Part shown: one piece after another, positions 1-51,883 of the stretch | Layout of the letters: every line of letters begins with the position of its first letter | Numbering within the stretch: the first letter of the stretch is position 1 | Virus record (IMG/VR): IMGVR_UViG_3300002026_000042 | Span: 1-51,883 of that record | Direction: 5' to 3' (one strand) | DNA length: 51,883 nucleotides | Source of the DNA: a virus | The notes under the pieces: model-generated | What the model saw: the letters and a program-made list of their open reading frames with translations, nothing else | What the model was told of the DNA's origin: nothing | Databases searched by the model: none | Program-made: the position numbers and the translations under genes

Positions 1-179
1 TAAGTTATACAAACCTATACTTGTTTTGTCCTATGAGAAACGGTAAGTTTCTCATCTTGAACACCACAAAATTCATAGCATCCAAGTTTTTACAAAGACC
101 ATGAAAACACTTCTTAATCAACACGGTTGATTTCAAACAAAATGTTCTCATAACACCATCAACCTATTTCGCAACCCCT
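1..179. repeat. 192-bp intergenic direct repeat, copy A (51793..51805 + 1..179 across the circular junction)
   Basis: 1..179 aligns base-for-base with 16925..17103, with substitutions only at 9, 92 and 100. Carries two perfect palindromes: ATGAGAAAC-ggtaa-GTTTCTCAT (33..55) and AATCAAC-acg-GTTGATT (116..132). Ends next to the stop codon of the upstream gene (182..184). Confidence 0.9.
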
Positions 180-181
180 GA

Positions 182-1258
182 TTACGGGGCAACGAATCCA
201 CCAGTCGAGCTGGACATCAAGCAAGGAGGCTGTGCGATGTTGTTGTAGCAACGACCGCCCATGCCCTTGAGGTTGAACGCACGGTTGGTGACATCATTCT
301 GTCCCTTGACGCCGTAGTCATCCGACTCGATAACCGCAGCGGGAACCTCGATGTACACGTCGTTCGCGGAACCAGCAATCGTCACGCGCAGCCAAGTGTT
401 CGCGGCATACAGATACGGGTTCAGCAGCGACCCCGTGCCGTTAGGCCCAAGGATCGGATCGAACACGCCCTCTGGATGATACAGCGTGACAGCCCCAGAC
501 ACGGACATCGCACCCATAAGCACTGCCGTCGGCAAACGATTGCCATTACAGGTGTAAAGGATCGTCTGGTTCTGGGTCACATCGACATTCCATTCCACCG
601 TCTCCATGCCCGTCTGGGGAACCACCCCGCCGTTGAACGGCTCTGTCCAAGTACCCGTGAGCAACTGGGCGTTCGTCTTCCAGTAAGGAATCGGATCCAC
701 GTTGTTGCCACCAGGGTTCAGGGGGTTGGTGGTATTGAAGATCGAGCAGTCCGCGCCGTTCACACCCGTCTTCTGACGGATATACGAGTAGGCATCATAC
801 CCACCCGTGCCACCAGCAGGATTGACTTCGTCACGGTAAATCGCCACAAGACCAAGGGACGCAGTGACGAACGAGTCCTGAGAGGTGGAAAGACCCAGAC
901 TCGTATTCCACGCGCCTTCAAGGTCATAGTTGACCCCATACGCCGCACTCGTCCTGTACTGGTACACACGCGCTCCATCAGGGCTGATATCGAAAGACCG
1001 CCCATACGCCCGCTCCGTGATGCACCACTTGACAATGAAATCCCAGATAGAACCGCCAGCCCCAAGCTGCAACTCGGTTTCAACAGAACCCTCATACCGA
1101 ACCGCATTGTCCGCATAATGAGCCGACTCGGCGGCATTATACCAACCCGCGCCCCACACCGCGTTCGAGAAGATCGGTTCAAGCTGCAAGTTGACACTAG
1201 ATCCCGTACAAAGCATCAGCATCGGCCCCACAGCAGGCCCATCTTGGTACATTCTCAC
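182..1258 (-). CDS. virion structural protein candidate (358-aa ORF; true start uncertain, see intron candidate)
   Basis: Long minus-strand ORF at the distal end of the gene array. Gly/Asn/Thr/Val-rich beta-type composition, no catalytic motif. The GTG at 1258 and ATG at 1252 lack the GGAGG-type SD seen on neighbouring genes (only AAGG about 11 nt upstream). Confidence 0.6.
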   Translation of the reverse strand: MRMYQDGPAVGPMLMLCTGSSVNLQLEPIFSNAVWGAGWYNAAESAHYADNAVRYEGSVETELQLGAGGSIWDFIVKWCITERAYGRSFDISPDGARVYQYRTSAAYGVNYDLEGAWNTSLGLSTSQDSFVTASLGLVAIYRDEVNPAGGTGGYDAYSYIRQKTGVNGADCSIFNTTNPLNPGGNNVDPIPYWKTNAQLLTGTWTEPFNGGVVPQTGMETVEWNVDVTQNQTILYTCNGNRLPTAVLMGAMSVSGAVTLYHPEGVFDPILGPNGTGSLLNPYLYAANTWLRVTIAGSANDVYIEVPAAVIESDDYGVKGQNDVTNRAFNLKGMGGRCYNNIAQPPCLMSSSTGGFVAP

Positions 1259-1531
1259 GAAGCCTTGATCACTCTGTTACTTCAGCCTTTCGGCCTAATG
1301 ACCATCTTTCAATGGCGGGTCAACCTCTTCGGATCAACCTCTCCCGCTTAATTCAAAAGATTATACGGGAGATCAGACTGTCGCTTACGAATAGATTTTA
1401 CTTGACCGGGAAAGCCTTTTCAAACCTGTTCGCCCCTACCACTCAGTCGTTCACGGTCCCTTTCGGGTTCCGCCCTGTCATCCATCACTGGACTTCCAAG
1501 TCAATCAGGTAAGGTGAGATGGGGCACATCT
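1258..1531 (-). ncRNA. candidate group I intron (alternatively a structured 5' leader)
   Basis: Non-coding gap of about 350 nt in an otherwise tightly packed genome. On the minus strand, exon-like AUGGGGU (1538..1532) pairs with GCCCCAU (1525..1519), ending in a U-G wobble at the putative 5' splice site (P1-like). GUGAACGACUGAG (1454..1442) resembles the group I R element and AAGCGACAGUC (1386..1376) the S element, with complementary GACUG/CAGUC (P7-like). Further hairpins: CGG-AA-CCC-GAAA-GGG-A-CCG, GGCC-GAAA-GGCU, UCCA-GUGA-UGGA and UCUCCCG...CGGGAGA. In-frame G residues at 1270, 1264 and 1258 could serve as the terminal G. Confidence 0.4.
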
Positions 1532-1557
1532 ACCCCATTCCCATAATAACACCTCCT
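1530..1557 (-). promoter_or_regulatory. strong SD + ATG opening only a 4-codon ORF (MGMG-stop): putative exon 1 or leader mini-ORF
   Basis: AGGAGG (1557..1552), a 7-nt spacer, then ATG GGA ATG GGG TAG (1544..1530). This is the best ribosome-binding context in the 1259..1608 gap, yet it leads to a stop after 4 codons unless spliced. Confidence 0.45.
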
Positions 1558-1608
1558 ATTTATTCCGCCGTACTAGAGAATGGGATCAGCCCACCTCCCA
1601 CTTCAACA

Positions 1609-2403
1609 CTAAAGCACAATCTGTCTTTCCTTCTTATTCCAGACCGTCAACACATCTCCAACCGTTCCGTCAGCCACGCCCGTGTACTCAACCCCGATCA
1701 AATCTAAGAAACGGTCATTCGCCGTCCCCACGTCAATCAGGCTACCATCAGGCGTACCACCAGCAATAACCATATCCACACTATGTGTGGTATTATTTAA
1801 TTTTTTTACACGTAGCGTTATTGACAGATCCGCAGCCCCGAAACTGTCCACTCGAATCTGCAACTGCGTCCCCGCATAATGTGAACCGTCAGCAGGGGTA
1901 TTCAAGTCCCCATCCCCATAGTTGACCCCGTCCATGAACATCAGCACAAGCCCTGCGTCGACCTCTACCGTCCCGAACAGATCAGCAGACTCTGAAAACA
2001 CGTTGGGTGCCATCATGTACCTACTCGTGATCGCCTTGTGAACCTGCGCAAAATAATAACTGACCCGAACATCATGTGCTTGCAGGTACCCATCCCACCC
2101 GCCGGACTGAAGCGATGCCCCGTTCTGATCCTTGCGAGCGAAGTGGGCAATCATCCCCCAGACGACACCAGACATCAAGGTCCCATTCTTCGCGATACTT
2201 CCAGCATCAAAATCAGAGTCAAGATTAACACTAGGAGATAGTAAGGGAATCTCGACATCAGCGTCATCTGTCCCCGTAACAACATCTGCATAATACCCAC
2301 TCCACTGCTGCTTCGCAGCGTCCGCCGCGTCTTTCAACAACTTGAACTGATAGGCCATCCTGTCTGCAATCCTCAACAACACGTTTGAAGCAATCAAAGC
2401 CAC
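1609..2403 (-). CDS. hypothetical protein (264 aa), probable virion-module protein
   Basis: GTG start at 2403 with GGAGG (2415..2411) 7 nt upstream. No recognisable motif. Confidence 0.65.
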   Translation of the reverse strand: MALIASNVLLRIADRMAYQFKLLKDAADAAKQQWSGYYADVVTGTDDADVEIPLLSPSVNLDSDFDAGSIAKNGTLMSGVVWGMIAHFARKDQNGASLQSGGWDGYLQAHDVRVSYYFAQVHKAITSRYMMAPNVFSESADLFGTVEVDAGLVLMFMDGVNYGDGDLNTPADGSHYAGTQLQIRVDSFGAADLSITLRVKKLNNTTHSVDMVIAGGTPDGSLIDVGTANDRFLDLIGVEYTGVADGTVGDVLTVWNKKERQIVL

Positions 2404-2693
2404 GGCTTTACCTCCGCCAAATATAGATCACATTTCTTTATCATCTCCTCAACCACAGCACGGGTCTTGCTTGCGTGCATCCCGACCACCTCTGCGTAGT
2501 CTCCAGCATTCCGCCTCAATATGCGCTCGTCCTGCTCCGTCTGCCGACTGCGCAGCTTGACCCCCGTCCTGTAGACATTGATCGTCGCCTGCTTTGCCCC
2601 CTCAAGGTATCTCACAATATCCTCAAAGTCGCCGAATATGTCAGCGTCTAATACAGCAGGAATATCGTCCACCGCTACCATTGACCTACTCAT
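2394..2693 (-). CDS. hypothetical protein (99 aa)
   Basis: ATG at 2693 lies 4 nt after AAGGAG (2703..2698) and overlaps the end of the upstream ORF. The longer ORF-track start at 2738 would overlap by 53 nt. Confidence 0.55.
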   Translation of the reverse strand: MSRSMVAVDDIPAVLDADIFGDFEDIVRYLEGAKQATINVYRTGVKLRSRQTEQDERILRRNAGDYAEVVGMHASKTRAVVEEMIKKCDLYLAEVKPWL

Positions 2694-2922
2694 ACAACTC
2701 CTTAGAGACCTTTGCCGCTTCCCGCTCCAGATCAACACAAGCAGCCCGTGCCTTGATAAGCCCAGCCTTCATCTTGGTGAATGCCTGATGCCCCTTGCGG
2801 GCATTCGCATTGACGTCAAGCTCAAGCATCGCCGTACGATGATCCCTGTACGGCTGCGCCAGCCACCCGTGAATATACCCTATGTTTCTGGCTAACTGCC
2901 GAGCCATGTCTTCCAAAATCAT
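2686..2922 (-). CDS. hypothetical protein (78 aa)
   Basis: ATG at 2922 preceded by AAGGGGTGG. N-terminus MILEDMARQLARNIGY is an amphipathic helix. Confidence 0.55.
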   Translation of the reverse strand: MILEDMARQLARNIGYIHGWLAQPYRDHRTAMLELDVNANARKGHQAFTKMKAGLIKARAACVDLEREAAKVSKELYE

Positions 2923-2965
2923 TTTAACCACCCCTTATACTGTGCGAAGATTATCAAATAATCCG

Positions 2966-3502
2966 TCACGGCGCAACAACAACAGGACGCAGTACCGTCG
3001 GCAACACGGGATCACCGATCCTGAATGCGCTATCAGGGAACGGTTCATGCACCACCACATACCAGTTGAACTCCGCCGCCCGCATCGTACCGTCCTTGAC
3101 CGCCCCATAGGTCACGTCATCAACAAAGCTGTTCAGCATATATGTGTCATGCTGCCCCCCGTAGGCATCCCACTTCGTCTCATTCAATATCTTCAGTTGC
3201 AGGTTCTCGGGACTGTTCATAATCGCCGTGATTGTTGTCGCCAGCGTACAGATATACTCCGCCCCATACTTCTCGTTGTCATTCCGAACCGTAAGCGTAC
3301 ACCTGAATGTGTACCGTGGCCGCTGCGCCCGCGTCGTCGCCCACTCATTCGATCCCGACTGTGGCTCCACCTCGAACGACGGATAAGCAGACAAAGGCAA
3401 GGTTGTCCTCATGCCCTCAAATAAGTTCAGGCACTTGGACTCCTCGTACTCCCGAAGCACCTTGTTGATCAATGGGGATTTCGTTTCCAACAGCGCAAGC
3501 AA
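2966..3502 (-). CDS. hypothetical protein (178 aa), possible head-closure/tail-completion protein
   Basis: Size and position beside a connector-like gene. No firm motif. Confidence 0.5.
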   Translation of the reverse strand: MLALLETKSPLINKVLREYEESKCLNLFEGMRTTLPLSAYPSFEVEPQSGSNEWATTRAQRPRYTFRCTLTVRNDNEKYGAEYICTLATTITAIMNSPENLQLKILNETKWDAYGGQHDTYMLNSFVDDVTYGAVKDGTMRAAEFNWYVVVHEPFPDSAFRIGDPVLPTVLRPVVVAP

Positions 3503-3518
3503 GGTCTTGATGATATTG

Positions 3519-3842
3519 CTAGGATTGGTTTGAATAATCGACCTCCAGCTTATTCCTCCGCGCCAGCTTCTTGACCAACGCCTCCATCTCCCTGATCATC
3601 GACTCCACCGCCTCATGCTCCGACAATGCCACGGTCAGCTTGACCCGATCCGCATGATCCTCCTTTACCAGCTTCGTCTGCACCCCCTCATTGTGCCTGT
3701 ACCGATCCAGCAAGTCCTCCATCTCTGAAATCATCTTGCGCAAAGCCCTGTCGGCATCATTGGAATCTGGACGATCAATCGTGAAAGACTCCTTCGCCGC
3801 CCACTCCCCCGCAACCCGCATTGCTAACGCTCTCTCATTCAT
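3519..3842 (-). CDS. hypothetical protein (107 aa) with leader-like N-terminus
   Basis: ATG at 3842 lies just after the stop of the upstream ORF (3847). N-terminus MNERALAMRVAGEWAAK resembles the shared leader motif. Coiled-coil-like remainder. Confidence 0.55.
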   Translation of the reverse strand: MNERALAMRVAGEWAAKESFTIDRPDSNDADRALRKMISEMEDLLDRYRHNEGVQTKLVKEDHADRVKLTVALSEHEAVESMIREMEALVKKLARRNKLEVDYSNQS

Positions 3843-3846
3843 CGCG

Positions 3847-4335
3847 CTATATCTCCTGCTCAGGCCACGCAGCAGGTTGAAGAGCTGGTGGCATTGTGCG
3901 ACTGACATTAGACTTGATGTCCTGACCATACATCCGATGGTCAAACTTGCGCAAGCTGAATATCTGACGCTTGGCCGTCTCCATGTACGTCTGCATCTGC
4001 TCCGTCATGTTCTGCGACAACTGCTGGAACTCGCTCATCAGCAACAGCCCCGCCGTCCAGTAAAGCGCAGCGTGCCGCAGGTCGCCGGGAAACACACGCA
4101 CGGTTTGACCATTAGGCATGACTTTGTTCATCGCCCTGATCGGGGTATGATACACCTCCCCCAGTATCCCGTCAATGTACCTATCCACCCGTTCCTGATA
4201 CCGATTAACCATCATCTGGTCTATCTTTGCCATCTTGCCAGCATCAATGTTCAGAACAGACAGCACGTCGCGTAGCTCTCCCCAGTCCCCTGAATAGTAG
4301 CTCTCGCCTGTTGTCGGTGATAGGTCAGCCATCAT
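3847..4335 (-). CDS. head-tail connector-like protein (Mu gp36/DUF1320-like pattern)
   Basis: 162 aa. The pattern ...RVDRYIDGILGEVYHTPI...GDLRHAALYWTAGLLLMSEF... resembles head-tail connector families. Motif-level call only. Confidence 0.35.
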   Translation of the reverse strand: MMADLSPTTGESYYSGDWGELRDVLSVLNIDAGKMAKIDQMMVNRYQERVDRYIDGILGEVYHTPIRAMNKVMPNGQTVRVFPGDLRHAALYWTAGLLLMSEFQQLSQNMTEQMQTYMETAKRQIFSLRKFDHRMYGQDIKSNVSRTMPPALQPAAWPEQEI

Positions 4336-4586
4336 CCCCTCCTAATGTTGATCCCGATCACCTTGTCGGCGATACGCGACACCGTAGCCTCTGGAATCGC
4401 CGCACGTATCCTGCGCCCCATGACTTCAGCATCTTCCCCCACGGCAACCGCCTCGTAGCGACCATCAGACACAGACGCCTTGCCAGCACTACGCAGTGCC
4501 TTGTTGACCGCGATCATTGTCGCCGCCCGATGCAGCAACGATCCGATCCTCGCAACCTCAACGTCTATGCCCTTGTCGCTTTTCAT
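4332..4586 (-). CDS. hypothetical protein (84 aa)
   Basis: Minus-strand ORF whose stop overlaps the downstream start by 4 nt. Confidence 0.5.
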   Translation of the reverse strand: MKSDKGIDVEVARIGSLLHRAATMIAVNKALRSAGKASVSDGRYEAVAVGEDAEVMGRRIRAAIPEATVSRIADKVIGINIRRG

Positions 4587-4596
4587 AGCTTACCGC

Positions 4597-5028
4597 CTAG
4601 TACACGCCCATGTCCATGTCGTATGTTTCCCAGACATCACGTCCCGCGCCGATGCGTCCAGTCGCATTCGCCCTCACCATTACGCTTATCTCCGTTGGCC
4701 GCTGCTTGTCGTTCACGAACCGAACGACATACTTCCATTCCTTATGATCATTGGGAGAGTTTTTGCCGCCGTTCTCTTTAAGAATCCGCTGCCACTCTTC
4801 GCTTGCCCAATACCTCGACGCCCCGACCTGCTCCCAGTCCCAGCCCATAGAATCGAATGCCTTGACCATGTTGCTGACAGGAACCCACGCCTCGTCATGG
4901 AACAGCCCATTCGTCACCCGACCAACTAGATCGGAAACGACCTTGCGAGCCTTGGCATTGCTAAGTCCGTCCAATGTGCTTTCCAAAGCACCAGCCACTT
5001 TCATAATCTCACTCACAATTTTGTTCAT
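4597..5028 (-). CDS. hypothetical protein (143 aa) with shared N-terminal leader
   Basis: ATG at 5028 preceded by GGGGGTG, placed after the stop (5042) of the upstream ORF. Starts MNKIVSEIMKVAGALEST. Confidence 0.6.
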   Translation of the reverse strand: MNKIVSEIMKVAGALESTLDGLSNAKARKVVSDLVGRVTNGLFHDEAWVPVSNMVKAFDSMGWDWEQVGASRYWASEEWQRILKENGGKNSPNDHKEWKYVVRFVNDKQRPTEISVMVRANATGRIGAGRDVWETYDMDMGVY

Positions 5029-5041
5029 AAAAACACCCCCA

Positions 5042-5662
5042 TCAATGACCATACCCGCTTGCTGTCTGCTCCGCTGGATTCCCGTCCCACTTGCTTGCCC
5101 ACTCATTGCTTGAAATCTTGACAGACCCACTCGGGCTGACCCGCTTTACAACCGCCTGCTCATGCCGATTGAAAGAGTCGGGAATAGGAACCACGCGAAC
5201 CACCCCATACGCAGTATCGCTAACGACCTTCTTGTTTAGGCTGCGAACCTTAACGCTCTTGTCTGTCACTGCCAGCACCTGATAAAAGCTCGCGTTTGTC
5301 TGATCATATCCCCAGCTAGACTCTAGAATGTCCCCTACAACCAGACTATGCTTGTAGTCAACACGGGTCTGCTTGCTTTCGTTCTTAACCTGCGCCTTCT
5401 TCTTGGCATTATCCACAGCGATCTCCACGAGCCGATCAAAGCGGGAACGGTCATTAAACCGATAGTACCAATCGGGCTTTGACTTCTTGCCCGAGAACAG
5501 CATCCCTACTGGCTTCCCGTTTGACCCGTTCGCCTTGTACAAGGCGACAATCCCGTACTCTGGGTATTCCACCCGCTCCGCGTCGTCCCCCATCTTCTGC
5601 TCGTACGCCGAACGCCCTGGGACGATCAACGCTGCCACCTTCAGAATCTCCCTGGCTATCAT
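5042..5662 (-). CDS. hypothetical protein (206 aa) with leader-like N-terminus
   Basis: ATG at 5662 preceded by CAGGAGGG. Starts MIAREILKVAALIVPG. Confidence 0.6.
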   Translation of the reverse strand: MIAREILKVAALIVPGRSAYEQKMGDDAERVEYPEYGIVALYKANGSNGKPVGMLFSGKKSKPDWYYRFNDRSRFDRLVEIAVDNAKKKAQVKNESKQTRVDYKHSLVVGDILESSWGYDQTNASFYQVLAVTDKSVKVRSLNKKVVSDTAYGVVRVVPIPDSFNRHEQAVVKRVSPSGSVKISSNEWASKWDGNPAEQTASGYGH

Positions 5663-5718
5663 AATCTTAACCCTCCTGACCCCCTATCACCATCAGGCAA
5701 CAAGTTTATACAAGAATA

Positions 5719-6528
5719 CTAAATAAAACGTGTCGGCTTCCAGCCCCTCAACCTGCCACTAAGGAACGGGATGCCGTGCCGACCTCGCGCCCCGCCAACA
5801 CCCCTGATGGCATCATAATAAGCAACCGTAGGATAAGCAAGGTAGTTGCCCGTCTTGAACTTCTCGTTCTGCATCGCCTCCCTCGCCCTGCTTTCAGCAT
5901 TTTCCTTCAGCGTCGTAATCTGATTGACGATATCCCCTCCAGACCCCTCGTACACCTCCTGCGGCCCCGTGGCAAACACAAGACGATAACGCCACAGGTC
6001 ATAGTCAAGCAGCAGCTTCTCCATGCACATCGCAAAAGCCGCATCAAGCACCACACCCTCCCAGTTGCGCGGGAAGTTGTCTATCGTGTAATCCGTGGGT
6101 GGCCCGACCGCAGTCATGTTGACAATAGACAACGCAGCCGTCAGGAACCCCTCCTGTATCGGCGTAGGGAAGTAATCGAACCAGTAGGTCGCCTCCACCA
6201 CATCCCTCGGCCTCCCGTCCAGCCCGACGTCAACAGTACCGACGGAGAACGTACCCTCGGAATAGCTTATCACTGTCACGTCAGACGCGTGCGGCCCGCT
6301 CGTCAGTACAGCCCCGTTCTTGCGCACAACCAGCGGGGCATCCTCCAGCCAGTTCATGTAGGTACAGTTCCACGTCGCCCTGTCTGGCCGCAGCTCGGCA
6401 AGCTCATCGTGGATGCGAATCTGCCTGAACGACATCAGCTTCGGGGTCATCATGGTGTCAATCAAGTGATTGAACCGATCCGTTGACGCCACTGCCGTTT
6501 TGATGTATGTGCCTGGGAAAACGCTCAT
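5719..6528 (-). CDS. hypothetical protein (269 aa)
   Basis: Long minus-strand ORF. Its start overlaps the upstream stop (6525..6528). No recognisable motif. Confidence 0.6.
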   Translation of the reverse strand: MSVFPGTYIKTAVASTDRFNHLIDTMMTPKLMSFRQIRIHDELAELRPDRATWNCTYMNWLEDAPLVVRKNGAVLTSGPHASDVTVISYSEGTFSVGTVDVGLDGRPRDVVEATYWFDYFPTPIQEGFLTAALSIVNMTAVGPPTDYTIDNFPRNWEGVVLDAAFAMCMEKLLLDYDLWRYRLVFATGPQEVYEGSGGDIVNQITTLKENAESRAREAMQNEKFKTGNYLAYPTVAYYDAIRGVGGARGRHGIPFLSGRLRGWKPTRFI

Positions 6529-6890
6529 TCCATACCCCCTAGCAGATCATCCATCTCACGCATCACGTCAAGCACCGACACCCCGCCCCGCTCCGTCTCC
6601 TTCAGCCCAACCACGTTAGATGCAACCTTTGTCTGCCCAAGGAACGCCTCGAAGTTGAACAGCACCTTGACGTTCTTGTTCCGAACCAGAATGTCCTCCA
6701 GCGAATCATCAAGCCCGCCGTTGGCAAGGAAGTTGACAACAACGCGGGGATCAACATACGACCCTATCGTGGTCGCCACATCCGAATGGCTTAACGCCTC
6801 CTGCGCCTTGCCCATCACGGTCTTCATGCGCAGTTGAGGCATGGCCTCCAACCGCCGAACAGCCGTAATCAATGTTGCCGAAACCTTCAT
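6525..6890 (-). CDS. hypothetical protein (121 aa)
   Basis: ATG at 6890 preceded by AAGGGGTG. First gene after the terminator at 6932..6956. Confidence 0.6.
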   Translation of the reverse strand: MKVSATLITAVRRLEAMPQLRMKTVMGKAQEALSHSDVATTIGSYVDPRVVVNFLANGGLDDSLEDILVRNKNVKVLFNFEAFLGQTKVASNVVGLKETERGGVSVLDVMREMDDLLGGME

Positions 6891-6931
6891 TAAACACCCC
6901 TTATGAATAATGAATCAAATATCAAACTTTA

Positions 6932-6956
6932 TGAAAAAGAAGGCTGGAGCAGCCTG
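6932..6956 (-). terminator. rho-independent terminator
   Basis: Minus strand reads AGGCTG-ctc-CAGCCT followed by TTCTTTTTCAT. Lies in the 118-bp gap after the 7009..7278 gene. Confidence 0.6.
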
Positions 6957-7008
6957 CGCCACCCCAGCCCACCCGTCGCCGCCCTATTGCTAGGGAGATT
7001 CCTTTAAG

Positions 7009-7278
7009 CTAGGTGTACACCATCGCCTTTAATGATTTCAGATTGTCAACGAACTTGCGAGCCTTGACGCTACCAGTACCCCCGAAGTACAGAGCCTTTG
7101 CCTTGTTCAGGTCGCTGTCTGCGACACGAAGAACGAACACGACGCGAGCAGAACTTCCCGTACCTGTCCTTTCAGATCCGTGCAACGGAAAATCTAGCGC
7201 AACAAGATACGCACAAAAGTAGATATCCGAGGTGCGATACAGCGGAACTACCATTTCGTTATTCGTGTTGACACTCAT
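7009..7278 (-). CDS. DUF5659-like small protein (89 aa)
   Basis: The pattern YRTSDIYFCAYLVALDFPL...VVFVL...KALYFGG...ARKFVDNLKSLKAMV resembles the DUF5659 family as I recall it. Not searched. Confidence 0.4.
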   Translation of the reverse strand: MSVNTNNEMVVPLYRTSDIYFCAYLVALDFPLHGSERTGTGSSARVVFVLRVADSDLNKAKALYFGGTGSVKARKFVDNLKSLKAMVYT

Positions 7279-7283
7279 TGTGA

Positions 7284-7565
7284 TTAAACCTCCCGAACAT
7301 CACCGCCTCCGTGATCATAGGCAACGGTACGAACTGGGGCTTTGCGCCCCTTCATCCGATAAGCAGCCTCTTCGTTCTTCGCCTTCTGCTGCTCCCCGAA
7401 CGATGACGGGCGACGCACGCCGCTGACAACAATGCCAGTCGCCATGTACACCCGCTTGCAGTCACCGCCACAGTTCTCGCACTTGACATCCGTAGGGGGC
7501 TTGCCGATAGGGGCAATCCGATCCTGATGCTTTTTACACTTTGAACACACGAAAGGGAATAACAT
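7284..7565 (-). CDS. FmdB-type zinc-ribbon protein (93 aa)
   Basis: FVCSKCKKH...17 aa...CENCGGDCKRVY: two CxxC pairs in the arrangement typical of FmdB-family zinc ribbons. Confidence 0.55.
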   Translation of the reverse strand: MLFPFVCSKCKKHQDRIAPIGKPPTDVKCENCGGDCKRVYMATGIVVSGVRRPSSFGEQQKAKNEEAAYRMKGRKAPVRTVAYDHGGGDVREV

Positions 7566-7568
7566 CTC

Positions 7569-8360
7569 CTACTCCCCCTTCCCCGACTCAAGCGCAGCGA
7601 GGCGAGCTTTCAGCGCAGCGATCTCTGCGTCCTTGTCAGCAGCGGGAGTTGCCTTGGGTTTAGGGCCGGGTTTAGCAGCACCCTCGGTGCGTTTGCTCCC
7701 CGGCTTAGGCCCGGGCTTCCGCTTCGAGCTCTCCGCCGATGCGACCCGCGCAGCCCCCTCCTTCGGCCCGAACTGTTGCCCCGCGTTGCGCGATACCGTC
7801 TTTTCACCAACCGCCATGCCAAGACTATCATCATGGACAATCGGCATCTTTGCCTTGTTCGTCTCCTTGAGCCGAGCCCGTTCAGCAAGCGATGCAATAT
7901 CATTCTTCTTGTTAAGCTCCGCGATACGCTCCTCCACAGACTCGTCCCCGCGAATGATCTCCAGCTTGTGCCCCTCCGCCTTCTTACCTACCCGCGCCCG
8001 ATCCACAGCCGCCTGCTTGTTCTTGCCTATCTGCGTATCCTTGCAATCCACAGGCTCCATCAGATCCTCGTCGCAGTGGATGACTTTCATCTTCTCCGTT
8101 GCCCGCACAATCTTCTTTGCAGCACTCGCAGCCTGAATATCCCCAGCGATCTTCTCTGCAAGCTCCTTGTCGTAAGGAACCGATATGGGATTGGACTCAT
8201 ACCGACGATTCGCCATCTTCATGTGATCGTACTTTATCGTCCCTTTGTATTCCGTCCCGTTGATTAGCACCATGCCATCATTCACCTCTATCACCGACCC
8301 CCGATTAACCCCGACCCCGTCTAACGCCGCCTGCCGAACCACCAGCCACTTCTCACTCAT
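7569..8360 (-). CDS. hypothetical protein (263 aa), Lys/Pro-rich basic C-terminus
   Basis: Long ORF. C-terminal KRKPGPKPGSKRTEGAAKPGPKPK low-complexity tail followed by a coiled-coil segment. Confidence 0.6.
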   Translation of the reverse strand: MSEKWLVVRQAALDGVGVNRGSVIEVNDGMVLINGTEYKGTIKYDHMKMANRRYESNPISVPYDKELAEKIAGDIQAASAAKKIVRATEKMKVIHCDEDLMEPVDCKDTQIGKNKQAAVDRARVGKKAEGHKLEIIRGDESVEERIAELNKKNDIASLAERARLKETNKAKMPIVHDDSLGMAVGEKTVSRNAGQQFGPKEGAARVASAESSKRKPGPKPGSKRTEGAAKPGPKPKATPAADKDAEIAALKARLAALESGKGE

Positions 8361-8462
8361 CCCGTCCTCCTTGTTTTCATATTACCCACTACATAGTGGA
8401 AAAGCCAAAACGAAACTGCTACGGCTGGACGCCCAGCCATAGCATCACCGACAAACCACCAA

Positions 8463-8855
8463 CTACTCACTCCCGATAACCGAGCCGAAGGTAGGCCCGA
8501 TGCCCAGACGATACTTCTGGCCTGAATCACCTACGTTTTCAACAAGACCTTGTACAAGTAATTTCTCCGCAGCCGTAAGCGGAATCTTGCGGATGTCACG
8601 GGATATAACCTCAAGCATCTTCCAGACGATGTTTAAGGGTTCATCGCTGACATACCCTTTGTATCCGCTTGCAACGGCAAGCGACGCAAACTTAGGGGCA
8701 AGCCAAGGTCTGGTTCCAGTATTGGTATTCGCATTCCAGAACTGTCCTATCGCTGCAATAACGCCACCACCACCCGATGTGGTCAAGCGAGCGTTGCGTG
8801 AAATGTTCCGAAGCATCCGACTGTACTGCCAATTGTCAACAAGATCCCATCCCAT
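8463..8855 (-). CDS. hypothetical protein (130 aa)
   Basis: Minus-strand ORF with a Gly-rich hydrophobic stretch (GGGGVIAAIGQFW). Function unknown. Confidence 0.5.
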   Translation of the reverse strand: MGWDLVDNWQYSRMLRNISRNARLTTSGGGGVIAAIGQFWNANTNTGTRPWLAPKFASLAVASGYKGYVSDEPLNIVWKMLEVISRDIRKIPLTAAEKLLVQGLVENVGDSGQKYRLGIGPTFGSVIGSE

Positions 8856-8906
8856 AATAACACCCCGTTCTTAGATATTTCCAATCAACACCGCGCTTGC
8901 TTCCGA

Positions 8907-9167
8907 TTACTGCTTGGCCGCGTTCAACAGAACGTCAATCAACGCCTCGACCTTGTCGCTCGTCTTGATGACACCCTCCACACCCAACTGACGCAGGGTC
9001 TTGGACTTCTTGTTCACCAGCTTGGGAAGCATCGCCCGCAGGTCTTTGATCTTGCTGGCAAACGCAGCATCAATCTCCGCCCCCGCCGCATCGCCCTCAG
9101 CCGCAGCAATGGTCTTGGCAACCCGAATCAGCATCTGACTCGCAATCTTATCATTCATCTTGATCAT
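8907..9167 (-). CDS. hypothetical protein (86 aa) with leader-like N-terminus
   Basis: ATG at 9167 lies 5 nt after GGAGGGTG. Sequence MIKMNDKIASQMLIRVAKTIAAAEG matches the shared leader motif. Confidence 0.55.
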   Translation of the reverse strand: MIKMNDKIASQMLIRVAKTIAAAEGDAAGAEIDAAFASKIKDLRAMLPKLVNKKSKTLRQLGVEGVIKTSDKVEALIDVLLNAAKQ

Positions 9168-9218
9168 TTCAGCACCCTCCACGTTTCACACCCACCCGTT
9201 AAACCAAATCCAGAAAAA

Positions 9219-9443
9219 CTACTTCCCTGGCTGCTCAAAGACGTTCGGCTTGTCATTCGCCGACATGATGACGCCCGCGTTCTTGCGAATGTTCACATCA
9301 TACGAAACCCGCTCCGCCATCCCATTCGCGCCCTTGCGAACAACCTTGGTCGTCGCATCAGCAAACACTGGGATACCACCCTCGAACGTAGCCTGCTCCA
9401 GCTCGCTCTGCGCCTTGTCCGTCAAATTACTGCGATAGCTCAT
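9219..9443 (-). CDS. hypothetical protein (74 aa)
   Basis: ATG at 9443 preceded by GGAGGG. First ORF after the tmRNA terminator. Confidence 0.55.
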   Translation of the reverse strand: MSYRSNLTDKAQSELEQATFEGGIPVFADATTKVVRKGANGMAERVSYDVNIRKNAGVIMSANDKPNVFEQPGK

Positions 9444-9503
9444 TTCCTACCCTCCAAGTTTCCCACTTCAAACACCAACCTCTAACACATTGTGATTAAA
9501 TAT

Positions 9504-9538
9504 CAAAAAATAAAAAGGCATGATTTTTAGTCATGCCT
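9504..9538 (-). terminator. rho-independent terminator downstream of tmRNA
   Basis: Minus strand reads AGGCATGA-ctaaaaa-TCATGCCT followed by TTTTTTATTTTTTG. An extended -10-like TGGTATAAT (9548..9540) sits immediately upstream of the hairpin. Confidence 0.8.
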
Positions 9539-9576
9539 GATTATACCATCTGTCCTATCAAAACCCATATATAAAA

Positions 9577-9944
9577 TGGCGGAGGTGGCGGGAGTTGAAC
9601 CCGCGTCCGTGAAAGCCAGTCTTGAAAGCGTCTACGTGCATAGTCACTGTTTCTCGACATGTAACCCGTCTATTCAGTTCTTAGCTGACAAGCAGGGAGT
9701 TCTTTCAACACCCAAAGCCAGCGTTCTTAGCCGCCATCAATCTCTGTAATCGACACTACTGACACCTACCGAGACAATCTCGGTGCCTTCGTGCTGGTTG
9801 CTTACGCAGCCAGAGCAAAAGCTCTGGCACCAGGGAATGCAATTGAGTTATCAATTGACTTGTAACCGGCTATTAACGAGGCCAACCGGTCAACCTCGGC
9901 ACGCAACTCCCAACCCTCGACCCACGTCGAAACCAGTCACCCCC
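9577..9944 (-). ncRNA. ssrA: tmRNA (SsrA), full length
   Basis: 5' GGGGGTGACTGGTTTCGACGTGGG... and 3' ...GGACGCGGGTTCAACTCCCGCCACCTCCGCCA. Acceptor stem has a G3-U wobble, the T-arm is GCGGG-TTCAACT-CCCGC, and the terminus is CCA. The internal tag reading frame ends GCA TTC CCT GGT GCC AGA GCT TTT GCT CTG GCT GCG TAA (...AFPGARAFALAA-stop). A possible resume codon GCC follows UUAAUA. Confidence 0.9.
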
Positions 9945-10228
9945 TTTATTTCTCTGAAAATCCCACAAAGCCTAGAAATCGTACTCTCCGTCAGCGGCAA
10001 CTCCGCAACCCCAAACCCACGCATAGCATTGTTTTCCCACCCGAGCTGAACCACCTCTGCCTGCTCCTTCGGAACCCCTACGGACATCAGCGCAGACGAG
10101 ATCGTGCTTCGCATCTCATGCACGTCGGCGTGACTTACCGCCTTTGATTTGACAAGCAACCGCGCCTTGTCACCGCTACGATACCACTTGGCACTAACAC
10201 CCGATTCCCGACGCTTGAATATACTCAT
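9945..10228 (-). pseudogene. degenerate C-terminal remnant of a P4-type tyrosine integrase
   Basis: HEMRSTISSALMSVGVPKEQAEVVQLGWENNAMRGF aligns with the integrase box II region (H-x-x-R...LGH...Y), with His replaced by Trp and Tyr by Phe. Only about 93 codons, with no N-terminal or box I region. The tracked ORF (9890..10228) runs on into the tmRNA 5' end. Confidence 0.35.
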
Positions 10229-10280
10229 AACGAAGAACCCTTGTGCTTATTGTGATCGCTGATGCAGCATCGGGGGTAAC

Positions 10281-10307
10281 ACTATACGAGCAGCATGACC
10301 TTGTCAA
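10281..10307 (-). promoter_or_regulatory. sigma70-like promoter candidate for the integrase-remnant/tmRNA unit
   Basis: Minus strand TTGACA (10307..10302), a 15-nt spacer, then TATAGT (10286..10281). The -35 overlaps the stop codon of the upstream gene. Confidence 0.4.
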
Positions 10308-10690
10308 CACGAAACAATCGCTTTTGGATCTAAAACTACAATCGGGTTTTTCATCCCGTCAAGCATTATCTTTACCTTGTCCCCAGCCATCAGGTTGAAC
10401 TTGTTCGCAGCCGCAAGCATATCAGCCATCGGGATGCCTAGCGCGTGGGCCGCAGAACAGAACTTGGTGACGGCATACACGATCACCTCTTGCGCCAGCC
10501 CCTCGGGAAGCTCCCGCCCCTCGCAGGTCACAACCTTGTCCCCGATGATCGAAACAATCGCATTCAACGGACGTGTATCCTCTGTCGGAACCTTGGCGTC
10601 GCTACTGTCAGGCCACACCCTGTCAAACAGCTTTCCAGCCTTCTTCGGCAAGGACTCGTAAACCTTCATCCGTTCGTTGTTATGATGCAA
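10304..10690 (-). CDS. hypothetical protein (128 aa)
   Basis: Minus-strand ORF in the array. No recognisable motif. Confidence 0.55.
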   Translation of the reverse strand: MHHNNERMKVYESLPKKAGKLFDRVWPDSSDAKVPTEDTRPLNAIVSIIGDKVVTCEGRELPEGLAQEVIVYAVTKFCSAAHALGIPMADMLAAANKFNLMAGDKVKIMLDGMKNPIVVLDPKAIVSC

Positions 10691-10714
10691 AATGCCAGTC
10701 TGCTGTAAAGTAAA

Positions 10715-11449
10715 TCATCTCGACACCTCTATCTTAATCATCCTAGACCTCATGCTCTCTGGCATCTCCGACAGCTTCTTGTTGAACTCCCGCTCAGCCA
10801 GATACGTTGCCCGCATATCCTGAAAGTCCGACTCGTTCCACCGCTCCTGCATCGCATCCCAGACAAAGGACAGGTTGTTGTTCTCAATCTTCCCGCTGCC
10901 CAACGACTCCACGAACCCTATAAACTCCTTGTCAAGCCACGGAGGCACCCAGCAGCCCGAACGGCACACATGGATGCCCACAACGTCGTTCCTGTCAACC
11001 CGCACCTCCTGCGACCCCGACAGGTCCAGCCGAGCGGCCCTAGGCATCCCAAACGCTGAATGATCTGGCCTGCACCACCTCGCCGTCCTCCTGCGACTCC
11101 CACGCAGCCACAGCTTGAGCCAGTTATGGCACTGCGGGTAGCAGGCCCCCGCCCCGACAGGCCAGCAGTCATGGTGCGCATCAAACATGACGATGTGATC
11201 CGCCTTTGTCTCCAACGCCACATGATACGCCGACAGGTGCGACTCGGACACATACACCTTCGGAAACCCAGCCACCCCGATACGATCCCAGAACCCGACC
11301 TGCCTCCCGTCGCATCGCATCTTGCTTTCCAGAAACCCTCGGGTCTTCCAGATCATGCTCAGGTGCAACCCGTTCTCCTGATGCCCCAGATCCCAATCTG
11401 GATCCTCGGGACAAAAGTAATCAAAGTCAACGCTAATTAAGGTCTTCAT
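10715..11449 (-). CDS. hypothetical protein (244 aa), His/Asp/Cys-rich, possible metal-dependent enzyme
   Basis: Motifs SVDFDYF and FDAHHDCW, plus several Cys and His residues. No confident family assignment. Confidence 0.55.
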   Translation of the reverse strand: MKTLISVDFDYFCPEDPDWDLGHQENGLHLSMIWKTRGFLESKMRCDGRQVGFWDRIGVAGFPKVYVSESHLSAYHVALETKADHIVMFDAHHDCWPVGAGACYPQCHNWLKLWLRGSRRRTARWCRPDHSAFGMPRAARLDLSGSQEVRVDRNDVVGIHVCRSGCWVPPWLDKEFIGFVESLGSGKIENNNLSFVWDAMQERWNESDFQDMRATYLAEREFNKKLSEMPESMRSRMIKIEVSR

Positions 11450-11455
11450 ATCCCC

Positions 11456-11812
11456 CTAAAAGCTGTTGGCCTGAACGCTCATGTCAACGTGGGAGTAGTA
11501 TTTGATCCATGTCTGGATGCCGTTCAGGGGCTTGGTCGGTTTGGTGAATCTGGCGCATTCCCAGTCGCAGAAGGCTTCCCATTTCTGCTTGTCACTCATC
11601 CGGACTTCCTGATGGTGGCCTGAAAAGCGGCGGTGCAGTTTGGTGGCGATCTTGTCGCCGACAACCAGAATCATAATCATCTTGACCGTGTCGTGCATCA
11701 GGGCACGGGTCAGGCTGATGTTGGCCGTCAGGACGGAGCTCTGGCGGCGAACCTGCAAGAAGGCCAGCTTGTGGTCAAAAACTTCTTTGCAATCTTTAAT
11801 ACGTTGGTTCAT
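11456..11812 (-). CDS. hypothetical protein (118 aa)
   Basis: ATG at 11812 preceded by AAGGAGG. No motif. Confidence 0.55.
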   Translation of the reverse strand: MNQRIKDCKEVFDHKLAFLQVRRQSSVLTANISLTRALMHDTVKMIMILVVGDKIATKLHRRFSGHHQEVRMSDKQKWEAFCDWECARFTKPTKPLNGIQTWIKYYSHVDMSVQANSF

Positions 11813-11861
11813 ATCAAACCTCCTTACAACCCCCTATCACCAGAATGTCAAAAGTTTCTAC

Positions 11862-12980
11862 TCACCACTCAAGCAATATCAGCGACCTGAAAAGCTGCTC
11901 TATCCCCTTTTCATCCGCATCCCGTGGCAGCTTCGATTCCGCCTTGACCGTTTCAAGCTCCGCCATCCGCCGTTCCACGTCCGCCATAAGCGTTTCATAC
12001 GGAACGTTGCCAGCACGGATGTTCATCAGGTAGTCAAGCTCCGCCCCTGCAAAGCGCACAATCGGCTCACCCGTGCGCAGGATCGCCTCCCCCGACATCA
12101 ACAGCCTGATGCAGTGTAAAGCGTTTTTAGCGTCGTAGTCCACCACGCCTCGCTCCTGATCGACCCACCTGTTCTGGTTCCGATTCTTTACCCAGTCCCA
12201 GTACCCCGTCCATTGTGACACTGCCTTCTCGTACGCGTCCTCCGCATAGATAAGCAGCCCTATGAAGTACTTCTCATCCTCCAGCGAAATACTCCCGCAG
12301 ACAAGATTCCCGTCCCGAAACACGCCCTTCGAGGTTTTCTCGTCATCCCTGTAAAGCCTGTAGACGTCTTTGCCGTGTTCCAGCCCAGCCACCTTGCAGG
12401 CATCAAGCCGATACACCTGCCTGTTATACTCGCAGCCACTAAGCAGTTCCTGATACGGTACGGGACGGCAAGGCTGCTTCTTGTTGTTCATGTGTGACGC
12501 TGGGATGATCCAGCAGAAGTCCTCCCGTTTCGGTTTATCCTCTGGCATCGGGTTATTCACAAACTTGTTCTGACCCCTCATCTTTTTAATTTGTGCAAAT
12601 GCGTACCCTGAAAATGTGTGGAAAGCCTTCTGGGAAACGAACAGGCCCCTGTGCTTCAGGACATGATCCCAAGCGGGCGTCGTCTTCTTGATGCAATCAT
12701 CGGGCATGAATATAAGTTCGATTATGTTCGGGCTGGCATCCTTCGCCAGCGCAAAGAACTTCTCCAACTCATAATACTTGACGTCCTCTGGACTTTCCTG
12801 CCCCACCTCCGTCGGCAACTGCTTTGTCGTTATCCGATCAGACAACGGACGCAAAAACACGCCCCTATAGTCAAAGTCAGAATGATAACTATCCGTATCT
12901 ATTGCCGTTCCATACGCCCTTGACCCAGTCAACAGCTTACACATGATCATCCCAGACTTTTCCAACTGTTCTATATTCAT
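11862..12980 (-). CDS. RlaP-like nucleotidyltransferase (Pol-beta superfamily, COG3541/pfam10127-type)
   Basis: N-terminal LLTGSRAYGTAIDTDSYHSDFDYRGVF (GS-x-AYG...SD-x-D-x-RGV) followed by YELEKFFALAKDASPNIIELIF and GYAFAQIKKM, as in the RNA-repair-associated nucleotidyltransferase family. Confidence 0.6.
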   Translation of the reverse strand: MNIEQLEKSGMIMCKLLTGSRAYGTAIDTDSYHSDFDYRGVFLRPLSDRITTKQLPTEVGQESPEDVKYYELEKFFALAKDASPNIIELIFMPDDCIKKTTPAWDHVLKHRGLFVSQKAFHTFSGYAFAQIKKMRGQNKFVNNPMPEDKPKREDFCWIIPASHMNNKKQPCRPVPYQELLSGCEYNRQVYRLDACKVAGLEHGKDVYRLYRDDEKTSKGVFRDGNLVCGSISLEDEKYFIGLLIYAEDAYEKAVSQWTGYWDWVKNRNQNRWVDQERGVVDYDAKNALHCIRLLMSGEAILRTGEPIVRFAGAELDYLMNIRAGNVPYETLMADVERRMAELETVKAESKLPRDADEKGIEQLFRSLILLEW

Positions 12981-13717
12981 ATCTTCCCCTCCTTCTCAAT
13001 CACATCCCAGCTATGGAAGTCCCGTAAGTCACCCGACCATACGCTGCCGAAGTCTCCGCCCGCCGCGCTGTCTGTCTCAAACGCCTTAATAAATCTGGCC
13101 CGCGTCTTGCCGCCAATCAGCGGATACCGAGGCGACCCCTCCTCTATCGGATACCCGAGCATTTCCCGCCACCCATTCCCATAGAGGCAAATGTACTTTA
13201 TGTCGCAAACCTCAATCTCCACAGCCGTAAAACAGTAATCACTACCCTGCTGCAAATCATAAACCACCCGCTCTTTTTCAAACGCCTCGCTGGGAACATC
13301 CAAGTGGCATCCCAGAATGTCGCCATGATACACTGGCGGCAAGGTTTCCCATTTGATTGCAACTGGCAGCGAAACCATCGCGGTCACACTGTTTAGCTTG
13401 TCACCGCAAGCCTGCGCTCCGAACGTCACCCCACCAGCCTCGGCCATGAAGCAGACCTTTGATTTGACCTCCCGAGCCACAGGTTCAAACCCCGCATCAG
13501 AAAATGCCCCACGCATCCTGTTGAAAAACGCTTCAGCCGTTGCCACATTGCCCTGCATGTCCCGCAGCCACGCTTGGTTCCCGCCTTCAAAGTCAAACCC
13601 CAACGTAGTCGCGACCGCCTTGATCGGCTCTAGGTCAAACCCGTCTGGATGCACCCAGACAAGTTTCTGATCTGAATAGCTTTCCCCATCACTCGGAATT
13701 GAAATCAATCGTCCCAT
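12977..13717 (-). CDS. hypothetical protein (246 aa)
   Basis: ATG at 13717 preceded by GGGAGG (13730..13725). The longer tracked start (13831) has no SD. Its stop overlaps the downstream start. Confidence 0.55.
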   Translation of the reverse strand: MGRLISIPSDGESYSDQKLVWVHPDGFDLEPIKAVATTLGFDFEGGNQAWLRDMQGNVATAEAFFNRMRGAFSDAGFEPVAREVKSKVCFMAEAGGVTFGAQACGDKLNSVTAMVSLPVAIKWETLPPVYHGDILGCHLDVPSEAFEKERVVYDLQQGSDYCFTAVEIEVCDIKYICLYGNGWREMLGYPIEEGSPRYPLIGGKTRARFIKAFETDSAAGGDFGSVWSGDLRDFHSWDVIEKEGKI

Positions 13718-13761
13718 ATCAACACCTCCCTTGAATATCAGCCAACTCCGCCTTGATCCGT

Positions 13762-14025
13762 TCAACCTCTTGCTGCATATACTGCTGCCGCATGGTTCTT
13801 TCCTCTGACTCTGGCTCCCCCGTCGACCCAAGCCTCCTCGGGAACAGCATCATGCCCGAACTTGAACAATTCAAGTTTCAAAGGCTTATACTTATCCTCC
13901 GTGTTTATGCGTGGCACCCGAACTAGAATCCGACCGTCCGTTGCGAAAGTCCAGTCCCCCGCACTCCACGGCCTGCTGATGCTTTCCCGCCCAGGTTCAT
14001 TAGAACATAACAATTGCAAATCCAT
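13762..14025 (-). CDS. hypothetical protein (87 aa)
   Basis: Minus-strand ORF between the radical SAM gene and the 246-aa ORF. Confidence 0.5.
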   Translation of the reverse strand: MDLQLLCSNEPGRESISRPWSAGDWTFATDGRILVRVPRINTEDKYKPLKLELFKFGHDAVPEEAWVDGGARVRGKNHAAAVYAARG

Positions 14026-14077
14026 ATCACACCCCCCTTATTTCATTTCCTCCCTATCACCAGCCCCGCCAGATTTT

Positions 14078-15421
14078 CTACTTCACCAGCCCCCGCTCCG
14101 ACAACCTCTTTATCCCCACCTCTGGCAAATACCCCCACACGTTGCGTGCTGGCAGGTCATCCCAAGTGTATTGCTTGAAAAGCCTGTCCTTGTCAAACAG
14201 CGTTTCCAACGCCGCCAGCCGCCTCGTCGAGTTCCCCTCGCTCCAGAACTTCTTTGCCAAAGCCAGCTTCTCCACATTGGCAGAATCACTTTCCACGCCA
14301 CGCAAGACTATCGCCTCAAGGAAAATAGCAGACAGGCTTTCCACAATCCCACCGACCGTGACACGCAAATGTTCCCCAAGAGCAACATGCTGACGAACAG
14401 CCCCACCCATTTTCTCAACATCATCACGATGGTTTTTATACGACATCTTCCATATACCAGACGGGGTTGCAGGCATTGCCCTGAAGGGGGTGAAATGGAA
14501 TTGGACATCAGTCCTCTGGCACCCATTCCCAACAGCATCTACAGCCGCCTTCTTGCAAATCACCGAGAGTTCTCGAATATCGTCATCTGTTTCAGTTGGC
14601 AACCCGATAAGATTATATACCCGAACTGGATGCCTGATTGCGCTTCGTGTCAGCCCCATCAAAAAATCATACAACATCTCATTGCTGATCGGCTTGTTAA
14701 CCATTACCCGCAATCTTTCACTTGCCCCATCCAGTCCTACATTTCTAATATACCTTGGATAATCATCACTATTTTTCAAGTCAAAGTCAAAAAGAGTGAA
14801 CTCCTGATCTAACGAAAATGGATTATTCCCAGTCTTGCCCGACGACTGCCGCTGCCCTAGGTATTTCCTTGTCCAAGTGTAATGACAGAATGAACACTTG
14901 CGCTGGCACCCTATCGCCCCCTCCGTACACTCATTCCCCTTTGCATCCTTGAACGGCTCTGGATACGATTGGCCGACCTGCGCATAGATGTACTTGCGAT
15001 CCATGCTGAATGAATCACTGTAGCAAATCGACTCATGTTCAAACCGACCCCCAGAAAGCTCCGCCTCGATCAACGGGACAATCAGGTTCTCCGCCCTCCC
15101 ATAGACTGCCACATCAAAGAACGGAAGCAACGCCCGCACGTTGCAAACCCCGTGCCCGCCGACAATCACCCTAGGCTGCCTACCCTTCCACCGCAGCCGC
15201 TCTGCCAGAAAAGACCACCAATCGCACTGGCTCGTGATCGGAACCAGCAAAACCTTGTAGTCTGATACCGTCTCCATCCCCGCATACCCGACCTCAAACC
15301 CAGCCTTCTCAATCACATGCTTTACCAACTCCATCCCGAACCACCACCGCGTACAGTAGCTGTCAACAGCATAAGACGACTTGGCATACCCACCCTGAAT
15401 ATACACCGCAATGTCTTTCAC
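14078..15421 (-). CDS. radical SAM enzyme with N-terminal B12-binding-like (class B-type) domain
   Basis: CQRKCSFCHY is the CxxxCxxC [4Fe-4S]/SAM motif. It is preceded by a Rossmann-like segment (KVLLVPITSQCDWW...RVIVGGHGV). The likely GTG start at 15421 overlaps the ParB-like stop (GTGA). The start is uncertain; the track gives 15469. Confidence 0.75.
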   Translation of the reverse strand: MKDIAVYIQGGYAKSSYAVDSYCTRWWFGMELVKHVIEKAGFEVGYAGMETVSDYKVLLVPITSQCDWWSFLAERLRWKGRQPRVIVGGHGVCNVRALLPFFDVAVYGRAENLIVPLIEAELSGGRFEHESICYSDSFSMDRKYIYAQVGQSYPEPFKDAKGNECTEGAIGCQRKCSFCHYTWTRKYLGQRQSSGKTGNNPFSLDQEFTLFDFDLKNSDDYPRYIRNVGLDGASERLRVMVNKPISNEMLYDFLMGLTRSAIRHPVRVYNLIGLPTETDDDIRELSVICKKAAVDAVGNGCQRTDVQFHFTPFRAMPATPSGIWKMSYKNHRDDVEKMGGAVRQHVALGEHLRVTVGGIVESLSAIFLEAIVLRGVESDSANVEKLALAKKFWSEGNSTRRLAALETLFDKDRLFKQYTWDDLPARNVWGYLPEVGIKRLSERGLVK

Positions 15422-15948
15422 CTCTTCCCTTTCACCCCGAAAACAAAGCCACACTTGCCGCATGTACACTTGACCCGCTGTTCATCCTTCACAATGTCAG
15501 CAAGAAGATCGGAAATGTCCCCCACATCCCCGAGGCCGTCACGGATCATACTGCCGAAGTCCACCTTCAGCAACGCCTTGAACTCCTCGTCCATAACATC
15601 AAGACGCGCCGTGATTACATCCCAGTTCCATTCCGACCCCAACGCCACATCAGACGCACGGTTGTCCATCAGCCCGTACGCCATCGCCTCCTCATCCCCT
15701 ATGTCCAGACGAATCGCGGCAATCCGCTTCCACCCCAGCTTCCCCGCCGCCTCCAACAGCCCATGCCCAGCCCTGCAAATACCGTCACGATCAAGCACGA
15801 CTGGCTTTGTCTGACCGAACCGAGTCAAACTGCCGACCAGCATATCAACATTCGTATCAGAATGGATCTTGGAGTTTAACGGGTCTAGCGTTATCCCGTC
15901 GATAGGAACAATGAATCCATGCAAGCTCTCAACAATAACCTCTTTCAT
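15418..15948 (-). CDS. ParB/Srx-fold (ParB-like nuclease domain) protein with C-terminal zinc ribbon, copy 2
   Basis: ATG at 15948 after GGAGG. IVPIDGITLDPLNSKIHS...FGQTKPVVLDRDGICRAGHGLLEAAGKLGWKRIAAI is a ParB N-terminal domain pattern. C-terminal CTCGKCGF. Confidence 0.65.
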   Translation of the reverse strand: MKEVIVESLHGFIVPIDGITLDPLNSKIHSDTNVDMLVGSLTRFGQTKPVVLDRDGICRAGHGLLEAAGKLGWKRIAAIRLDIGDEEAMAYGLMDNRASDVALGSEWNWDVITARLDVMDEEFKALLKVDFGSMIRDGLGDVGDISDLLADIVKDEQRVKCTCGKCGFVFGVKGKR

Positions 15949-16504
15949 TCCTCCCCTCCATATCCTCGTCACCCGTACCCGTAGGCCACGGATTGTCATG
16001 CCCGCAGCGGGGACACCGCGCCAGCTTTTCCTTCTTGCCAGCCGCCTTCTTCTCTTTTTCCCCACTGGATGCCCCCATCCCCAACGCCTTTGCAAGCGAC
16101 GACTTCTCTGTATCCCCGATGCAAAGCAGGTCTAAGTCAAACGACCCCTTAATCCTCCCGACAATCTCCCGAACATTGTCCTCGTTCCACTCACTGCCTA
16201 TGTCTGCATCAGACGAACGATTGTCAATGATCTCGTATTCCTGAAACTGTTCCTCCGTCCAGTTCGGAAACACAGCAGCAATCTTGTCAGCCCCAAGCCG
16301 TTTCATCGCAGCGAACACCAGATTGCCAACCCGAACCACATTGTTCTTGTCAACAATCACGGGCCTCACCTGCCCGAACCTCTCTATGCTCGCCTTCAGC
16401 ACATTCAGGTTCTTTGCCGAATGAATCTTGACAACCGCTGGATTGTCTTGCAGCGTCGCCATATCCACGATCAAATCTTTCAACCCGTCCTGTATCTTTG
16501 CCAT
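15929..16504 (-). CDS. ParB/Srx-fold (ParB-like nuclease domain) protein with C-terminal zinc ribbon, copy 1
   Basis: KIHSAKNLNVLKASIERFGQVRPVIVDKNNVVRVGNLVFAAMKRLGADKIAAV is a ParB N-terminal domain pattern. C-terminal CPRCGH. Paralogous to the next gene. Confidence 0.65.
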   Translation of the reverse strand: MAKIQDGLKDLIVDMATLQDNPAVVKIHSAKNLNVLKASIERFGQVRPVIVDKNNVVRVGNLVFAAMKRLGADKIAAVFPNWTEEQFQEYEIIDNRSSDADIGSEWNEDNVREIVGRIKGSFDLDLLCIGDTEKSSLAKALGMGASSGEKEKKAAGKKEKLARCPRCGHDNPWPTGTGDEDMEGRNERGYC

Positions 16505-16514
16505 ACCCACACCC

Positions 16515-16817
16515 TTACCCCTCTACATTTTCAAGTTCATCCTGACAGTCATCGGGAAACTGAATCATGTTGTTTGCCACGAACCGCCTGACAGCATTGT
16601 CGGCATAGCACTCAAGCAGGCTTGGAACCTCCCTCGCCACATGCTCATACCAATAGCACTCATCCTTCACCGATTCCCCCTTGCCCCCAGACGCAGCCAT
16701 CGCAATCAGCATCCGCTCCGCCCACCGCAACCCATCCTCCGCATCCTCAAGCACCTCCTGCGCATTATGCTTGTGCAACCTAGGCATATACACCGACACC
16801 ACAGATCCATCACCCAT
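16515..16817 (-). CDS. hypothetical protein (100 aa)
   Basis: ATG at 16817 lies 6 nt after AAGGAGG. First gene downstream of repeat copy B. A TATAAT hexamer lies about 35 nt upstream. Confidence 0.6.
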   Translation of the reverse strand: MGDGSVVSVYMPRLHKHNAQEVLEDAEDGLRWAERMLIAMAASGGKGESVKDECYWYEHVAREVPSLLECYADNAVRRFVANNMIQFPDDCQDELENVEG

Positions 16818-16911
16818 AGCCACCCTCCTTGGTTCCTACCACCCATTATACGCCAAAGCCCCCGCCAAGAACTTACATTCCAAACGGAGGCTTTGCAACA
16901 ACCATTACAGG

Positions 16912-17103
16912 CAACCGTTCAAGTTAAGTTATGCAAACCTATACTTGTTTTGTCCTATGAGAAACGGTAAGTTTCTCATCTTGAACACCACAAAATTCAT
17001 AGCATCCAAGTTTTTGCAAAGACTATGAAAACACTTCTTAATCAACACGGTTGATTTCAAACAAAATGTTCTCATAACACCATCAACCTATTTCGCAACC
17101 CCT
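16912..17103. repeat. 192-bp intergenic direct repeat, copy B
   Basis: Matches 51793..51805 + 1..179 at 189 of 192 positions. Same palindromes at 16957..16979 and 17040..17056. Bounded by the stop of 17102..17893 and the leader of 16515..16817. Confidence 0.9.
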
Positions 17104-17893
17104 ACAGCATCCCCTTCTCGAAGCACCCCCCGATGTTCAAGTTGAACTTGGTATGCGGCTTGTCAACAAGGTCTATATCAGTGTAGTAGTCATCCGCGTC
17201 GGGCGTCTCCTGCCACCCCGCCCCACCACACTCCTGCCCCTTGTACTCCCCAGCCGTGAACACCACACGGTTCTTGCCAGCAGCCCCGTGAATCACACTG
17301 TCCTGATTCATCATCGTGCCAATATCGTTCAGGTGACTCTCCAGACTCTTCATCGTCGCCTCATCCTTGTGATGAACCATGACTGACTTTTCCGTCTTTT
17401 CCGTCAAGTCGGTGTCATCATGCAGGATCATAAAGCTCGGTTCCTTGCCCCCGTAATGCCCCACCGTCTCCGTGTACGGGATGTTGCGCTTCTCCAACTC
17501 CCCGCGCAACTGCAAATGCCGCTCGTGGAAGAACGGATCATCAGGCTCCATCTGCTTCTCCTTTGGATCCCTAGGATTACGACCTGCGGATAGAATGGAG
17601 AAATGACCCTTTGACAACACATTCTCCAGATCAACGCGTTTCAACTTACGGTGATACTTGTACCCTGACGCTTTGCCAGTCGCCTGCCCAGATGGCGGCT
17701 TTAATCCGTCGTCACCCATCCCGACGTCCTCGTTCGGCTTCTCCTCACTGTACTCGTACTCACCTTTTGAAACCTCCCGACGCCACGTATCCCTGTTCTC
17801 ATTCGGCGGCTCCCACTTCCCCCCGCCGCAAAGAACCCGCCGCGCAATACGTTCAGCCATCGCCACACGCTTATAAACATTTCCAATATCCAT
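17102..17893 (-). CDS. hypothetical protein (263 aa)
   Basis: ATG at 17893 preceded by GGAGGG. No confident motif. Confidence 0.6.
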   Translation of the reverse strand: MDIGNVYKRVAMAERIARRVLCGGGKWEPPNENRDTWRREVSKGEYEYSEEKPNEDVGMGDDGLKPPSGQATGKASGYKYHRKLKRVDLENVLSKGHFSILSAGRNPRDPKEKQMEPDDPFFHERHLQLRGELEKRNIPYTETVGHYGGKEPSFMILHDDTDLTEKTEKSVMVHHKDEATMKSLESHLNDIGTMMNQDSVIHGAAGKNRVVFTAGEYKGQECGGAGWQETPDADDYYTDIDLVDKPHTKFNLNIGGCFEKGML

Positions 17894-17959
17894 CTCTAAA
17901 ACCCTCCTATGCCTATGACGTGATTATCAAAAAACATACACCAGCAATCTCAATCACCA

Positions 17960-18238
17960 TCAATGATTGTTTCCACCGTTCACCGCCACGGGAGTCGCCT
18001 TGTGAACCACACGCCCATTGAACTTGACCCTGAATCCCCATTTTAGGTTTCCCGTGTCTTTCCCATCCACCTCAAGTTCCCTCAGTACCCTGCCAACTGG
18101 AACGATCCACTCTGGCGTCATATCATCAAAACACTTCTCAAGCCCGCTGTAATTAGACCCACGATTATTCATACTCCCCCATAACCTGCATTCGCCCGAA
18201 ATCAAGCACTCTTGCGACAAACAAAAATCGGCTCCCAC
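17960..18238 (-). CDS. hypothetical small protein (70-92 aa, start uncertain)
   Basis: The ORF overlaps the methyltransferase stop if started at 18238. An internal ATG at 18172 would avoid the overlap. Confidence 0.45.
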   Translation of the reverse strand: MGADFCLSQECLISGECRLWGSMNNRGSNYSGLEKCFDDMTPEWIVPVGRVLRELEVDGKDTGNLKWGFRVKFNGRVVHKATPVAVNGGNNH

Positions 18239-20151
18239 TTCTCGCCCCTCCCAAACAAAGAACTAGCCACAAGCCGATGCTCCTTGTAAATACCGTGCCC
18301 CGCCGTAAGATACATCCTAACGTCATCAGCGATATTGTGATCTACCACGTTGGCAATGTTAAGTGCAAAACACCCCCCAACAGACAAGTGCCGCATCGCC
18401 TTCTCTATCAGCGGAAACAGAAACAACTCCTTCCACGCCCCGTAATCCTTATAGCGAAACGCGCTTTGTCTGTCATCGCCCCCATACCACTCCGCATCGA
18501 AATAAGGGGGAGACGTGAATATGAAATCAAACAGCCCACCAACCTCGTAGTCCTCGAATGCCGTGTTGACTATTTTAACCTCTTTCCCATTCCCAACCTT
18601 TGCCGCAAGCCTGTTAAGCCCTGCAACTGTCTCTTTTTCAACCTCCACCCCAACATACTCACTTGCCGCAGAGCAACAAAACCCAAACAATCGTCCGCCC
18701 CACCCCGCACAGGGATCTAAAACGCGTCCCCCAGAAACACAATACCGATCAATTAAAGCCTTCGCAACAACTGGCCTGAAATTGTGAACTCCACCAAATG
18801 TTGCAAGCTCCGCCCGAACCGCAGAATCCGTCACCGACTTCCTATGCTTAATGCAGTCTGTTATCGCATGACGCAACAGCGAATCATCATCGAACACCGC
18901 TATCGGACTCAACTTGCCCTTGCGTTTCGCCGACCAGAACCCTTTGAAAAACGAAAGACACTCTGCACACCCCGCCGTATTGCCAGCAGGAATGTCCGTG
19001 TCAAACTCAAGCCTAGAACCAACAACAGACTGCACCGCCTTTGACACCCCTTCCGCCGTGCTATACGGAAATGAAAACCCAGCACGACGCAAGTGCGCAA
19101 ACACCGTATCGACCCACATGTCCACGTCGCAATCTACAGACAATACATCCCGAGACGCATCAAGCATTACACGCTGATGATTGCACGGGGTACCCCCGAG
19201 ACTAGGCGAAACCTTATACATCATACTTGGGTGCATATGGGGTTTTATCATTTCAAAGAACAGACCCTTGTTTTCAATCACAATGATAGATATGTCGTCC
19301 CGTTCGGCAACTTTAACGTCTAATCCTCGACCATCCATAAACCGCTTGATCCTATCAATATCCTCCCGACAGAATCCTGACGAAATCGTAGGCACCCCAT
19401 CCTTGCACCTGTCAGACAAATGCCCGTCATCCATGTACCAGACAGCAAGAGCCATAGGAGTTAGCATAATCTCAAAACCCACTGGCAACCGCTTCCCGCC
19501 GTCCCCGTAAAACATCTCCTTGAATGGTTGGAACACCCCATGAGAACAAGTATGAAACACATGCCCATAAGCAATCCGACCATCCTCCAGCAGCTTGTCC
19601 TCTCGCCTAATGCGCCCCGAGTACGGGAAAAACACCGCCTGCTTCCATTTCAAATAATCTAGCTGCTCTAAACAGTGCGACTCCTTATACCTTGACGTAC
19701 CCACGCCGCTTATCGCTAAATGTCCATCTCCCAATAATGACCCAAACAAAACGGCCTTCTGTTCTTCAGTCAATGACGATGGGTATGTTGCCTGATTTCG
19801 ATCCGACTTGCCAACCACAGGAATCCCGAACTCACCCCTAATCGTCTTGATCAACATCCTGCTACAACCAAACATCTTAGCCAGTTTGCTTTCTCCCGTT
19901 TGCCAATACATCTCTTCAAACTCACCACGGGTCAGACTGCGAATGTCACGCAGCCCAGAACGACAGGCCCGCCTCGATATCCGATCCCTTGCCGATATGG
20001 TTCCAATACCATATTTTCGACGATAATACGATACCGCGACATCACTTATTCCGTGTATGTCCCCAATCTCCCGATCAGACAATAATTGTTCAACATACAA
20101 CGACTCAATAACATCCTTTGTCAGATCATGCTCTTTATGCGTTTTCTTCAT
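18202..20151 (-). CDS. fusion ORF: two HTH repeats + double-motif LAGLIDADG homing endonuclease + SAM-dependent (SPPY) DNA methyltransferase
   Basis: ATG at 20151 lies 7 nt after AAGGAG. The upstream 63 tracked codons are intergenic and contain a promoter and terminator. HTH-like LSDREIGDIHGISDVAVSYYRRKYGI and ESKLAKMFGCSRMLIKTIRGEFGI. LAGLIDADG motifs LFGSLLGDGHL and LAVWYMDDGHL. Methyltransferase motif I RVLDPCAGWGGRLFG and motif IV FDFIFTSPPYF. Confidence 0.75.
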   Translation of the reverse strand: MKKTHKEHDLTKDVIESLYVEQLLSDREIGDIHGISDVAVSYYRRKYGIGTISARDRISRRACRSGLRDIRSLTRGEFEEMYWQTGESKLAKMFGCSRMLIKTIRGEFGIPVVGKSDRNQATYPSSLTEEQKAVLFGSLLGDGHLAISGVGTSRYKESHCLEQLDYLKWKQAVFFPYSGRIRREDKLLEDGRIAYGHVFHTCSHGVFQPFKEMFYGDGGKRLPVGFEIMLTPMALAVWYMDDGHLSDRCKDGVPTISSGFCREDIDRIKRFMDGRGLDVKVAERDDISIIVIENKGLFFEMIKPHMHPSMMYKVSPSLGGTPCNHQRVMLDASRDVLSVDCDVDMWVDTVFAHLRRAGFSFPYSTAEGVSKAVQSVVGSRLEFDTDIPAGNTAGCAECLSFFKGFWSAKRKGKLSPIAVFDDDSLLRHAITDCIKHRKSVTDSAVRAELATFGGVHNFRPVVAKALIDRYCVSGGRVLDPCAGWGGRLFGFCCSAASEYVGVEVEKETVAGLNRLAAKVGNGKEVKIVNTAFEDYEVGGLFDFIFTSPPYFDAEWYGGDDRQSAFRYKDYGAWKELFLFPLIEKAMRHLSVGGCFALNIANVVDHNIADDVRMYLTAGHGIYKEHRLVASSLFGRGEKWEPIFVCRKSA

Positions 20152-20181
20152 AAAATACTCCTTGTTAAACGTATAACTTGC

Positions 20182-20210
20182 ATTTAACCGAAAAACAATC
20201 GGCTTGTCAA
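20182..20210 (-). promoter_or_regulatory. sigma70-type promoter
   Basis: Minus strand TTGACA (20210..20205), a 17-nt spacer, then TTAAAT (20187..20182). Sits about 30 nt upstream of the ATG at 20151 and directly after the capsid terminator. Confidence 0.55.
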
Positions 20211-20291
20211 CTTGTATGTTTCCGAAAAACAAACAAGCAGTAAACCTAAACCAAAGAACACAAGAATAGTATTTCAGACTTTTGAAGAAAG

Positions 20292-20334
20292 CAAACAAAA
20301 ACAAAAAACCCTTGGGAGGTTTATTTCCCAAGGG
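20292..20334 (-). terminator. strong rho-independent terminator after the major capsid gene
   Basis: Minus strand CCCTTGGGA-aataaacc-TCCCAAGGG (9-bp perfect stem) followed by TTTTTTGTTTTTGTTTG. Confidence 0.85.
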
Positions 20335-20365
20335 TCTCAAACGCCTACATTACAGGCATTTACGC

Positions 20366-21229
20366 TTACGGACGCGTTATCTCTATTACTTGAAGTGCGA
20401 AGGGATTATAAGCGCCGATGCCGATTTGCTCGAAGATCGAGAAACCGATCAGACGGTTTTTCGGATCATCAGCAGACAGCACGGTCAGCTCCGTACGCAC
20501 AGGAATGCGACCGAAGAACTCGGGCTCGCCGCAAACGTACACGGTGCCTTCGGGCACGATACGCGACACGATCAGCTTGGCACCCCAGATGGTTGCCATC
20601 AGACCAGTCTTCAGCAGCACTGCCTGGGTCTCGATGTCGAGGGTATCCCGATCCCACTTGCGCAGGTCGGCATAGTCCTTGGCATTCAGGAACACAGAGG
20701 CGACACGCACGTCGGTACGCTCGATGTTGGCAAAAGCATCTGCCAGAGCGTTAGCCGTGAGGTTGCCCATGACGGGAATCACCGGGTTCGGGTTGGTCGG
20801 GTCAGCGGCCAGAGCGTCCATGACGGCGAAGGTCTTGCGATCCTCTTCCGCCTGAATCTCGGCTTTGCCCAGATCCACAGCACGTTCGATCAGATCGAAC
20901 CGACGCTGCTTGATCTCGGTGAGCTGGATCTCGGGGTTCGAGGCGATCTCGAACAGCGGGAACAGCACACGTTTCGGCTTGGCAACCGCGACGATGTTCT
21001 CCCCCTCTTCACCAACGACATACGCCGTGATGTTCGGGTCCTTATCGTAGATCGGCAGGGCTCCATCGGGCAACGCCTCGACAAAGAACGCCTTACGGCC
21101 TACGCTGGAATAGTCACGCCGACGGCGCAACGGCTGAATCATGCTTGCAGCCAAACGCTGACGCCCTGCGGCGGTGCGGATGTGCTGGGAAATGATCTGC
21201 TGACGGGTCTCATTAGTCATCTTGCTCAT
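20366..21229 (-). CDS. major capsid protein, HK97 fold (encapsulin-like, no delta domain)
   Basis: 287 aa. Pattern ...FPLFEIASNPEIQLTEIKQRRFDLIERAVDLGKAEIQAEEDRKTFAVMDAL...FLNAKDYADLRKWDRD...TGLMATIWGAKLIVSRIVPEGTVYVCGEPEFFGRIPVR... is typical of HK97-type coat and encapsulin shell proteins. Sits after scaffold-like genes and before the strongest terminator. Confidence 0.8.
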   Translation of the reverse strand: MSKMTNETRQQIISQHIRTAAGRQRLAASMIQPLRRRRDYSSVGRKAFFVEALPDGALPIYDKDPNITAYVVGEEGENIVAVAKPKRVLFPLFEIASNPEIQLTEIKQRRFDLIERAVDLGKAEIQAEEDRKTFAVMDALAADPTNPNPVIPVMGNLTANALADAFANIERTDVRVASVFLNAKDYADLRKWDRDTLDIETQAVLLKTGLMATIWGAKLIVSRIVPEGTVYVCGEPEFFGRIPVRTELTVLSADDPKNRLIGFSIFEQIGIGAYNPFALQVIEITRP

Positions 21230-21262
21230 GTTCTTATTCTCCTTCTTCGCTTCCGATTACTA

Positions 21263-21769
21263 TCAGAGACGCATATCAACACCCAGAGTGGGCGATGCGG
21301 TTGTTGGGGCCTTGGTGACAACACCAATAACAGTTTTCGGAGCAGTCTCGGAAGACGCTTCGTTCGTCAACAGACCTTGAGCCGAGCTGTAGACGAGATT
21401 GCCAACAGCCCAGACCAGATCGGCACTGTCAGCGGCGTCACGGGTCTCGTACACGTCCACTTCAACCGATGCCATACCCTTCATCACAGCGATCTTGCCA
21501 GATGCAACTGCGGGGCTGTTCTCGAACGCAGCACCAGCGGCGTCGTTCACAAACAGACCAATCGGACGCAATGAAGCGTCACACGGCACAGCCACATAAC
21601 TACCTTCGGTCGGATCAACCGCCGCCACGGAACCACCAAGAACACCACGCGGGGTGTTCACGCTCAGCGTATCGTTCGTGTTCACTCCATAGTTTGCTTT
21701 GGTAAAGCAATCATTGGAAAGAACAGGAATCGAATTAAGCTGGCCACGAATCAGAATCGTCATTGCCAT
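21263..21769 (-). CDS. putative head decoration/auxiliary capsid protein (168 aa)
   Basis: Gly/Ala/Val-rich beta-type protein immediately upstream of the capsid gene. Call is by position and composition only. Confidence 0.4.
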   Translation of the reverse strand: MAMTILIRGQLNSIPVLSNDCFTKANYGVNTNDTLSVNTPRGVLGGSVAAVDPTEGSYVAVPCDASLRPIGLFVNDAAGAAFENSPAVASGKIAVMKGMASVEVDVYETRDAADSADLVWAVGNLVYSSAQGLLTNEASSETAPKTVIGVVTKAPTTASPTLGVDMRL

Positions 21770-21811
21770 TTTCTCTTCTCCTTCTCTCTACTTCCACACG
21801 TTCGGCAACAG

Positions 21812-22840
21812 TTAGAACAGATGGTTCACATCAGGGGCCGATTCCCAGAGCGAACTGAGGTCAACCTTGCCGCCGCGAGACGCGACCTTGGGCTGGCCTC
21901 CCAGTTTCTTAATACCAGCTTTACGGCTCGACGCCTCGACAGCTTTGTCAAGTTCGGCCTCACCCGTGATCGACTCATCGTCGAACAAGGATTCAAGCTG
22001 TTCGTCAGCGATAGCATCGGGTTCCAGCTCGTCGTCAATCGGGCCAGACAGCTCGATATCGGAATCACTGGCACTCTTCTCCTCCACCGACTCGTCGGTT
22101 TCCTCTGCGTCATCCGCAGCGGTCACTTCCGATTCCGTCTCAACGGTCTCATCTTCCGACGCCTTGCAAGCCTCGGTCGTTTCCTCCGCATCATCAGTCT
22201 TTTCATCTTCGCCATCAGCAGCGACCAGCGAGGCAACCTTGGCGGCCATTGCGGTCATCTGCTTCTGCATCGCCAGAAACGCTTCACGCGCCTCGGCGGG
22301 CCAGTTCTGCATCGCCCGATCATTCTGGTCATTCGGGCCTACGGGAGCGTCTTCCGCGTTCTTGACAGCGGCTTCCTTCTCCTCCGTCACAGGCGCAGCT
22401 TCCTCTTCGTCCTCGCTGGCATACAGCTTCTGCGTCTTGGCAAAGCGGTCAAGCGAACGATCAAGGGCTTCGCGATCCAACTCCATAAAGTCGTTGGCCT
22501 GCTCCTCAATCACTTCCTCGTCCACCTTCTCGCCCAGCAACAGAACCGCCAGACGAACCGCCTTGGATGCAGCTACGCGAACGCTGGCCATCGTCGGGCG
22601 ACCCTTGGCGACACGGACACCGAACGGGAACACCGACGCGTCAGGCACGCCGAAACCGATTTCATCACGGGGATTCTCTTTCCAATCGGTGCGCAGATCA
22701 GGCAACTCGTGATTGACCTGCTGCTCAAACGTGTGATACTGCTCCATGTCGGGATCCACCCGATCAGGCTGATTGACATTTCCTGGATAAGGAATGCTCA
22801 TATCCGCCGCCCGTTTCGTCAGTCGAACTCTATTGCTCAT
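21812..22840 (-). CDS. acidic scaffold-like protein (342 aa)
   Basis: Long Glu/Asp/Ala-rich helical region. C-terminal ...ASSRKAGIKKLGGQPKVASRGGKVDLSS. Sits in the classical scaffold position. Confidence 0.5.
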   Translation of the reverse strand: MSNRVRLTKRAADMSIPYPGNVNQPDRVDPDMEQYHTFEQQVNHELPDLRTDWKENPRDEIGFGVPDASVFPFGVRVAKGRPTMASVRVAASKAVRLAVLLLGEKVDEEVIEEQANDFMELDREALDRSLDRFAKTQKLYASEDEEEAAPVTEEKEAAVKNAEDAPVGPNDQNDRAMQNWPAEAREAFLAMQKQMTAMAAKVASLVAADGEDEKTDDAEETTEACKASEDETVETESEVTAADDAEETDESVEEKSASDSDIELSGPIDDELEPDAIADEQLESLFDDESITGEAELDKAVEASSRKAGIKKLGGQPKVASRGGKVDLSSLWESAPDVNHLF

Positions 22841-22876
22841 CTTATAACTCCCACTTCCCAGTCTTGTTTCGACTGA

Positions 22877-23482
22877 TTACCGAACCTGCTTGATTTTGGC
22901 ATCCACTGCATCAGCGATGCGATCAATACGACACGCCAGCTTGACGCGCCCCGTCTTTTCGAGATAGCTCGCAACGCGGTCAAGGCGAGCGGAGGCTTCA
23001 CGCATCTTCGCCACATACGCCTTCTTGCCAACGCTGAGCATCGAGTCATGCGTCTTGGACTGCGTACCCTTAGTCACCCCGAGAACTTCGCTAAGGGAAT
23101 CCTGCGAGATCTGCTCCTCCACGCCGTCAGGATCGACTTCGCTGGCTTCGACTTCATCGTCAAACCCATCCAGATCAATGTCCTCAGCAGCTTCTACATC
23201 AGTGTCGTCCTCTTCGGCGTCATCTGCGTCGTCTTCGTCGTCATCATCAGAGGCAAGCGTTTCGAGATCAAACATGTCTTCCTCGCCCTCGACTTCGTCC
23301 TCGGCAAGCTCCACGTCGTCAATCCCGAACTCATCCTCGGAATCAAGATCTTCCAGCTCCGCCATGCGGGCTTCCATATCCTTGACCGCATCCACTTCAA
23401 CCTCATCCGCAGCCTTACGCCGCAGCTTGCTTTCCAGCATCGCTACTCGGCGCGACAACCGACCGATGTTTCCAACACTCAT
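22877..23482 (-). CDS. highly acidic protein (201 aa), scaffold-like or DNA-mimic-like
   Basis: ATG at 23482 after AAGGAG. Contains runs such as DDDDEDDADDAEEDDTD. N-terminal coiled-coil segment (GRLSRRVAMLESKLRRKA). Confidence 0.5.
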   Translation of the reverse strand: MSVGNIGRLSRRVAMLESKLRRKAADEVEVDAVKDMEARMAELEDLDSEDEFGIDDVELAEDEVEGEEDMFDLETLASDDDDEDDADDAEEDDTDVEAAEDIDLDGFDDEVEASEVDPDGVEEQISQDSLSEVLGVTKGTQSKTHDSMLSVGKKAYVAKMREASARLDRVASYLEKTGRVKLACRIDRIADAVDAKIKQVR

Positions 23483-23581
23483 GTCTAACTCCTTCTGTCA
23501 ATTGACAAACCCATTCGGGGTACACACCCCATAGCTATGTCTAATGTGAAAATATAAAAAAATTATTAAACCCGAATTAAA

Positions 23582-24583
23582 TCAAAATCTAATCTGCTGG
23601 GCAGCCACCCGACCAATTAGATGCTCCCGACTTAAACGGGCCATTTGACGACGGGCAACCTTGAGAACCATCATCCCCGCCTTGTCGGCGACACGCAACT
23701 TGAATATATCATCAACACACGCATGCAAGGACGTTATAGACGAAGCGGCACGTGCTATATGCTCGGGAACCTCGGAGATGTAATGATTTATCTGCGCCCC
23801 CTCGAACGCGGGCCGCTCCACCCAGCTCGCCTCAATGAATTGAACCGACTTCGGATCAGCAACCATAACCCCGTTCTTCTTGACCATCCGACCGCACAAT
23901 TCCGACGTCACCCGAATCTGACCCTGCTTGTCAGTGTACTTGTTCAGCAATTGATTCTGGATGTGGTCACAGCTAACCTCGTTATCCCCGAACACCTTTC
24001 CGCACCGAGAACATTGAACCCAGTCGCAGAGGCAACCCATTGACAGGCAGTTTGTCACCCCAGACTCAATATCTGCCACAAGGTCTTTATGCTTGCGATC
24101 AGTCGCAATCAATAGGTCCACATAGAAAACATTAGCCTTGTTTCCCTTGCCATCAGAATAAACAATAGGTCTTGCAACTGCATCCAAAATCTTACCCTTG
24201 GATAACGATTCTATCTGAACATGTTCGAGGAAATTATCCCCGCCGATGAACGTCTTGAACGTAGCAAGCAGAACATCATTAGACCAAGCATTGCCGTTGT
24301 TGTTCACGAGATCATTGCAGGCAACCTTGATCGTATGTCCATCAGGTTCAACCTCGACGGAGCTGACAATGGAAACATGAGTGAATAGAAACCGCTCTGG
24401 CGTATATGCAGACCAGTCAGTATCAATACGACGGGCAACGCGAACCCTGTTACCACCCGACGCAATCCGCTTCCACTCGTCCCTAGGATTTACAAGCACA
24501 GTAGCATAAGGCAGATCAAAGCTGACGCTCATCGCACCCGCCTTTGCCTGACACCCCGACGTTGTACACCTACGATCACTCAT
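23582..24583 (-). CDS. putative prohead protease / head-morphogenesis protein (333 aa)
   Basis: Located between the cargo-like genes and the scaffold-like genes. Weak XkdF/S78-like pattern (NNNGNAWSNDVL...GGDNFLEHVQIESLSKGKILDAV) plus a Cys cluster (CDWVQCSRCG...CDH). Start chosen at the ATG 6 nt after AAGGGAG. Confidence 0.3.
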   Translation of the reverse strand: MSDRRCTTSGCQAKAGAMSVSFDLPYATVLVNPRDEWKRIASGGNRVRVARRIDTDWSAYTPERFLFTHVSIVSSVEVEPDGHTIKVACNDLVNNNGNAWSNDVLLATFKTFIGGDNFLEHVQIESLSKGKILDAVARPIVYSDGKGNKANVFYVDLLIATDRKHKDLVADIESGVTNCLSMGCLCDWVQCSRCGKVFGDNEVSCDHIQNQLLNKYTDKQGQIRVTSELCGRMVKKNGVMVADPKSVQFIEASWVERPAFEGAQINHYISEVPEHIARAASSITSLHACVDDIFKLRVADKAGMMVLKVARRQMARLSREHLIGRVAAQQIRF

Positions 24584-24667
24584 GGACATCTCCCTTACTA
24601 GGGAACCTGCGCGGGGTTTTACCCCCGCGCCATCCCTCCGCTGCAACGCGAACTGCGATTCCTGTCT

Positions 24668-26371
24668 TTAGCCACGAATGTACTTGGCTTCTTCGTAGCC
24701 CTTGCCAACCTTCAAACTCTTGTGCGCTTCCATCGCCCTGATAGCCTTCGGCCACTCCGTCACCTCTGGAACCTTGAATCCCTTCAGGGTCAAGTTGTAG
24801 TGCCGCTCGATGTTGTTGATCTTACCCGAGCAGTTCCACGAAGAATAGACCGTTTCGCCATTCTCAATGGTACGGCTGAAGATCACGTAGTAGTGGTACT
24901 TGTTGGAGTTGACCCCAGTCCGCTCGCCGCCATGATCAAGGAAGGTGTAGTAGGAGGAGTGTTCGCGCTTGAGATCGTTGGGCTGAACGCCAAGGTCATC
25001 CGCCGCACGCTTCGCCATCATCACCTTCAACCGTGGGGCAAACGATGTAAGCGAATCCTGAATCGAGTTCAGGCGATTAACTTGGATCCCCTCGATGATC
25101 GAGTCCCACGGGGCCGCTTGCAGCAGCTTGGCAACCCGAACCAGTTCACTAGCAACCCGACGCATCATAACCCGATCATTCATTCCCGCAATCTTCCTGC
25201 TGCTTGTCTTAACGTCCTCGTCATCCGATAGTGCCGACAGAACAATGTCAAAATCCTGCGGGCTCATCTTCTTGATCCTCTCCTGCGCTGCCTTGAATGC
25301 CTCTGGGCTATCGTAGCTTGCTGGATTCATCATCTTGATGAAGTCGGCTTTCAATTGCGCGGGATTGCGACCATTGCCACGTTCTCCAAGAGTCTTTTTG
25401 AAAACCGCCATCTCGGCAATCTCGGTGTCGTCCTCGTAAAGGTCATTCTTTTCCAGAACAGGTTTTGCCTTCGGGGAAACCTTTGTCTTGACCTTGACTG
25501 GCTTCTTGGCCTCCTGCGCCTCTTGCGAATATCTTAATATATTCGCTGTCGCGGAATAGCTGTCGTACAGATCCTGCGCCGCCGCACGCACCGACTCTGG
25601 CAACTCGCTGCTTTTCGCCATGTTGTTAAGTTCATTCGTGCTTATGTCTGACGACCCCTGTCCCTGTAGGAACCTGATTATCTTGGCCGACAAACCCTTG
25701 ATCCTTTCCCGCGATGCTGATTCAAACTCCTTCGCAGCCGCCTGCAACGCTTCTGGAGAATCAGATTTAGCATGGGTCTTCAAAGCCTTCTCGAACCCCG
25801 CCGTAGTCTGCCCCATCTCCCTCAACCCGCTTGCGTCAGCCGTTGACGGATGATTGTTCGCGGGATGATCCTGCGGGTCGGAAACGCCACTGGAATAAAC
25901 AGTATCAGAATCAAGCCCCTTGTCCTTGATCACCTTGTCGATGTTCTGCTTGATCTTCTTGGCAAGACTCGGATTCGACTTACGGGCAGCCTTGTAGTCA
26001 TCCACCCACTTCGACAGACCATCTGACAACGCTTTCTGGGTATTCTGCTTGGAATCACCAGCGGGCTTTTTCGCATTACCCTGATTGAAATCCGTTATCT
26101 CGTCAACCGACAAGTCTTTCGGATCCTTGCCGTAGAAGTCGCCGATCTCTTTCATCTTCTTGGCGTTATCCCGCTCACGCATCTGGTTGTAAGGATTCTG
26201 GGCCATATCCCGCTGGGGTTTCTCCTGCTTCTTGACGGTGTGCTTTGACTTATCAGCAGCAGGGTGGTCATTCAGATACTTCTTCCTCTGCTCGTCCGTG
26301 TCAAACTCCATCGAAACCCGATTAACCATTGCCTTGCGCAACACCATGCCAGCTATCTTTTTCAAGTCCAT
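24668..26371 (-). CDS. multidomain protein (567 aa) with C-terminal WGR-like domain
   Basis: C-terminus ...NSNKYHYYVIFSRTIENGETVYSSWNCSGKINNIERHYNLT...KAIRAMEAHKSLKVGKGYEE fits the WGR domain pattern. An internal SSRKIAG-MNDRVMMRRVASELVRVAKLLQAA junction lies at aa 390..420. Confidence 0.5.
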   Translation of the reverse strand: MDLKKIAGMVLRKAMVNRVSMEFDTDEQRKKYLNDHPAADKSKHTVKKQEKPQRDMAQNPYNQMRERDNAKKMKEIGDFYGKDPKDLSVDEITDFNQGNAKKPAGDSKQNTQKALSDGLSKWVDDYKAARKSNPSLAKKIKQNIDKVIKDKGLDSDTVYSSGVSDPQDHPANNHPSTADASGLREMGQTTAGFEKALKTHAKSDSPEALQAAAKEFESASRERIKGLSAKIIRFLQGQGSSDISTNELNNMAKSSELPESVRAAAQDLYDSYSATANILRYSQEAQEAKKPVKVKTKVSPKAKPVLEKNDLYEDDTEIAEMAVFKKTLGERGNGRNPAQLKADFIKMMNPASYDSPEAFKAAQERIKKMSPQDFDIVLSALSDDEDVKTSSRKIAGMNDRVMMRRVASELVRVAKLLQAAPWDSIIEGIQVNRLNSIQDSLTSFAPRLKVMMAKRAADDLGVQPNDLKREHSSYYTFLDHGGERTGVNSNKYHYYVIFSRTIENGETVYSSWNCSGKINNIERHYNLTLKGFKVPEVTEWPKAIRAMEAHKSLKVGKGYEEAKYIRG

Positions 26372-26383
26372 CTTCTCAACTCC

Positions 26384-26686
26384 TTAACAACCGATTGTAA
26401 TCCCGTTTTGATCCCCACCATCCAGCCACCTGAAGAATGAATTGTTTATCAACTTTTTCAAACGAGGCGCGGTAAGCCTTGTCACAGGTGATCCAGAATA
26501 CACCACGATATACCCGTTCATCCCCTCGAAACAGCGTACTGGATTCTGGTTCCCGAACACAGCCCTCAGCATCTTTACCCGATCCTCTGGAATCTCGGCA
26601 AAGTCGATTTCAGCCGACGCCGTGACCGACTTGGCCTTGACAAGCGAACTCGCGACCATCTTCAACTCTTTCGCAATCCTGTTCAT
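26384..26686 (-). CDS. hypothetical protein (100 aa) with shared N-terminal leader
   Basis: ATG at 26686 follows the upstream stop (26697). Starts MNRIAKELKMVASSLVKA. Confidence 0.6.
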   Translation of the reverse strand: MNRIAKELKMVASSLVKAKSVTASAEIDFAEIPEDRVKMLRAVFGNQNPVRCFEGMNGYIVVYSGSPVTRLTAPRLKKLINNSFFRWLDGGDQNGITIGC

Positions 26687-26696
26687 AACACCATCC

Positions 26697-27755
26697 TTAA
26701 AAAGACCGTTCTGCAAACTCCCTACCGATCACACTGTCGGGCCAAGCATGAAACTCCTTCCACACCGCATCCTCGTCATTCATGTCAATTCCGAACTTTT
26801 CAGAAATCTCCTTCGTGATTAACTCCTTCGTCTTATCAGTCATTGACCTTGACGGCAAGACGAACTTGACCTGCGGAAGGGAATTATCCCGATTCGTGTA
26901 TTCATACAAGTCCTGCATCCCGTCAAAGCTCCCGTACTGGTACTTGCTAACCAGCTTGTTGACCGCCTCTGACGTCGGGCCATCAGCCCACCTGATGCTG
27001 ACTGAATTGCCGCCAGAATAAGAACTAGACCTGACCTCGAACTTGGTTCTAGGGAATGTCTTTTTCAGCAAGGTCTTGATTACAGCCGAAGCGGCAGCAT
27101 GATCGGTAGCGGCCTGCACCACCTTTGCGATCACCAGACCATTGACTTTGTTGAACCGACCAGCAACCTTACGGGAACCCATCTGACCGTTCAACGACTT
27201 GGCATAGATGATTGTCAGGGCAAGTCTCGCAACCTCCCACCCGTTCTCGTCCCCCGAATCAGCAAGGTCAAGAATCACGGAACGCGCCCCGCGCTTGTAC
27301 GTTTCGCGCTTCTCTGGGGTCATTTGGCTCAGCTTGTCGTAAACGATCTTTGACAGCTTCTGTATCTCCGAATCGGAAAGACCATGATCGTAAGCATCAA
27401 GTTCATCTTTCAGGAACGATAGAGGAAGCAATCCCCCACCAGACACCGTTTGATTGCGGGTCTTCTCCTCCGCCATCATGTCTGAAATAAGATCATTGAC
27501 CATGCGTGCTGTCGTCTGCCTGCTCGTGGATGTCTCATGGTCTAACGACCCGACACTCACATCCCAGAACCCATAGGTCTTCAACTCCCTGTCTGGCGGA
27601 TTCCATACTACCGTCAAGGGAATACCGTCAACCCGTCCGTCCAAGCGATACGCCCCGCTATACCCCAAAGGCTTCTTTTGCAACTTGCCTAGGTAATTGA
27701 CGCCAGCGACAATGCTTTTGGCCACCTGAATCAGATCTCTTGAAATCTTGTTCAT
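26697..27755 (-). CDS. leader-bearing protein (352 aa) with C-terminal polyvalent-protein-type domain (LPD29-like)
   Basis: Starts MNKISRDLIQVAKSIVAG. C-terminal FPRTKFEVRSSSYSGGNSVSIRWADGPTSEAVNKLVSKYQYGSFDGMQDLYEY resembles a large-polyvalent-protein-associated domain as I recall it. Internal GSRKVAG. Confidence 0.5.
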   Translation of the reverse strand: MNKISRDLIQVAKSIVAGVNYLGKLQKKPLGYSGAYRLDGRVDGIPLTVVWNPPDRELKTYGFWDVSVGSLDHETSTSRQTTARMVNDLISDMMAEEKTRNQTVSGGGLLPLSFLKDELDAYDHGLSDSEIQKLSKIVYDKLSQMTPEKRETYKRGARSVILDLADSGDENGWEVARLALTIIYAKSLNGQMGSRKVAGRFNKVNGLVIAKVVQAATDHAAASAVIKTLLKKTFPRTKFEVRSSSYSGGNSVSIRWADGPTSEAVNKLVSKYQYGSFDGMQDLYEYTNRDNSLPQVKFVLPSRSMTDKTKELITKEISEKFGIDMNDEDAVWKEFHAWPDSVIGREFAERSF

Positions 27756-27833
27756 TTGATTGCCCCGATAAAGAGAGACAAAGCGCAGGGAATGTGTTTT
27801 ACCACACCCCTATGCTTAGCCTCGATTCACGAC

Positions 27834-28076
27834 CTAGCTCGACTGATTCGCGTTCTGGTTGTAAGCAGACAGGTTATCGCTAACCGTGCCAGCCTTACCA
27901 ACACCAACGTGCTGCATGACGTCCTTCTCAATCGTCGGCTGCGGTTTGCCCCCGAGATTGACAAAGTTCGACACACGCGCTGGGGTAGCGATCTTGTTCT
28001 TGCCAAAGAACGCAATCTGCTCATCCTCCCGAACCCGCCCCGCTATCACTTCCTGATACGCATTCGCCATAGCCAT
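27834..28076 (-). CDS. hypothetical protein (80 aa)
   Basis: Minus-strand ORF in the array. Confidence 0.5.
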   Translation of the reverse strand: MAMANAYQEVIAGRVREDEQIAFFGKNKIATPARVSNFVNLGGKPQPTIEKDVMQHVGVGKAGTVSDNLSAYNQNANQSS

Positions 28077-28125
28077 AATCTTACCCTCACTTTCCTACCA
28101 ACACATCGACAACGTCAAACGCAGA

Positions 28126-28437
28126 CTACTCCGCCTTGACTTCAAGCCCCGTCGGATCCAGCTTGAACGTGAACGAATACGTCCGACTGATCGTATCATC
28201 CGCTGCCATCGCTTGCGCCTTGGTGATCGTCATCTTGGTCGCCTTGTCCGCAGCCGCCAACGCATTGAACACGCTGAACCACTGATCAACGAACGCAAAG
28301 ATGCAAGGCCGCGCATCCGCCGTACCCTGCGCCTCGGCAGAAGTCAACTGCTGGAAGCTCGTAAGCGGAACACTGATCGTGCCCGTCGCCTCGTCAAACC
28401 CAGTCATAAAATCATCATTTGTAGAAGCCCAAGCCAT
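28126..28437 (-). CDS. hypothetical protein (103 aa)
   Basis: Minus-strand ORF preceded by GGAGGTGG. Confidence 0.55.
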   Translation of the reverse strand: MAWASTNDDFMTGFDEATGTISVPLTSFQQLTSAEAQGTADARPCIFAFVDQWFSVFNALAAADKATKMTITKAQAMAADDTISRTYSFTFKLDPTGLEVKAE

Positions 28438-28496
28438 AATACCACCTCCTATATCTATCCATCACCACACTCGCGGGAACACCCCGCACTTAAACA

Positions 28497-30266
28497 CTAT
28501 TTCATCCGCCGCTTCAATTCCTTCTTGACTGCCACCGCGACAGGGCCTTTCCACGAGGACAGGTTTGACAGCAGGTAAGCCACAATCGAATAGCCGCTAT
28601 CCATACCGTATGAATCATCAATATGATCCATTCCGTACATGGCACTAAGATATGGCTTTGCCCCGAAATTAACCTGTTTGCCATTCGCCCTGTGATCCTT
28701 CTGGATCAATTCCGCGATGTCGCTTATCTTCATCAATTTAAGGTCAGCGGCAAGTTGTGGATCAGCGTCAACAGCAGCACGACGCGACCCCGAGAACTCC
28801 ATAGAAATGTCACCCTGCGAGTCCACGTCAATCTGGATGCTCTGCTTGACGACCTTGCTCGTCGGAACCTTGAACCTGCACTCGGGGCATACATACATCT
28901 TTTCTGTCCGCGTGAATGATTCCAAAGCCATTTCAGCCTTGCACTGCGGGCACTGTATAGGACTGCCTTCCTGCTCACACTTTGTCATCCTGTACGTCCT
29001 GTCGGGAGCGCACCAGTACATCGCCTTGCGACCACGACGGGACGCAACGGTCGGCTTAATCATCTCTGGCTTGAACGTGTCACGCTGGGTCTGCACAAGC
29101 TGCTGCATAACATCAAACCCACCACCGATAGGCTGCTCAACCCCACGGGCTTCGGGTTCCCCGACCGACTGCTCCGTCTGACCAATCGCCTGTTCCTCAG
29201 ATGCCGTTTTGCTATCCTTCTCATAAACCAGTGTGGACGTTGTCAGCCCAGCCCTTGTCCGAACCAGACTCCATCCAGCATTTTCAAGCGTAGCCTTCAT
29301 CTTCTCCGCCCGCCGAATGCTTCCCGAATCATTCCAGTCAACAATAATGGATTTCTGCTGGCCTGCCACTTTCCGCGAAGCCGTCTTGGCAAGCCCATTG
29401 TCAATGACAAGGATACCCGATCCGTCCTCCCCAGCCATCAGAACCTTCTGGTGCAACGACGCAGCCCCCGACTCCTCCTCCACCTGCTCCGCAAGGAACC
29501 ACGCGGACAGCGTCTTGACAGCCGCATTCTCGCCCTTCTGCGCTTCAGCATCAATCGTTTTCCAGCGAGCCGTCACCTGCATCTCGTGATCAAGCACATC
29601 CCGCGTGACCTCCGCCATACTCTCCCATGTCGTTGTCGGGGCTGGGATTTCAGGAAACGCCGATTGCGACCCCGTCTCCATAAGAACGTCCATGATCTTC
29701 TTGGCGTGCAACACTTCGTCATTGCCCTGACTATTAAGCCATCCAGCAAACCCATCAAGACCCTTTGCGCTAACCCAAGCAGACGCCGCCCAGTAGATGT
29801 ACGCCGAGTACAACTCGAACGCAACCTGCTGGTTAAGCATATCCTCCATCGGATCGGCAACGAAATCAGTCTGTTCCTCGCTCTCCTCGGGACTGTCAAT
29901 TCCGTCCTCCTCGTCAACTTGTTCGGTGTCATCTCCCGATCCGGGCTCTCGAGCATCTTCGCTGGCATCATCTTGGACATCGACCTCGGGCAAGACATCT
30001 TCTTCCGCAACCCGCATTGACGCGGTACGACGGGATGAGGCGGTGGCGTTCAGGACAAGCTGAACCTCCTCAGGATCATGCTGGGATATATCCCCGCCGC
30101 CCCAAGCAACCATCAGCTTGTTCGTTTTAGGGCATACGTCTCGAATGACCCCGTGAAAAGCGGAGTCCTTTACAATGACAGGACGAACCAGATCACCCAC
30201 ATTGAATTGGGCAACCATATCCCCGTTTCCACTACCCCATAATGAACTTGAACGTCTCGATCTCAT
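28497..30266 (-). CDS. multidomain protein with ferritin-like domain and zinc ribbon (about 589 aa)
   Basis: LNQQVAFELYSAYIYWAASAWVSAKGLDGFAGWLNSQGNDEVLHAKKIMDVLMETG matches the ferritin four-helix-bundle iron-site region. N-terminal SH3/Tudor-like segment, acidic linker, and CPQCKAEM...CPECRF zinc ribbon. Internal ASSRRTAS, TASRKVAG and GSRRAAV motifs. Start (30266 versus 30278) is uncertain. Confidence 0.65.
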   Translation of the reverse strand: MRSRRSSSLWGSGNGDMVAQFNVGDLVRPVIVKDSAFHGVIRDVCPKTNKLMVAWGGGDISQHDPEEVQLVLNATASSRRTASMRVAEEDVLPEVDVQDDASEDAREPGSGDDTEQVDEEDGIDSPEESEEQTDFVADPMEDMLNQQVAFELYSAYIYWAASAWVSAKGLDGFAGWLNSQGNDEVLHAKKIMDVLMETGSQSAFPEIPAPTTTWESMAEVTRDVLDHEMQVTARWKTIDAEAQKGENAAVKTLSAWFLAEQVEEESGAASLHQKVLMAGEDGSGILVIDNGLAKTASRKVAGQQKSIIVDWNDSGSIRRAEKMKATLENAGWSLVRTRAGLTTSTLVYEKDSKTASEEQAIGQTEQSVGEPEARGVEQPIGGGFDVMQQLVQTQRDTFKPEMIKPTVASRRGRKAMYWCAPDRTYRMTKCEQEGSPIQCPQCKAEMALESFTRTEKMYVCPECRFKVPTSKVVKQSIQIDVDSQGDISMEFSGSRRAAVDADPQLAADLKLMKISDIAELIQKDHRANGKQVNFGAKPYLSAMYGMDHIDDSYGMDSGYSIVAYLLSNLSSWKGPVAVAVKKELKRRMK

Positions 30267-30305
30267 TTCACCCTCCATACCCTTACCATAAATATCAAAA
30301 AAAAG

Positions 30306-30713
30306 TTATGCTATTTTCACCGGCCATTTCGGCGCAAACTTGCGATCACTGATTGTCACGTTGCGAATGTTGGACTGGACAAACGACTTGATATGCCGAT
30401 CCACCATATCGTAAGCATAAAGCACCTTGCGAAGCCCGATCTTCAAACGCCTGTACTTCCACTCGTATGGTGCAACCACATATGTCTTGAACTCCCCCGT
30501 GGTAATCTTCTTGTACCGTATGATCATCTGCGCCCGCCGCAACGCAGCCTCCCGAATCGTAAGCCGCTTGTTTCGGATTGCCCATAGCGTTCCCCGTGTC
30601 GGTTTCTTGCCAATCCGCTTCGGCTTGCGCCTCGGAGCCTTCGCCTCCTGCTCCCTTATGAACGCATCCCTGCTTACCTTGCCCTGTACCAACTCTGCGA
30701 AATCAATAGCCAT
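30306..30713 (-). CDS. small basic protein (135 aa) with WYL-like domain pattern
   Basis: ATG at 30713 lies 1 nt after the upstream stop. TYVVAPYEWKYRRLKIGLRKVLYAYDMVDRHIKSFVQSNI resembles the WYL domain core. Low-confidence motif call. Confidence 0.4.
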   Translation of the reverse strand: MAIDFAELVQGKVSRDAFIREQEAKAPRRKPKRIGKKPTRGTLWAIRNKRLTIREAALRRAQMIIRYKKITTGEFKTYVVAPYEWKYRRLKIGLRKVLYAYDMVDRHIKSFVQSNIRNVTISDRKFAPKWPVKIA

Positions 30714-30714
30714 A

Positions 30715-31047
30715 TCAAGGTCTCCTCGATGAACCCGTCGCCTCATCCGTCAACCCGCACCGATTGGCCTCGGAGGCAATCCCCAGAGTTTCCATCTCCT
30801 CGTTCTTCGCAAGATCATCAGCCGTCGGTGTTCCCGTGATCTTGGCGGCGGGATTGTCAGACCATGACCCGCACGCCGTACCGATCCTTGTGTCCGTTAT
30901 CGGTTCCTCCCGCAACGCCACACCAGCAGGCCCCCGACGCATCCAGTATAGCGCAGTACAATAAGCCTTGTGGACGCAAGACAGGCACCCCTGACCCGCA
31001 CGCCTTGCTGGCCTTATCGTCTGCGGGTATGGAAATGAAAGTGCCAT
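30715..31047 (-). CDS. Cys-rich hypothetical protein (110 aa)
   Basis: CLSCVHKAYC...CGSW. C-terminus ...TGSSRRP. Confidence 0.5.
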   Translation of the reverse strand: MALSFPYPQTIRPARRAGQGCLSCVHKAYCTALYWMRRGPAGVALREEPITDTRIGTACGSWSDNPAAKITGTPTADDLAKNEEMETLGIASEANRCGLTDEATGSSRRP

Positions 31048-31052
31048 CGCTA

Positions 31053-31340
31053 CTACTCCCCTCCGAACACACCGACCGCCTTTACCATGTCAGCCAGATA
31101 CGGCATGACCCCGTTCTCAAAAGCATCCCTGAACGAATCAAGACCCGCCTGCTGGGGGACGTTATCCGCCTTGATCTTGTCAATGTTGTCCTCTATCACC
31201 TTGGAGGCTGCAATCATCATGTCAATCGCCTGATCGACCAACGACATCGGCTCATCGTCAACCCCTTCCTCCGCTCCAACCCGACTCATTACACCCATCG
31301 CAACATTATCAGCCATAGCTGCCACCCTTTTGTTGTCCAT
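31053..31340 (-). CDS. hypothetical protein (95 aa)
   Basis: Starts MDNKRVAAMADNVAMGVMS, a weak match to the leader motif. Acidic helical remainder. Confidence 0.5.
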   Translation of the reverse strand: MDNKRVAAMADNVAMGVMSRVGAEEGVDDEPMSLVDQAIDMMIAASKVIEDNIDKIKADNVPQQAGLDSFRDAFENGVMPYLADMVKAVGVFGGE

Positions 31341-31343
31341 GAT

Positions 31344-32102
31344 CTAACCCTTCCTTCCCGCAACCTTGCGATCTGGCTCCGCCAGCCGATCCTCAATAAT
31401 ACCACCATCGTTCATAATGCTGTTGACAAGCGACTGCTCGATCACATACCACGAGCTGCCAAACTTGCGCTGCTGTTTGTATTTGAGAAGATTCTTATCC
31501 ATAGAGATAACCATTGCTGCCCACGGGTAGTTCCGCCGATCCAAATGCCGTTTTATGTCATTTCTTTCAAAAATAAACTGATTCTTGTTTATCACCTGAC
31601 AATACTTCTTCCCGTTGAAGTGATGAATCAAGACGACCCCGACAGTCTTTGCCTCCACGTCATCAGATACCTCCAGCACGTCAATCTGCTCGATCACGGG
31701 TATGTCAAGCCCCGACTTGCTTTTCATCTCCCGCAGCTTGGCGTAGAAGTTCGCCCCATGCCCTCCTGGCCTCTCATTCAACCCCAGTTTGGTCATCACC
31801 CACACATGGATCATCTCGTGTATAAGAATCGCGTCAGCCCTGTCCTGATCCATCTTCATAAAATCCGAAAGCTCCAGCTTCCTGACCGTTATGTCCGCCT
31901 GCCCCGTACGCTTGTATAATTCACGGTTAAGAATAAGTGCCCGAGCAACGACCCGACCGCCAATTGTCTTTGACCTAGTCCACCCCAGCGGCACATCAGT
32001 AAGCTCCCCGCCGAACAAGCGGGTATTCCAGTACCTGTACCGCGACTTTAGATCAAAGTCATCACGAATGCCAGCCGTACGATCTATATAATGCCTGTTC
32101 AT
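31344..32102 (-). CDS. SprT-like zinc metalloprotease domain protein (252 aa)
   Basis: YWNTRLFGGEL near the N-terminus and HExxH (AILIHEMIHVWV), as in the SprT/Spartan family. C-terminus ends DRKVAGRKG. No SD before the ATG. Confidence 0.65.
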   Translation of the reverse strand: MNRHYIDRTAGIRDDFDLKSRYRYWNTRLFGGELTDVPLGWTRSKTIGGRVVARALILNRELYKRTGQADITVRKLELSDFMKMDQDRADAILIHEMIHVWVMTKLGLNERPGGHGANFYAKLREMKSKSGLDIPVIEQIDVLEVSDDVEAKTVGVVLIHHFNGKKYCQVINKNQFIFERNDIKRHLDRRNYPWAAMVISMDKNLLKYKQQRKFGSSWYVIEQSLVNSIMNDGGIIEDRLAEPDRKVAGRKG

Positions 32103-32144
32103 ATAGCGTAGTCCAATTATTACTTTGTCAAAACCAGAACACCT

Positions 32145-33413
32145 TTAGGTTCCCCGCGTCACCCAATCAGGAACGACCTTAGACTTCCCGAAATAATAAG
32201 TATTCCCGTCAATACTCATAGACCCCCTTGAAGACTCTCCAATACTATCAGGCTTTTCATTGATAGAAACTGAATCAGCATCGGGAATCCCCACCGTCTT
32301 CCCATCAATACCCAAACTGTAAGCACTTGGCGATTCGCCCTCTAAAACACTCAAGAACTTGGATTTACCACTATCACTCATTGAATCCGCCATCTTCTTG
32401 AGCTTATCAGGAACAATAGCCATTAGTTTTTGTGCTCTGTCCATATGAAAAACAAAACCCTCAAATGGAAACCGAACCCTATTTTCCAATATATTCTGTT
32501 TCGCAGTGCGTCTATCAAAGGTTTGATGCTGGAGGTTTATTTCACCATTTATTTCCTTCAACCAAGCATTTAATAGGTCTGGATCTAAAGTCTTCAGATA
32601 ATCACCGACATCATTGTTAAGATATTTAACTAAGTCACTGAGATCATTTTCAGCCTTCCGAATGGCATCCGCAAAAACAGACTCAACTTCCGAGATGAAC
32701 TTGGAGGTCTGAGCCGCACTGAGCATATAGAAACTTTTGTAAGGATATCCAGCACCAACAAGTTGCCCCTTGTAGAGTCGCAACTTAAATCCACCCGACG
32801 TCAAAAACCCATGTTCCTGATAAATCCAGAACTTCTTTCGCTCTCTGCGTATCTCCCCACCCTTGTAAAAGGCATCAACATCAACCTCCACCTCGTCGCT
32901 ATATGCTTTGGTGATACCCCAACCGGTGGGAGGATGTATAAATGTAACCATCGGGGTTCTTATCTCATCTAAGTCCTCAAAAGTAACACCAGCATTACTA
33001 CTGCTTTTATCTGTCCACACCTCTTTCACAGGAGTGTGAGAATCATATTTCCACACCTTACCCTTCTCATACATATCCTGAATCTCTGAAGTCGGCTTTT
33101 TATTCAACTCCTCCTTCGTTTCTTCTTTCTTAACATCCCCGATCATGTTCAGGTAAAACACCTTCTCGACCTTGCGGGCGTCGTTTGCCTCGTACCCCTT
33201 GACCGCCATCTCCCCCTTCATCGGGAATACCTGCAACGGTACAAGCTCCCGCTTGCTCTTGGATCCATCCTTCTTCGTGTACTCGAACTGGACAGTATCC
33301 CCGTCCTTGATCGCCTCCTTGAACTCCCGCTCAAGATTGTCCTTCTCGTCAACCTTGCGAACACCAGCAGACAACACCTTGGCAATCCTAACTAATTCCT
33401 TAGCAATGTTCAT
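32145..33413 (-). CDS. leader-bearing protein (422 aa) with WYL-like N-terminal domain
   Basis: ATG at 33413 lies 7 nt after GGGAGG. Starts MNIAKELVRIAKVLSAG. TVQFEYTKKDGSKSKRELVPLQVF...VKGYE...KVFYLNMI is a WYL-like pattern. Confidence 0.55.
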   Translation of the reverse strand: MNIAKELVRIAKVLSAGVRKVDEKDNLEREFKEAIKDGDTVQFEYTKKDGSKSKRELVPLQVFPMKGEMAVKGYEANDARKVEKVFYLNMIGDVKKEETKEELNKKPTSEIQDMYEKGKVWKYDSHTPVKEVWTDKSSSNAGVTFEDLDEIRTPMVTFIHPPTGWGITKAYSDEVEVDVDAFYKGGEIRRERKKFWIYQEHGFLTSGGFKLRLYKGQLVGAGYPYKSFYMLSAAQTSKFISEVESVFADAIRKAENDLSDLVKYLNNDVGDYLKTLDPDLLNAWLKEINGEINLQHQTFDRRTAKQNILENRVRFPFEGFVFHMDRAQKLMAIVPDKLKKMADSMSDSGKSKFLSVLEGESPSAYSLGIDGKTVGIPDADSVSINEKPDSIGESSRGSMSIDGNTYYFGKSKVVPDWVTRGT

Positions 33414-33415
33414 AA

Positions 33416-34903
33416 TCACGCCTCCCATCGTTTCAAAAGTTCCCTCTCCGCCAGATCCTTGTCCAGCGGGATCCGTTTGACCGCAGCATCATCCATGATG
33501 TCCTGAACGATCCCCATAGCCCGCCCGACGTCCTTCCCAGGTTTGACCCCGAGAATACGCATGACGTCACGCCCGTCAAGAATAGGTTTCCCCCCGACTG
33601 GCGCGTCCTTGACCGCATCTTCAATCCGTTCCCGCAGATCAGGAATCTCGTTGTGCGACGGGATTGTCCCGAGTGAATCCGCCTCGGCCAGATCCAGAAC
33701 AGCATCCACCAGTTCCTCTCCCACCTCCCTAACAAACTTACGTATGGATTTTTCCGACACCCCTTCGTTCATCCGCCCGAGACTGTGTGGGCGCATGTGG
33801 TTTTCCACCAGTTTGCGAACCTTGCTGACCGCCGCGTTATCAAACTTCATCCGTCGCATCATTGCCTCAGCCATCTCCCCGCCCGCAACCTCGTGTCCGA
33901 TGAACTTGACGAACTCCCCGAACCGTTCCTGTGTTGCAGGTTTGCCGATGTCGTGAAGCAACGCCGCCATCTGCGACTCGACCCCCGGCTTCGCACCCTT
34001 CAGCACCATCAAGGTGTGTCTGAATACGTCCCCCTCTTGGTGCCATCCGCCTTTGTTCGTCTGCTCGACACCCTTGAGAGCTTCAACCTCTGGGAGAATA
34101 TGCTTCAGAAGACCGACCACGCTCATAGCCCGCACGGCCTGCGCCAGCTTCCCGATCTTCATCACCTTGACCAGCTCCTCCCTGACCCGCTCCGCCGACA
34201 CGATGGCGATCCTACCAGCGTTCGCCTTGACTATCTTCAGGACCGACAACGGAACCTTCCACCCGTATTTCGCTTGGAAACGAATAAGACGCATCATCCT
34301 TAGAGGATCGTCGCGAAGAATCTTGTTGAAGTCCACCCCCGGATGCCCCCTGAGAATCCCGTTCTGGATGTCCGAGACACTGGTTCCCGTGAGATCGACA
34401 AGCTCCCCGCTGGACAAGTCCTTCATCAGCATATTGACGGTGAAATCTCGACGCTCCACATCGTCCGCTATGCTTCCGGGAGTCGTGACCCGCTGTCTGC
34501 TATCCTCGTCTGGAAACGACTCTTTCTGAGAATCCGAAACCTCAAGCTCCCCGCCCTTTGTCTCGTAGACCTCCCCATCGAACTCTATGTCCTCCTTGAA
34601 CGTGATCTGCCAGATGGGATACCCCGCCCCAAGCTGCCGTGGAGTCGAGACCTCGTTACCGAACTGGTTCTTGATCCAGTGCGTGAACTCCTTTGCTCCT
34701 CCCTCCCCCTCCACGACTAGATCAAGGTCTTTCGCATCCAGTCCAAGTAGTTGATCCCGTACATATCCGCCGACCGCCATCACGCGACCCTTCCAAATGG
34801 AGCTAGGAAGAATTGCCTTCATCAGACGCTCTATCTCGGCCTCCGCAGACGACGCCTCCATATTCCTTGCAATCCTCAACAACTCACTCGCGATCTTGTT
34901 CAT
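33416..34903 (-). CDS. cca: class II tRNA nucleotidyltransferase (CCA-adding enzyme) with HD domain, preceded by shared leader
   Basis: AVGGYVRDQLLGLDAKDLDLVVEG (GGxVRD...DxD), RRDFTVN, DDPLRMMRLIRF, and HD motif ...H...LLHDIGKP. N-terminus MNKIASELLRIARNMEA. Confidence 0.85.
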   Translation of the reverse strand: MNKIASELLRIARNMEASSAEAEIERLMKAILPSSIWKGRVMAVGGYVRDQLLGLDAKDLDLVVEGEGGAKEFTHWIKNQFGNEVSTPRQLGAGYPIWQITFKEDIEFDGEVYETKGGELEVSDSQKESFPDEDSRQRVTTPGSIADDVERRDFTVNMLMKDLSSGELVDLTGTSVSDIQNGILRGHPGVDFNKILRDDPLRMMRLIRFQAKYGWKVPLSVLKIVKANAGRIAIVSAERVREELVKVMKIGKLAQAVRAMSVVGLLKHILPEVEALKGVEQTNKGGWHQEGDVFRHTLMVLKGAKPGVESQMAALLHDIGKPATQERFGEFVKFIGHEVAGGEMAEAMMRRMKFDNAAVSKVRKLVENHMRPHSLGRMNEGVSEKSIRKFVREVGEELVDAVLDLAEADSLGTIPSHNEIPDLRERIEDAVKDAPVGGKPILDGRDVMRILGVKPGKDVGRAMGIVQDIMDDAAVKRIPLDKDLAERELLKRWEA

Positions 34904-34928
34904 TTCTATCTCCTTTAGTCACACACCA

Positions 34929-37900
34929 TCATCCACGACGGGAAGCCCACACCGTTATCAAATCAGCAGCAGCGGGATTCTGGCGCAAATCGTAATCCAC
35001 CACAGCCGTCCCTGGGTTCAAATCCATGCGAACCTGCTTTGAATCAGGCCCCTTCGTTTTCAACCGCTCCGAAAGCCAATCCCTAACCGACTCATTCACT
35101 GCCTTGGAGTTCAGACCACGAAGGTCACTACGGTATTCAGCGTGGCTCGACCAGTCGACCTCCACGTCCCGCTTCTTCGACATCGGCAGCGTCTGACCAT
35201 AATCATACGGCCCGTAGATAGACTTGACCTCCGCATTGCTCAAATCATCCGCTGGGCTCTTGGTCTTCACGAACCGTTGCAGCTTCTCAAGAATCTTTCC
35301 AAGCGTGTCGGGCGTGAACCGATTCTTTGCCTTCTGCAATACGTCCATGATCCCCGCCTCGAACGCCCGCCCCTCATGGGTCATGCGCAAGTCAGCCTTG
35401 TCCTTCTGACGCTTCGTCTTGTGGAACTTGCTCTTATCCCGATGAACCCGTGTCCCCAAGTTCCGATCAGTGGGCATCCGATGCTTTGTCGGCATTGCAG
35501 CAGCACGGGCAAGCCCGTAGGTGGCGTCGCTGGGTCTCGGGGGACGCTTGGCCTGCGGGGCTGGATAGACTTCAAGATCAGCCTTTGCCTCGCTCAAGTC
35601 CGCGCTGGAATAATTCGGGATGACCGTGTACTTATCCACAATCCCCTTCAGCACCCCGAACGACTTGACGATAGACTTGGACTGCTCCAGAATCAAGTCC
35701 TCTGGAACAAAACGCGGCCTGTTGCGATTGCGGAACAGGCTGACCTCCACGGGCACCCAAGCATAGATCAGGAATATCCGATACCCCTCTGCCCGCGCAA
35801 CCTGCGCCTTGCTGATGATACTGCGGGGGTCACGCCCCGTACCGTCAACAATCACGGGATCACCCGTTCCGCTCGTGACAATCTGCTTGTACTGTGCGTC
35901 TGAAATCTGCTTGCTCAGATCATGCAACTTGCCAGGGTTCTCGGAATCATACTCGGGGTGCGCTTGCTTTATTTCATCGGGATCAACCACCTTGGAGTTC
36001 AGATACTTCATGTAGCGTTTCGACCGCAGCCACGATTTTCCGGACCCCGCCGGACCTATGAATAAAACGGCTTGCCAGCGAATGTCCTGCGGCCCAGCGA
36101 CCTTGCATAACCCAGCAACCCCCATCTCCCGCAACGCCGCTATGATCGGGTCTCGATCAATACTTGAAAGTTTCATATCAGGATCTCCATCTATATCTTT
36201 ATCCCGTTGCTCATCCGTCTTGGTCTTAGTCCTCCACGGCTTCTTGACATCCTCGCGAGGGGATCGCTGCTCGACATCATGCGTGTGCTTCTTTGATGTA
36301 CCACCCGTGTCAGAAATCAGATCTCGGTCTTTCCTATTGACCTGTAGCCCCCTCGCTCCACGACGCGACATGGACGCCGCCTTGCCCGTTAGGTACTCCA
36401 TCTCGCTCTGGAACAACGGCCACTGTTTCAACTTTGATGCAAGCTGCGACGGGTTACCAGCATCCTGATCAAAGGAGTCCATAAGCTCGCGGAACTCCTG
36501 CTCCGTCATCTTTTCCTTTACGCTAGACAGGCTATGGCGAGCCTTGGCGACGGCCCCCGGTGCTCCCAACTCAATGTCCTTTGCCGCCGCCCGAAGGTCA
36601 TGCCGCCCCGTCTTCTTCAGGAACGACTTCATAACCTCCGTCGCCGCCGAATCAACAGGGGACTTGTCTACCCCATCGATGTTCAACTGCGTCACGGCCT
36701 TGCCATCCTTGTTGGAGAACTGCGTAGACCCCGTCTTTCCCTTGACTGGCTTACCCTTCATATCCTTTGTGAACTTGTCGAACTGCCTCTCTGCAACCTC
36801 GTCCCCGAACAGGGAATCAACAATCTCCCCATCTGGCGAATAGGTCATGTTGACATTCATCATCTTGTTGGCCTTGTCAAACTCAAAGCTGTTCAGCCGC
36901 CCGCTGTACCGACTAAGAACGTCCGCGCTGACAGAGAACTTGCCCTCGATCATATCCGACACCTGACGGTGCAACAGATCCTTGTCAACATCGGCAATGT
37001 CATTGTCCCCGTCAATATGCTCGTGCAACGCATTCTTGTTCGCGTCCTGCATCTGCTTCGACTTCTTTACCTTTTCCTGAACCTCTGGTGATTCGTACTT
37101 TTCCTTGTCCTGTTTGAACTTGGCAACCGCCGCCTCATACTCCTCGGGCTTCGCGAACTTTGCCTGCTCTGGCTCCTTCGGCTTCGGCGGCTCCATCTCC
37201 GCAGCCAGCCGCAACTTACAAACCGTTTCCATCGTTTCAGGCTTGCGGATGAAAAGTTCCTGAACCTTGTCAGTACCGAACAACGCCGTGTTATCAGCAA
37301 GACGGACGGCAGATGCCACTGGTTCCTTGTCCCAGTCCATCTCCGCCGCGTCATGCGTGGTAACCAGATTCTTGTACTTCTCGAATCCGTCCTTTCCGAA
37401 CAGCTTTGCGTACCGATCCGTCTCCTCCCCGATTGCCACGACAGACGCATCCTTGTGACCGCTACCCTTTGTTGCATCCGTGGCGATAGCCCCCATAGTA
37501 TAACCAATGTCGTGATTCGCCATTACCGACATGACCATGACCTTGTCTATACCATTGATCGGCGAACCAGTCTTGGAAAGCTGACCCATCATCTGCATCG
37601 CACTCTCGCAGTTTCCAGCAACGTGCCTTACCCCGTGATCACCAATCGGACGCCGCCTCTGCTCCACCTCCTGATGCAACATCCGCTTGACGTCCTCCCG
37701 CAAGAACTCGTCCAGATCCTCTTGTGAAACATCTCCAAGCGACCCGTCGTTTGCCGCCTCCTCTACCGCGCTTGCAAAATGTTCAACGAACTTGTCAGCC
37801 CTCGGACGGGCGTCATCAGACAATGATGCTGCAAACTTGTCAATCACGCTGGTTGCGTTCTTCTTCAACTCCCCAGCAAAGGCTTTCGCATTTTCCTTGC

Positions 37901-38711
37901 TGACAGGCTCCTTGCTGACCGACTTCGTCTCCTTGATCTGAGGGTTATCATAACGGGAAAGATTACGGCCCACGTTCTTCGTGAAGGTCTCAAGATCCGC
38001 CTTGTTGTAATCAGGCAACCCAGCACTCGCCGCACGCCCCGCCTCAATCGCCTTGTCAACCATTGCCTTCTGCTCTGGCGTCAAGTCCTTGACCTTTGCA
38101 GCCGTTCCATCAGGAAACCTGACAACCACATTCTTTGTCAACTGCGTCGGATGCAGCTTGTGCGCCTCCCACCCCTCACCAGCGGGGAATGCGGGGTGAT
38201 CCGTCACCGATACCTCTCGGTCAATCTTGTACGGCTTTTTCTTCTGATCTTCCTGCTGCTTAGGCTTCTGCTTATCCTTCTGATCGTCCTGCTGCTTAGC
38301 CTTCTCATCCTGTTCCTTGACGTGATGCAACGATCTATCAGCATCAGGATGTGCTTCCAGATAGGTGTCTATCTGATTCTTCGTGTCAAAGTCGATTGCG
38401 AAGCGACGGGAAGCGGTTGTCACCTGTGGGAGCAAGGATATAACGCCCTCCCCCTCATCTAGCTTCTTCCAGTCGATCTCCTCTTTATCCCCAGACGGAG
38501 CATCCCCTTTCGCCTCCTCGTCCCCAGCCTCTGGTTGTTCATTCCCGTCAGACTCGGGCGCAGCGGGTGTTTCAGACGATTCTCCCTCAGATGAATTAGG
38601 CTCTGGATCAGCCGTATCCTCGGACTCCCCGCCCGACTGCAACACCTCAAGCATCTTCTGCTTGATTTCATCTTTCAGCTTTTCGTCAACCGCCGCACGC
38701 CTTGTCATCAT
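34929..38711 (-). CDS. 1260-aa polyvalent-type protein: acidic N-terminus, HD phosphohydrolase domain, P-loop kinase (zeta-toxin/AAA_33-like) domain, C-terminal small domain
   Basis: HD: GDHGVRHVAG...MANHDIGYTMG (about 37500..37640). Walker A LFIGPAGSGKSW (about 36027..36056) followed by a D-x-TG Walker B-like segment. C-terminal HAEYRSDLRGL... resembles DUF4258-type small nuclease/toxin domains (weak). The ATG overlaps the portal stop (ATGA). Confidence 0.65.
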   Translation of the reverse strand: MMTRRAAVDEKLKDEIKQKMLEVLQSGGESEDTADPEPNSSEGESSETPAAPESDGNEQPEAGDEEAKGDAPSGDKEEIDWKKLDEGEGVISLLPQVTTASRRFAIDFDTKNQIDTYLEAHPDADRSLHHVKEQDEKAKQQDDQKDKQKPKQQEDQKKKPYKIDREVSVTDHPAFPAGEGWEAHKLHPTQLTKNVVVRFPDGTAAKVKDLTPEQKAMVDKAIEAGRAASAGLPDYNKADLETFTKNVGRNLSRYDNPQIKETKSVSKEPVSKENAKAFAGELKKNATSVIDKFAASLSDDARPRADKFVEHFASAVEEAANDGSLGDVSQEDLDEFLREDVKRMLHQEVEQRRRPIGDHGVRHVAGNCESAMQMMGQLSKTGSPINGIDKVMVMSVMANHDIGYTMGAIATDATKGSGHKDASVVAIGEETDRYAKLFGKDGFEKYKNLVTTHDAAEMDWDKEPVASAVRLADNTALFGTDKVQELFIRKPETMETVCKLRLAAEMEPPKPKEPEQAKFAKPEEYEAAVAKFKQDKEKYESPEVQEKVKKSKQMQDANKNALHEHIDGDNDIADVDKDLLHRQVSDMIEGKFSVSADVLSRYSGRLNSFEFDKANKMMNVNMTYSPDGEIVDSLFGDEVAERQFDKFTKDMKGKPVKGKTGSTQFSNKDGKAVTQLNIDGVDKSPVDSAATEVMKSFLKKTGRHDLRAAAKDIELGAPGAVAKARHSLSSVKEKMTEQEFRELMDSFDQDAGNPSQLASKLKQWPLFQSEMEYLTGKAASMSRRGARGLQVNRKDRDLISDTGGTSKKHTHDVEQRSPREDVKKPWRTKTKTDEQRDKDIDGDPDMKLSSIDRDPIIAALREMGVAGLCKVAGPQDIRWQAVLFIGPAGSGKSWLRSKRYMKYLNSKVVDPDEIKQAHPEYDSENPGKLHDLSKQISDAQYKQIVTSGTGDPVIVDGTGRDPRSIISKAQVARAEGYRIFLIYAWVPVEVSLFRNRNRPRFVPEDLILEQSKSIVKSFGVLKGIVDKYTVIPNYSSADLSEAKADLEVYPAPQAKRPPRPSDATYGLARAAAMPTKHRMPTDRNLGTRVHRDKSKFHKTKRQKDKADLRMTHEGRAFEAGIMDVLQKAKNRFTPDTLGKILEKLQRFVKTKSPADDLSNAEVKSIYGPYDYGQTLPMSKKRDVEVDWSSHAEYRSDLRGLNSKAVNESVRDWLSERLKTKGPDSKQVRMDLNPGTAVVDYDLRQNPAAADLITVWASRRG

Positions 38712-41700
38712 TTTCTCAACCTCCCAACCGCTTCAGCCGCAACCTCCGCCGCCGTATCAATTTCATCATCGCTAGGGTTATCCCCCAACGTCTCTATTGC
38801 CGCCGCAGCAGCCGACTCAATCTGACTATCCCCACCGCTATCACCCGACATCGTTCCATCAGCCTCCTCGGAAAGCCCCCAGTCACCCCCGCCACCTTGG
38901 TATTCTCCCGAGCCACCATCTGCATACCCAGACTCGTCCCCTCCGCCTCCGCCCATTCCTCCATCCCCCTCGTCGGGCTTGGCGTATTTCAGACCTAGGT
39001 ACTTGGCAATGCGTTCAACAACGTCAGAGTTCTCAACGATATTCCGACCCACCTCACTACTGATTTCCTCAAGCAGCCTGTTGAAGTTGGCGTCCTTTAC
39101 GGTAAGCATATCCTTCTTCAGTCCCTCGCTTATCTCGTCTGCATTAAGGTTGAATAATTCATAAATTATATCAACAGGAATACTTCCCTTCTGATACAAC
39201 TGGAACAAGGACTCAAAGACCTCCTGATTGTCTCGGATCGTTATGCGATTGAAACCGACCGTCGGATGCAGGTACTTCTTTATCCCATTAGCCCCCATCT
39301 CGTACCACTTGTGCGCCTCGCAGATCGGAATGAAAAGCTGTTCCTCTATGTAATTCCGAAGCATCTCTCGGGTCAACACGAACGTGGTGTTCATAATCTC
39401 AACGGTTATCCTGTTGCCCGTGAAGTTCCCCTCACCCGTCATCAGCTCCCGCGTTATCCCCAAGGCGGCAAACACCTGATTCTCGATCCGCTCGTACTCC
39501 TGACTCAAATCCAACAACCGATCCTGCGCCCCGATCTGATTCCATTCGATCTGGTAGTTCGTGACAACGCTGTAGTCTGGATCCAGCATCGACATATCTA
39601 TCTGAGTGCGAAGCTCATCGACCTCGCTCGGCATCAGCCCCGGCGCTGAAATCACGTTTCGGGGCGTCATGTTCCTGCTTGCCAGACTCAACTGCGCATA
39701 CCGATACTGCTCCTTCTGCAACATCGGAACCAGCACCCGCTCCAGCACCGACGCGCCCAGATCAAGATACGGGCTCTTACGCCTCGCGAAATGATGAACG
39801 AAAGAACCCGTCATAGGATCACTGTCCATAACGATACAATCATTCTCGACCACCATATCCACAAGCTCTTGCGGTATGTTGTCGAGGATCTCCGAGTTCA
39901 TATCCGACCTGTCGCAAGACCCGTCAGGCAACTCGCTGCCCGTGTCATCGGATGCCCCAGCCTGCTGTTTGATCAGTTGGATCAACCGCGTCGGCCTGTA
40001 CTCCACCCGCTTCTTGTCGGAGAATGGGTATTGGAATACCCCCACCTCCTCGGGCGGCAACATGATAGCCTTACTCCACATCTTCTTTTCCTCATCCCAC
40101 TCATGGAACAGGAAGCAATTATGAGTACGGATACCAGCAGCGCAGTACGTGTGAGAGCCTTTTACCTCGAAGTTGTACACATGTCCTGAATAAAAAGGTC
40201 TATCAACTTCGTCAACCCTATAGTAAAACTTGCCATCAACCTGTTTGAACGTCGGATTAACTTCTACGACTTCGCTCCACGTTGCCTCTTTTTCTTTAAG
40301 GCACCCATGAATCAACGATTCAACAAAACCACGAGTTCCGATATTGACGTTAAAACATATTTTATTACCAACAACACGTTGGTCTCCGATAGATGTATCC
40401 ACCATCCTCTTACTTGCACTGAATGTCATTGGGAATCCACATTTTATTGAAATGTGAAAAAGTTGAATCATTAGCTCCTTGTTCGTCCCCGCTATTCCCA
40501 CGGTTAGTCCAGACTCTTTTTCAGATACACATCCGTCACTGTCGATAAGCCCACGAAGCAACCACACTAATTTTTCTTTCGGCAACTCCATTACCCAACC
40601 AGGGATTTTCTTACTACCACACTCGGATCCGAAGTTTATATTCCACCACGAAGCAAATACAGGGTCTCTAACAACGACATGATCCATGTGATCGTAAATC
40701 ACCTTTTCACTAGACACCGCCTCGTCTCCAAACAACGAAACAGCAATGTCGTTTATTCGGTTGAAAAACTCTGGGACCAACGGAGAAACACAAATGTCCA
40801 ACCCGATAAACTCCCGTGAAAACTTGTTCTTATTCTTCCACAGCCAACCATCTCCAAGCCAATACCCAAGATAATACAAAAAGTCTTCATCAATGCGGAT
40901 AGACCTCGGAACAAGCGATTCCATGCGAATGGTACGATCCACGACAGACTCTTCGTCTCTTTTGTCTGTCGGAAACCACCGCATAGAACTTCCACCGCCA
41001 TAACCAAGGCTAGTTCTTTCCGTTTTTATAACCCCCTTCTGTCTAAGATAATATGCCGCACTTCTAACTCTTACACCGTCTGAGACCCCGAGCATCAAAG
41101 CGACCTCAGAGCACTCCTTAACAACTGGTTCTTTAAGAGTCGAAAGCCACGAAACAATTGACTCTCGAACCTCCTTGGATGACACGTTTATTCCCGACGG
41201 AGTCTCGTATTCACAAACAACCCCAGAATCATCAACCGAAACAGACGAATAGAACGATCTTAAAGAAGGAAGAACCTCGTCAAACCAATCAATCTTGTCT
41301 ATGTCTACATTCTTTTCTATTCCCCCGATCCCGATCCAGTCCCCCCTATGAACTTCCTCGGCTTTCACCATCTTCTCTTGACCGTCTCTCAACACAAAGA
41401 CAGGATGCTCACTCGTTGGCGAGAACTCCAAACCAGAAAGTCGCGACACCCCTAGACTGACAAGCCGTTCCGACACCTTGCGCCGTGCAATCCCTGAAAC
41501 TTCCGAAAAGTTCCCATCAGCGTCAAGCACCATGTCTCCTTCTCTTATATCACTGATAGGAACAACACCTTCACGAGTAAGAATAGGAGTGTCTCCCTTA
41601 AAGCAGTTCCCGATCATGGAGGCCTCCATCAGGATAGACTGGGCAAGGTCAAACATGTGAAGCACCTTCATCTGGTTCTCGAAAAACTCCTTGATCTCCG

Positions 41701-42835
41701 CCTGCTTCTCCTTGTCCTGCATCTTCGGCATGTGCAAAGTGAACTTGGACATCGGCAAGTCAGATAGCAAGTCAAGCCCGCGACCGACATACGCATCGGT
41801 GTTGTGAGTCACCATGCCGTTGCAGATATAGGACTTCTCATCTCCTTCCGCATCAACCTCTATGTTGTGAACGATGTCATCTTCTTGCGAGAACGTCACC
41901 TCTTTGACCTGGAATGCCGCATAGCCATTTATCAAAAAGGCACCAGGAGCAGACTCTTTCGTTTCAACTGGATCCCACAAGACAGAATCTGAAACAAGCC
42001 CATTCGCACTCCACGATGGAATCGAGATATGAATCTGCTTGTTGCCACTGTCATATCCAGACCCCGAAGTCCGATCATACACCGCATACCGACACATCAC
42101 CCTTGCTTGTTCGTTCGTAATCTCCCCCGCCCTAGACGACGGCAATGGAGGAAGAAGAACATAGTCCCCCGGCTTGACATCCTCGGCATGAACCCATTCA
42201 GGATTGAATTGGATGTTATTCTTGAACCGCCCTCCATTCGCATAACGCAACTTCTCACCGCGAAGTATCCAGTAAGGATGATGGTGGGTTGTTTTAAGAT
42301 GATTCTGTAGGCACCACGCTTTGATCGTCGTAGCCTTGTCGTCTGCAAATCGACGCTCAAACTTATCTTTAACTAGCCTCACGGTTCCCAGTCCCGTAAC
42401 GACACTATCCCCGATCTGTACATCTCGGATGTCTTTTACCGTGCCATCAGCCATCGTCACTAGACCTAGGTCGTTGTCGCTTAGGTAGATACAACGGGCG
42501 AAATATCTGTACCACTGGTATTTCTCTGCCAGCGTGACGGGCCAATACAACCGCCCGCCGTTCTGCTGGTTCATCATTGTGAAATACATCGGAACGTCAT
42601 ACGTCCCCGTACGATCCCCAAGCCCGTAGGCGTAGCTCGACCTGTACGCCTCCATCCTGTACCCAGACTGGTATGGGGCGGCCTGCTGCGCATCGTCCAG
42701 CAGCATACCTGCGGTTCTATCAAACCCGAACCCGCCAGCCCCCTCTGCCTTCTTGGCAATACGAGCCTTCAGCGGATCAGCCTTGCCGACCGCCACCTTA
42801 GGCACCTTCATTCCCGCCGTAACTTTCCCAGCCAT
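38708..42835 (-). CDS. portal protein interrupted by two inteins (extein about 648 aa)
   Basis: The extein sequence reads through as ...KYQWYRYFAR/TDAYVGRGLDLLSDLPMSKF...MEASMIGN/CFLFHEWDEEKKMW.... Sits downstream of the terminase as expected for a portal. Gly/Asp/Ser-rich acidic C-terminal tail. Confidence 0.8.
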   Translation of the reverse strand: MAGKVTAGMKVPKVAVGKADPLKARIAKKAEGAGGFGFDRTAGMLLDDAQQAAPYQSGYRMEAYRSSYAYGLGDRTGTYDVPMYFTMMNQQNGGRLYWPVTLAEKYQWYRYFARCIYLSDNDLGLVTMADGTVKDIRDVQIGDSVVTGLGTVRLVKDKFERRFADDKATTIKAWCLQNHLKTTHHHPYWILRGEKLRYANGGRFKNNIQFNPEWVHAEDVKPGDYVLLPPLPSSRAGEITNEQARVMCRYAVYDRTSGSGYDSGNKQIHISIPSWSANGLVSDSVLWDPVETKESAPGAFLINGYAAFQVKEVTFSQEDDIVHNIEVDAEGDEKSYICNGMVTHNTDAYVGRGLDLLSDLPMSKFTLHMPKMQDKEKQAEIKEFFENQMKVLHMFDLAQSILMEASMIGNCFKGDTPILTREGVVPISDIREGDMVLDADGNFSEVSGIARRKVSERLVSLGVSRLSGLEFSPTSEHPVFVLRDGQEKMVKAEEVHRGDWIGIGGIEKNVDIDKIDWFDEVLPSLRSFYSSVSVDDSGVVCEYETPSGINVSSKEVRESIVSWLSTLKEPVVKECSEVALMLGVSDGVRVRSAAYYLRQKGVIKTERTSLGYGGGSSMRWFPTDKRDEESVVDRTIRMESLVPRSIRIDEDFLYYLGYWLGDGWLWKNKNKFSREFIGLDICVSPLVPEFFNRINDIAVSLFGDEAVSSEKVIYDHMDHVVVRDPVFASWWNINFGSECGSKKIPGWVMELPKEKLVWLLRGLIDSDGCVSEKESGLTVGIAGTNKELMIQLFHISIKCGFPMTFSASKRMVDTSIGDQRVVGNKICFNVNIGTRGFVESLIHGCLKEKEATWSEVVEVNPTFKQVDGKFYYRVDEVDRPFYSGHVYNFEVKGSHTYCAAGIRTHNCFLFHEWDEEKKMWSKAIMLPPEEVGVFQYPFSDKKRVEYRPTRLIQLIKQQAGASDDTGSELPDGSCDRSDMNSEILDNIPQELVDMVVENDCIVMDSDPMTGSFVHHFARRKSPYLDLGASVLERVLVPMLQKEQYRYAQLSLASRNMTPRNVISAPGLMPSEVDELRTQIDMSMLDPDYSVVTNYQIEWNQIGAQDRLLDLSQEYERIENQVFAALGITRELMTGEGNFTGNRITVEIMNTTFVLTREMLRNYIEEQLFIPICEAHKWYEMGANGIKKYLHPTVGFNRITIRDNQEVFESLFQLYQKGSIPVDIIYELFNLNADEISEGLKKDMLTVKDANFNRLLEEISSEVGRNIVENSDVVERIAKYLGLKYAKPDEGDGGMGGGGGDESGYADGGSGEYQGGGGDWGLSEEADGTMSGDSGGDSQIESAAAAAIETLGDNPSDDEIDTAAEVAAEAVGRLRK
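40118..41605 (-). mobile_element. portal intein 2 (496 aa) with LAGLIDADG homing endonuclease
   Basis: aa 411..906. Starts CFKGDTPILTREGVVPISDIREGDMV, has block B SPTSEHPVFV, LAGLIDADG motifs YLGYWLGDGW and LLRGLIDSDGC, and ends HVYNFEVKGSHTYCAAGIRTHN followed by Cys. The DNA is visibly more AT-rich than the flanks. Confidence 0.85.
41801..42493 (-). mobile_element. portal intein 1 (231 aa, no clear endonuclease motifs)
   Basis: aa 115..345. Starts CIYLSDNDLGLVTMADGTVKDIRDVQIGD (block A), has KTTHHHPYW (block B TxxH), and ends IVHNIEVDAEGDEKSYICNGMVTHN followed by Thr. Confidence 0.8.
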
Positions 42836-43338
42836 TATTCAACCTCCTTGATGCGTGACTCACCAATCATCTTTATCATCGCACCAGTCCCCCGATACAA
42901 ACGGGTAGCAACCATTGTCGCCTCCCGCGAAATACCCAAGTCCTTCTCCCCTGAATGCAGAATCCCGAACAACGCCTGCAAGGCAGCACTTGCCTTTTTA
43001 GCAGCAGCATTAACAGATAAGGCTGACGCATTGAACGCCTTGACCTCTTTCTCCCGATCCTCCGCTTGCCTGCTTTCATTCCTGATGGACTTACGTTCCT
43101 TATCCGCCTTGACCTTCTTGAAGGCAACGTGCTGCCTTGCGGCAACCCGAATCGGATGACCAGCAGGCAGGTCGGCCAGCGTACCGCCCATCGCTTCCTT
43201 GATCCTTAATAGCTCGACCCGTAGCGGATGCCCCTCTGGGAACACGTCCTCTAACCCGTCACTATCGCCATCTGCGAGCTTCCGCTCAGCTGCCGCCACA
43301 CCCTCAAGCAGCCCCGCTGTTGCTTTCTTATCTGCCAC
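42835..43338 (-). CDS. hypothetical protein (167 aa)
   Basis: Helical Ala/Lys/Glu-rich protein. Its stop overlaps the portal start (TAATG). Confidence 0.55.
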   Translation of the reverse strand: MADKKATAGLLEGVAAAERKLADGDSDGLEDVFPEGHPLRVELLRIKEAMGGTLADLPAGHPIRVAARQHVAFKKVKADKERKSIRNESRQAEDREKEVKAFNASALSVNAAAKKASAALQALFGILHSGEKDLGISREATMVATRLYRGTGAMIKMIGESRIKEVE

Positions 43339-43383
43339 GTTTCCCTATTCCTTTCATATTATCACCCTCCCGTCGGAAGGATG

Positions 43384-43971
43384 TCACACCTTAACGGAAG
43401 TGAACAGTAGATAACTACCTTCCACATCCGAACCATTCCTTATAACACCATACCCTGTATGAATCTTGTTTGGCTTGAACTCCTTGGTAATCCGCCCCCT
43501 GTCACTGACATAAAGCAAGTCGCATGCGGAGTAGACAAGGGGGTTTCCGATACTGTCAACCTCCTCGTAAACATAGACCCGCGCAAGAACGTCGTCAGCA
43601 ATAAGCATAGAGGCAACCCGAGTACCGACCCGCTGCAACTGGGTAAGGCTGTCAAACTCAAATGCCAATGTTGAATCCTGCGCCGTCATGTCCATTCGAT
43701 TGTCCCCGCCATCGCGCTGTCTTGTGTCTGTCGTCCACTGGTCTGACAACCGTTCGACATGACGACTGTGCTGCGGCCCGTTGATCAGCATCCCAGCAAG
43801 TTGCCCGTAGCCATCAGATACCTCAACGGTGCAAAGTGCCCCAGAGAATGTCAACGGGGCATTGGAATACTTAACCCAAGTCCCCGGCATCCACCCCGAG
43901 TCTAACCCGACCCCAGTTGGCTCCACGGGAATAACCAGCCCGCCCTTCATCAGATATACTTGATCGCCCAT
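43384..43971 (-). CDS. hypothetical protein (195 aa)
   Basis: Minus-strand ORF between terminase and portal. No motif. Confidence 0.55.
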   Translation of the reverse strand: MGDQVYLMKGGLVIPVEPTGVGLDSGWMPGTWVKYSNAPLTFSGALCTVEVSDGYGQLAGMLINGPQHSRHVERLSDQWTTDTRQRDGGDNRMDMTAQDSTLAFEFDSLTQLQRVGTRVASMLIADDVLARVYVYEEVDSIGNPLVYSACDLLYVSDRGRITKEFKPNKIHTGYGVIRNGSDVEGSYLLFTSVKV

Positions 43972-44006
43972 CGCTTAATCCCTCCTGTATATCATACAGG
44001 CTTTTA

Positions 44007-47000
44007 TCAAAATCTAATTAAAGGAACACCCACGCTGCCCTTACGCTGGTAAGCCCCACGCGGGTGATCCCCATGCCTTTTCATTCTATCCACCATGAAC
44101 CCAAGCGACGTCTGCATCCCAAGGCTGCTCCTCCCGCCCGTAGCACTGCCACTAACGACGTTCATCCCACCATCCTTGGAATCGTTATAGCACGCCCAGA
44201 CCGCACGCGCAAGTGCGTCGCTTATGTCATCGTGAGCCCCAGCCCGATGCGGGGCACGAACAAGAACCCGATGCTTGTTCTTCATCTCCGCCTCCAGCGA
44301 CAATATCTCTGGAATCAGCACGGGGTCATCATAGAGAACCAGAAGCTCCTCGGCGTACATCCGCTTTAGCAACTGGTAGATGGAACTGTTCAGCAAATCG
44401 TTGAACTCCTTCATCTCCAGCATCCCCAGACCACAGGTTTTAAGCATTTCAGCAAGTGCATACCCGTTGTGCTGGTCAAACAACCCCTTCTTGAACGGGA
44501 ACCATTTGTGCGTTTCCTTGATCTCCCCGATCATATCCGCCATAGACAACAAGTCCTTGTCCGAGTACTTGCCGCACCCCGCATAGATCGACCTGTCCGA
44601 ATCCCAGACATCAGACGCCCCAGAGTACCAGACCTTCGAGTAGTCCAAGTACACCTTTCTGGTTTGCATATCCTTATGGACAACACACAAGGCTGTACCG
44701 TCGTTCTTGAAACCCAAGTCAATCCCAGCATAGTATTCGATGCCAGTCTGCCCACGGCGGGGTGCTGACGGTAGGGTGATACACTTCTTCATCTCGTTCT
44801 CATCCTCGACCCACGCCTTTACGGAGTCGGAGAACTCCGCCCCGTATTCGCACATGAAAGATGACCTGTCACGACGCTTGGCAGCAACCAGAATCTCCTT
44901 CGGCAAATCGGGATTCATCATTGCAGAGTACATCTTGAAGCTGAGGGTCACATCGGTTTCGTCAAACGACTGTATGAACCGCTCGTAGAATATCCCGAAC
45001 TTTGCATAGGGTGAAGAGATGCATATCACCTTCCCGTCATTCTGGAACGATGCGACAGACGGCGTTAGCGCACGATAGACTTCCTTACCGCTGAACCTGC
45101 CCGTGTTGTCTATGAAGAAGGCCATCTCGTCCATGATTACGACAATCGCGTTCTTACCACGGAGGGTGTTGGAGGAGCAGCCGCCAGACAGCATGATCAG
45201 TGACGGAATCGCCTTAGGCCCCAGAGCGATATCCGCATCCGTCTGGAAGTCAAAGTACGTTTGCGTCGAATGCACACCACGCCCCTGAAGGTATGGGCAC
45301 TGGATGGCAAGCGTCTTTGCCATGCCGAACACCGTGTCTGATTGATCATCCGCTGGGGCGACGTTTAGGATGTAGCACTTGGTGAAAGCTGGGAATCCAT
45401 AAGAAGCAGACGGGTCGCCCTTCTTGATCAGCTTGTACATCTCGTAATTCGACATACACGCAGAAAGGGTGGAGTTGTGAGAAACGACATCACCACCGAT
45501 AATGTGAGTGCCCGAAACCTCCACGTCAACCGTCAGTCTCTTTCCCACGCAATTCAACGACGACACCTCATCCCACATAACATCCGATGTTCCCATATTC
45601 ATCAAGAAATCGTCACATATTTTTTCCCCATACAACTGTACCTTTCTCCTGCTTGGAGCATAATTCCACCTTAACCTTCCCCTAGCCCCAACACCATGTT
45701 CCCCCACGACATCTGCCCCAGACAATCCTCTTTCCGACATAACTTTCTTTACGTATCTCCATATCCCTTTGGGAACAGAACCAAATTCACTTTTAGACAC
45801 CTCCCGTCTCCTGGCCGACTCAACAACCAAGTCAACCTCTTTCTCTTTTGAAAGAATACCAATATCATTCCGAAATTTTTCAAGACTGTCCGCCCGTGCA
45901 ATGCAAAGACTCCACGATTCAAATGACTTACCCCCACATGTGTTTTTCTTTTTATTCACAATGGAATGTATTCCATACTTAAGAAGCAAATGCCGCACCC
46001 CGTCTATCATCTTTCGCGACGCTGAACAATACCCGATATGCGCACTAGGACTGCCGCCATGTCCCGCCGCAACTTTCCCTTTCACGGTTGCCCACCCATC
46101 ACATCCAAAAAGACGAGACAAAAAAGCAGAAACCTCGACCCGTGATCCTCTCAAAATACAATCAGGGACTTCCTTTATTACAGCCTTTTTGCCAAAACAC
46201 CCCACACTCCGAAGCCACTCCTTGACTTCATTTTTCCGGCTCCCATATTGTTTGAATCGCCCAGATTCTTTTTGCACCTCATATCCAAGACGAAATGACT
46301 TAAGACCCTTCTTCCTCACAACGTATCCGGGAAACTCAAGAGCAATAAGTTTCTTCAAATCGCCCAACATCACTTCGCTTCCAGTAGTATATCCAACAGA
46401 ACATGTAGTCCCTCCATCGCCTTGGAAATGTCCCAGCAACGCCGCTCTTGCCACTCCGACTCCAGCCAGTCCAAATAACTCCGTACAAGCCGCAATCGCA
46501 ACCTTGTCTCCTACCATCAGGTTTTTCATTTCGACGAAATCAGGCTTATCCATGTCATCCCGCCATACCAGATAAGGATGATTCCAAGATGAGGTTTCCC
46601 TTATCCCCCGCTTCGTTACCAACTCACAACATTCAACTCGCCCATTATACTGCGCTTTTATTTGATCAGAAATAGATCGACGCAAGGTAACAGGATCGTA
46701 AGTACCTATTCCTATTTTTTCTCCATTTCCCAACCGATCACAAAGCTCACCGAATGTTATCGACCCAGCCGTCGTTGCAATCAGATCATCCTTATCCCGG
46801 CACTTGCCCGACCGACGACCGATAGACCATACCAACTCACGGAACAGCATGCCATCCGTCTCGTCCACGTTGCAACGCCCTTCGGCATACAACCACTTCA
46901 GGAAATCCGCCTCGTTGAACTCATACAAGATCCGCTCATTGGTTTCGTCTGGAACCTTGATCGTCTTGGAACCACGATCAAGTGGCAGACCGTACGCGCA

Positions 47001-47144
47001 CTTGACGCAGAACTTCTGGACAGGCTTGAGCTTGACCCGTAGCCCCCACGGAGCCTCGATGAATGTTATCGGGTCAACGTCTGCCGCCCCGCTTGACAGG
47101 AAGTCGCGGGCAATATCAGCAAACAACGAGTTTGAATCAGCCAT
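44007..47144 (-). CDS. terL: terminase large subunit interrupted by an intein in the Walker A P-loop
   Basis: Walker A split as SIGRRSGK/intein/STLSAC. Walker B NAIVVIMDEMAFF. RNase-H-like nuclease motifs YYAGIDLGFKNDGTALCVV and GAHDDISDALARAVW. Confidence 0.9.
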   Translation of the reverse strand: MADSNSLFADIARDFLSSGAADVDPITFIEAPWGLRVKLKPVQKFCVKCAYGLPLDRGSKTIKVPDETNERILYEFNEADFLKWLYAEGRCNVDETDGMLFRELVWSIGRRSGKCRDKDDLIATTAGSITFGELCDRLGNGEKIGIGTYDPVTLRRSISDQIKAQYNGRVECCELVTKRGIRETSSWNHPYLVWRDDMDKPDFVEMKNLMVGDKVAIAACTELFGLAGVGVARAALLGHFQGDGGTTCSVGYTTGSEVMLGDLKKLIALEFPGYVVRKKGLKSFRLGYEVQKESGRFKQYGSRKNEVKEWLRSVGCFGKKAVIKEVPDCILRGSRVEVSAFLSRLFGCDGWATVKGKVAAGHGGSPSAHIGYCSASRKMIDGVRHLLLKYGIHSIVNKKKNTCGGKSFESWSLCIARADSLEKFRNDIGILSKEKEVDLVVESARRREVSKSEFGSVPKGIWRYVKKVMSERGLSGADVVGEHGVGARGRLRWNYAPSRRKVQLYGEKICDDFLMNMGTSDVMWDEVSSLNCVGKRLTVDVEVSGTHIIGGDVVSHNSTLSACMSNYEMYKLIKKGDPSASYGFPAFTKCYILNVAPADDQSDTVFGMAKTLAIQCPYLQGRGVHSTQTYFDFQTDADIALGPKAIPSLIMLSGGCSSNTLRGKNAIVVIMDEMAFFIDNTGRFSGKEVYRALTPSVASFQNDGKVICISSPYAKFGIFYERFIQSFDETDVTLSFKMYSAMMNPDLPKEILVAAKRRDRSSFMCEYGAEFSDSVKAWVEDENEMKKCITLPSAPRRGQTGIEYYAGIDLGFKNDGTALCVVHKDMQTRKVYLDYSKVWYSGASDVWDSDRSIYAGCGKYSDKDLLSMADMIGEIKETHKWFPFKKGLFDQHNGYALAEMLKTCGLGMLEMKEFNDLLNSSIYQLLKRMYAEELLVLYDDPVLIPEILSLEAEMKNKHRVLVRAPHRAGAHDDISDALARAVWACYNDSKDGGMNVVSGSATGGRSSLGMQTSLGFMVDRMKRHGDHPRGAYQRKGSVGVPLIRF
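45474..46802 (-). mobile_element. terminase intein (443 aa) with LAGLIDADG homing endonuclease
   Basis: aa 115..557. Starts CRDKDDLIATTAGSITFGEL, has LAGLIDADG motifs LLGHFQGDGG and LSRLFGCDGW, and ends LTVDVEVSGTHIIGGDVVSHN followed by Ser. Confidence 0.85.
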
Positions 47145-47154
47145 ACCGCCCCTA

Positions 47155-47733
47155 TTATCCCACAGAGTTCGCCGCGTCCAGCAACCGTTCCTTCAAGTCC
47201 TTCTTCCAGTTCCCAGTCTTGTCAACGATGGCCCTGAAGAACAAGTCCTTCTGTTCCGCCGTAGACCCCATCAGGATAAGCGACTCGCTGGCCTTCTCCA
47301 TGAAATACCTGAAAACGATCTCCATGTTCGGCGAGTCTATGTCCAGCCCAGACTGCTTTTCTATGTCCCGCTTTGTCTGTACCGCCTTGATCGCCTTTTC
47401 CAGAACCTCCGCCCGCTTGAATGAAATGATACTCGCATCCCTCAAATCCCCGTTGTGCGTCGCAACAAGCTCGTTCCCCAGCAGGTGATCGGTTTCCTTG
47501 ACGACCTGCTCAATCAAGCCCGTGAGAAGCCCCGTGATACCCGTCTCACCAGCTTTCCGCAAAGCGGATACAAGCCCCTGCTGACCCCCGTAGTATTTCT
47601 TTACAAGCTGTTCCCGAAACTCAACGACGCTGCTAACAGGAACGGGCAACGACGTATCCTTCTGAATCACTGCAATAGAACCAGAGAAACCAGACGCCTC
47701 TTTGTCAACCTCGACAAACTCATCCGTTACCAT
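47155..47733 (-). CDS. possible small terminase subunit (192 aa)
   Basis: Positional call only: it lies immediately upstream of terL. Helical protein, no motif. Confidence 0.3.
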   Translation of the reverse strand: MVTDEFVEVDKEASGFSGSIAVIQKDTSLPVPVSSVVEFREQLVKKYYGGQQGLVSALRKAGETGITGLLTGLIEQVVKETDHLLGNELVATHNGDLRDASIISFKRAEVLEKAIKAVQTKRDIEKQSGLDIDSPNMEIVFRYFMEKASESLILMGSTAEQKDLFFRAIVDKTGNWKKDLKERLLDAANSVG

Positions 47734-48944
47734 TCCATCCCTCCGCCGCGTTGAACATCAAGCTCTCCATCTCGCTCCGCCTCCTCGTCCACGCAAACCT
47801 CGTCAACACCGTTCCACACTCCTGTAAGCTCGGGTGTCATGTCTATATCCTGAAAGGAATCAGCAGTCCCGAACTCAACCCCATTCATCTCCCCATACGG
47901 ATTGACATCAATCTGGCTCGGGACGACCTCCTCCGCGTCGATAGGAAGGGGGGCGACGTGGGTAGGTTCAACCGTCTGGATGTCCAGCGTCTTGCGCACA
48001 ACCTTCGGGTCATTCACCGTGATGTCTGGCCGACTAACCCCTACCGACATCGGAACCTGCGACTTGTCAACCATCTGCTCCAACTCAACATTCATCGGGG
48101 CGATAGCGATCCGCTCAACATCCTTGGACGCATCCACGGCCTTCTTGACCTGCGCCTTGCGATCAAGCCAGCGGAAAGCCATCATCACCTTGGCGGCATT
48201 TCTGCACTTCGCCTTCTTGATCTCTTTCGCCACCTTGCTTGGAAGCCCGACCGCCCCCTCCATGTTCATCAGGGTGTCGTCTGTCCACTTATCATCCAAG
48301 TCACCACGGGAGCCTACCAGCTCCAACGCCGTACTCGGACAGCGGCAATCCGTCCCCTGCTGGTACAACGACTCGTCTGCAAGGCAAGCATCCATACCGC
48401 ACGCCACGTCCTGAATCTCCACAGCAGCGAAACGGGAGGTGGGGGTATGCAGGGGGTCGCCGCAACGGCACCCGATGACCATTGATACAAACCGTTTATA
48501 CGGACTCTTTGCAGCAGACGCCATCGCGACCTTGCAGTTCTTGTACCCACGGGCATCAACTGCGACACGGCCAACAAGCCCGTCTAGTGACAACTGCTTG
48601 TCCACGGACGCCTGAATGCTCTTAGGCAGCTTGCCATACTTAACAGCTACCCGACGCTTGACCTCCGCCGCCGTCCGTCCCTGATTCATCAAGTCCCGCG
48701 CAAACAGGATGATAGGATCCCCTACGGGCACCTGCGACTCTGCGGGAAGGTTGCGATTCACGACGCCAGCAGGCGCATCCACAAAGATGTCCGCCGACCC
48801 GCCGCCCCACTCCATCTCCAGTTCGGGCTTGATGTTGTTCGGATTCTTAGACCCGACCTCCGCACCATCCTCAATCCCTTTTACAAGCCAGTCGTGATCA
48901 ACAATACCGCGCTGCGGCTCCGCGAGAACAGAGTCAAGATTCAT
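47727..48944 (-). CDS. hypothetical protein (405 aa) with central Cys cluster
   Basis: Long ORF. GCRCGDPLH...ACGMDAC...DCRCP cluster. Acidic C-terminus. Confidence 0.6.
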   Translation of the reverse strand: MNLDSVLAEPQRGIVDHDWLVKGIEDGAEVGSKNPNNIKPELEMEWGGGSADIFVDAPAGVVNRNLPAESQVPVGDPIILFARDLMNQGRTAAEVKRRVAVKYGKLPKSIQASVDKQLSLDGLVGRVAVDARGYKNCKVAMASAAKSPYKRFVSMVIGCRCGDPLHTPTSRFAAVEIQDVACGMDACLADESLYQQGTDCRCPSTALELVGSRGDLDDKWTDDTLMNMEGAVGLPSKVAKEIKKAKCRNAAKVMMAFRWLDRKAQVKKAVDASKDVERIAIAPMNVELEQMVDKSQVPMSVGVSRPDITVNDPKVVRKTLDIQTVEPTHVAPLPIDAEEVVPSQIDVNPYGEMNGVEFGTADSFQDIDMTPELTGVWNGVDEVCVDEEAERDGELDVQRGGGMEW

Positions 48945-49210
48945 TCCGTACCACCTTCCATCGCCTCCGTGACATCTTCTGCCGAAAGCACGTCGTTTTC
49001 AAACACAGGCTCAATCGACTTCTTGTCCTGCGACATCCGCCACAGGCACTTGGTTGTCTTGTGTACCAGCAGATCGTTACCCGCTGCCACGAACATAGTT
49101 GACGCACGAATGTTCCAAGGCATCTTCACGACTTTGCTCGGAGCCTTTAACGCCTGATCAATGCCTATCGAACTATGCCAGTCAAACGAATCAAATATGT
49201 CAGCACTCAT
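48941..49210 (-). CDS. hypothetical protein (89 aa)
   Basis: ATG at 49210 preceded by GGAGGG, after the upstream stop (49243). Confidence 0.5.
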   Translation of the reverse strand: MSADIFDSFDWHSSIGIDQALKAPSKVVKMPWNIRASTMFVAAGNDLLVHKTTKCLWRMSQDKKSIEPVFENDVLSAEDVTEAMEGGTE

Positions 49211-49242
49211 TTTACAACCCTCCATACAAACACGGGCAAATA

Positions 49243-49803
49243 TCAAGTTTTCTTAACAATCACCCTCGCCTTGTTCCCCTTGTACTCCCGACGGACAATG
49301 TTTAGGTTGCCGCAGATTATAGAGTAAAGTTCGTACAAAGGCCACATCTTTAGTGATTTCAGCTTTTTCAAACACCGCCTGAATACATACCTGACGTTGA
49401 CCTGCGACTTGCCGAGCAGCTTGGCGGCAAGCGTATAGGAGGAGGTGTAAAGCATCAGCGTCATCACCGCCGTCTCGTCCTCCGTGAAACGATCATCTCC
49501 CGCCTCCCTCCCCGCCAGATACTCCGCATACCGATCAAGCATCGGCTGTAAATAGAATATGAACTTCAGCCGTTTCCTTATCCTCTTTATGTCATAGCAC
49601 AAAGACGGCTGGCTGCGCCCCGTAATCGTCTGAACATCCTTCTGCTTCTTCCTTGAAACAAATATCAGAAAGAGGATGTCCTTGTCCTTGCTATTCAGAA
49701 ACCCGAAAACATTACCTAGAAGACTTATCTCGTCTTTGCCAAGGTATGGGATTGCCGACTCCTCATGCTTTCGCACCCTTATTTTTTCAGCGACATTGCC
49801 CAT
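49243..49803 (-). CDS. transcription regulator with two sigma-70 region-4-like HTH units (186 aa)
   Basis: ILFLIFVSRKKQKDVQTITGRSQPSLCYDIKRIRKRLK and AVMTLMLYTSSYTLAAKLLGKSQVNVRYVFRRCLKKLK both resemble the region-4 HTH. Confidence 0.45.
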   Translation of the reverse strand: MGNVAEKIRVRKHEESAIPYLGKDEISLLGNVFGFLNSKDKDILFLIFVSRKKQKDVQTITGRSQPSLCYDIKRIRKRLKFIFYLQPMLDRYAEYLAGREAGDDRFTEDETAVMTLMLYTSSYTLAAKLLGKSQVNVRYVFRRCLKKLKSLKMWPLYELYSIICGNLNIVRREYKGNKARVIVKKT

Positions 49804-49805
49804 AC

Positions 49806-50321
49806 TTACCCAATCACAGGGACCTTTAGTTTCTCATACACATTATACTGCCTGATGACTTTTGACAAAGCAACCTTTACGATTGCACTCCCGACATGAA
49901 ACCTGAAGAAAACGTCGCAGTCCCGTTCCCGCTTCTTTGTCACGACCCCTGTCAACCCGCCGAATGCCCCTTCAGTACTCTCCACAACATCCCCGACGTT
50001 TATATCCACGCACTCAATGGGAAGTGTGGACAGCACAAAGTTCGAGACTTCTTTGTCCACCATGAACATCGGCTTGTCCCCGACGGATGCGATACTATCA
50101 ACAGCCCCAGTCCGTAGGATCTTTGAATGTATGTCACGATTCCACCCTGAACACTTCAACAGGAAATAATACTCCCCCGTCCCATCCCGTTGCCCATCCC
50201 CGACAAACCGATGATCAACCCATACGTCCTTGGTAACGGAGCTGACGACAGACATGACCGCACCACGATCCCCATGCCTGAATGATTCTCGAACCGACAT
50301 ACAGACCCACGCTGGAAGCAT
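49806..50321 (-). CDS. NusG/RfaH-like protein (NGN-like N-terminus + KOW motif)
   Basis: GEYYFLLKCSGWNRD (NGN-like) and VGDVVESTEGAFGGLTGVVTKKRERDCDVFFRFHVGSAIVKVALSKV (KOW pattern). Start uncertain. Confidence 0.5.
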   Translation of the reverse strand: MLPAWVCMSVRESFRHGDRGAVMSVVSSVTKDVWVDHRFVGDGQRDGTGEYYFLLKCSGWNRDIHSKILRTGAVDSIASVGDKPMFMVDKEVSNFVLSTLPIECVDINVGDVVESTEGAFGGLTGVVTKKRERDCDVFFRFHVGSAIVKVALSKVIRQYNVYEKLKVPVIG

Positions 50322-50322
50322 A

Positions 50323-50760
50323 TCACCCCCGATTGAACAGGCCCTTGATCTTGGACAGCAAGCTGGAGTGTTTTCTTATGGATATTGACAGGTCAACAGA
50401 GCAGTTTTTCATAAGAACCCAGATAAGGACAGCCAGCTTAGGATACTCCTCCCCGCACCGCTCGGGTGATCTTAGGATTTCCTCGAACTCTTTTTTAACA
50501 CCATCACGGGTGTTCTTGCAATTAAAATATGAACACCGTCCCGCGATTTCATCCGTATCGCATACGAAAACCTGCCCCCTTGCCTTCTCCAGAACATCAG
50601 CACATTGGCAGAACCCCACGGTTCCCTTTTCCCGCAACCGCATACTCTGGTTGTACGTACAGTTTTTTGGACTCCTGCTCAAGAACTCCTTGAACCGCTT
50701 TGACAAGCACTTTGCCATGTGCTTCTCAAACATCTCTGCGATCTCACTTTCCCCGCGCAT
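50323..50760 (-). CDS. Cys-rich hypothetical protein (145 aa)
   Basis: ATG at 50760 lies 6 nt after GGAGG. Multiple Cys residues (CTYN, CQC, C..., CSYFNC). Confidence 0.55.
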   Translation of the reverse strand: MRGESEIAEMFEKHMAKCLSKRFKEFLSRSPKNCTYNQSMRLREKGTVGFCQCADVLEKARGQVFVCDTDEIAGRCSYFNCKNTRDGVKKEFEEILRSPERCGEEYPKLAVLIWVLMKNCSVDLSISIRKHSSLLSKIKGLFNRG

Positions 50761-51376
50761 CAAATGCCTCCAGTGCTGCGATCAGCTTCTTGAATGATGA
50801 CCAACCACCACAGCGTTCAACCTCTCCCGTTAGATTCACCCCGTTTAGGAAAGCCTCCTTCTGGCTGACCTTGCGCCCTAGCCGCTGGCACAGCACCATG
50901 TACCTGCGTATCGACTCCTCTATCGACATTGCAGCAGCCGTCTCTTTCAGCACCGAGAACCTACCCCAGCGAGTGACAATCATTCGTGTTGACGGGGCAA
51001 TTTCAGGATTAGCACGCCTGAACGCAAGATACTTGGCGAACGTCCAAAGCCCGAATTGGATTACCAGCTTTACCATGTATGCTGGATCATCGGGTGCCCT
51101 CCTCTCCCATAGGGGCTTGGACGGCCCGAACGCCTCCTCCTTCGCAATCCCCCACTGCTTGAACTCCTTGAGGTAATCAGAGAAGGTAGGATCGCCCACT
51201 TTGCGCCCACGCTCCACCATTGACTTGCTGGTGAAGTTGTTTTTACGCAAGTACTCGATAAGCTCGTCCCTCGTCCTTGCCCGACGACGATGCTTCTTGT
51301 ACTTTTTACGCCTCTTGACCAACGCTAGATTTGCGCGGGCAGCGTCCGACAGTTTCAGAACGTCCATAGGATTCAT
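50744..51376 (-). CDS. protein with two homing-endonuclease-associated-repeat-like units (210 aa)
   Basis: TRDELIEYLRKNNF...DPTFSDYLKEFKQWGIAKEEAF and SIEESIRRYMVLCQRLGRKVSQKEAF...VERCGGWSSFKKLIAALE resemble HEAR-type repeats. Motif-level call only. Confidence 0.35.
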   Translation of the reverse strand: MNPMDVLKLSDAARANLALVKRRKKYKKHRRRARTRDELIEYLRKNNFTSKSMVERGRKVGDPTFSDYLKEFKQWGIAKEEAFGPSKPLWERRAPDDPAYMVKLVIQFGLWTFAKYLAFRRANPEIAPSTRMIVTRWGRFSVLKETAAAMSIEESIRRYMVLCQRLGRKVSQKEAFLNGVNLTGEVERCGGWSSFKKLIAALEAFDARGK

Positions 51377-51377
51377 A

Positions 51378-51725
51378 TTAACCCAGCTTTTTCAGGACAG
51401 CGATTGTCTCTGGATCCGTCACCTCTGGCTCGATTGGCCTATCCGACGACAGGACAATGTCAATCCGATGCGACTGTTTCATTATGATTTGCAGGTTTCG
51501 GATGATCGCAACATACGGAACTGGGCCATGCAACAGGCAATTCACCGTCTGGTCTGCCGCACCTGCTTGTTCATTGTGAAGCCCGATGATTGCAACCATG
51601 ATCCGATTGGCATCCACGTCAATTGTCTCAACCGTAGGCTCCGACGAAACCTCCACCACCGCATCATACGTCTCCCCATGATGCTCGTGCAACTTGTTAG
51701 ATGCACACACAAAAAGCGTCATCAT
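51378..51725 (-). CDS. hypothetical protein (115 aa), first gene downstream of repeat copy A
   Basis: ATG at 51725 lies 7 nt after AAGGAG. The tracked upstream extension to 51803 runs into the repeat. A TATAGT hexamer lies about 45 nt upstream. Confidence 0.55.
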   Translation of the reverse strand: MMTLFVCASNKLHEHHGETYDAVVEVSSEPTVETIDVDANRIMVAIIGLHNEQAGAADQTVNCLLHGPVPYVAIIRNLQIIMKQSHRIDIVLSSDRPIEPEVTDPETIAVLKKLG

Positions 51726-51792
51726 CCTGATTCTCCTTTGTTTAATAATATCGCACACGCGCCATCCCGCTGATGACACTATACGCCAACAC

Positions 51793-51883
51793 CAACCGTT
51801 CAAGTTAAGTTATACAAACCTATACTTGTTTTGTCCTATGAGAAACGGTAAGTTTCTCATCTTGAACACCACAAAATTCATAG
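51793..51883. repeat. 5' part of repeat copy A plus 78-bp window-end overlap (51806..51883 = 1..78)
   Basis: 51806..51883 is identical to 1..78, which indicates a circular or terminally redundant assembly. The repeat homology with copy B starts at 51793 (CAACCGTTCAAGTTAAGTTA). Confidence 0.9.

Follow-up and report, generated by a model that had tools for sequence, protein, structure and literature searches.

The classical self-splicing phage introns, those of T4 td and nrdB (subgroup IA2), lie in protein-coding genes, and the td intron has in-frame stop codons early in its sequence. A group I intron is also present in the minor tail protein gene of the Cluster J mycobacteriophages BAKA and Optimus, for which splicing was demonstrated by RT-PCR (Pope et al. 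2013, PMC3706429), and the intron in the tape-measure gene of Lactobacillus phage JCL1032 is described as proven to self-splice (Riipinen & Alatossava 2004, as cited in PMC6669764). Here we describe an element in the window, by which we mean the whole 51,883 nt stretch of viral DNA analysed (IMG/VR record IMGVR_UViG_3300002026_000042). Positions 1531..1270 of the minus strand, on which all features below lie, very probably constitute an ORF-less, self-splicing group I intron of 262 nt, inserted in the major tail-tube gene between bases 1 and 2 of codon 5. As with the T4 introns, it interrupts a protein-coding phage gene, and the mechanism proposed for it is like theirs.

The initial annotation had suggested that a group I intron interrupts a structural gene after its first 13 nt, and this proposal is borne out by homologues and an intron-less allele, by splice-site features, by covariation and by links to an intron family. 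The 350-base gap in which it was noticed is predicted to contain the 262-base intron, an element of a known kind that belongs to a large family of phage introns, but it was wrongly taken as the only large non-coding gap; if gaps are defined as stretches lacking a minus-strand ORF of at least 70 aa, 9444..9889 (with the tmRNA gene) and 16824..17101 are others. A perfect Shine-Dalgarno sequence, AGGAGG (1557..1552), lies 7 nt 5' of an ATG (1544..1542) that opens only the mini-ORF ATG GGA ATG GGG TAG (1544..1530), and no Shine-Dalgarno precedes either GTG 1258 or ATG 1252 at the head of the downstream 358-aa ORF, both as originally noted. The gene's real start, read from the sequence, is the AGGAGG/ATG at 1557..1542. 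Exon 1 would then consist of the 13 nt ATGGGAATGGGGT (1544..1532; ATG GGA ATG GGG T), encoding MGMG and base 1 of Tyr5, followed by the intron from A1531 to its terminal G1270, and by exon 2 (182..1269), which begins AU CAA GGC UUC GUG AGA AUG UAC (..YQGFVRMY..) and ends at the stop codon. The in-frame stop codon U|AG straddles the 5' splice site; excision of 1531..1270 restores the split Tyr codon as U|AU, so that the product begins MGMGYQGFVRMYQDGP, and translation of the joined exons predicts a protein of 366 aa with the N-terminus MGMGYQGFVR....

These boundaries are supported by both DNA and protein comparisons. An intron-less allele (L001) has a similar layout of AGGAGG, 8 nt and then ATGGGAATGGGAT, and its DNA is uninterrupted, reading AGGAGG..ATGGGAATGGGAT|ATCAAGGATTTGTA, with ATGGGAATGGGGT[262 nt]ATCAAGGCTTCGTG as the window counterpart of the junction. 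The N-terminus MGMGYQG is found in 72 of the 120 best homologues, which answers the question initially posed of whether homologues begin with the exon-1 residues MGMG; the closest intron-less homologue (P0002, 79% identity) begins MGMGYQGFIRMYKQGP, and M1, M3, G4, Y5 and G7 are invariant in the homologue alignment (A4). Three candidates had been offered for the terminal G of the intron, and only G1270 fits the homologues, whereas splicing at 1264 or 1258 was rejected, giving MGMGC.. or MGMGL.. with loss of the conserved YQG. Only excision at U|...G|AU can restore the Tyr codon, which the insert splits.

A second proposal in the initial annotation was that of a novel structured 5' leader, in which the MGMG mini-ORF is a regulatory uORF and the protein starts at GTG 1258 or ATG 1252 (MRMYQDGP or MYQDGP). 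The region is indeed structured, gene callers picked the MYQDGP start (P0001, 356 aa) and Rfam gives no intron match, but MGMGYQGF is the conserved family N-terminus, with the invariant residues noted above, and QGFVR is encoded in frame immediately 5' of ATG 1252. The intron-less allele moreover has an identical ribosome binding site and ATG fused directly to the gene, neither internal start has a Shine-Dalgarno of its own, and the helices described below are those of a group I ribozyme. We therefore reject the leader and regard it as very improbable, MGMG being the conserved true N-terminus. Translational hopping would be another means of crossing the insert, with take-off at Gly4 (GGG) before UAG and landing downstream, and the Gly codon directly preceding UAG, with a hairpin just 3' of it, is superficially like the take-off site of T4 gene 60. 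However, the gap is 262 nt versus 50 nt for that of gene 60, AUCAAGG is not preceded by a matching GGG/GGN codon on which to land, hopping could not repair the split Tyr5 codon (U...AU), and many other genes contain homologous inserts with U|...G boundaries; the probability of this explanation is vanishingly small. Group II introns have a GUGYG 5' end, an AY 3' end and six domains and are usually longer than 400 nt; this class was rejected for an insert of 262 nt with AGAUG at its 5' end and GUG at its 3' end.

According to structure modelling, the interrupted gene is that of the major tail-tube protein. A fold search with an AlphaFold model built from the 358-aa ORF (pLDDT 81) gave matches to the tail-tube proteins of phages P74-26 (8ed0, E 7.9e-12) and T5, in accord with the structural role first assigned to it. 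Pfam and PHROGs searches with this protein and its neighbours gave sub-threshold tail-tube or minor-tail hints only, a PDB sequence-profile search with the protein found no match, and no relatives of the tube protein were found when GTDB genomes were scanned.

The predicted fold of the intron begins with P1 (1519..1538), in which the exon sequence AUGGGGU (1538..1532) pairs over 7 bp with the internal guide sequence GCCCCAU (1525..1519), ending in the U1532·G1525 wobble at the 5' splice site, the geometry initially recognised; A1531-U1526 could lengthen it, with the loop GAUG remaining. One relative (L005) has a compensated P1 in which AUGGGAU faces GUCCCAU, such that GGG/CCC becomes GGA/UCC and the guide tracks the exon, and 33 of 34 family members, which lie in different genes and have unrelated exons, show a U·G-ended P1 5-8 nt before P3. 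P3 (CCUUACC 1514..1508 with GGUAGGG 1440..1434), pseudoknotted with P7, has changes on both sides in six of its seven pairs and 98.3% of its cells paired. The 7 nt J3/4, UGAUUGA (1507..1501), is unusually long and almost invariant in the family, and its G1506 covaries with G1442 in J7/3, with 29 G/G, 4 A/A and 1 A/G combinations in the contingency table. GUAACAG and GGUCA were also considered as partners of J3/4 and rejected, as no compensating changes are seen in the alignment.

The P4-P6 domain (1500..1453), for which no canonical fold had been reached initially, is resolved into P4 (CUUG 1500..1497 with CAGG 1477..1474), with compensatory changes in all four pairs and 100% pairing; P5 (GUCCA 1493..1489 with UGGAU 1484..1480); P6 (GCGG 1473..1470 with CCGU 1456..1453); and P6a (CCC 1467..1465 with GGG 1460..1458). 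J4/5 is GAA and J5/4 is GA, and P6 and P6a together are 100% paired with compensatory changes in five of six pairs. GNRA-type loops, previously noted in general terms, cap P5 (GUGA 1488..1485), P6a (GAAA 1464..1461) and, in the 3' domain, P9.3 (GAAA 1291..1288).

The 5' strand of P7 (1450..1444) consists of A1450, a bulged C1449 and GACUG (1448..1444), and its 3' strand is CAGUCU (1380..1375); the R-like GUGAACGACUGAG and S-like AAGCGACAGUC elements had been singled out at the start, and their cores GACUG and CAGUC (1380..1376) are complementary as claimed. G1448-C1376, adjacent to the bulge and invariant in the 34 aligned introns, is the predicted position of the guanosine-binding pair. The closing pair of P7 is AU in 17 sequences, GC in 14 and UA in three. 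The outer pair A1450-U1375 flips to U-A in L046 and L078, and the P7 core resembles the RF00028 consensus AGACUA...AUAGUC as seen in control alignments. P7 and P3' are separated by only 3 nt (AGU 1443..1441), with no P7.1/P7.2 insertion. P8 (1433..1387) is an extended hairpin in the MFE fold, with outer pairs GCGAA (1433..1429) and UUCGU (1391..1387), which had been predicted together with P3; its length varies in the family and its two basal pairs covary. It is followed by J8/7, AAGCGA (1386..1381), which together with the P7 3' strand (1386..1375) is assigned from invariant or near-invariant alignment columns and the P7 pair counts.

The 3' domain (1372..1284) contains P9 (1372..1366 with 1346..1340) and P9.1 (1339..1332 with 1325..1318, around the invariant AUCCGAAGAGGUU), both of which covary, as well as P9.2 (1316..1312 with 1305..1301) and P9.3 (1295..1292 with 1287..1284), the last of which is missing from some relatives. 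The 3' tail, GAAGUAACAGAGUG (1283..1270), has G1270 as its last base and includes GUAACAG, a sequence that the family conserves. There may be a pair between C1276 and G1374 (J7/9), a contact that RNAalifold recovers (columns 239 and 369) and for which one GC-to-AU event is seen, in L043. The only candidate for P10 is a weak one (2-3 bp), GAU 1530..1528 with AUC 1269..1267, of 3 bp and 2 nt from the P1 strand.

The helices of this region exceed chance expectations, and all of them covary in 34 related introns. In a MAFFT alignment of these (A1), made without fitting to the structure, pairing is seen in 98.4% of pair cells versus 36-47% when partners are slid, and 28 of 45 pairs have both-side, compensatory changes, in sequences that were gathered with the 3'-domain motif and belong to one lineage, such that some covariation counts repeat inherited events. 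None of 500 shuffles reached the observed values. The core order P3-P4-P5-P6-P7-P3'-P8-P7'-P9 and the P3/P7 pseudoknot are supported by the covariation, and RNAalifold independently recovers P3, P4, P5, P6, P6a, P9, P9.1 and P9.2, an agreement that concerns non-pseudoknotted pairing. The window region itself folds better than shuffled sequences (z = -2.84, with 2 of 100 shuffles as good).

A search with the Rfam group I model, proposed at the outset as a check with the lack of a hit named as counter-evidence, gave no support, yet positive controls show that its sensitivity is low. RF00028 has no match in 1100..1750 even at E<=10 and none in 14 family loci at E<=1, and an Rfam cmscan of the whole window reports the tmRNA gene only and no intron. 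However, in controls the model missed T4 td and scored T4 nrdB at 35.7 bits and BAKA at 28.6 bits, both below the 50-bit threshold, with JCL1032 alone passing (59.4 bits). Because RF00028 is too insensitive in these positive controls, its null result carries little weight against an intron; a match to a database model is an aid to detection and not a defining feature of group I.

The window intron has many relatives that escape the standard Rfam model. The pattern TCCGAAGAGGTTNNNNCGCCA matches at least 119 IMG/VR stretches, and a core model (R1) identifies 109 cores (E<1e-5) at 100 IMG/VR loci. R1 scores the window intron, a member of its training set, at 93.5 bits, and it scores at 101 bits an unannotated copy, outside the training set, that in Roseobacter phage CRP-118 splits the gene for ribonucleotide reductase. 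CRP-118 is also the only match in a distant blastn search of the window intron against phages, and megablast of window positions 1..2500 against GenBank phages returned no match. Within the window there is no second intron of the family.

R1 finds nothing significant in T4 td and nrdB (nrdB, E 0.65) or in the JCL1032 intron, and it is therefore BAKA that connects the family with proven group I introns. R1 aligns with the BAKA intron over all 114 positions, with P3, P4, P5, P6 and P7 in the same order, at a modest score of 20.7 bits (E 1.5e-4, with E-values that are roughly calibrated). Both introns lack an ORF, lie in a phage tail gene and have only 3 nt between P7 and P3', and in each case exon 1 ends in U and the intron in G; that of BAKA is about 265 nt and ends AGUAACAAACCG, sharing GUAACA with the GUAACAG tail of the family. 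They differ in that BAKA has a P2 hairpin and a 4 nt J3/4, whereas the window intron has no P2 and a 7 nt J3/4, and in that BAKA lacks the invariant AUCCGAAGAGGUU motif in P9.1, gives an RF00028 score where the window gives none, and has its intron in another gene, far from the start codon. The P7 core of T4 nrdB, UCAACGACUAG...GAUAUAGUCUGG, nearly equals the UGAACGACUGAG...GCGACAGUCUGA of the window, but the T4 introns carry endonuclease ORFs and are not significant R1 matches, and nrdB has a long P7.1/P7.2 insertion between P7 and P3'. Like the window intron, that of JCL1032 belongs to group I and interrupts a phage tail gene, and it is identical over 29 of 29 nt to one family member (L070) in a stretch covering the P9 hairpin and the last part of P7'; it differs in possessing P2 as well as a long insertion that separates P7 from P3', in having no R1 match, and in that P9 of the window is not the same. 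An insertion of P7.1/P7.2 between P7 and P3' reportedly defines subgroup IA (T4, Twort and SPO1 type); tens of nucleotides are inserted there in T4 nrdB and JCL1032, and the window intron lacks this feature, with only 3 nt present.

Some relatives have ORFs inside the P6 or P8 loops, and one (L006) has a free-standing LAGLIDADG gene immediately 5' of its ORF-less intron, at the intron insertion site. The intron-less site, a candidate target of this endonuclease, is ATGGGNATGGGNTAYCARGG. In the 'collaborative homing' of cyanophage S-PM2 psbA an intron likewise acts with a neighbouring free-standing homing endonuclease; the arrangement in L006 is similar, but the window itself has no such neighbour, as no homologue of the L006 endonuclease was found in it by tblastn. 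There is no endonuclease gene in the window intron, and any mobility would require a nuclease in trans, as in L006. A shift of the splice site by 1 nt is also seen among relatives, and the shift, together with the endonuclease gene at the intron site of one relative, is useful for studies of intron mobility.

Splicing of the transcribed RNA is proposed to proceed by the group I pathway. The RNA would fold with the guide GCCCCAU pairing to the exon end AUGGGGU to form P1, an external guanosine bound in P7 at G1448-C1376 would attack the bond after U1532, and the terminal G1270 would then replace the guanosine, such that the freed 3'-OH of exon 1 attacks after G1270 and the exons are joined. A ribosome starting on unspliced RNA would halt immediately at the UAG across the splice site, and would therefore be kept out of the ribozyme core. 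A ribosome positioned at the start codon would mask the exon strand of P1 with its footprint, and splicing of a transcript and initiation of translation on it therefore probably exclude each other. The leader helix formed by 1584..1576 and 1542..1534 may influence splicing or translation. A different possibility is that the element is group I by descent but no longer self-splices, either needing a phage or host protein cofactor or leaving the gene inactive here. Activity is deduced from sequence, J3/4 is long and P10 weak, and there is a precedent in the Bastillevirinae, for which four of the eight spliced introns are reported to have been spliced in infected cells only and not in vitro (PMC11878797). 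In favour of retained activity, all core helices are intact, the columns invariant among the 34 sequences are all kept in the window (as they must be by definition), near-identical copies with intact exons are present in three other metagenome contigs (L002-L004), and the tail-tube gene is presumably essential. We consider loss of self-splicing very improbable, and favour an active group I intron.

It is possible, although on the doubtful side of even, that the window intron is part of a large phage group I subclass lacking a model, a fuller reading that takes in its invisibility to Rfam, the colonisation of genes and the coupling to initiation. This tentative subclass would be characterised jointly by the absence of P2 and of P7.1/P7.2, an invariant 7 nt J3/4 UGAUUGA with non-Watson-Crick covariation (G/G versus A/A) with J7/3, the invariant P9.1 motif AUCCGAAGAGGUU and a GUAACAG 3' tail. 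If so, environmental phages harbour it in their virion and nucleotide-metabolism genes, where a single gene often has several copies, and the calls made for such genes are systematically wrong, showing them as truncated or split. The tail-tube gene here and in the near-identical contigs is mis-called at 356-358 aa with loss of the true N-terminus, and in the isolated phage CRP-118 the annotation divides the ribonucleotide reductase into two genes, one on either side of an intron from the same family. Shortened or odd N-termini occur in 40 of the 120 best homologues and could have the same intron cause, as checked for P0001, P0015 and P0033 only.

A family with more than 100 IMG/VR copies is thus unseen by the standard Rfam group I model, and a dedicated model would recover many phage introns. 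With an exon 1 of 13 nt, the ribosome binding site, start codon and 5' splice site of the window gene fall within about 26 nt, a compact natural case of initiation set against ribozyme folding; if the subclass reading is correct, this short exon would additionally couple splicing with translation initiation.

The initial annotation had called a group I intron in a structural gene, and the call proves correct from the exon junction, the homologues and the covariation within the intron family. The genes around the intron are all on the minus strand, with 350 nt without a long ORF between a 264-aa ORF ending at 1609 and a 358-aa ORF running from GTG 1258 (ATG 1252) to 182. When this strand is read, an AGGAGG (1557..1552) lies 7 nt 5' of an ATG at 1544 that opens a mini-ORF, ATG GGA ATG GGG TAG, and AUGGGGU (1538..1532) pairs with GCCCCAU (1525..1519) as P1, ending in U1532·G1525, all as originally noted; every one of the remaining pairings listed there was also found. 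The minimum free energy of the 381-nt region is -123.7 kcal/mol (z = -2.84 relative to shuffles).

A search with the 358-aa protein gave 202 relatives, and the N-termini of the best 120 were compared, as had been proposed. The exon-1 residues MGMG head most of these, with MGMGYQG in 72, MGYQG in 7, a start codon immediately before YQG in 6, a longer N-terminus in 1 and a shorter one in 34. In the window MGMG comes from the mini-ORF, and (Y)QGFVRMYQDGP is in frame from 1269 on; joining U1532 to A1269 restores a UAU Tyr codon and yields a 366-aa product with the N-terminus MGMGYQGFVRMYQDGPAVGP; P0002, the nearest relative that lacks the intron (79% identity), begins MGMGYQGFIRMYKQGPAVDP. An IMG/VR contig with the same upstream gene (L001) has uninterrupted DNA, AGGAGGaattatttATGGGAATGGGAT|ATCAAGGATTTGTAAAA, which shows 1531..1270 of the window to be a 262-nt insertion exactly between bases 1 and 2 of codon 5. 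Among the 3' splice sites put forward initially, G1270 restores the Tyr codon and keeps YQG; 1264 and 1258 were rejected because the conserved YQG would be lost. A structured leader with an MGMG mini-ORF, the alternative offered initially, does not fit, as MGMG is the conserved N-terminus of the protein family, and translational hopping across the insert cannot explain the gene, since it could not rebuild the split Tyr codon. A group II intron is excluded by the size of the insert and its end sequences.

Sequence libraries yielded no more than sub-threshold hints, PF18906 (Phage_tube_2) scoring E 0.23 with the window protein and 8e-6 to 5e-5 with three homologues, and a PDB profile search with the host protein found no match. 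An AlphaFold model from 35 sequences (mean pLDDT 81.4, pTM 0.81) matches the tail-tube protein of P74-26 (8ed0, E 7.9e-12, TM 0.50) and also those of T5 and DT57C. From these fold matches the gene product is most likely the major tail-tube protein, which bears out the designation as a structural gene.

The window helices were projected onto a MAFFT alignment of 34 compact family members including the window (A1), with P3 entered as a pseudoknot. Standard pairs occupy 98.4% of 1519 pair cells, compared with 36-47% in slid controls whose 3' partners were moved by 1-3 columns; both sides change in 28 of 45 pairs, the covariation score is 0.518 (0.05-0.12 in slid controls), and none of 500 shuffles matches any observed measure. 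Both-side changes are seen in 6 of 7 pairs of P3 (98.3% of cells paired), 4 of 4 of P4 (100%), 2 of 4 of P5 (89.7%), 5 of 6 of P6 with P6a (100%) and 4 of 8 of P9.1 (99.6%). The P7 closing pair is AU in 17 members, GC in 14 and UA in 3, and the outer pair, past a bulged C, goes from A-U to U-A in two sequences; this is the classical P7 layout with a bulged nucleotide adjoining a conserved G-C pair. RNAalifold, blind to the proposed structure, recovered P3, P4, P5, P6, P6a, P9, P9.1 and P9.2, and paired the G in J7/9 (UCUGA) with the C in a GUAACAG tail, where a single GC-to-AU event suggests a contact.

In 33 of the 34 members, a guide sequence located 5-8 nt ahead of P3 pairs with the upstream exon in a helix of 5-9 bp that ends in U·G, and this P1-like helix is kept despite unrelated exons. 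Exon joining at a G 3-5 nt past GUAACAG opens the reading frame in about half of the members, and the junction VTLQNQDP|VLNEAA was found in three different introns. The window intron lacks P2, and its 7-nt J3/4 is almost invariant. Positions 1506 (J3/4) and 1442 (J7/3), columns 51 and 160 of A1, are G/G in 29 members, A/A in 4 and A/G in 1, a covariation that points to a tertiary contact of non-Watson-Crick type within J3/4, which is unusually long. Splicing may depend on a cofactor or have been lost in this intron, although its family-invariant positions and helices are all intact.

The Rfam group I model RF00028, the check proposed initially, gave no match on the window at E<=10, nor at E<=1 on any of 14 family loci. 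At its threshold of 50 bits it missed T4 td and scored T4 nrdB (35.7 bits) and the RT-PCR-proven BAKA intron (28.6 bits) below threshold, the JCL1032 tape-measure gene (59.4 bits) being the sole control above. RF00028 thus detects proven group I introns of phages poorly, and its negative result on the window weighs little. In the control alignments T4 nrdB and JCL1032 have tens of nt inserted between P7 and P3', whereas the window has 3 nt, a real difference; these inserts are the P7.1/P7.2 hairpins of subgroup IA.

The family core, P3 to P7' (114 positions), was made into a covariance model, R1. It scores the window, itself in the training set, at 93.5 bits, finds no second family copy there, and returns 109 cores (E<1e-5) across 100 IMG/VR loci, with at most 3 per locus. 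Three cores lie inside ~1-1.5 kb on each of three viral contigs (L047:5189-6009, L031:2438-3413 and L052:7257-8780), which look like multi-intron genes; judging by the encoded ..VTLQNQDP|VLNEAA.., some three-core genes are probably capsid genes. A 3'-domain motif, TCCGAAGAGGTTNNNNCGCCA, occurs in at least 119 IMG/VR stretches, and most of the matches listed are complete introns that share these conserved blocks. Long insertions are found in many family members in the loops of P6 or P8, and some of the insertions contain ORFs.

With filters off, R1 aligned over its full length to the minor-tail intron of BAKA, scoring 20.7 bits with a roughly calibrated E of 1.5e-4 for 1.5 kb. That intron is 265 nt long and ORF-less, with U before the 5' splice site, a 3' G and splicing established by RT-PCR (PMC3706429), and its 3' end, AGUAACAAACCG, resembles the GUAACAG tail of the window family. 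R1 did not reach T4 nrdB (E 0.65) or JCL1032; JCL1032 and one family member (L070) are identical at 29 of 29 nt in P7'-P9. There is ample precedent for group I introns in structural genes of phages, and the window intron adds a member: they are known from capsid and tail genes of Cluster J mycobacteriophages (PMC3706429), the terminase and tape-measure genes of JCL1032, the Tuc2009 head gene and Bastillevirinae genes (PMC11878797).

Contigs with N-terminally short homologues carry a similar insert at the identical position. L002-L004 are almost identical to the window; L005 has diverged, its exon AUGGGAU being matched by a GUCCCAU guide sequence so that P1 shows a compensatory change, and with P7 as GACUA/UAGUC versus GACUG/CAGUC in the window. 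The junctions of L006 and L007 (AUGGGU|UAAG...GGAUG|UAUCAAGG; P1 AUGGGU/GCCCAU, P3 CCUUCUC/GAGAAGG) lie one base earlier than in the window. Within the same gene the splice position thus reads GGU|U...G|UAU in L006 and L007 and GGG U|A...G|AU in the window (1532/1270) and L005, a 1-nt shift of intron position; the U·G pair and terminal G are kept in both versions. In L006 (958-1746 and 1747-1990; GCA_005795785.1, SESG01022158.1) a free-standing LAGLIDADG ORF lies immediately 5' of the intron-bearing tail-tube gene. Its start duplicates the ribosome-binding site and first codons of the tube gene (ATGGGTATGGG), and its C-terminus, ..KEDTTMGMG*, stops at the intron's first stop codon; it looks as if an endonuclease gene had entered at the site of intron insertion and ~27 nt had been duplicated.

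The window had been described as rich in homing elements, and three large minus-strand ORFs with intein and/or LAGLIDADG domains fit this: 38708-42835 (Intein_splicing, Hint, LAGLIDADG_3), 44007-47144 (LAGLIDADG_3) and 18202-20340 (LAGLIDADG_2). The initial description of the intron region as the only large non-coding gap was inexact, as 9444..9889 and 16824..17101 likewise lack minus-strand ORFs. The former is accounted for by a full-length minus-strand tmRNA gene (9577-9944; RF00023, 130.4 bits, E 8.6e-51) in this apparent phage genome. The latter, 278 nt without a minus-strand ORF of >=70 aa, is flanked by ParB-like and S-AdoMet-lyase-like ORFs (both weak Pfam matches) and has neither an Rfam nor an R1 match.

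The insert has group I anatomy and exactly the exon junction that homology requires. By established group I chemistry, P1 would form, an external guanosine bound in P7 would cleave 3' of U1532, and G1270 would next take over the site, with ligation of the exons. On unspliced RNA the U|AG stop across the splice site would release ribosomes after MGMG; a stop likewise follows at once at this point in L005 and L006. Because codons 3-5 form the exon strand of P1, it would lie under an initiating ribosome, and splicing would probably have to precede initiation or fall between two initiation events. A minus-strand leader segment (1584..1576, CCCAUUCUC) can form 9 bp with exon 1 (1542..1534, GGGAAUGGG), and this helix, present in the minimum free energy fold, would be a competitor of P1 and mask the start region. 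It is confined to the lineage of the window and L002-L004; leaders are short in L005 and L006.

Of moderate interest are how short the first exon is, the displacement of the splice site by 1 nt between relatives, the endonuclease gene adjoining the intron in L006, and a large intron family that is missed by the Rfam model and leads to mis-annotation of genes: in Roseobacter phage CRP-118, outside the training set, R1 matches an unannotated copy at 101 bits (L127:2480-2880; OR420741.1, about 35056-35455) between gp44 and gp45, the two separate CDS into which the annotation divides the ribonucleotide reductase around this family intron.

Follow-up and report, generated by a model that had tools for sequence, protein, structure and literature searches.

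The locus examined here raises the question of whether seven closely packed genes of a huge phage act together as one nucleic-acid modification or repair module, as the original prediction proposed, or whether a smaller unit lies among them. The window, i.e., the whole stretch of 51,883 nt that was analyzed (IMG/VR record IMGVR_UViG_3300002026_000042), is a piece of a Phage-G-like huge phage, and all of its called genes are densely packed on the minus strand. The seven ORFs described earlier were all found on this strand with the identities given to them, each preceded by a GGAGG-type ribosome-binding site; the block first delimited, 11862–16504, proved too short, as the start of the first ParB-like gene (16510) and the entire 102-aa gene fall outside it. 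In the direction of transcription, a 102-aa ORF (16515–16823, GTG start) is followed after a gap of 4 nt by ParB1 (193 aa, 15929–16510), which overlaps ParB2 (176 aa, 15418–15948) by 20 nt. The ParB2 stop codon lies over the start of a radical SAM (rSAM) gene (447 aa, 14078–15421, GTG start) in a GTGA overlap; then come an 87-aa ORF (13762–14025) after a gap of 52 nt, a 246-aa ORF (12977–13717) after a further 44 nt and, coupled to the latter by an ATGA overlap, a nucleotidyltransferase (NTase) of the RlaP family with a Pol-beta fold (372 aa, 11862–12980).

Because all genes in the window lie on the minus strand and are closely packed, co-direction alone is no evidence that these seven form one operon. 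The dispersed repeat reported to adjoin the block is real: its copy B (192 nt, 16912–17103) lies directly upstream of the 102-aa/ParB/rSAM genes in the minus-strand sense, the 102-aa ORF being the first gene behind it, and further copies of this approximately 192-nt repeat, which may be a regulatory element, stand at both contig ends; the repeat breaks the assembly. A 31-nt minus-strand motif, GTAGAAA-N13-TGGTGATAGGG, was identified at 14052–14082, where it runs over the rSAM stop codon into the spacer that parts rSAM from the 87-aa ORF. Two more copies (11832–11862 and 5682–5712) are present, each shortly 5′ of a gene start, and one copy overlaps the stop codon of the RlaP NTase ahead of a 118-aa gene. 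This motif is a candidate phage promoter and would, if functional, split the seven-gene block. Toward the block, synteny with the nearest huge phage is lost immediately before the 102-aa gene side is reached, which marks the block as a variable region.

Only the ParB-like gene and the abutting rSAM gene form a unit that is conserved across phages. Among the 64 loci with at least 650 nt of upstream DNA, to which the count was limited, a search with a partner profile detects in every case an ORF, ParB-like or with a CPKCG tail, whose end coincides with the rSAM start; BLASTP alone detects it in 54 of 64. This obligate pairing is kept in distant rSAM subfamily members, and partner and rSAM distances co-vary (Mantel r 0.73, p about 0.001). 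A large terminase gene (TerL) begins less than 3 kb downstream of the pair in 60 of 68 loci; these pair-adjacent terminases fall into seven clusters, including PF03354, GpA, T7-like, and Terminase_3 types, and rSAMs up to about 85% identical to each other adjoin terminases of different clusters. Two loci of one phage lineage, L061 and L073, have the pair placed between TerL and portal, with a partner that consists of the tail only (70–72 aa) and lacks the ParB domain. In about 12 loci, HNH genes (cluster c9) are present alongside the pair. The pair of the window is not terminase-adjacent; it lies beyond the capsid gene, by approximately 4 kb, and is approximately 28 kb from TerL, a distance that counts against a role in DNA modification before packaging. 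Neither the PHROG and PADLOC libraries nor the collection of cultured phages yielded such a pairing, and no paper describing it was found in the literature searched. The combination is real and strongly conserved, and it appears to be undescribed.

The other genes of the block do not share this conservation. The 102-aa, 87-aa, 246-aa, and RlaP NTase genes are present in none of 85 loci carrying the rSAM, so that the earlier proposal of a single seven-gene module is not borne out; the co-occurrence of the genes in other genomes holds for the ParB–rSAM core and fails for five of the seven. The 102-aa product matched no family at the curated threshold and the 87-aa product matched no family, whereas the 246-aa protein is an ORFan with no homologue but itself among 5.8 billion sequences. 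The assignment of the NTase to the RlaP family is well founded, with a PF10127 match of 65.7 bits (cut-off 23, E 6.9e-18) and a phrog_388 match of 5.4e-45. RlaP NTases occur in 236 phage records of a collection that as a whole contains no rSAM match, and in phage CR8 the gene lies near those for a CCA-adding enzyme and a tRNA-synthetase-like protein. The window likewise encodes a tmRNA and a CCA-adding enzyme. It is more likely that the NTase belongs with this tRNA/tmRNA/CCA-enzyme set of the phage, and its function is probably RNA- or tRNA-related and separate from the pair. The 102-, 87-, and 246-aa genes and the NTase are neighbors specific to the lineage and lie in a variable part of the huge-phage genome.

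The rSAM protein, the catalytic member of the conserved pair, is built of an N-terminal Rossmann domain (B12-binding-like), a barrel of the radical SAM type, and a C-terminal domain that is helical. Approximately 70 homologues share 36–44% identity with it, and the family comprises 258 library representatives at E ≤ 1e-30; this family matched no PHROG family, no PADLOC model, and no member of the cultured-phage collection. The CxxxCxxC motif (C172/C176/C179) is invariant in 34 homologues, and no cysteine outside it is invariant or at least 90% conserved in these 34 sequences; the cysteine of the ‘SDCDWW’ segment, for example, is substituted in several family members. Profile matches of the window protein to Radical_SAM, Radical_SAM_N2, and B12-binding models are weak. 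Of the 34 members, 31 are matched by PF04055 (best 1.9e-9); the protein of the window scores 26.6 bits against a cut-off of 29.5, and PF02310 (B12-binding) gives weak matches, below curated cut-offs, in 21 of 34 (best 6e-6, window 0.0098). Further weak matches were obtained to PF19864 (21 of 34 members), TIGR04013 (1.9e-5), and RimO. The AlphaFold2 model (pLDDT 89.9) is entirely helical over residues 363–446, and its Foldseek matches at E ≤ 0.001 are rSAM enzymes without exception, led by the B12-dependent MgmA (9ccb, E 3.8e-10) and OxsB (5ul2, E 2.2e-6) and followed by MtaB, MiaB, and RimO (E 1e-5 to 2e-4), all of them remote (TM 0.4–0.5, identity 10–15%), a remoteness that counts against a DNA-modifying role. 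The weak PF02310 matches, together with the fold matches to MgmA and OxsB, agree with the earlier description of a radical SAM enzyme with a B12-type domain, and the protein is predicted, from profiles and the model, to be a class-B-like enzyme that may bind cobalamin.

Of the two ParB-like proteins of the window, ParB2 is the one cognate to the rSAM. An acidic linker joins its ParB N-terminal domain to the knuckle at the C-terminus, KCTCGKCGFVF; ParB1 has the same type of N-terminal domain and a CPRCG knuckle. The two are tandem paralogues (37% identity over 108 aa, E 9e-25) and both match phrog_620 (ParB1 5e-25, ParB2 1e-22), in line with the two paralogous ParB/Srx-fold proteins originally proposed. 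The partner gene has thus been duplicated in the window, ParB1 being an extra copy that the other loci do not show. PF02195 was found in 25 of 29 partners, and the family profile matched the structures of Spo0J, Noc, and ParB at approximately 4e-13 and sulfiredoxin at 1e-6. Partners are only 155–200 aa in length and are built of the ParB N-terminal domain, the acidic linker that follows it, and one CPKCGFEFEV knuckle. This knuckle, in which C, K, and C are invariant and P, G, F, and F at least 90% conserved, is the most conserved segment of the partner. It is better conserved than the ParB motifs, an order that counts against DNA guidance by the ParB domain. No second conserved cysteine pair was found in the partners, the lone CPKCG standing at the extreme C-terminus, so that each protein carries a single knuckle and not the two-knuckle zinc ribbon suggested earlier. 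The arginine motif reads GHxRxxA in the family, and GNLVFAA and GHGLLEA in ParB1 and ParB2, respectively; the GxxR arginine, conserved elsewhere in the family, is missing from both ParB1 and ParB2, which likewise counts against a DNA-guiding role. Median pI differs between rSAM (8.2) and the ParB-like partner (4.7), and that of the partner tail is about 4.1–4.3 in the related loci sampled, a contrast in keeping with docking of the tail on the rSAM.

Relatives of the partner are found among phage DNA methyltransferases. Its N-terminal 100 aa are 50–70% identical to the N-termini of annotated enzymes of this type, and ParB-methyltransferases such as those of Streptococcus phage Javan117 (QBX14016) and Psychrobacter phage pOW20-A (YP_007673350) are encoded directly upstream of terminase/portal genes. 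Both window copies match phrog_498 (DNA methyltransferase; ParB1 1e-18, ParB2 1e-15) and the PADLOC model MTase_II (8.5e-9 and 1.1e-9, respectively), in each case over the N-terminal domain and linker; these methyltransferase-profile matches are confined to the N-terminal 25–150 profile positions. No methyltransferase domain is fused to the partners, which end after the knuckle, and no cultured-phage record covers 80% of the partner. The fusions and the pair thus have in common a homologous ParB N-terminal domain and the same slot upstream of TerS, TerL, and portal. They differ in that the fusions carry an N6/N4 SAM methyltransferase in cis, whereas the partner ends in the acidic linker and CPKCG knuckle and the pair draws on a separate rSAM from the next gene.

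Other known systems resemble the pair in part. MgmA/QCMT (9ccb) and OxsB (5ul2) combine, like the rSAM, an N-terminal Rossmann domain with a radical SAM barrel, but at only 10–12% identity and a TM of about 0.3–0.5. MgmA methylates a glutamine of methyl-coenzyme M reductase (PMC11796369, PMC9401015) and, unlike the enzyme of the pair, has no ParB-type partner; that this closest structure acts on protein and not on DNA counts against a DNA substrate for the rSAM. With MiaB, MtaB, and RimO, the rSAM has in common its layout of three domains as well as two core motifs, GxxSGS-like and ‘GYPxET’; a methylthiotransferase was rejected, given that the three-cysteine N-terminal auxiliary cluster is absent and the C-terminus is predicted to be helical and to lack a TRAM-like beta domain. 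Similarly, the partner shares the N-terminal-domain fold and motif positions with the chromosomal CTPase clamps Spo0J, Noc, and ParB; a canonical clamp was rejected because the partner has neither HTH nor C-terminal dimerisation domain and reads GHxRxxA in place of GERRxRA. DndB and DpdB, which are ParB-superfamily components of DNA modification systems (PMC10853773), are conceptually alike in placing such a protein beside a DNA-modifying enzyme. Dnd/Dpd systems, however, employ another enzymatic partner and reside in a cellular defence island, whereas the pair occupies a phage late region, and none of the eight proteins scanned matched the PADLOC Dnd, Dpd, and Ssp models (DndA/C/D/E, DpdA, SspA–D).

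A role of the pair in DNA modification is possible because it holds the pre-terminase slot that, in related phages, is held by a ParB-fused DNA methylase, and it may thus represent an undescribed system of DNA modification by radical chemistry; to this extent, the nucleic-acid modification role originally suggested is plausible. Our preferred reading, tentative and held with slightly less than even confidence, is that the cassette is a two-gene, ParB-guided DNA-modifying enzyme, a counterpart of the phage ParB-DNA-methyltransferase fusions whose parts are encoded separately, with C-methylation as the most likely reaction. Under this model, the ParB domain would bind to phage DNA and the tail, consisting of acidic linker and knuckle, would dock on the basic rSAM, where it may also provide a metal or electron-transfer site. 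The [4Fe-4S]/SAM center of the rSAM, with cobalamin probably held in its N-terminal Rossmann domain, would modify a base or sugar carbon of the DNA. This step would fall late in infection, ahead of packaging or in its course, and would guard phage DNA against host restriction.

The main rival to DNA modification is that the partner is itself the substrate, the rSAM modifying its conserved CPKCGFEFEV tail, for example by C-methylation or a cross-link, with the ParB domain serving as a large leader or as a functional domain tuned by the modification. The models would be RiPP precursors, which are modified by their maturases, or methyl-coenzyme M reductase, the protein on which MgmA acts. In RiPP clusters the peptide substrate gene is typically directly upstream of, and coupled to, the rSAM gene, and the partner gene occupies just this position in translational coupling; conservation within the partner is highest in the tail, and the nearest solved structure is a protein-modifying B12-rSAM. 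The tail-only partners between TerL and portal in L061 and L073 fit a substrate or cofactor role of the tail better than DNA guidance. We nevertheless regard this explanation as rather unlikely. Thioether- and cross-link-forming RiPP maturases carry SPASM or twitch auxiliary-cluster cysteines, which the rSAM lacks; CPxCG is a generic metal-binding knuckle whose conservation would be expected even if it were unmodified; and the N-terminal homology and genomic slot common with DNA methyltransferase fusions would be left unexplained. Alternatively, the pair might be a packaging accessory, in which a ParB-like nuclease or DNA-recognition factor serves the terminase in the manner of the HNH proteins of HK97-like cos phages, and the rSAM acts on DNA ends or a packaging protein. 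Its position upstream of TerS and TerL across seven terminase clusters, or between TerL and portal in L061 and L073, and the stand-alone ‘ParB-like nuclease domain’ genes at genome ends of many cultured phages point in this direction, yet HNH genes coexist with the pair, which is thus no HNH replacement, the pair of the window is far from TerL, and orphan methyltransferases are common in the same slot, so that the position needs no packaging role. Radical chemistry would moreover be without precedent, as we know of no packaging system that requires it, and we judge this possibility quite improbable.

Equally to be weighed is an action of the rSAM on host or phage tRNA or rRNA, Cfr/RlmN-like or MiaB/MtaB-like, in host takeover or translation tuning, with the RlaP NTase, CCA-adding enzyme, and tmRNA of the window as its context. 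The significant structural matches include MiaB, MtaB, and RimO, the last of which is also matched weakly in sequence, but the N-terminal cysteines of methylthiotransferases and a TRAM-like beta-strand domain are absent, none of the 85 loci combines the pair with RNA-related genes, and the relatives of the partner are DNA enzymes, all of which makes an RNA target very unlikely. That the seven genes constitute one phage-specific, multi-step pathway of nucleic-acid hypermodification or repair is scarcely credible. They run in one direction at close spacing, overlapping or nearly abutting at four junctions, and begin right behind a dispersed repeat that is a possible promoter region; against this, co-direction is common to all window genes, the promoter-like motif recurs at both the rSAM/87-aa and NTase/118-aa junctions, and synteny breaks just before the block. 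Five of the seven genes, one of them an ORFan, are absent from all other rSAM loci, and the NTase is frequent in phage records without an rSAM match.

For annotation, these results reduce a seven-gene “module” to a two-gene unit and unrelated neighbors. Phage DNA modifications are a main source of new nucleic-acid chemistry and tools, including restriction-resistant DNA and epigenetic marks. Going beyond ParB-guided DNA modification as such, the cassette might be the first phage radical-SAM DNA modifier, a ParB-recruited, cobalamin-type rSAM that places a carbon-linked mark just before packaging and has functionally replaced the ParB-methyltransferase fusions, a proposal that we consider doubtful. 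If true, the mark could be, for instance, a C-methylated purine or sugar, a carbon-linked modification that to our knowledge is beyond the reach of ordinary SAM methyltransferases, and the replacement would span hundreds of uncultured phage lineages, most of which are represented by metagenomes only. A carbon-linked DNA mark would constitute a new modification class, and standard methylation-aware analyses could miss such marks. As the unit comprises two genes, is represented by at least 258 sequence clusters, and is associated with several terminase families, heterologous expression would be straightforward. The result would bear on the role of the ParB domain in the very common phage ParB-methyltransferase fusions and would assign a first function within the large, uncharacterised COG1032/B12-like rSAM group, to one of its branches.

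All seven co-directional ORFs described in the original prediction are present on the minus strand, each preceded by a GGAGG-type ribosome-binding site. In the direction of transcription they encode a 102-aa protein (16515-16823), two ParB-like proteins (ParB1, 15929-16510, 193 aa; ParB2, 15418-15948, 176 aa), a radical SAM enzyme (rSAM, 14078-15421, 447 aa), proteins of 87 aa (13762-14025) and 246 aa (12977-13717), and a RlaP nucleotidyltransferase (NTase, 11862-12980, 372 aa). Reading along the block, the first two genes are 4 nt apart, ParB1 and ParB2 overlap by 20 nt, and ParB2 and the rSAM gene share a GTGA; gaps of 52 and 44 nt follow, and the last two genes overlap at an ATGA. The block is real, but the end coordinate originally assigned to it leaves out the first gene, and its co-direction is no evidence for an operon because 62 of the 62 genes called in the window lie on the minus strand. 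ParB1 and ParB2 match phrog_620 (5e-25 and 1e-22) and are paralogues of each other (37% identity, E 9e-25), with a further weak Pfam ParB_N match in ParB1. The rSAM carries CxxxCxxC and weak Radical_SAM, Radical_SAM_N2, B12-binding, TIGR03960, and TIGR04013 matches, and the NTase is a clear RlaP/phrog_388 member. The 102-, 87-, and 246-aa proteins match no family at the curated threshold.

Approximately 70 homologues of the rSAM were identified at 36-44% identity, all of them metagenomic and either unnamed or hypothetical. A profile search against 1.84 billion cluster representatives returned 258 matches at E<=1e-30, and the full-length matches are nearly all of about 440 aa. We retrieved 85 loci with rSAM for neighbourhood comparison, which revealed that the rSAM and the ParB-like proteins are the only window proteins with a match among their ORFs (BLASTP and phmmer); by the same two methods, the 102-, 87-, and 246-aa proteins and the NTase found nothing among all ORFs of these loci, even at E=1. 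A partner profile placed the ParB-like protein (hereafter the partner) directly upstream of rSAM in every locus with at least 650 nt of sequence upstream of rSAM (64/64), and in related loci the end of the partner ORF meets the rSAM start, mostly overlapping it. The partner is also kept by two far more distant rSAM relatives. Distances of the partner and rSAM are correlated (Mantel r 0.73, p about 0.001), and the two are inherited as a unit. The recurrence of rSAM and partner only, their abutment, and their correlated distances show that the conserved unit is an obligate cassette of two genes.

The 150 representatives listed include no ParB-rSAM fusion, and none of them exceeds 519 aa. A scan of GTDB genomes detected at least one locus, in a Planctomycetaceae MAG. 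Among the 50,697 phage records of INPHARED, neither the rSAM (tblastn) nor the block DNA (megablast) has a match, and none of 34 rSAM family members matched PHROG. One viral contig (L051) encodes two paralogous rSAM copies within 3 kb (7061-8410 and 9995-11356), of which only the second has a ParB-like partner directly upstream. On the 86.8-kb contig of a distant relative (L088, 7558-13282), the genes following the pair encode a polysaccharide pyruvyl transferase, NeuB, another B12-binding rSAM, and an enzyme of the CMP-sugar synthetase type; together they look like a nonulosonic-acid pathway.

The 246-aa protein has no homologue but itself among 5.8 billion sequences, and tblastn likewise gave no match. 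The NTase is present in 236 phage records, from a collection in which the rSAM has no match; in Cronobacter phage CR8, the NTase has a CCA-adding enzyme and a tRNA-synthetase-like gene nearby. The window itself encodes a tRNA nucleotidyltransferase (CCA-adding enzyme; 33416-34903, minus strand; phrog_2244, 2e-55) and, about 2 kb beyond the NTase, a tmRNA (9577-9944, minus strand; Rfam RF00023, 130 bits, full-length model) with the ARAGORN tag peptide AGYKSIDNSIAFPGARAFALAA. Because of these two features, an RNA-maintenance role of the NTase appears more likely than a partnership with the rSAM; the CCA-adding enzyme, tmRNA, and RlaP NTase form an RNA-maintenance set typical of very large phages. 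A 31-nt motif, GTAGAAA-N13-TGGTGATAGGG, occurs in three copies on the minus strand (14052-14082, 11832-11862, and 5682-5712), each followed, after approximately 15-25 nt, by a Shine-Dalgarno site and a start codon. Two copies touch the block: the first lies in the spacer between the rSAM and 87-aa genes, and the second overlaps the stop codon of the NTase, before a 118-aa gene. The motif may be a candidate phage-specific promoter that splits the block, a weak reading because three copies of its 11-nt core were reached in 8 of 100 shuffles.

The major capsid protein (20366-21229, minus strand) shares 68% identity with that of LR745208, an uncultured 485-kb phage, 49% with that of Tunturiibacter phage Tunturi_5 (309 kb), and 38% with that of Bacillus phage G (498 kb). 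Synteny with LR745208 covers TerL (large terminase), portal, protease, capsid, and a methyltransferase/LAGLIDADG gene, and ends exactly at the start of the repeat and ParB block. Capsid identity and synteny thus identify the window as a fragment of a huge phage, with the block in a variable region. The repeat of approximately 192 nt, which contains the hairpin GAGAAACGGTAAGTTTCTC, occurs internally (16912-17103) and at both contig ends (1-179 and 51793-51883), the copies being 98-99% identical. The window begins and ends with the same 78 nt, and this terminal identity was read as repeat because the phage is related to phages of 300-500 kb; the repeat is most likely a dispersed regulatory element that breaks assembly. 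A circular 51.8-kb genome closed by the 78-nt overlap was rejected since capsid, terminase, and portal are syntenic with a 485-kb phage, and a Bacteroidota-type promoter in the repeat was dropped in view of the strong GGAGG Shine-Dalgarno sites at all genes.

Both TerL (44007-47144, minus strand, 1045 aa) and the portal protein (38708-42835, minus strand, 1375 aa) are oversized, with residues ~116-554 and ~448-917, respectively, lacking a counterpart in LR745208; these extra segments suggest intein or homing-endonuclease insertions. A 712-aa protein (18202-20340, minus strand) has both a LAGLIDADG endonuclease domain (PF03161, 2.9e-20) and, C-terminally, a region resembling DNA methyltransferases; it is conserved beside the capsid gene in LR745208. 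Just upstream of the internal repeat copy, a 263-aa protein (17102-17893, minus strand) matches the S-adenosylmethionine lyase family PF23780 below threshold (E 2.4e-4; 21.5 bits, cut-off 28). If real, this would curiously place a SAM-degrading enzyme beside SAM-using enzymes.

The partner consists of three parts: an N-terminal ParB domain, whose NPR, GHxRxxA, and DN motifs are placed like the Spo0J boxes; an acidic linker that contains GFxxxE and DLDD elements; and a single C-terminal CPKCGFEFEV knuckle directly followed by the stop codon. Among the related loci sampled, the tail of the partner has a pI of about 4.1-4.3. Neither an HTH domain nor a ParB C-terminal domain is found in it. The knuckle is its best-conserved part, and this one CxxC knuckle replaces the zinc ribbon assigned earlier. 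In the window, the partner gene is duplicated and the motif arginine is gone from both copies (GNLVFAA in ParB1, GHGLLEA in ParB2). Two loci (L061, 2296-2508; L073, 9780-9998) encode partners of 70-72 aa that comprise the acidic segment and an HCPKCGLVFEV knuckle without a ParB domain, in the order TerL, tail-only partner, rSAM, and then at once the portal gene. ParB-less partners are secure in these two loci only. A tail-only profile search was unspecific, as two of its three matches on longer contigs are not beside rSAM and one is a split ParB. The partner is truncated in two further loci (L001 and L002), at the edge of an apparently decayed integrated element.

Of the 68 loci whose downstream sequence reaches 4 kb or more, 60 have a large terminase gene starting less than 3 kb downstream of the pair, mostly less than 1 kb. 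A small terminase gene often lies between them, and further downstream are the genes for portal, protease, and capsid. The large terminases fall into seven sequence clusters, which cover PF03354/PF20441, GpA, T7-like, and Terminase_3 types, and rSAMs approximately 85% identical to each other adjoin terminases of different clusters, indicating that the cassette moves between phage lineages while its position is kept. Unlike this usual placement, the pair of the window is not adjacent to the terminase. Over its first 100 residues, a typical partner (L026) shares 50-70% identity with the N-termini of phage genes annotated as "DNA methyltransferase / DNA modification methylase" and with free-standing "ParB-like nuclease domain" genes, and no cultured-phage record spans 80% of this partner. 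Within the phrog_498 and PADLOC MTase_II profiles, ParB1 and ParB2 align to the N-terminal 25-150 positions. By these alignments, the ParB domain of the partner is homologous to that fused to DNA methyltransferases. A ParB-methyltransferase fusion immediately precedes the terminase and portal genes of Streptococcus phage Javan117 and Psychrobacter phage pOW20-A, which is exactly the slot occupied by the pair; both gene arrangements therefore share a late, pre-packaging position.

Only the cysteines of CxxxCxxC are invariant or near-invariant in the rSAM, indicating that it has no auxiliary cluster like those of methylthiotransferases or SPASM proteins. In a confident AlphaFold2 model (pLDDT 89.9, pTM 0.90), a Rossmann domain at the N-terminus is followed by the radical SAM barrel and a C-terminal domain that is helical. 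Foldseek against the PDB ranked MgmA best (E 3.8e-10), followed by OxsB, MtaB, MiaB, and RimO, all of them remote matches (TM 0.3-0.5, 10-15% identity); MgmA, a B12-dependent glutamine C-methylase, also came top in the sequence-profile search. A single viral structure matched closely, an uncharacterised "Fe-S oxidoreductase" of a gut siphovirus. Weak B12-binding matches were detected in 21 of 34 rSAM family members, and the enzyme is basic (median pI 8.2). The rSAM resembles class B enzymes and has no auxiliary cluster.

We tentatively favour the interpretation that partner and rSAM act as a split ParB-guided DNA-modifying enzyme, in which the partner tail would dock on the rSAM and the rSAM would carry out a radical modification of phage DNA ahead of packaging, most likely a C-methylation. 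CPxCG is a rubredoxin-type knuckle, and for this reason the tail may also provide a metal or electron-transfer site. The main competing explanation, that the tail is itself the substrate of the rSAM, draws on the strong conservation of the tail, the existence of tail-only partners, and a protein-modifying enzyme as the nearest solved structure; we consider it unlikely, if still credible. An accessory role of the pair in packaging and a function in RNA modification both seem improbable, and the chance that all seven genes form one pathway is very slight.

No description of a ParB-like/rSAM pairing was found in the literature searched, PHROG, PADLOC, or INPHARED. Its nearest known relatives are the ParB-methyltransferase fusions and the class B rSAM methylases, and its defining features differ from those of both. 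The pair might be something new in kind, a radical-SAM DNA modification system, a possibility that we regard as rather doubtful.

Follow-up and report, generated by a model that had tools for sequence, protein, structure and literature searches.

The 51,883-nt stretch of viral DNA analyzed here, in the following called the window, is a de Bruijn-graph contig and does not represent a closed genome; its two ends lie in different copies of a dispersed 177-192-nt intergenic element, and a third copy is found inside it. The phage carries at least three copies of this element, namely R1 between g32 and g34, R2 between a 358-aa gene (g62) and a gene termed X, and R3 between a 224-aa gene and g0, and its genome measures at least ~110 kb (51.8 + 31.7 + 27.2 kb). 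With a confidence slightly better than even, we consider a single joint reading, in which a dispersed element of at least three copies produced a false circle and is itself a transcribed, non-coding intergenic cassette that acts as an RNA processing or stability signal or is a tolerated selfish insertion. The last two options appear about equally likely to us.

The initial annotation had described two copies on a 51,805-bp circle, dividing it into arcs of 16.9 and 34.9 kb. Both the circle and the second copy ("copy B") resulted from the fact that the first 78 bases of the window equal its last 78, an overlap that lies within the repeat. Only one of these two copies, R1, exists as such; copy B is the start of R2 fused to the end of R3 across the overlap, and the 51.8-kb circle is an assembly artifact. 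When metagenome contigs were scanned for the 9-bp hairpin of the element, JFJP01037489 (27.2 kb, L089) and JFJP01037338 (31.7 kb, L090) were retrieved; both share the overlap and have different flanks. The first base of L089 is window position 1, the first base of L090 is the complement of window position 51883, and beyond the repeat both contigs consist of DNA unrelated to the window. L089 moreover shares 78 identical nt with the 3' end of the window and differs in the upstream flank. From the identical contig ends we infer that the window and the JFJP01 contigs stem from the same assembly.

The length of the overlap follows from the k-mer size and from the 104-nt stretch common to R2 and R3. 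When the repeat is indexed 0-191 on the plus strand, contigs stop at index 13 from the upstream-gene side and at index 90 from the downstream-gene side; the window copy and the L089 copy are told apart by a SNP at index 104, and unique downstream sequence begins at index -1. The span between stop and anchor is 92 in either case (104-13+1 and 90+1+1), as expected of a de Bruijn graph with 92-mers, which the contig ends seen here appear to reflect, and any pair of such ends overlaps by 78 bases. R1 was crossed by the assembler because its two private SNPs lie 91 nt apart, so that every 92-mer holds one of them. In other assemblies contigs likewise end within the repeat, at a depth set by their own k (29-30 nt in Logan, 141 nt in k141 contigs). 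Contigs with both ends in copies of an internal repeat show an end overlap and look circular, which affects completeness calls based on direct terminal repeats; the window is the same case as such false "complete circular" contigs and differs from them in nothing. Neither the unique end overlap joining neighbors nor the full gene content that mark a direct terminal repeat or closed circle was found.

The true neighbors of the element could be read from other contigs. R1 and its junction are spanned in the independent assemblies L082, L086 and L106. In three independent assemblies (L092/L102, L093/L103 and L104, from ENA ERZ2286667 NODE_35 of 49.6 kb, JGI 3300028549 of 25.1 kb and JGI 3300028584), the counterpart of the window's 358-aa ORF, a 356-aa gene, is followed by a complete 192-nt element and then by X (389 aa). 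X is the gene past the repeat in L090, where it is 100% identical to a protein on several contigs, and precedes genes of 163, 240, 263, 222 and 2180 aa that belong to a tail module including a tube-like gene. Neither X nor these genes have a counterpart in the window, and g62, which resembles X weakly, may be its paralog. The junction from the 358-aa gene through the repeat to g0 occurs in none of the five contigs on record with this element form, and the proposed splitting of the genome into two circles falls with it.

Synteny in relatives points in the same direction. The homologs of the 358-aa gene and of X follow each other directly; they are adjacent in L047, and the distance is 12 nt in L001 and 10 nt in L101, the latter value also holding for a 118,060-bp relative (ENA ERZ27301260 k141_146902). 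In this 118-kb relative (L100), homologs of the 124-aa and 224-aa genes of L089 lie directly upstream of the g0 homolog, and the homologs of g0, g1 to g7, TerL, g10, portal and g12 occur in the order of the window; the 224-aa homolog precedes the g0 homolog by 65 nt, and the g0 block is also syntenic with L091. By elimination and synteny, together with the 78-nt overlap between contigs none of which fully crosses R3, the third junction would lead from the 224-aa gene through R3 to g0.

The depth of coverage is compatible with a single genome, being similar for NODE_35 (11.0) and NODE_4104 (12.6) of one assembly. IMG/VR contigs as long as 202 kb encode capsid proteins at least 90% identical to that of the window, and contigs of relatives span 72-202 kb. 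In database comparisons, the capsid comes closest to those of an uncultured 485-kb phage (68%), Tunturiibacter phage Tunturi_5 (309 kb) and Bacillus phage G (about 498 kb), which places this phage among relatives of the huge phages with a phage G type capsid. No replication genes were recognized in the window proteins scanned (~50 of ~60 ORFs), and a capsid search of GTDB genomes gave no prophage or host. Literature searches on JFJP01 / SRR931091 and on jumbo-phage intergenic repeats yielded nothing useful.

Table 1. Copies of the element, predicted hairpins and neighboring features in the window (positions in the 51,883-nt stretch).
Feature	Position	Strand	Description
R1	16912..17103	-	sole complete 192-nt copy in the window, between g32 (263 aa) and g34 (100-102 aa)
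R2, first 179 nt in transcription direction	1..179	-	abuts stop of 358-aa tail-module gene
R3, last 91 nt	51793..51883	-	joined to g0 leader; upstream half on JFJP01037489 (L089) behind 224-aa gene
Terminal overlap	51806..51883 (= 1-78)	.	78 bp; assembly-graph node within the repeat, neither genome terminus nor proof of circularity
H1 (predicted)	17024..17076	-	14-bp outer stem, internal loop, 7-bp AAUCAAC/GUUGAUU hairpin (17040-17056)
H2 (predicted)	16980..17010	-	14 bp, several G-U pairs; missing from opposite-strand fold
H3 (predicted)	16957..16979	-	perfect 9-bp palindrome AUGAGAAAC-uuacc-GUUUCUCAU, without U-tract
H4 (predicted)	16920..16947	-	3' hairpin; SNP s3 in loop
48-codon ORF	17075-16929; 151-5	-	within the element
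g32	17102..17893	-	263 aa; TAG overlaps R1
g34	16515..16823	-	first gene past R1; 90-nt leader with TTGGCGTATAATG (16844-16856) and SD AAGGAGG
ParB-like protein	15929-16510	-	sub-threshold ParB_N match
g62	182..1258	-	358-aa gene; TAA 2 nt before R2
g0	51378..51734	-	118 aa; first of g0-g7/TerL/portal block
TTGGCGTATAGTG	51777-51789		precedes g0, 3 nt past end of R3
Major capsid protein	20366-21229	-	
tmRNA gene	9577-9944	-	sole passing Rfam match of the window
Canonical terminators	6970-6941, 8444-8417, 9538-9516		elsewhere in the window

As to the element itself, the initial description held in part. The stretch 16912-17103 and the composite 51793-51805 plus 1-179 are identical at 189 of 192 positions and lie in the same orientation, and their identity breaks off sharply at both edges; the element of L093 matches the composite at 192 of 192 positions. 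Both perfect palindromes are present (aatcaac-acg-gttgatt and atgagaaac-ggtaa-gtttctcat, corresponding to the core of H1 and to H3). All known copies are oriented with transcription and begin 0-2 nt past a stop codon: the TAG of g32 overlaps the first 2 nt of R1, the TAG of the 224-aa gene overlaps the first bases of R3, and the TAA of the 358-aa gene is located 2 nt upstream of R2. From the end of the element to the next gene there are 7 nt to the ATG of X, ~90 nt to g34 and ~60 nt to g0. The element has a GC content of 35% in a genome of 52%. R1 and R2 measure 192 nt; R3 comprises about 176-177 nt, lacking about 15 nt near the 5' end.

All credible genes of the window lie on the minus strand, and the GC skew is negative throughout. 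According to profile matches and annotation, the order in the direction of transcription starts with the end of R3, g0-g7, TerL, portal and a polyvalent Zeta-toxin/AAA protein, continues with a CCA-adding enzyme, SprT-like and ferritin-like proteins, prohead protease and major capsid protein, and leads via a LAGLIDADG-containing ORF, g31 and g32 to R1. Past R1 follow g34, a ParB-like protein, a radical-SAM-like protein, an RlaP nucleotidyltransferase, the tmRNA gene, the conserved block g45-g62 and the start of R2. The portal protein (1375 aa) carries Hint/LAGLIDADG intein domains, and TerL probably also contains an intein, since it measures 1045 aa versus 601 aa in a relative. NusG-like and sigma-like proteins had been proposed 4-5 genes downstream of R1 ("copy A"). 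None of the 20 flanking proteins scanned contained a NusG/KOW domain, and the only sigma-like signal is a sub-threshold Sigma70_r4_2 match (E 0.002) in a protein of 186 aa encoded immediately upstream of TerL. This 186-aa protein occupies the position expected for the small terminase subunit.

The proposal of an oriented, hairpin-rich intergenic cassette on the transcribed strand was borne out by folding. The sense RNA of the element is predicted to form four hairpins (Table 1) with an MFE of -52.9 kcal/mol and a z-score of -3.68, a value reached by 1 of 200 shuffles, and the same hairpins persist with 50-nt flanks (z -4.07). The opposite strand folds less stably (MFE -30.6 kcal/mol, z -2.32), as the G-U pairs on which H1 and H2 depend are not available to it, and several such pairs make H2 specific to the sense strand. 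H1 is kept with flanks, in all SNP variants and in R3. The three SNPs all preserve the fold, exchanging A-U for G-U, G-C for G-U and one loop base; the chance of three structure-neutral SNPs is ~0.3, so that this is only a hint, and covariation is absent because the copies are near-identical. At the gathering score, Rfam recognizes the tmRNA of the window and nothing in the element, for which the best matches at E up to 10 reach 13-17 bits (E 0.6-9.6), none of them credible.

H1 also contains the ATG of a 48-codon ORF, which raises the question of whether the element could be a small gene encoding a basic peptide in three copies. Gene callers annotated this ORF in several assemblies, and it is intact in all copies including R3. 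We nevertheless assign this explanation only a very small probability: the ORF lacks an SD, whereas strong AGGAGG sites precede the genes of this genome, its ATG would be buried in the predicted H1 stem, two of its SNPs are nonsynonymous and one synonymous, its 48-aa product has no homolog beyond its own cluster among 5.8 billion proteins, and it lies in sequence of 35% GC. The element would accordingly be taken as non-coding.

Transcriptional signals were sought within and around the element. Promoter-like hexamers had been noted, and a sigma-70 promoter scan of 16400-17500, limited to this promoter type, returned 0 sites versus 1.2 expected by chance; in addition, the candidate -35 box TTGCGA falls within the segment deleted from R3. 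The hairpins lack a U-tract and a scan for intrinsic terminators in and around the element returned 0 sites, in agreement with the earlier view that they are no ordinary terminators. Window-wide, the counts of both scans are at chance level, with canonical terminators seen elsewhere (Table 1). The window holds exactly two occurrences of a -10-like motif, TTGGCGTATArTG, one following R1 and the other R3, and the relative L100 has GGGGTATAAGT in the corresponding place before its g0 homolog, which suggests that the true promoters of g34 and g0 are located downstream of the element and not within it. Three other candidates were tried and dropped. A Bacteroidetes-type promoter (TAnnTTTG at GTATAGGTTTG) has no TTTG -33 box in place, and every gene has a strong AGGAGG SD; integron attC-like sites have core boxes that do not fit GTTRRRY, no integrase and "cassettes" of 17-59 kb; and the family motif GTAGAAnnnTT-N9-10-TGGTGATAGGGGGT bears only a loose likeness to the 5' end of the element, with wrong spacing and a further difference in R3.

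The position of R2 is informative in this respect. R2 stands where the tail module begins, and the two genes flanking it are separated by 10-12 nt in relatives; transcription must therefore either cross it or start in it. Since no promoter is detectable and R3 does without the -35 candidate, we take read-through to be the simpler explanation, and strong termination at R2 is unlikely given its location inside the tail operon. RNA polymerase would thus read through the element within long one-strand transcripts and reach the downstream tail genes, and the element would fold into its four hairpins within the mRNA.

Repeated intergenic cassettes have been described in T4-type phages as promoter-early stem-loops (PeSLs), which contain a consensus sigma-70 promoter and a working terminator, are short, number ~50 per genome and are alike at the motif level; direct copies can recombine, deleting or circularizing the DNA between them (Arbiol et al., 2010, PMC2839356; Comeau et al., 2014, PMC4122927). 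The element shares with them the repeated intergenic position, the stem-loops, in the case of R1 the location at the border of a variable block, and the extension from the upstream stop codon toward the next SD (PMC2839356). It could accordingly be thought of as a PeSL-like promoter or insulator, each copy ending the upstream unit and starting the next, and its homology mediating the exchange of downstream modules, as might be concluded from the variable cassette bordered by R1 in L106, from the -10-like motif following R1 and R3 and from potential recombinant contigs. We regard this as improbable. Unlike PeSLs, the element is 192 nt long and known in 3 copies of 98-100% identity, gave no match to a sigma-70-type promoter or a terminator, and lost the candidate -35 box in R3; one copy, R2, lacks the -10-like motif before X and yet lies inside a conserved tail operon.

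With regard to its distribution, the element was invariably present at its sites in contigs of this phage species, drawn from ~14 independent datasets, and its three contexts all belong to this one species. The initial annotation had proposed to look for conservation in related genomes, and this proved negative at all three junctions. Searches with blastn and nhmmer against 81 loci of relatives gave matches in the same phage species only, exact-pattern scans for the 9-bp hairpin and the H1 core found 0 matches in IMG/VR, an exact-pattern scan of GTDB genomes also found 0, and blastn of the element with its flanks against INPHARED phages retrieved none. In L056, L007 and L019, the g32 homolog is directly followed by the next gene, and the other two junctions are empty and compact in relatives (10-12 nt between the 358-aa gene and X, 65 nt between the 224-aa gene and g0). 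Since the element is missing from all three junctions, it is, as judged from these sequence comparisons, a lineage-specific insertion at three places. We know it from one uncultivated phage species only.

An insertion of this kind could be entirely selfish or neutral, that is, non-autonomous mobile or duplicated DNA that spread to three intergenic sites and is tolerated, at no benefit to the phage, as it does not stop transcription. Its absence from the relatives and its foreign-looking composition are consistent with such an origin, as are the other selfish elements of the genome, namely the inteins of the portal and apparently of TerL and the LAGLIDADG ORF. Divergence between strains is 0-1.6% in the element and 0.4-1.0% in the flanks, so that the element is not more conserved than its surroundings and gives no sign of purifying selection. 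Taken alone, we nevertheless consider the selfish explanation rather unlikely, as it leaves the strong sense-strand-specific fold unexplained. No target-site duplication is common to the flanks of R1, R2 and R3, and terminal inverted repeats are lacking, the ends AGGGGTTGCG... and ...GAACGGTTG not being inverted copies of each other. Furthermore, no transposase or endonuclease is linked to the element, no copy was found in the host genomes and other phages searched, and only three copies are known. More ambitious still is the idea of a new phage-borne non-autonomous cassette that copies itself precisely between a stop codon and the next start without inverted ends or target duplication, acts on the sense transcript as a four-hairpin processing or anti-termination signal and, through its copies, drives module exchange among relatives of huge phages; this we judge to be distinctly unlikely.

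The two perfect palindromes and the ParB-like protein encoded two genes downstream of R1 might also be taken to indicate a protein-binding DNA site, such as a parS-like centromere, a pac site or an origin. No positive evidence for any of these roles emerged, and we consider them highly improbable. Where two ParB-like proteins had been reported downstream of copy B, there is a single one, downstream of copy A, with a ParB_N match of 20.3 bits below the Pfam cut-off of 26.3 and with best PHROG matches that include nuclease and methyltransferase families, and no ParA was found. The half-sites GAAAC...GTTTC run opposite to the consensus half-sites of chromosomal parS. In addition, most of the predicted structure needs G-U pairs, which are present in the sense RNA alone, and relatives that keep the ParB-like and terminase genes do without the element.

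Recombination between the copies, in contrast to the splitting into two circles, remains plausible from the sequence data. At the three variable sites (s1, s2 and s3, sense strand), R1 reads A, C, C in the window and in L086, G, C, C in L082 and G, C, T in L106; R2 reads G, T, T in the window and in L093 and G, C, T in L092 and L104; R3 of L089 reads G, C, T. These states, common between copies across samples, suggest gene conversion among the copies, with mixing by the assemblers as a possible alternative. Two contigs, L097 and L105, lead from g32 through the element to X, and this could be the product expected from recombination of R1 with R2, or a chimeric assembly. In L106, homology to the window extends exactly through the SD of g34 and then gives way to different AT-rich genes, which shows that R1 and its 90-nt leader border a strain-variable cassette. 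The directly repeated copies would supply the homology for both recombination and gene conversion.

Returning to the reading as a transcribed non-coding cassette, its hairpins are a candidate intergenic processing or stability signal, for instance a site of the RNase III type, since the interrupted 14+7-bp helix predicted for H1 has the geometry of an RNase III substrate. The RNase III sites of phage T7, for which cleavage has been demonstrated, are single hairpins of ~60 nt that resemble each other loosely in sequence. The element resembles them in its intergenic location in a one-direction genome, in the ~20-bp interrupted helix predicted for H1 and in the presumed read-through without termination; it differs in its four hairpins and near-identical copies, and is known here from sequence and predicted fold. 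The put RNAs of HK022 and the nut sites of lambda are likewise duplicated structured cis-acting RNAs in phage operons that enable RNA polymerase to continue; they are built in a defined way, with two stems or with boxA and boxB, and are located just downstream of early promoters. In contrast, no boxA/boxB is visible in the element, R2 has no promoter upstream and no Rfam family matches. Among bacterial intergenic repeats, REP/BIME, ERIC, Correia and RUP elements are palindrome-rich, 100-200 nt in size and co-transcribed, affect mRNA stability or processing and promote recombination. Such repeats and MITEs are present in tens to hundreds of copies per chromosome, and many have terminal inverted repeats and TA duplications. 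The element is similar in size class, palindromes and intergenic site, and dissimilar in having three copies in one phage species with neither inverted ends nor duplication.

Judged by these analogies, the element would in its function come closest to cassettes for intergenic punctuation or recombination such as PeSLs, T7 RNase III sites or REP/ERIC repeats. At the same time it departs from PeSLs in showing no promoter or terminator match and in having three known copies, and from MITEs in having no inverted ends or duplications, and it fits neither parS sites nor any Rfam family.

Altogether, the main outcome is a correction of topology: the element has at least three copies, the genome measures at least 110 kb and the 51.8-kb circle is false. 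A seemingly complete circular phage is thereby revealed as at most about half of a genome from the phage G / metagenomic huge-phage lineage. This illustrates that a dispersed repeat longer than k, whose copies break short-read assemblies, can mislead completeness calls that use end overlaps, and statistics on gene content or size that rely on such "complete" genomes would then be wrong. As matters stand, the element is a modest, species-restricted curiosity, and at the same time a clean and recent case in which a structured intergenic cassette entered a large phage at three operon positions. Should it be cleaved or alter read-through, it would offer a simple case for how phages punctuate long one-strand transcripts and for how repeats shuffle modules.

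The gene block following R1, the copy of the 192-nt dispersed intergenic repeat between g32 (263 aa) and g34, differs between strains. When positions 3917-4206 of the contig L106 (ENA ERZ27248450 k141_109358) are compared with the window from 16823 downward, homology stops exactly past the g34 SD; beyond this breakpoint L106 carries AT-rich replacement genes, one of them with an SGGKDS motif that, judged by eye, resembles the PP-loop ATPase motif. In two other contigs, L097 (JGI 3300033508) and L105 (JGI 3300028584), g32 is followed by the element and then by X, the 389-aa gene adjoining copy R2, an arrangement that would remove the 16.7 kb separating R1 from R2. These contigs are either true recombinants or assembly chimeras, and they disagree at the three SNP sites of the element (sense strand), with A,C,T in one and G,T,T in the other.

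Promoter-like motifs lie outside the element (see table). The exact -10-like 13-mer TTGGCGTATArTG occurs only twice in the whole window, once after R1 and once after R3, the copy preceding g0, and GGGGTATAAGT is present in the 65-nt spacer ahead of the g0 homolog in the 118-kb relative L100.

Another motif, GTAGAAnnnTT-N9-10-TGGTGATAGGGGGT, is conserved in intergenic sequence 10-25 nt upstream of the SD of three window genes, and is kept by L100 although protein identity reaches just 35-79%. It is probably a family-specific promoter.

Conservation of the major capsid protein is unusually high: identity is 86-100% in about 60 IMG/VR contigs, with the remaining proteins there at 35-75%, and its closest named relatives belong to phages of 309-498 kb. 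The large ORF directly after the capsid gene contains a LAGLIDADG_2 domain together with HNH-like and unknown regions, and several relatives have partial homologs of it. Both portal and TerL of the window phage appear to bear inteins, because their homologs in the 118-kb relative comprise only 645 and 601 aa, respectively.

The phage also encodes a tmRNA, whose tag peptide is AGYKSIDNSIAFPGARAFALAA (ARAGORN) and whose gene is followed downstream by a canonical intrinsic terminator at 9538-9516, as well as a CCA-adding enzyme, an RlaP-type nucleotidyltransferase and a radical-SAM-like protein. Such an RNA-repair and translation set is typically carried by very large phages.

Coordinates of motifs and genes in the window and in L100
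Feature	Position	Strand	Remarks
GTAGAAnnnTT motif, window	5679-5712, 11829-11862, 14049-14082	-	
GTAGAAnnnTT motif, L100	2152-2200, 8330-8378		
TTGGCGTATArTG	16844-16856	-	57 nt after R1
TTGGCGTATArTG	51777-51789	-	3 nt after R3
tmRNA gene	9577-9944	-	Rfam RF00023, 130 bits
RlaP-type nucleotidyltransferase	11862-12980	-	
Radical-SAM-like protein	14078-15469	-	
Large ORF after capsid gene	18202-20340	-	649-712 aa by choice of start codon
Major capsid protein	20366-21229	-	
CCA-adding tRNA nucleotidyltransferase	33416-34903	-	HD domain
Portal	38708-42835	-	1375 aa; Hint/intein and LAGLIDADG domains
TerL	44007-47144	-	1045 aa

Follow-up and report, generated by a model that had tools for sequence, protein, structure and literature searches.

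The window, that is, the whole stretch of 51,883 nt analysed here, is from a phage-G-like jumbo phage. Its minus strand carries a gene for a single 649-aa protein, which is confirmed to consist of two HTH units, a two-motif I-SceI-like LAGLIDADG domain, a disordered linker and an amino-methyltransferase of about 300 aa (Table 1). The open reading frame had been described from the sequence alone as free of internal stops, and this holds, the sole stop being the terminal one. The start codon is the ATG at 20151..20149, and homologues start at the same residue. The proposed terminator of the capsid gene, ahead of the fusion gene, was found on the minus strand, and the intergenic sequences of homologous loci likewise show hairpins followed by T-runs. 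The promoter, which had been called near-consensus, keeps a perfect -35 element, but its -10 element matches at only four of six positions, has no A at position 2 and failed the -10 rule of the scanner. At the equivalent position, three homologous loci (L008, L042 and L090) have the pattern TTGAC[AT]-N17-TAnnAT. The arrangement of terminator plus promoter belongs to the fusion gene itself and recurs in homologues. The gene was also said to be more AT-rich than its neighbours; its GC content is indeed 0.492, against 0.58 in the capsid gene and 0.524 in the window, but the difference is modest, about 10% of equal-sized windows being as low. For the small downstream ORF, a 70-aa version starting at an ATG near 18171, after GGGGGAG, is more likely than the one listed. 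Larger methylase ORFs in the corresponding slot of related phages have N-termini homologous to this ORF, which may be a remnant. The 263-aa gene downstream coincides in length with the post-capsid genes of Tunturi_5 and of one related locus (L007), but has no homology to them.

Table 1. Features of the fusion gene and its flanks, with positions in the window and residues of the 649-aa protein.
Feature	Residues	Position	Strand	Remarks
HTH-LAGLIDADG-methyltransferase gene	1-649	18202..20151	minus	649 aa, one terminal stop
Two HTH DNA-binding units, as found on phage homing endonucleases	1-125	19777..20151	minus	from PHROG, model and homologues
Monomeric two-motif LAGLIDADG nuclease domain, I-SceI type	126-322	19186..19776	minus	D142, D242, K220, K313
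Flexible linker	323-340	19132..19185	minus	pLDDT <50 at aa 324-336
Helical N-terminal part of the methyltransferase module	341-455	18787..19131	minus	also in stand-alone relatives
Rossmann-fold catalytic domain	456-649	18205..18786	minus	motif I 18717..18691; motif II E503; motif IV within 18516..18499
Ribosome-binding site AAGGAG		20158..20163	minus	6 nt upstream of ATG
Promoter-like site		20182..20210	minus	TTGACA (20210..20205), 17-nt spacer, TTAAAT (20187..20182); read from the sequence
Intrinsic terminator of the major capsid gene		20305..20338	minus	13-bp stem, T-run
Downstream small ORF		17960..18238	minus	92 aa as listed; overlaps the 3' end of the fusion gene

In PHROG, the N-terminal region matches families annotated as HNH endonuclease and repressor over their DNA-binding parts, and homologues carry HTH_23, HTH_28 and HTH_29 domains. 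That there are two HTH units, as had been read from the sequence, agrees with the two three-helix bundles of the model and with the alignment of the query at two offsets in some homologues, but the two units have no mutual BLASTP similarity.

The following domain had been taken for a monomeric-type LAGLIDADG nuclease from its motifs LFGSLLGDGHL (aa 135-145) and LAVWYMDDGHL (aa 235-245), and profile and fold matches bear this out. The Pfam family LAGLIDADG_2 (PF03161) matches aa 133-294 with E = 2.7e-20 (73 bits against a cut-off of 25 bits), and further matches are to phrog_11023 (E = 3e-23) and the PADLOC model HEase (E = 6e-20). The I-SceI enzyme is found by sequence (E = 3e-9) and, with the predicted structure, by Foldseek (1r7m; E = 3.5e-12, target TM 0.77, rmsd 2.2 Å). 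D142, D242, K220 and K313 of the fusion are equivalent to D44, D145, K122 and K223 of I-SceI. The fusion thus resembles I-SceI-type monomeric LAGLIDADG enzymes (PF03161, including free-standing phage versions with HTH) in the two motifs on one chain, in fold and in these residues, and also in being a free-standing gene beside a conserved gene with a sporadic distribution. The same Pfam and PHROG type is present in the capsid gene of one related phage (L055), which is interrupted by two HTH-LAGLIDADG ORFs, each with both motifs, and shows a sub-threshold group I intron signal. Unlike I-SceI-type enzymes, the fusion covalently bears a methyltransferase of about 300 aa and lies outside any intron or intein, and its cleavage and homing are predicted. 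An intein or intron context for the gene was ruled out, since no Hint splicing domain was matched in the protein by Pfam and an Rfam scan of the window gave no intron near the gene, its only match being a tmRNA. Elsewhere in the window, two further LAGLIDADG-bearing insertions are present in large proteins, and the first, but not the second, gave detectable intein splicing domains. The nuclease half is most likely an active site-specific homing endonuclease.

The AF2 model has a pLDDT of 89 overall and of about 90 over aa 126-322. Its pTM is 0.53, the linker is disordered and no contact is predicted between the nuclease and methylase modules; the pTM and the disordered linker indicate independent modules.

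The C-terminal half had been called a methyltransferase because of motif I DPCAGWGGR (aa 479-487) and motif IV TSPPYF (aa 546-551), and it proved to be a real but divergent one. The family PF01555 (N6_N4_Mtase) scores 18 bits, below its gathering cut-off of 26.7, the best Pfam match to the Rossmann part is Cons_hypoth95 (RsmD family), and all Pfam methylase matches are sub-gathering; NCBIfam gave nothing above cut-off for the fusion protein. As these thresholds are missed, the methylase is a divergent relative and not a curated member of these families. In the source records, homologues are named 'hypothetical protein' and, in one case, 'TrmN6'. The PADLOC model of the mad2 (MADS) methylase matches with E = 1e-12, Type II methylase models match as well, and PDB N4/N6 DNA methylases, including the N4-cytosine methylases 8s9n and 2zie, are found by profile with E = 1e-5 to 1e-4. 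The modelled domain has a Rossmann fold with pLDDT above 90, and its fold matches are class I methylases including M.TaqI and M.BseCI, the BFVD matches being viral N4-cytosine methylases. Trm11 and rRNA methylases are also among the fold matches, and fold alone cannot split DNA from RNA amino-methylases. The S-P-P-Y tetrapeptide is the signature of N4-cytosine DNA methylases, whereas RNA m2G enzymes typically have D/N-PP-F/Y. The C-terminal half is probably a DNA amino-methyltransferase, and SPPY points to the N4-cytosine kind.

Methylases of this family without the N-terminal half do exist. Such stand-alone relatives, annotated as DNA or N4-cytosine methylases, are found in Vibrio phage 2.058.O, in Staphylococcus Twort-like phages and in Bacteroides phage DAC, with about 28-32% identity over aa 348-647 or the core. 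Because they also have the helical part at aa 341-455, this part may serve in target recognition; only about 100 aa follow SPPY, with no canonical C-terminal target-recognition domain. The fusion shares with the phage 'orphan' anti-restriction DNA methylases (N4-cytosine or N6-adenine) the same module, the SPPY motif IV, motif I and the phage encoding. Unlike them, it has a complete N-terminal nuclease and misses the Pfam gathering thresholds. Its motif I stands before motif IV, in contrast to the permuted beta-class order in the closest solved structures.

The same architecture is shared by at least 158 diverged proteins in a 50%-clustered library, and the fusion recurs in hundreds of uncultured phages. 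In 29 aligned homologues, D142, D242 and K313 of the nuclease show no variation, and residue 220 is K or R in each of the 29; in the methylase, SPPY (aa 547-550), D479, G483 and R487 are invariant, G485 is kept in 28 of 29 and E503 is D or E throughout. Among the 158 two-module proteins, D142 and D242 are each kept in 157, K313 in 156 and K220 as K or R in 152, while the SPPY residues are kept in 152 (S547), 155 (P548), 156 (P549) and 152 (Y550), so that about 96-99% of these fusions keep the two catalytic centres together. The sequence-only reading had named two outcomes that would speak against a true fusion, and neither was found: the halves are not always separate genes joined by a frameshift, as they are fused in most detected relatives, and the LAGLIDADG domain is not a dead one with unconserved acidic residues, as the acids are almost invariant. 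A full-length profile ranks two-module proteins first, so the frequency of fusion break-up from that listing is biased and was dropped. Compared with a 99%-identical variant (L006), the fusion differs by 14 synonymous and 8 non-synonymous codon changes, with dN/dS of about 0.2; the gene is under purifying selection. Methylase-linked members occur in several LAGLIDADG clades, beside free-standing ones, and this suggests an association that is recurrent or long kept. Since pairwise identity among fusions drops to about 25-30%, the fusion is, by its divergence, old and maintained and not a recent landing.

In contigs of 94 to 259 kb, the fusion gene immediately follows the major capsid gene, and a 28%-identical fusion has the same position in a contig of 40.5 kb. 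Of 80 related loci, whose capsid proteins are 63-94% identical, about 16 distinct ones carry the fusion and about 27 lack it; on the capsid tree, carriers and non-carriers are interleaved. The post-capsid slot is hypervariable in these 80 phages: it is occupied by the fusion, by free-standing LAGLIDADG genes (some in tandem), by another type of homing endonuclease, by other methylases and by unrelated genes. The ROS/MucR+DUF7487 proteins in the slot match a homing-endonuclease PHROG, and the other methylases belong to the methylase family of the fusion. In the non-LAGLIDADG methylases of the slot, the N-terminal 300 aa or so gave no nuclease match, and thus no second type of nuclease-methylase fusion. 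The post-capsid slot is a homing-endonuclease hotspot. Between relatives, DNA homology does not extend past the capsid stop codon, and the genes beyond it are unrelated; no pair of empty and filled sites with matching flanks was found among them, and no insertion boundaries were obtained. For this reason, homing is inferred from distribution. The identity of fusions tracks that of capsids (Spearman 0.54 overall, 0.62 and 0.69 within groups), so vertical descent with loss could account for a large share of the distribution; the same correlation would also arise if the flanking capsid gene were co-converted. The comparison of capsid-gene DNA between carriers and non-carriers gave no discriminating column and no 20-nt block conserved above about 90%, and was uninformative as to a homing site or immunity substitutions. 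In the most distant fusions (L091 and L092), the upstream genes have no detectable capsid similarity and no PHROG match, so the evidence for linkage to the capsid gene is confined to the phage-G-like capsid clade. All contigs whose context was examined, like all 80 IMG/VR loci, are phage. In a scan of cellular genomes, a single one of 14 loci had both modules, on a MAG contig of 3 kb, and the fusion is essentially absent from cellular genomes.

The reading that we favour, tentatively, is that the gene is a real, selected, bifunctional gene, a selfish accessory homing-endonuclease cassette with a fused DNA methylase as payload. We infer cleavage, methylation, their targets and homing from sequence, fold and distribution. 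The predicted nuclease would keep the cassette in the hotspot directly downstream of the highly conserved capsid gene and spread it there. During mixed infection, it would cut cassette-free relatives near the capsid locus, and the cassette would be copied into them as the break is repaired from the carrier genome. The methylase payload would modify and so protect the phage genome; host restriction is the most probable threat, and the cassette's own nuclease a possible further one. Through the flexible linker, nuclease and methylase would always be made together at 1:1 and move as one unit. The earlier idea of a homing endonuclease gene that had landed in front of a phage methylase is retained in part: the hotspot slot and the stand-alone methylases of the family agree with it, but the fusion is old and maintained, so that the landing was not recent. 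The two other early ideas, a selfish nuclease protected by its own methylase and an RM-like or anti-defence enzyme, may also be right as far as the sequence goes. Counting against the favoured reading, if the two activities are independent, nothing obvious explains why the fused state persists over such divergence.

This persistence is what a second reading would explain, in which the protein is a single-chain enzyme resembling restriction-modification (RM), a 'homing restriction-modification'; we hold it to be somewhat unlikely. Here, the methylase would mark a short sequence nested in the long LAGLIDADG site, making the carrier genome immune to its own nuclease. The fused N4-cytosine methylase would mark self, and the nuclease would destroy or convert unmethylated co-infecting or superinfecting relatives, or cut rare host sites. 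As in Type IIG/IIC enzymes, fusion would mean that no nuclease is ever present without methylase. If true, this would account for both activities staying fused and intact over deep divergence, and it agrees with the joint retention of both catalytic centres in about 96-99% of the 158 fusions, with the fused state kept down to about 25-30% identity and with methylase-linked members in several LAGLIDADG clades beside free-standing ones. The neighbouring capsid gene is extremely constrained (63-94% amino acid identity), leaving little room for immunity by mutation. No protective substitutions divide carrier from non-carrier capsid genes, so that immunity must be non-sequence-based if the target is in the capsid gene; this point is weak. 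Against this reading, free-standing LAGLIDADG genes of the same type occupy the slot with no family methylase detected within 6 kb downstream, the methylase module is also found by itself or attached to zinc-finger and HTH units without a recognisable nuclease, like ordinary anti-restriction methylases, and the modules lack predicted contact (pTM 0.53, disordered linker).

Known systems resemble the fusion in part. Type IIG/IIC enzymes (of the MmeI and BpuSI types) also have a nuclease and an amino-methyltransferase in one polypeptide, with the nuclease N-terminal, and a 1:1 coupling suits self-protection. They have a PD-(D/E)XK nuclease, one shared target-recognition domain and short sites, and belong to bacterial defence loci, whereas the nuclease of the fusion is a LAGLIDADG one, with a long site and its own DNA-recognition surface, and occurs in phages and not in cellular genomes. 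Viruses are known to carry RM pairs in which the methylase protects their own genome, such as the R/M systems of chloroviruses and EcoP1I of phage P1. In these pairs, nuclease and methylase are distinct subunits or genes, the nuclease folds are conventional and the sites short, and none is a LAGLIDADG fusion.

More doubtful is a domesticated targeting module, in which the HTH and LAGLIDADG parts no longer cut, or only nick, and long-site binding delivers or anchors the methyltransferase. The sister methylases in the slot, joined to ROS/MucR zinc fingers and HTH units, are a parallel, and members of the family are joined to many DNA-binding modules (ROS/MucR, C-terminal Cys-rich arrays and extra HTH units); the short stretch of about 100 aa past SPPY, with no canonical C-terminal target-recognition domain, also fits. 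However, stand-alone methylases share the N-terminal helical domain and evidently work without LAGLIDADG, and a selfish element is the better match for a patchy presence in a homing-endonuclease hotspot. The fusion resembles WhiA/DUF199 in having a LAGLIDADG fold and HTH in a multidomain protein with a non-homing partner function. WhiA is a domesticated LAGLIDADG scaffold that no longer has the catalytic acids and lysines and is unable to cut DNA (PMC3384342). Known cases of domestication lose the metal-binding acids and lysines in this way, whereas the fusion family keeps them almost without exception, in 96-99% of the 158 proteins.

It is improbable that the methyltransferase has RNA or protein as its substrate (an RNA methylase of the m2G type would be one case) and that the fusion has a role unrelated to DNA modification. 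The Cons_hypoth95 (RsmD family) match of the Rossmann part, the Trm11 and rRNA methylase fold matches and the name TrmN6 given to a homologue by one source would fit such a substrate, but the domain has SPPY rather than the D/N-PP-F/Y of RNA m2G enzymes, matches DNA N4/N6, Type II, mad2, phage DNA and viral N4-cytosine methylases, and is joined to DNA-binding and DNA-cleaving modules. Hardly credible is an artefact of assembly or frameshift, ruled out by an independent 99%-identical contig with the same ORF and by over 150 full-length homologues that have diverged. Equally so is a chance in-frame joining of very recent date with a nuclease in decay, since catalytic residues are conserved and dN/dS is about 0.2. 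Nothing beyond the unusual architecture was found in favour of either.

No published natural LAGLIDADG-methylase fusion was found in a full-text literature search. To our knowledge, restriction enzymes are built on PD-(D/E)XK, HNH, GIY-YIG, PLD and half-pipe folds and never on LAGLIDADG, and we know of no homing endonuclease that carries a modification enzyme. Because a large phage-specific family keeps both catalytic centres intact, the question is raised whether a methylase in covalent linkage can give a homing endonuclease immunity, or earn its keep. If the methylase is only an anti-restriction payload, the cassette is still a homing element with useful cargo, which is less surprising. If the RM-like reading is true, the protein would be the first restriction-modification-like enzyme built on a LAGLIDADG nuclease. 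The family could link two classic selfish nuclease elements, homing endonucleases and RM systems, could illuminate phage-versus-phage competition at the capsid locus of jumbo phages, and might give natural meganuclease-methylase scaffolds.

The 649-aa HTH-LAGLIDADG-methyltransferase protein (the fusion) had been described in the sequence-only reading as a single ORF without internal stop, and its translation bears out this description and contains all four motifs quoted there (see table). The start codon was placed at the ATG since the same methionine opens the homologues and an independent gene call, and a longer TTG-initiated version from a mechanical ORF list was set aside. Upstream, the terminator of the capsid gene was confirmed at 20338..20305. 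The near-consensus promoter claimed for the fusion (TTGACA-17 nt-TTAAAT) has a perfect -35 element, but its -10 element fails the rule of the scanner. Three related IMG/VR loci (L008, L042 and L090) carry TTGAC[AT]-N17-TAnnAT at the equivalent position, downstream of the equivalent terminator, so an independent transcription unit is plausible. The AT-richness of the gene is real (GC 0.492 vs 0.58 for the capsid gene and 0.524 for the window) but modest, as GC this low occurs in ~10% of windows of its size.

Features of the fusion, its neighbourhood and the interrupted capsid gene of the related locus L055
Feature	Location	Strand	Remarks
Fusion gene	18202..20151	minus	uninterrupted ORF, 649 codons
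Start codon of fusion, ATG	20151	minus	AAGGAG upstream, 20163..20158
Two three-helix HTH bundles	fusion aa 12-122		AlphaFold model
LAGLIDADG motif LFGSLLGDGHL	fusion aa 135-145
LAGLIDADG motif LAVWYMDDGHL	fusion aa 235-245
Disordered linker	fusion aa 324-336		AlphaFold model, after LAGLIDADG domain
Helical domain	fusion aa 343-450		AlphaFold model
Rossmann domain	fusion aa 460-649		AlphaFold model
Methyltransferase motif DPCAGWGGR	fusion aa 479-487
Methyltransferase motif TSPPYF	fusion aa 546-551
Major head protein gene	20366..21229		287 aa, phrog_2522, E=5e-56; adjoins fusion
RlaP nucleotidyltransferase	11862-12980	minus
Weak radical-SAM protein	14078-15469	minus
Ferritin-like protein	28497-30278	minus	593 aa
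CCA-adding/poly(A) polymerase	33416-34903	minus	HD domain
Zeta-toxin/AAA_33 kinase-like domain protein	34929-38711	minus	1260 aa
HTH-LAGLIDADG ORFs of L055	L055 3858..4886 and 5006..5935		between capsid exons

The capsid protein is 68% identical to that of a 485-kb uncultured phage, 49% to that of Tunturiibacter phage Tunturi_5 and 38% to that of Bacillus phage G, and the 168-aa gene ahead of it is the positional counterpart of the phage G capsid decoration gene, which identifies the source of the window, as judged from these relatives, as a phage-G-like jumbo phage. The fusion is absent from both cultured relatives, Tunturi_5 and phage G. In every larger contig examined (94 to 259 kb, plus one of 40.5 kb, whose fusion is 28% identical), it lies directly after the capsid gene with a gap of ~110-240 nt, and in LR745208 it follows ~1 kb downstream of that gene. 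A full-length, phage-encoded tmRNA gene is also present in the window (9577-9944, minus strand; Rfam RF00023, 130 bits, E=9e-51).

The slot directly after the capsid gene was surveyed in 80 IMG/VR loci with capsid proteins 63-94% identical to that of the window. Synteny holds upstream, and DNA homology reaches no further than the stop codon of the capsid gene, beyond which lies a hypervariable slot. It holds the fusion in ~16 distinct loci, LAGLIDADG genes only in ~11 (three with a tandem pair from different clades), same-family methylases linked to ROS/MucR zinc fingers and HTH units in ~5, ROS/MucR+DUF7487+HTH proteins matching a homing-endonuclease PHROG in ~3, and unrelated genes, such as RecQ helicase or anaerobic ribonucleotide reductase, in ~27. 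In L001 (11995-14595), L008 (10016-12124) and L064 (4570-6711), the fusion is immediately followed by another methylase gene that includes a ROS/MucR zinc finger and an HTH, and one 1095-aa protein (L068:3594-6881) combines LAGLIDADG with two methylase domains. In a pattern-limited scan across 185,579 species genomes, both modules occurred together in a single case, on a MAG contig of 3 kb, and the remaining 13 matches had the methylase only. From these slot contents, the patchiness and the near-absence from species genomes, the fusion is a phage-specific accessory gene within a homing-endonuclease hotspot.

The ROS/MucR-DUF7487 slot proteins (L020:2281-4506, L047:1943-3424 and L055:6826-8898; phrog_3339 'homing endonuclease') are putatively a different homing endonuclease type. 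Those of L020 and L055 have a C-terminal HTH ~50% identical to the HTH of the fusion, and no such C-terminal HTH was detected in that of L047. A small ORF of the window (17960-18238, minus strand) overlaps the 3' end of the fusion gene and is 46-73% identical to the N-termini of slot proteins in L001, L034 and L036, which are methylase and zinc-finger proteins of 630-870 aa; it is possibly what is left of a second methylase gene after deletion.

The best-supported account, still held tentatively, is a selfish homing-endonuclease cassette with a DNA methyltransferase as payload. At the hotspot beside the capsid gene, the nuclease half would keep the cassette in place and propagate it; the methylase half would modify phage DNA, and their flexible fusion would provide co-transfer and 1:1 co-expression of both. 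The ordinary answer to the role of methylation is protection against host restriction, suggested by the stand-alone and zinc-finger-linked paralogues stacked in the slot, as in an arms race. A less probable reading is a restriction-modification-like single chain, in which the methylase would shield the phage from the cassette's own nuclease. In its favour, both catalytic centres are retained together, the fused state is durable, and the capsid gene is very constrained and lacks carrier-specific substitutions. Against it, the slot also harbours LAGLIDADG genes of this Pfam/PHROG type that stand alone, and no methylase of the family was detected within the 6 kb covered downstream. The fusion resembles Type IIG/IIC enzymes solely in being a nuclease-methylase single chain, and differs from them in nuclease fold and in cellular defence context.

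By every sequence and structure criterion, the predicted nuclease half belongs with LAGLIDADG endonucleases of the I-SceI type. Pfam LAGLIDADG_2 matches aa 133-294 (E=2.7e-20), and a phage LAGLIDADG homing-endonuclease PHROG (E=3e-23) and PADLOC homing-endonuclease models (E=6e-20) agree. Among solved proteins, the monomeric I-SceI comes nearest in sequence (E=3e-9) as well as in fold (target TM 0.77, rmsd 2.2 A, 199 columns). Residues 1-125 align with the DNA-binding portions of PHROGs annotated HNH endonuclease or repressor, auxiliary modules that typically accompany phage homing endonucleases. In the I-SceI alignment, the two metal-binding acids are D142 (D44) and D242 (D145) and the two active-site lysines K220 (K122) and K313 (K223). 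Domesticated LAGLIDADG proteins of the WhiA type lack these acids and lysines and do not cut DNA (PMC3384342). Their retention in the fusion argues for an active nuclease and disfavours a domesticated module in which LAGLIDADG only targets DNA, an unlikely alternative.

The methylase half shows the motifs and fold that define amino-methyltransferases, yet stays below curated thresholds: all Pfam matches are below threshold and NCBIfam gave none. A profile of the module reaches the solved N4/N6 DNA methylase 2zie (E=1.4e-5) and the cytosine-N4 enzyme 8s9n (E=1.3e-4), both with a motif order permuted relative to the fusion, and the PADLOC model of the MADS mad2 methylase also matches (E=1e-12). 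BFVD fold matches over ~360 columns are viral proteins annotated cytosine-N4 DNA methylases. Methylases without the N-terminal half, for which a search had been proposed, are present in Vibrio, Staphylococcus and Bacteroides phages as relatives covering aa 348-647 or the core, annotated DNA or N4-cytosine methylases. RNA m2G and rRNA methylases also match by fold alone, so it is SPPY and the relatives that point to DNA N4-cytosine as the probable specificity; an RNA or protein methylase is improbable. The AlphaFold model, built from 29 homologues, has a mean pLDDT of 89, and its pTM of 0.53 leaves the placement of the modules relative to each other undefined.

A word-indexed search found 83 related proteins, ~20 full-length at 39-55% identity and another dozen longer, ~32% identical, with extra C-terminal Cys-rich arrays. 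In P0021-P0028 (816-926 aa, e.g., L009:8001-10754), a ~250-aa C-terminal extension rich in CxxC repeats gives faint zf-CGNR matches and is presumably an additional DNA-binding array. An exhaustive profile search returned 29,661 matches at E <= 1e-3 and 3,762 at E <= 1e-30, and among the best 150 the majority align without a break over the whole profile or the greater part of it, thus over both modules. Residues invariant in a 29-sequence alignment include G141, D142, D241, D242, G243, K313, D479, G483, R487 and S547-P548-P549-Y550. Among 158 proteins with both modules, D142 and D242 are each kept in 157, K313, D479 and P549 in 156, P548 in 155, and K220 (as K or R), S547 and Y550 in 152. The natural variant L006, 99% identical, differs at 14 codons synonymously and at 8 non-synonymously (dN/dS ~0.2), which indicates purifying selection. 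The diverged full-length homologues, kept active sites and this selection contradict both a frameshift joining two always separate genes and a dead domain with unconserved acids, and an artefact or recent accident is hardly credible.

Carriers and non-carriers of the fusion are interleaved on the capsid-gene tree. Pairwise identities of fusion and adjacent capsid correlate (Spearman 0.54 overall; 0.62 and 0.69 within two capsid groups), with the fusion evolving far faster (e.g., 50% vs 94% identity). Long residence, with loss or replacement being frequent, would give this pattern, and homing that co-converts the adjoining capsid gene accounts for it equally well. A crude neighbour-joining tree of LAGLIDADG domains places most fusions in one clade, and two or three other clades mix methylase-linked members of different linker architectures (P0033/P0034, P0035, P0036) with free-standing genes, which hints that the association is recurrent or repeatedly remodelled.

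The window genome is heavily colonised by LAGLIDADG elements. Two further insertions, of LAGLIDADG_3 type, lie in proteins of 1375 aa (38708..42835, minus strand) and 1045 aa (44007..47144, minus strand) and coincide with low-GC stretches (~0.45-0.49); only the former gave matches to Intein_splicing, Hint and Hom_end domains. Another possible acquisition is a 427-aa ORF (32145-33428, minus strand) without Pfam match, located in the kilobase of the window with the lowest GC (0.43). In L055 (3556-6732), the major capsid gene itself is interrupted: coding stops near 3780, after a first exon of the N-terminal ~29 codons, and resumes near 5998. Rfam also places a group I intron there, at 4939-5934, though with a score under the gathering cut-off (E=2.4e-6); one or two mobile introns are the likely cause of the interruption.

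No LAGLIDADG-methyltransferase fusion from nature turned up in a full-text literature search; closest to it were inteins inside mycobacteriophage methylases and engineered chimeras. The BFVD fold search gave no full-length match (query TM at most 0.40), and the homologues are annotated 'hypothetical protein' in their sources. The fusion is an uncharacterised protein with a wide distribution among uncultured jumbo phages, and the most interesting of its readings is directly testable.

Follow-up and report, generated by a model that had tools for sequence, protein, structure and literature searches.

A conserved amphipathic helix on unrelated proteins of one clade of large phages: a candidate encapsidation signal

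Many unrelated proteins of one clade of large uncultivated phages, whose contigs reach 338 kb, carry nearly the same segment of ~18 residues, with the consensus M-D/N-x-K-K-(I/V)-A-x-E-L-(L/V)-K-(I/V)-A-K-x-L-x-A (MDKKKIASELLKIAKSLVA as the string read from the profile), in which two IAxxLxx heptads form a single hydrophobic face. This tag, borne by some 8 of the ~60 genes of the window (the whole stretch of DNA analysed, i.e. IMG/VR record IMGVR_UViG_3300002026_000042, 51,883 nt, with all genes on the minus strand), is most likely a modular and position-independent protein–protein docking helix. Circumstantial evidence suggests what it may dock to, and we put at about even the chances that it is a modular encapsidation signal, co-assembling client proteins with a multivalent scaffold core.

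The tag and its bearers

That several window proteins share a helix had been claimed in a preliminary description of this DNA, and the claim proved sound, with copies at the starts it gave and empty controls. In ~1 Mb of related phage DNA, a profile search returned 98 gene-strand matches of at least 8 bits, against zero for the opposite strand and for shuffled and reversed ORFs. The hydrophobic moment of the helix is 1.62 (vs 0.77 +/- 0.38 in shuffles), its hydrophobic face is made of Ala, Ile, Leu and Val, its lysines lie on the polar face, and conservation covers the whole 18-residue amphipathic pattern, beyond an A-x-E triplet whose A and E are the best-conserved residues (each at least 90%). 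The tag had been presented as an N-terminal leader, which holds for most copies (72 of 92 matches) but not for all, since C-terminal and internal copies also occur; at least two tags per protein are found in 33 of the 58 best metagenomic matches, in N-terminal, C-terminal and internal positions. The segment following the tag is variable. The leader had also not been recognised as any described signal, and indeed no Pfam-A or PHROGs model covers it in any of the more than 100 tagged proteins scanned, and a literature search with motif strings found no paper containing the motif.

Seven of the nine window copies originally listed are robust, scoring 20-26 bits in a refined profile, in which the next matches reach at most 6 bits (Table 1). 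GGAG/GGGG-type ribosome-binding sites precede all N-terminal starts among these seven, and an independent assembly gives gene calls of 495, 422, 352, 100 and 567 aa, matching the five genes that it covers (those starting at 5028, 5662 and 9158 lie outside it). A second profile, built from relatives only and excluding window sequences, scored the copies at 33413, 25165 and 34903 at ~17 bits, those at 5662, 26686 and 5028 at 7-8 bits and the one at 27755 at 2.8 bits (a partial match, the best off-strand score being 3.6 bits), by which measure the window has three canonical copies, the rest being diverged. An eighth copy, at 9158, scores 5 bits in the refined profile because the first half of the tag is shifted by one residue; it is real, since the 83-aa protein that bears it is orthologous (full-length homologue, E 9e-15) to a canonically tagged protein of relative L050. 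The ninth, starting at 3842 (MNERALAMRVAGEWAAK), gets no support as a tag. Outside the window, the bodies of the 143-aa and 206-aa proteins are homologous to tagged proteins of L045 and L052 and of L040, respectively, and the L237 orthologue of the 422-aa protein retains a diverged helix (VNISKSLIRLARLVVAK).

Table 1. Tag copies and head-module features in the window
Feature	Position	Strand	Context or basis
Tag MNKIASELLRIARNMEASS (copy also listed as MNKIASELLRIARNMEAS)	34847..34903	-	N-terminus, 495-aa CCA-adding/HD enzyme (gene 33416-34903)
Tag MNIAKELVRIAKVLSAG	33363..33413	-	N-terminus, 422-aa protein, weak WYL match (gene 32145-33413)
Diverged tag MNKISRDLIQVAKSIVAG	27702..27755	-	N-terminus, 352-aa LPD29-domain protein (gene 26697-27755)
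Tag MNRIAKELKMVASSLVKA	26633..26686	-	N-terminus, 100-aa protein (gene 26384-26686)
Internal tag MRRVASELVRVAKLLQAA	25112..25165	-	Within 567-aa protein (gene 24668-26371)
Diverged tag MNDKIASQMLIRVAKTIAAA	9099..9158	-	N-terminus, 83-aa protein (gene 8907-9158)
Tag MIAREILKVAALIVPG	5615..5662	-	N-terminus, 206-aa protein, phrog_37844 (gene 5042-5662)
Tag MNKIVSEIMKVAGALEST	4975..5028	-	N-terminus, 143-aa protein (gene 4597-5028)
Portal protein, 1375 aa, intein-like insertions	38708..42835	-	phrog_16240; Intein/Hint/LAGLIDADG Pfam matches
Degenerate helix (MDLKKIAGMVLRKAM) then 'DFP' module EFDTDEQRKKYLNDHPAADKSKHTV	26234..26371	-	N-terminus of 567-aa protein
Prohead protease, 333 aa	23582..24583	-	phrog_18299, E 1e-11
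Acidic coiled-coil scaffold-like protein, 201 aa	22877..23482	-	Position between protease and capsid genes, composition
'NWP' module with degenerate helix (NDQNDRAMQNWPAEAREAFLAMQKQMTAMAAKVASLVAA)	22217..22333	-	Inside 342-aa acidic head-module protein (gene 21812-22840)
Major capsid protein, 287 aa, candidate receptor shell	20366..21229	-	phrog_2522, E 5e-56

Pfam and PHROG searches agree with the original view that the bodies behind the tag are unrelated to each other. Clustered by body, the 52 unique proteins with an N-terminal tag form 42 groups unrelated to one another, which puts the number of unrelated bodies bearing the motif at 42 or more. Pfam matches are to PolyA_pol/HD and LPD29 in the window, and to Rubrerythrin/EncFtn-like, DUF7007, MORN and zinc-ribbon domains in relatives; most tagged bodies have no assigned function, and no replication or transcription enzyme is seen among the tagged proteins scanned with Pfam. 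As for the domains named in the preliminary description, the tRNA nucleotidyltransferase (CCA/HD) and the polyvalent-type LPD29 stand, but the WYL-like assignment of the 422-aa protein is a weak one, its E of 0.0012 falling short of the Pfam cut-off. Pfam and PHROG models align to the CCA enzyme from residue 41-43 onwards, which places its first ~40 residues N-terminal to the matched domain, and we take the first ~19, i.e. the tag, to be an add-on with respect to canonical CCA enzymes. With a median length of 118 aa the tagged bodies are small, and their median pI of 8.2 (set against a background that includes spurious ORFs) shows a basic tendency.

The tag is confined to its clade. It has no match in 242 kb of a sister clade whose capsid protein is 68% identical, nor in the head regions of Tunturi_5, phage G and LR745208, and a search of 50,697 phage records with the tag yielded neither a match nor a relative. 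Such a restriction would fit a co-evolving receptor.

Scaffold-like proteins in the head module

The preliminary description had correctly mapped the portal, protease and capsid genes and had seen tagged genes at their densest between the portal gene, which forms the upstream boundary of the tag-rich region, and the protease, scaffold and capsid genes. Per 10 kb, there are 2.3 tag matches upstream of the capsid gene and 0.56 downstream of it (~4x). The capsid protein, which shares 38% identity with phage G gp27 and 49% with the Tunturi_5 major head protein, is 90-95% identical across relatives, the proteases of which are 49-69% identical. An AF2 model of the protease matches, in BFVD, phage G gp19 and prohead serine proteases (HK97-type and T4-type alike), which confirms the fold, and has no match in PDB. 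Between these two genes lies that of the 201-aa acidic protein, presumably a head scaffold from its position and composition, which has no Pfam or PHROG family match and a C-terminal helix-turn-helix-like segment conserved in L017, L237 and L238.

Tags recur on the scaffold-like neighbours of this protein. In at least 15 relatives, the NWP module is a separate small acidic protein with a canonical tag as its C-terminus. Its gene lies just upstream of that of the scaffold homologue, with 2.5-3 kb to go to the capsid gene, an arrangement seen at 15 or more loci, and this tagged protein is absent from all sister-clade loci. Multi-tag proteins adjoin the protease gene, and in the window, L017 and L237 they immediately precede it; in the window this position is held by the gene for the 567-aa protein, whose internal tag is kept in its L237 homologue and whose N-terminal helix-plus-DFP unit comes, in many relatives, after canonical tags. 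P0157 is a natural fusion of multi-tag modules and the NWP scaffold module. The head module of the window also encodes a ferritin-domain protein, and the only match of the 1260-aa protein whose gene follows that of the portal is to Zeta_toxin/AAA_33; no MuF domain was detected.

Encapsidation and its alternatives

Under the likeliest reading, that the tag is an encapsidation signal, it would draw proteins of this clade into the interior of the procapsid, where (i) tagged scaffold-like proteins (NWP and the multi-tag proteins near the protease gene) would form a multivalent core, (ii) single-tag clients would join this core or the inner capsid surface by helix–helix packing and (iii) these clients would be enclosed at shell closure and then delivered with the DNA. 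The clients would comprise the CCA-adding tRNA repair enzyme, the LPD29 protein, an EncFtn-like protein, zinc-ribbon proteins and many small basic proteins. It is in this scheme that we infer a binding partner, encapsidation, any proteolytic removal of the tag and co-injection. A capsid-cargo role had been put forward in the preliminary description, and the tagged scaffold-like proteins, the density of tags in the head module and the small basic bodies speak for it, but many tagged genes lie outside that module. These genes are scattered far from it, and encapsidation would require dozens of different cargo species per genome. Two other observations count against it: the tag diverges faster than the body in orthologue pairs (a pair of CCA enzymes is 72% identical overall, yet only ~6/17 tag residues match), and the residues after the tag are helix-cap-like, no conserved cleavage site having been recognised. 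A more far-reaching version, tempting but on balance doubtful, is that the tag is a universal, position-independent helical 'zip code', whereby multi-tag scaffolds and the capsid interior would make a condensate-like core taking in any single-tag protein, and the capsid, much like an encapsulin or a microcompartment, a programmable cargo container delivering dozens of unrelated small effectors and enzymes with the DNA, among them the CCA-repair enzyme, the LPD29 effector domain and the EncFtn-like protein.

The scatter of tagged genes, with as many as 7 in a locus of ~7-12 kb away from the head module and, in the window, three copies (5028, 5662, 9158) 11-16 kb from the capsid gene, would suit a generic docking or oligomerisation tag serving some non-capsid assembly (a phage factory or condensate, a phage chaperone or unfoldase, or a host hub), with the scaffold-like proteins using the same helix for unrelated self-association. 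Multi-tag proteins are at home in any multivalent scaffold-client network, and the lack of assigned functions among most tagged bodies agrees with such a target too. We nonetheless consider it rather unlikely, because it leaves unexplained the enrichment of tags in the head module, the protein ending in a tag whose gene lies, in at least 15 genomes, between those of the protease and the scaffold, and the multi-tag proteins flanking the protease gene, and because, as already mentioned, no replication or transcription enzyme is seen among the tagged proteins scanned.

Proximity to the protease gene, together with the mostly N-terminal position and the strongly conserved A-x-E, could also mean that the tag is a signal for a protease or unfoldase rather than for loading as such, either docking the prohead protease or acting as an N-terminal degron that times destruction; (S/A/G)-x-E is the cleavage rule of T4 gp21/phiKZ gp175-type head proteases, which A-x-E resembles. 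This is improbable, since far more than a cleavage triplet is conserved, the protease model does not single out the T4 type, and a degron fits poorly with C-terminal and internal copies. Even less probable is a membrane-binding helix taking phage proteins to the cell membrane: the hydrophobic moment and the polar-face lysines would be as expected, but the hydrophobic face lacks the aromatics that membrane-targeting helices usually have, a cytoplasmic enzyme (the CCA-adding one) and highly acidic scaffold-like proteins are among the bearers of the tag, and lipid binding needs no tightly conserved sequence. Finally, copies at gene starts with similar ribosome-binding sites might suggest a feature of the DNA or RNA (recombination module, translation-initiation region or regulator site), or generic amphipathic N-termini, which is already contradicted and keeps next to no probability. 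Identical residues share an identical codon in just 40/124 cases and mean nucleotide identity in the tag-coding region is 51%, i.e. synonymous codons vary freely and selection therefore acts at the protein level; furthermore, C-terminal and internal copies exist, and the control sequences and sister-clade DNA are devoid of matches.

Should the tag indeed be an encapsidation signal, it would provide, from sequence only, a listing of the injected proteome of this group of uncultivated large phages, which is otherwise invisible without isolates. Phage heads would then share the cargo-loading logic of microcompartments and encapsulins (a terminal amphipathic helix and a multivalent core), the arsenal deployed in the first minute would include tRNA repair and many small proteins that are natural anti-defence candidates, and a short portable tag would be at hand for loading foreign proteins into capsids. 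Even with a non-capsid target, one linear motif on more than 40 unrelated families in a single virus lineage would be an undescribed hub interaction.

Comparison with known systems

The internal proteins of T4 are highly diverse and have in common only a conserved CTS, which encapsidates them into the scaffolding core (PMC3012670). In this large myovirus, the CTS of IPI, IPII and IPIII is a short leader common to proteins that are otherwise unrelated, small and in many cases basic; the tag likewise is common to unrelated proteins, and here also to scaffold-like ones, with genes that cluster in the head module. The CTS has ~10 residues (MKTYQEFIAE), whereas the tag has ~18, is also C-terminal or internal, often comes several per protein, occurs on at least 42 families and, compared by eye rather than by alignment, has no sequence resemblance to the CTS beyond an I-A-x-E-like triplet. 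T4 leaders, moreover, undergo cleavage by the head protease and packaging, which sets them apart from a tag that we know as a sequence.

Encapsulins come close in another way: their varied cargo, classically ferritin-like proteins, bears a terminal tag that directs it into the lumen of an HK97-fold shell, and relative L049 has a tagged EncFtn/rubrerythrin-like protein. Encapsulin cargo-loading peptides are short, extended, mostly C-terminal motifs; the tag, by comparison, is a two-heptad helix and mostly N-terminal. An encapsulin system as such was rejected, and the preliminary description of the coat as encapsulin-like gained no support: the coat has no Pfam match, to encapsulin/Linocin or otherwise, and matches phrog_2522 and phage G gp27, and a portal, a terminase and a prohead protease are present. 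LPD29, borne by one tagged protein, comes from large multi-domain polyvalent proteins proposed to be delivered with DNA. By analogy, such a repertoire of polyvalent effectors may exist here in 'split' form, the effectors being separate small tagged genes rather than domains of one giant protein.

The encapsulation peptides of bacterial microcompartments are short helices on linkers, proposed to drive core condensation before shell closure (PMC12339742, PMC4594438). They share with the tag an ~18-residue amphipathic helix that is N-terminal, C-terminal or between domains, a variable linker and unrelated cargo, but their consensus differs, and the shell in the present case would be a phage capsid of HK97 type that has a portal, with a terminase and a protease alongside. 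No BMC domain (BMC-H/BMC-T/BMC-P) is found in the 40 window proteins, of ~60, that were scanned with Pfam (all the larger ones included), and no BMC shell protein among neighbours with precomputed Pfam matches. By analogy, the tag would be a counterpart of both the T4 CTS and the microcompartment encapsulation peptides, though it belongs to neither family.

A helical tag on unrelated proteins

The preliminary description had proposed that many proteins of the window share one amphipathic segment, and the tag sequences that it quoted are indeed present at their starts, with a GGAG/GGGG ribosome-binding site before every N-terminally tagged start. The consensus, MDKKKIASELLKIAKSLVA, consists of two IAxxLxx heptads with a single hydrophobic face, and its helical hydrophobic moment is 1.62 (vs 0.77 +/- 0.38 in shuffles). 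When the window was scanned together with 87 related loci gathered via their protease and capsid proteins (~1.04 Mb in all), 98 gene-strand matches scored at least 8 bits, against none on the opposite strand, in residue-shuffled ORFs or in reversed ORFs, which bears out the motif. A profile refined on relatives gives seven window copies 20-26 bits, the next match having 6 bits. A second profile, built without any window sequence, recovers the copies starting at 33413, 25165 and 34903 (each ~17 bits), those at 5662, 26686 and 5028 (7-8 bits) and, only in part, that at 27755, with an off-strand maximum of 3.6 bits. As for two further copies that had been listed, the one at 9158 is weak in the profile, yet the 83-aa protein that carries it aligns over its full length with a canonically tagged homologue (E 9e-15); the one at 3842 is without support. 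A separately assembled sequence of this phage agrees on the lengths of the five genes that it covers (495, 422, 352, 100 and 567 aa). A second motif spotted by eye in head proteins, (S/T)(A/S)SR(K/R)(V/I)A, shows no gene-strand enrichment.

The tag is N-terminal in 72 of the 92 matches of at least 9 bits, and C-terminal or internal in the remainder. The bodies behind it are unrelated, as had been claimed, since clustering of the 52 unique N-terminally tagged proteins by body gives 42 clusters without mutual BLAST similarity. These bodies are small (median 118 aa), have a basic tendency (median pI 8.2) and are in their majority without recognisable identity, the recognisable ones being the CCA-adding enzyme, LPD29, Rubrerythrin/EncFtn-like, DUF7007, MORN repeats and zinc ribbons. 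Family alignments of the CCA enzyme begin at residue 41-43, which suggests that the tag is an add-on, and in a relative with a 69% identical protease the orthologues retain diverged versions of the helix. Among metagenomic representatives (P0144-P0202), a Met lies at most 8 residues upstream of 20 of the 40 internal tags. These Met residues suggest, for multi-tag proteins, either an origin by fusion of once-separate tagged genes or the use of internal starts. Tag-tag pairing was sought in P0148, a metagenomic protein tagged at both termini, whose AF2 model from single sequence has a pLDDT of 44. No model in Pfam or PHROG overlaps the tag, no name or Pfam domain is attached to the motif in the tagged proteins searched, and literature searches (capsid-targeting/packaging signals, motif strings) returned only the T4, P1 and SPN3US precedents and no paper with the motif.

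Distribution of the tag

The motif, which the preliminary description had suggested seeking in related metagenomic phages, was found across the loci of its own clade and is confined to it, i.e. to loci with a capsid protein at least ~86% identical. In the sister clade (capsid protein 67-69% identical), there is no tag in 242 kb (top score 5.8 bits), and a search for another shared leader found none. Nor do the head regions of Tunturi_5, phage G and LR745208 contain it, and at tblastn sensitivity it is missing from 50,697 phage records and PLSDB plasmids. A strict back-translated pattern has only 24 matches in all IMG/VR, 22 of them true tags, commonly with 2-7 more tagged ORFs in the same ~1-14 kb locus. 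Searched with a profile, 1.84 billion representative proteins yielded 59 at E <= 1e-3, one of them a false positive; of the other 58, which form 32 body clusters, 33 carry at least two tags.

GTDB matches of the strict DNA pattern (loci L115-L234) are mostly false positives, namely an unrelated conserved internal helix, IAEIGCNHKGDMEIAKELIKIAKIF, that is common to many genomes of Flavobacteriaceae and Bacteroidales, in what we take from its appearance to be a NeuB-like sialic-acid synthase, and that should be excluded from future motif scans. Outside viral collections, one locus alone has a convincing tag: 651-1775 of L162 (CAYODJ010000001.1, a 183-kb contig of a Victivallaceae MAG), where two neighbouring ORFs begin ...MNQKNLKAARQVMAIARELIASS and MNRRMVAEELVKIAKSLNAG. 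This contig may be a mis-binned phage or a pointer to the host (PVC superphylum). GTDB genomes, searched for a host or prophage, contain no relative of the capsid protein.

Tagged proteins and the head genes

The window comes from a large tailed phage and is strand-coherent, its ~60 genes lying on the minus strand; the table gives them in transcription order. Its capsid protein is 68% identical to that of the uncultured 485-kb phage LR745208.1, 49% to that of Tunturiibacter phage Tunturi_5 (309 kb) and 38% to Bacillus phage G gp27; phage records hold no megablast match to the head region. The protease has no Pfam match even up to E 10 and no PDB match by sequence, and its AF2 model (pLDDT 74) has no PDB fold neighbour; among BFVD models, it does match those of phage G gp19 and of proteins from phiRSL1 and PaBG, besides numerous entries named 'prohead serine protease'. 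Homologues of the protease are encoded on 542 contigs.

Features of the window and their coordinates
Feature	Position	Strand	Remark
Large terminase	44007-47144	-	Intein-like LAGLIDADG insertion (LAGLIDADG_3)
Portal	38708-42835	-	Intein-like insertions (Intein_splicing, Hint, Hom_end)
1260-aa protein	34929-38711	-	Zeta_toxin/AAA_33 kinase-like domain; directly after portal
CCA-adding/HD enzyme	33416-34903	-	Tagged
422-aa protein	32145-33413	-	
SprT-like protein	31344-32102	-	
593-aa ferritin-domain protein	28497-30278	-	
LPD29-domain protein	26697-27755	-	
100-aa protein	26384-26686	-	
567-aa protein	24668-26371	-	
DFP unit	26234-26371		Also L017 2455-3552; P0001-P0023, P0146, P0199
Prohead protease	23582-24583	-	phrog_18299 match and BFVD fold matches
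Acidic 201-aa scaffold-like protein	22877-23482	-	
Acidic 342-aa protein	21812-22840	-	
NWP module inside 342-aa protein	22217-22333	-	Same module as in relatives' NWP-tag protein
Decoration-like protein, 168 aa	21263-21769	-	
Major capsid protein	20366-21229	-	phrog_2522, E 5e-56
LAGLIDADG_2 and methylase-like ORF	18202-20340		Immediately downstream of capsid gene
RlaP protein	11862-12980		RNA repair pathway Pol-beta family
MSEKWLVV... gene	7569-8360		Module 1-9000
MSVFPGTYIK... gene	5719-6528		Module 1-9000
...LRIADRMAYQ... gene	1609-2403		Module 1-9000
ORF in module 1-9000	182-1258		Weak 'minor tail protein' match only

Several features tie the tag to the head genes and are the main new evidence. 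At least 15 relatives encode a small acidic protein with a canonical tag at its C-terminus; this NWP-tag protein starts MSRERIT..., continues with an acidic stretch and DQNxKANxNWP, and closes with xVAxRLVKLAKxLL before the stop. Its gene lies immediately upstream of that for the scaffold homologue and precedes the capsid gene by 2.5-3 kb. The sister clade lacks the NWP module. Proteins of several modules with repeated tags adjoin the protease gene, directly upstream of which lie the 567-aa protein in the window, its counterpart in the related locus L017 (2455-3552) and the L237 homologue, a three-tag protein of L027 being a further multi-module example. The metagenomic P0157 is a natural fusion of tag-DFP modules with the NWP scaffold module. 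Around the capsid gene, unique tag matches are ~4x as dense in the stretch 2-8 kb upstream as in that 0-10 kb downstream.

The DFP unit, (D/E)FP(T/S)xxA(L/M)xKYLKxHPDAD(K/R)xxH(K/R)V, commonly stands right after the tag and is repeated together with it, and follows different helices (RVVARFL, RIAARFA) in remoter metagenomic proteins. It has no match in Pfam, PHROG, phage records or plasmids, and a helix+DFP profile found 23 proteins, all unnamed, in a 5.8-billion-protein index. The 342-aa protein (homologues in L017, L237, L238 and L083) has ends conserved in both clades, N-terminal ...PYPGNVNQPDR... and C-terminal ...GIKKLGGQPxVAS...SSLWxSAPDV, around a hypervariable, acidic, low-complexity middle.

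Among the window, L237, L017 and L238 (relatives' contigs ~35 to 338 kb), the capsid protein keeps 90-95% identity, against only 49-69% for the protease, 69-76% for the decoration-like protein and 44-71% for the scaffold. A capsid protein so much more constrained in sequence than its neighbours is compatible with the role of a hub for many binding partners; cassette exchange could be an alternative cause.

Other genes deserve mention. Ferritin-like proteins are classic encapsulin cargo; the 593-aa protein of the head module combines a ferritin domain (PF00210, E 1e-24) with a zinc ribbon and, at its C-terminus, a conserved domain, and L049 (~16.8 kb) encodes a tagged 114-aa Rubrerythrin/EncFtn-like protein. 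The CCA-adding/HD enzyme, the RlaP protein and the Zeta_toxin/AAA_33 protein form a possible RNA-repair set. Intein or homing-endonuclease insertions are frequent (terminase, portal, and the 704-aa L017 protease at 3554-5668, with its Hint-like insert).

Possible functions and known systems

The best-supported reading of these sequences is that the tag may be an encapsidation signal working by a scaffold-client mechanism, in which multivalent tagged scaffold-like proteins would build the prohead core, and singly tagged clients would join this core or the inner shell surface and then be enclosed. We give it about an even chance, one reason for caution being that tagged genes are numerous outside the head module too. 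They commonly fill variable slots between the conserved genes of an unannotated module syntenic with window 1-9000 (also in L099, L110 and L114), possibly part of the neck or tail. The main rival, a docking tag for another phage or host hub, does not account for the enrichment near the head genes, and we consider it less likely.

Weaker still are a degron, a membrane helix and a protease recognition site; as a subtype check for A-x-E cleavage, the BFVD neighbours of the protease model have the prohead-protease fold, HK97-type and T4-type mixed. A nucleic-acid-level origin is likewise weaker: of 124 cases of amino-acid identity across the seven window copies, only 40 share the codon as well, which excludes a DNA repeat, a recombination module or a shared RNA element and places selection on the protein.

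The tag is not a family member of the T4 capsid targeting sequence or of microcompartment peptides, from which it differs in sequence (judged by eye in the T4 case), and among the scanned proteins there is no microcompartment or encapsulin shell. Both systems are nevertheless precedents in favour of the encapsidation reading. Microcompartment encapsulation peptides are proposed to drive core condensation (PMC4594438, PMC12339742). The tag has the same anatomy as these peptides and, as an encapsidation signal, would work like them and like the T4 capsid targeting sequence.
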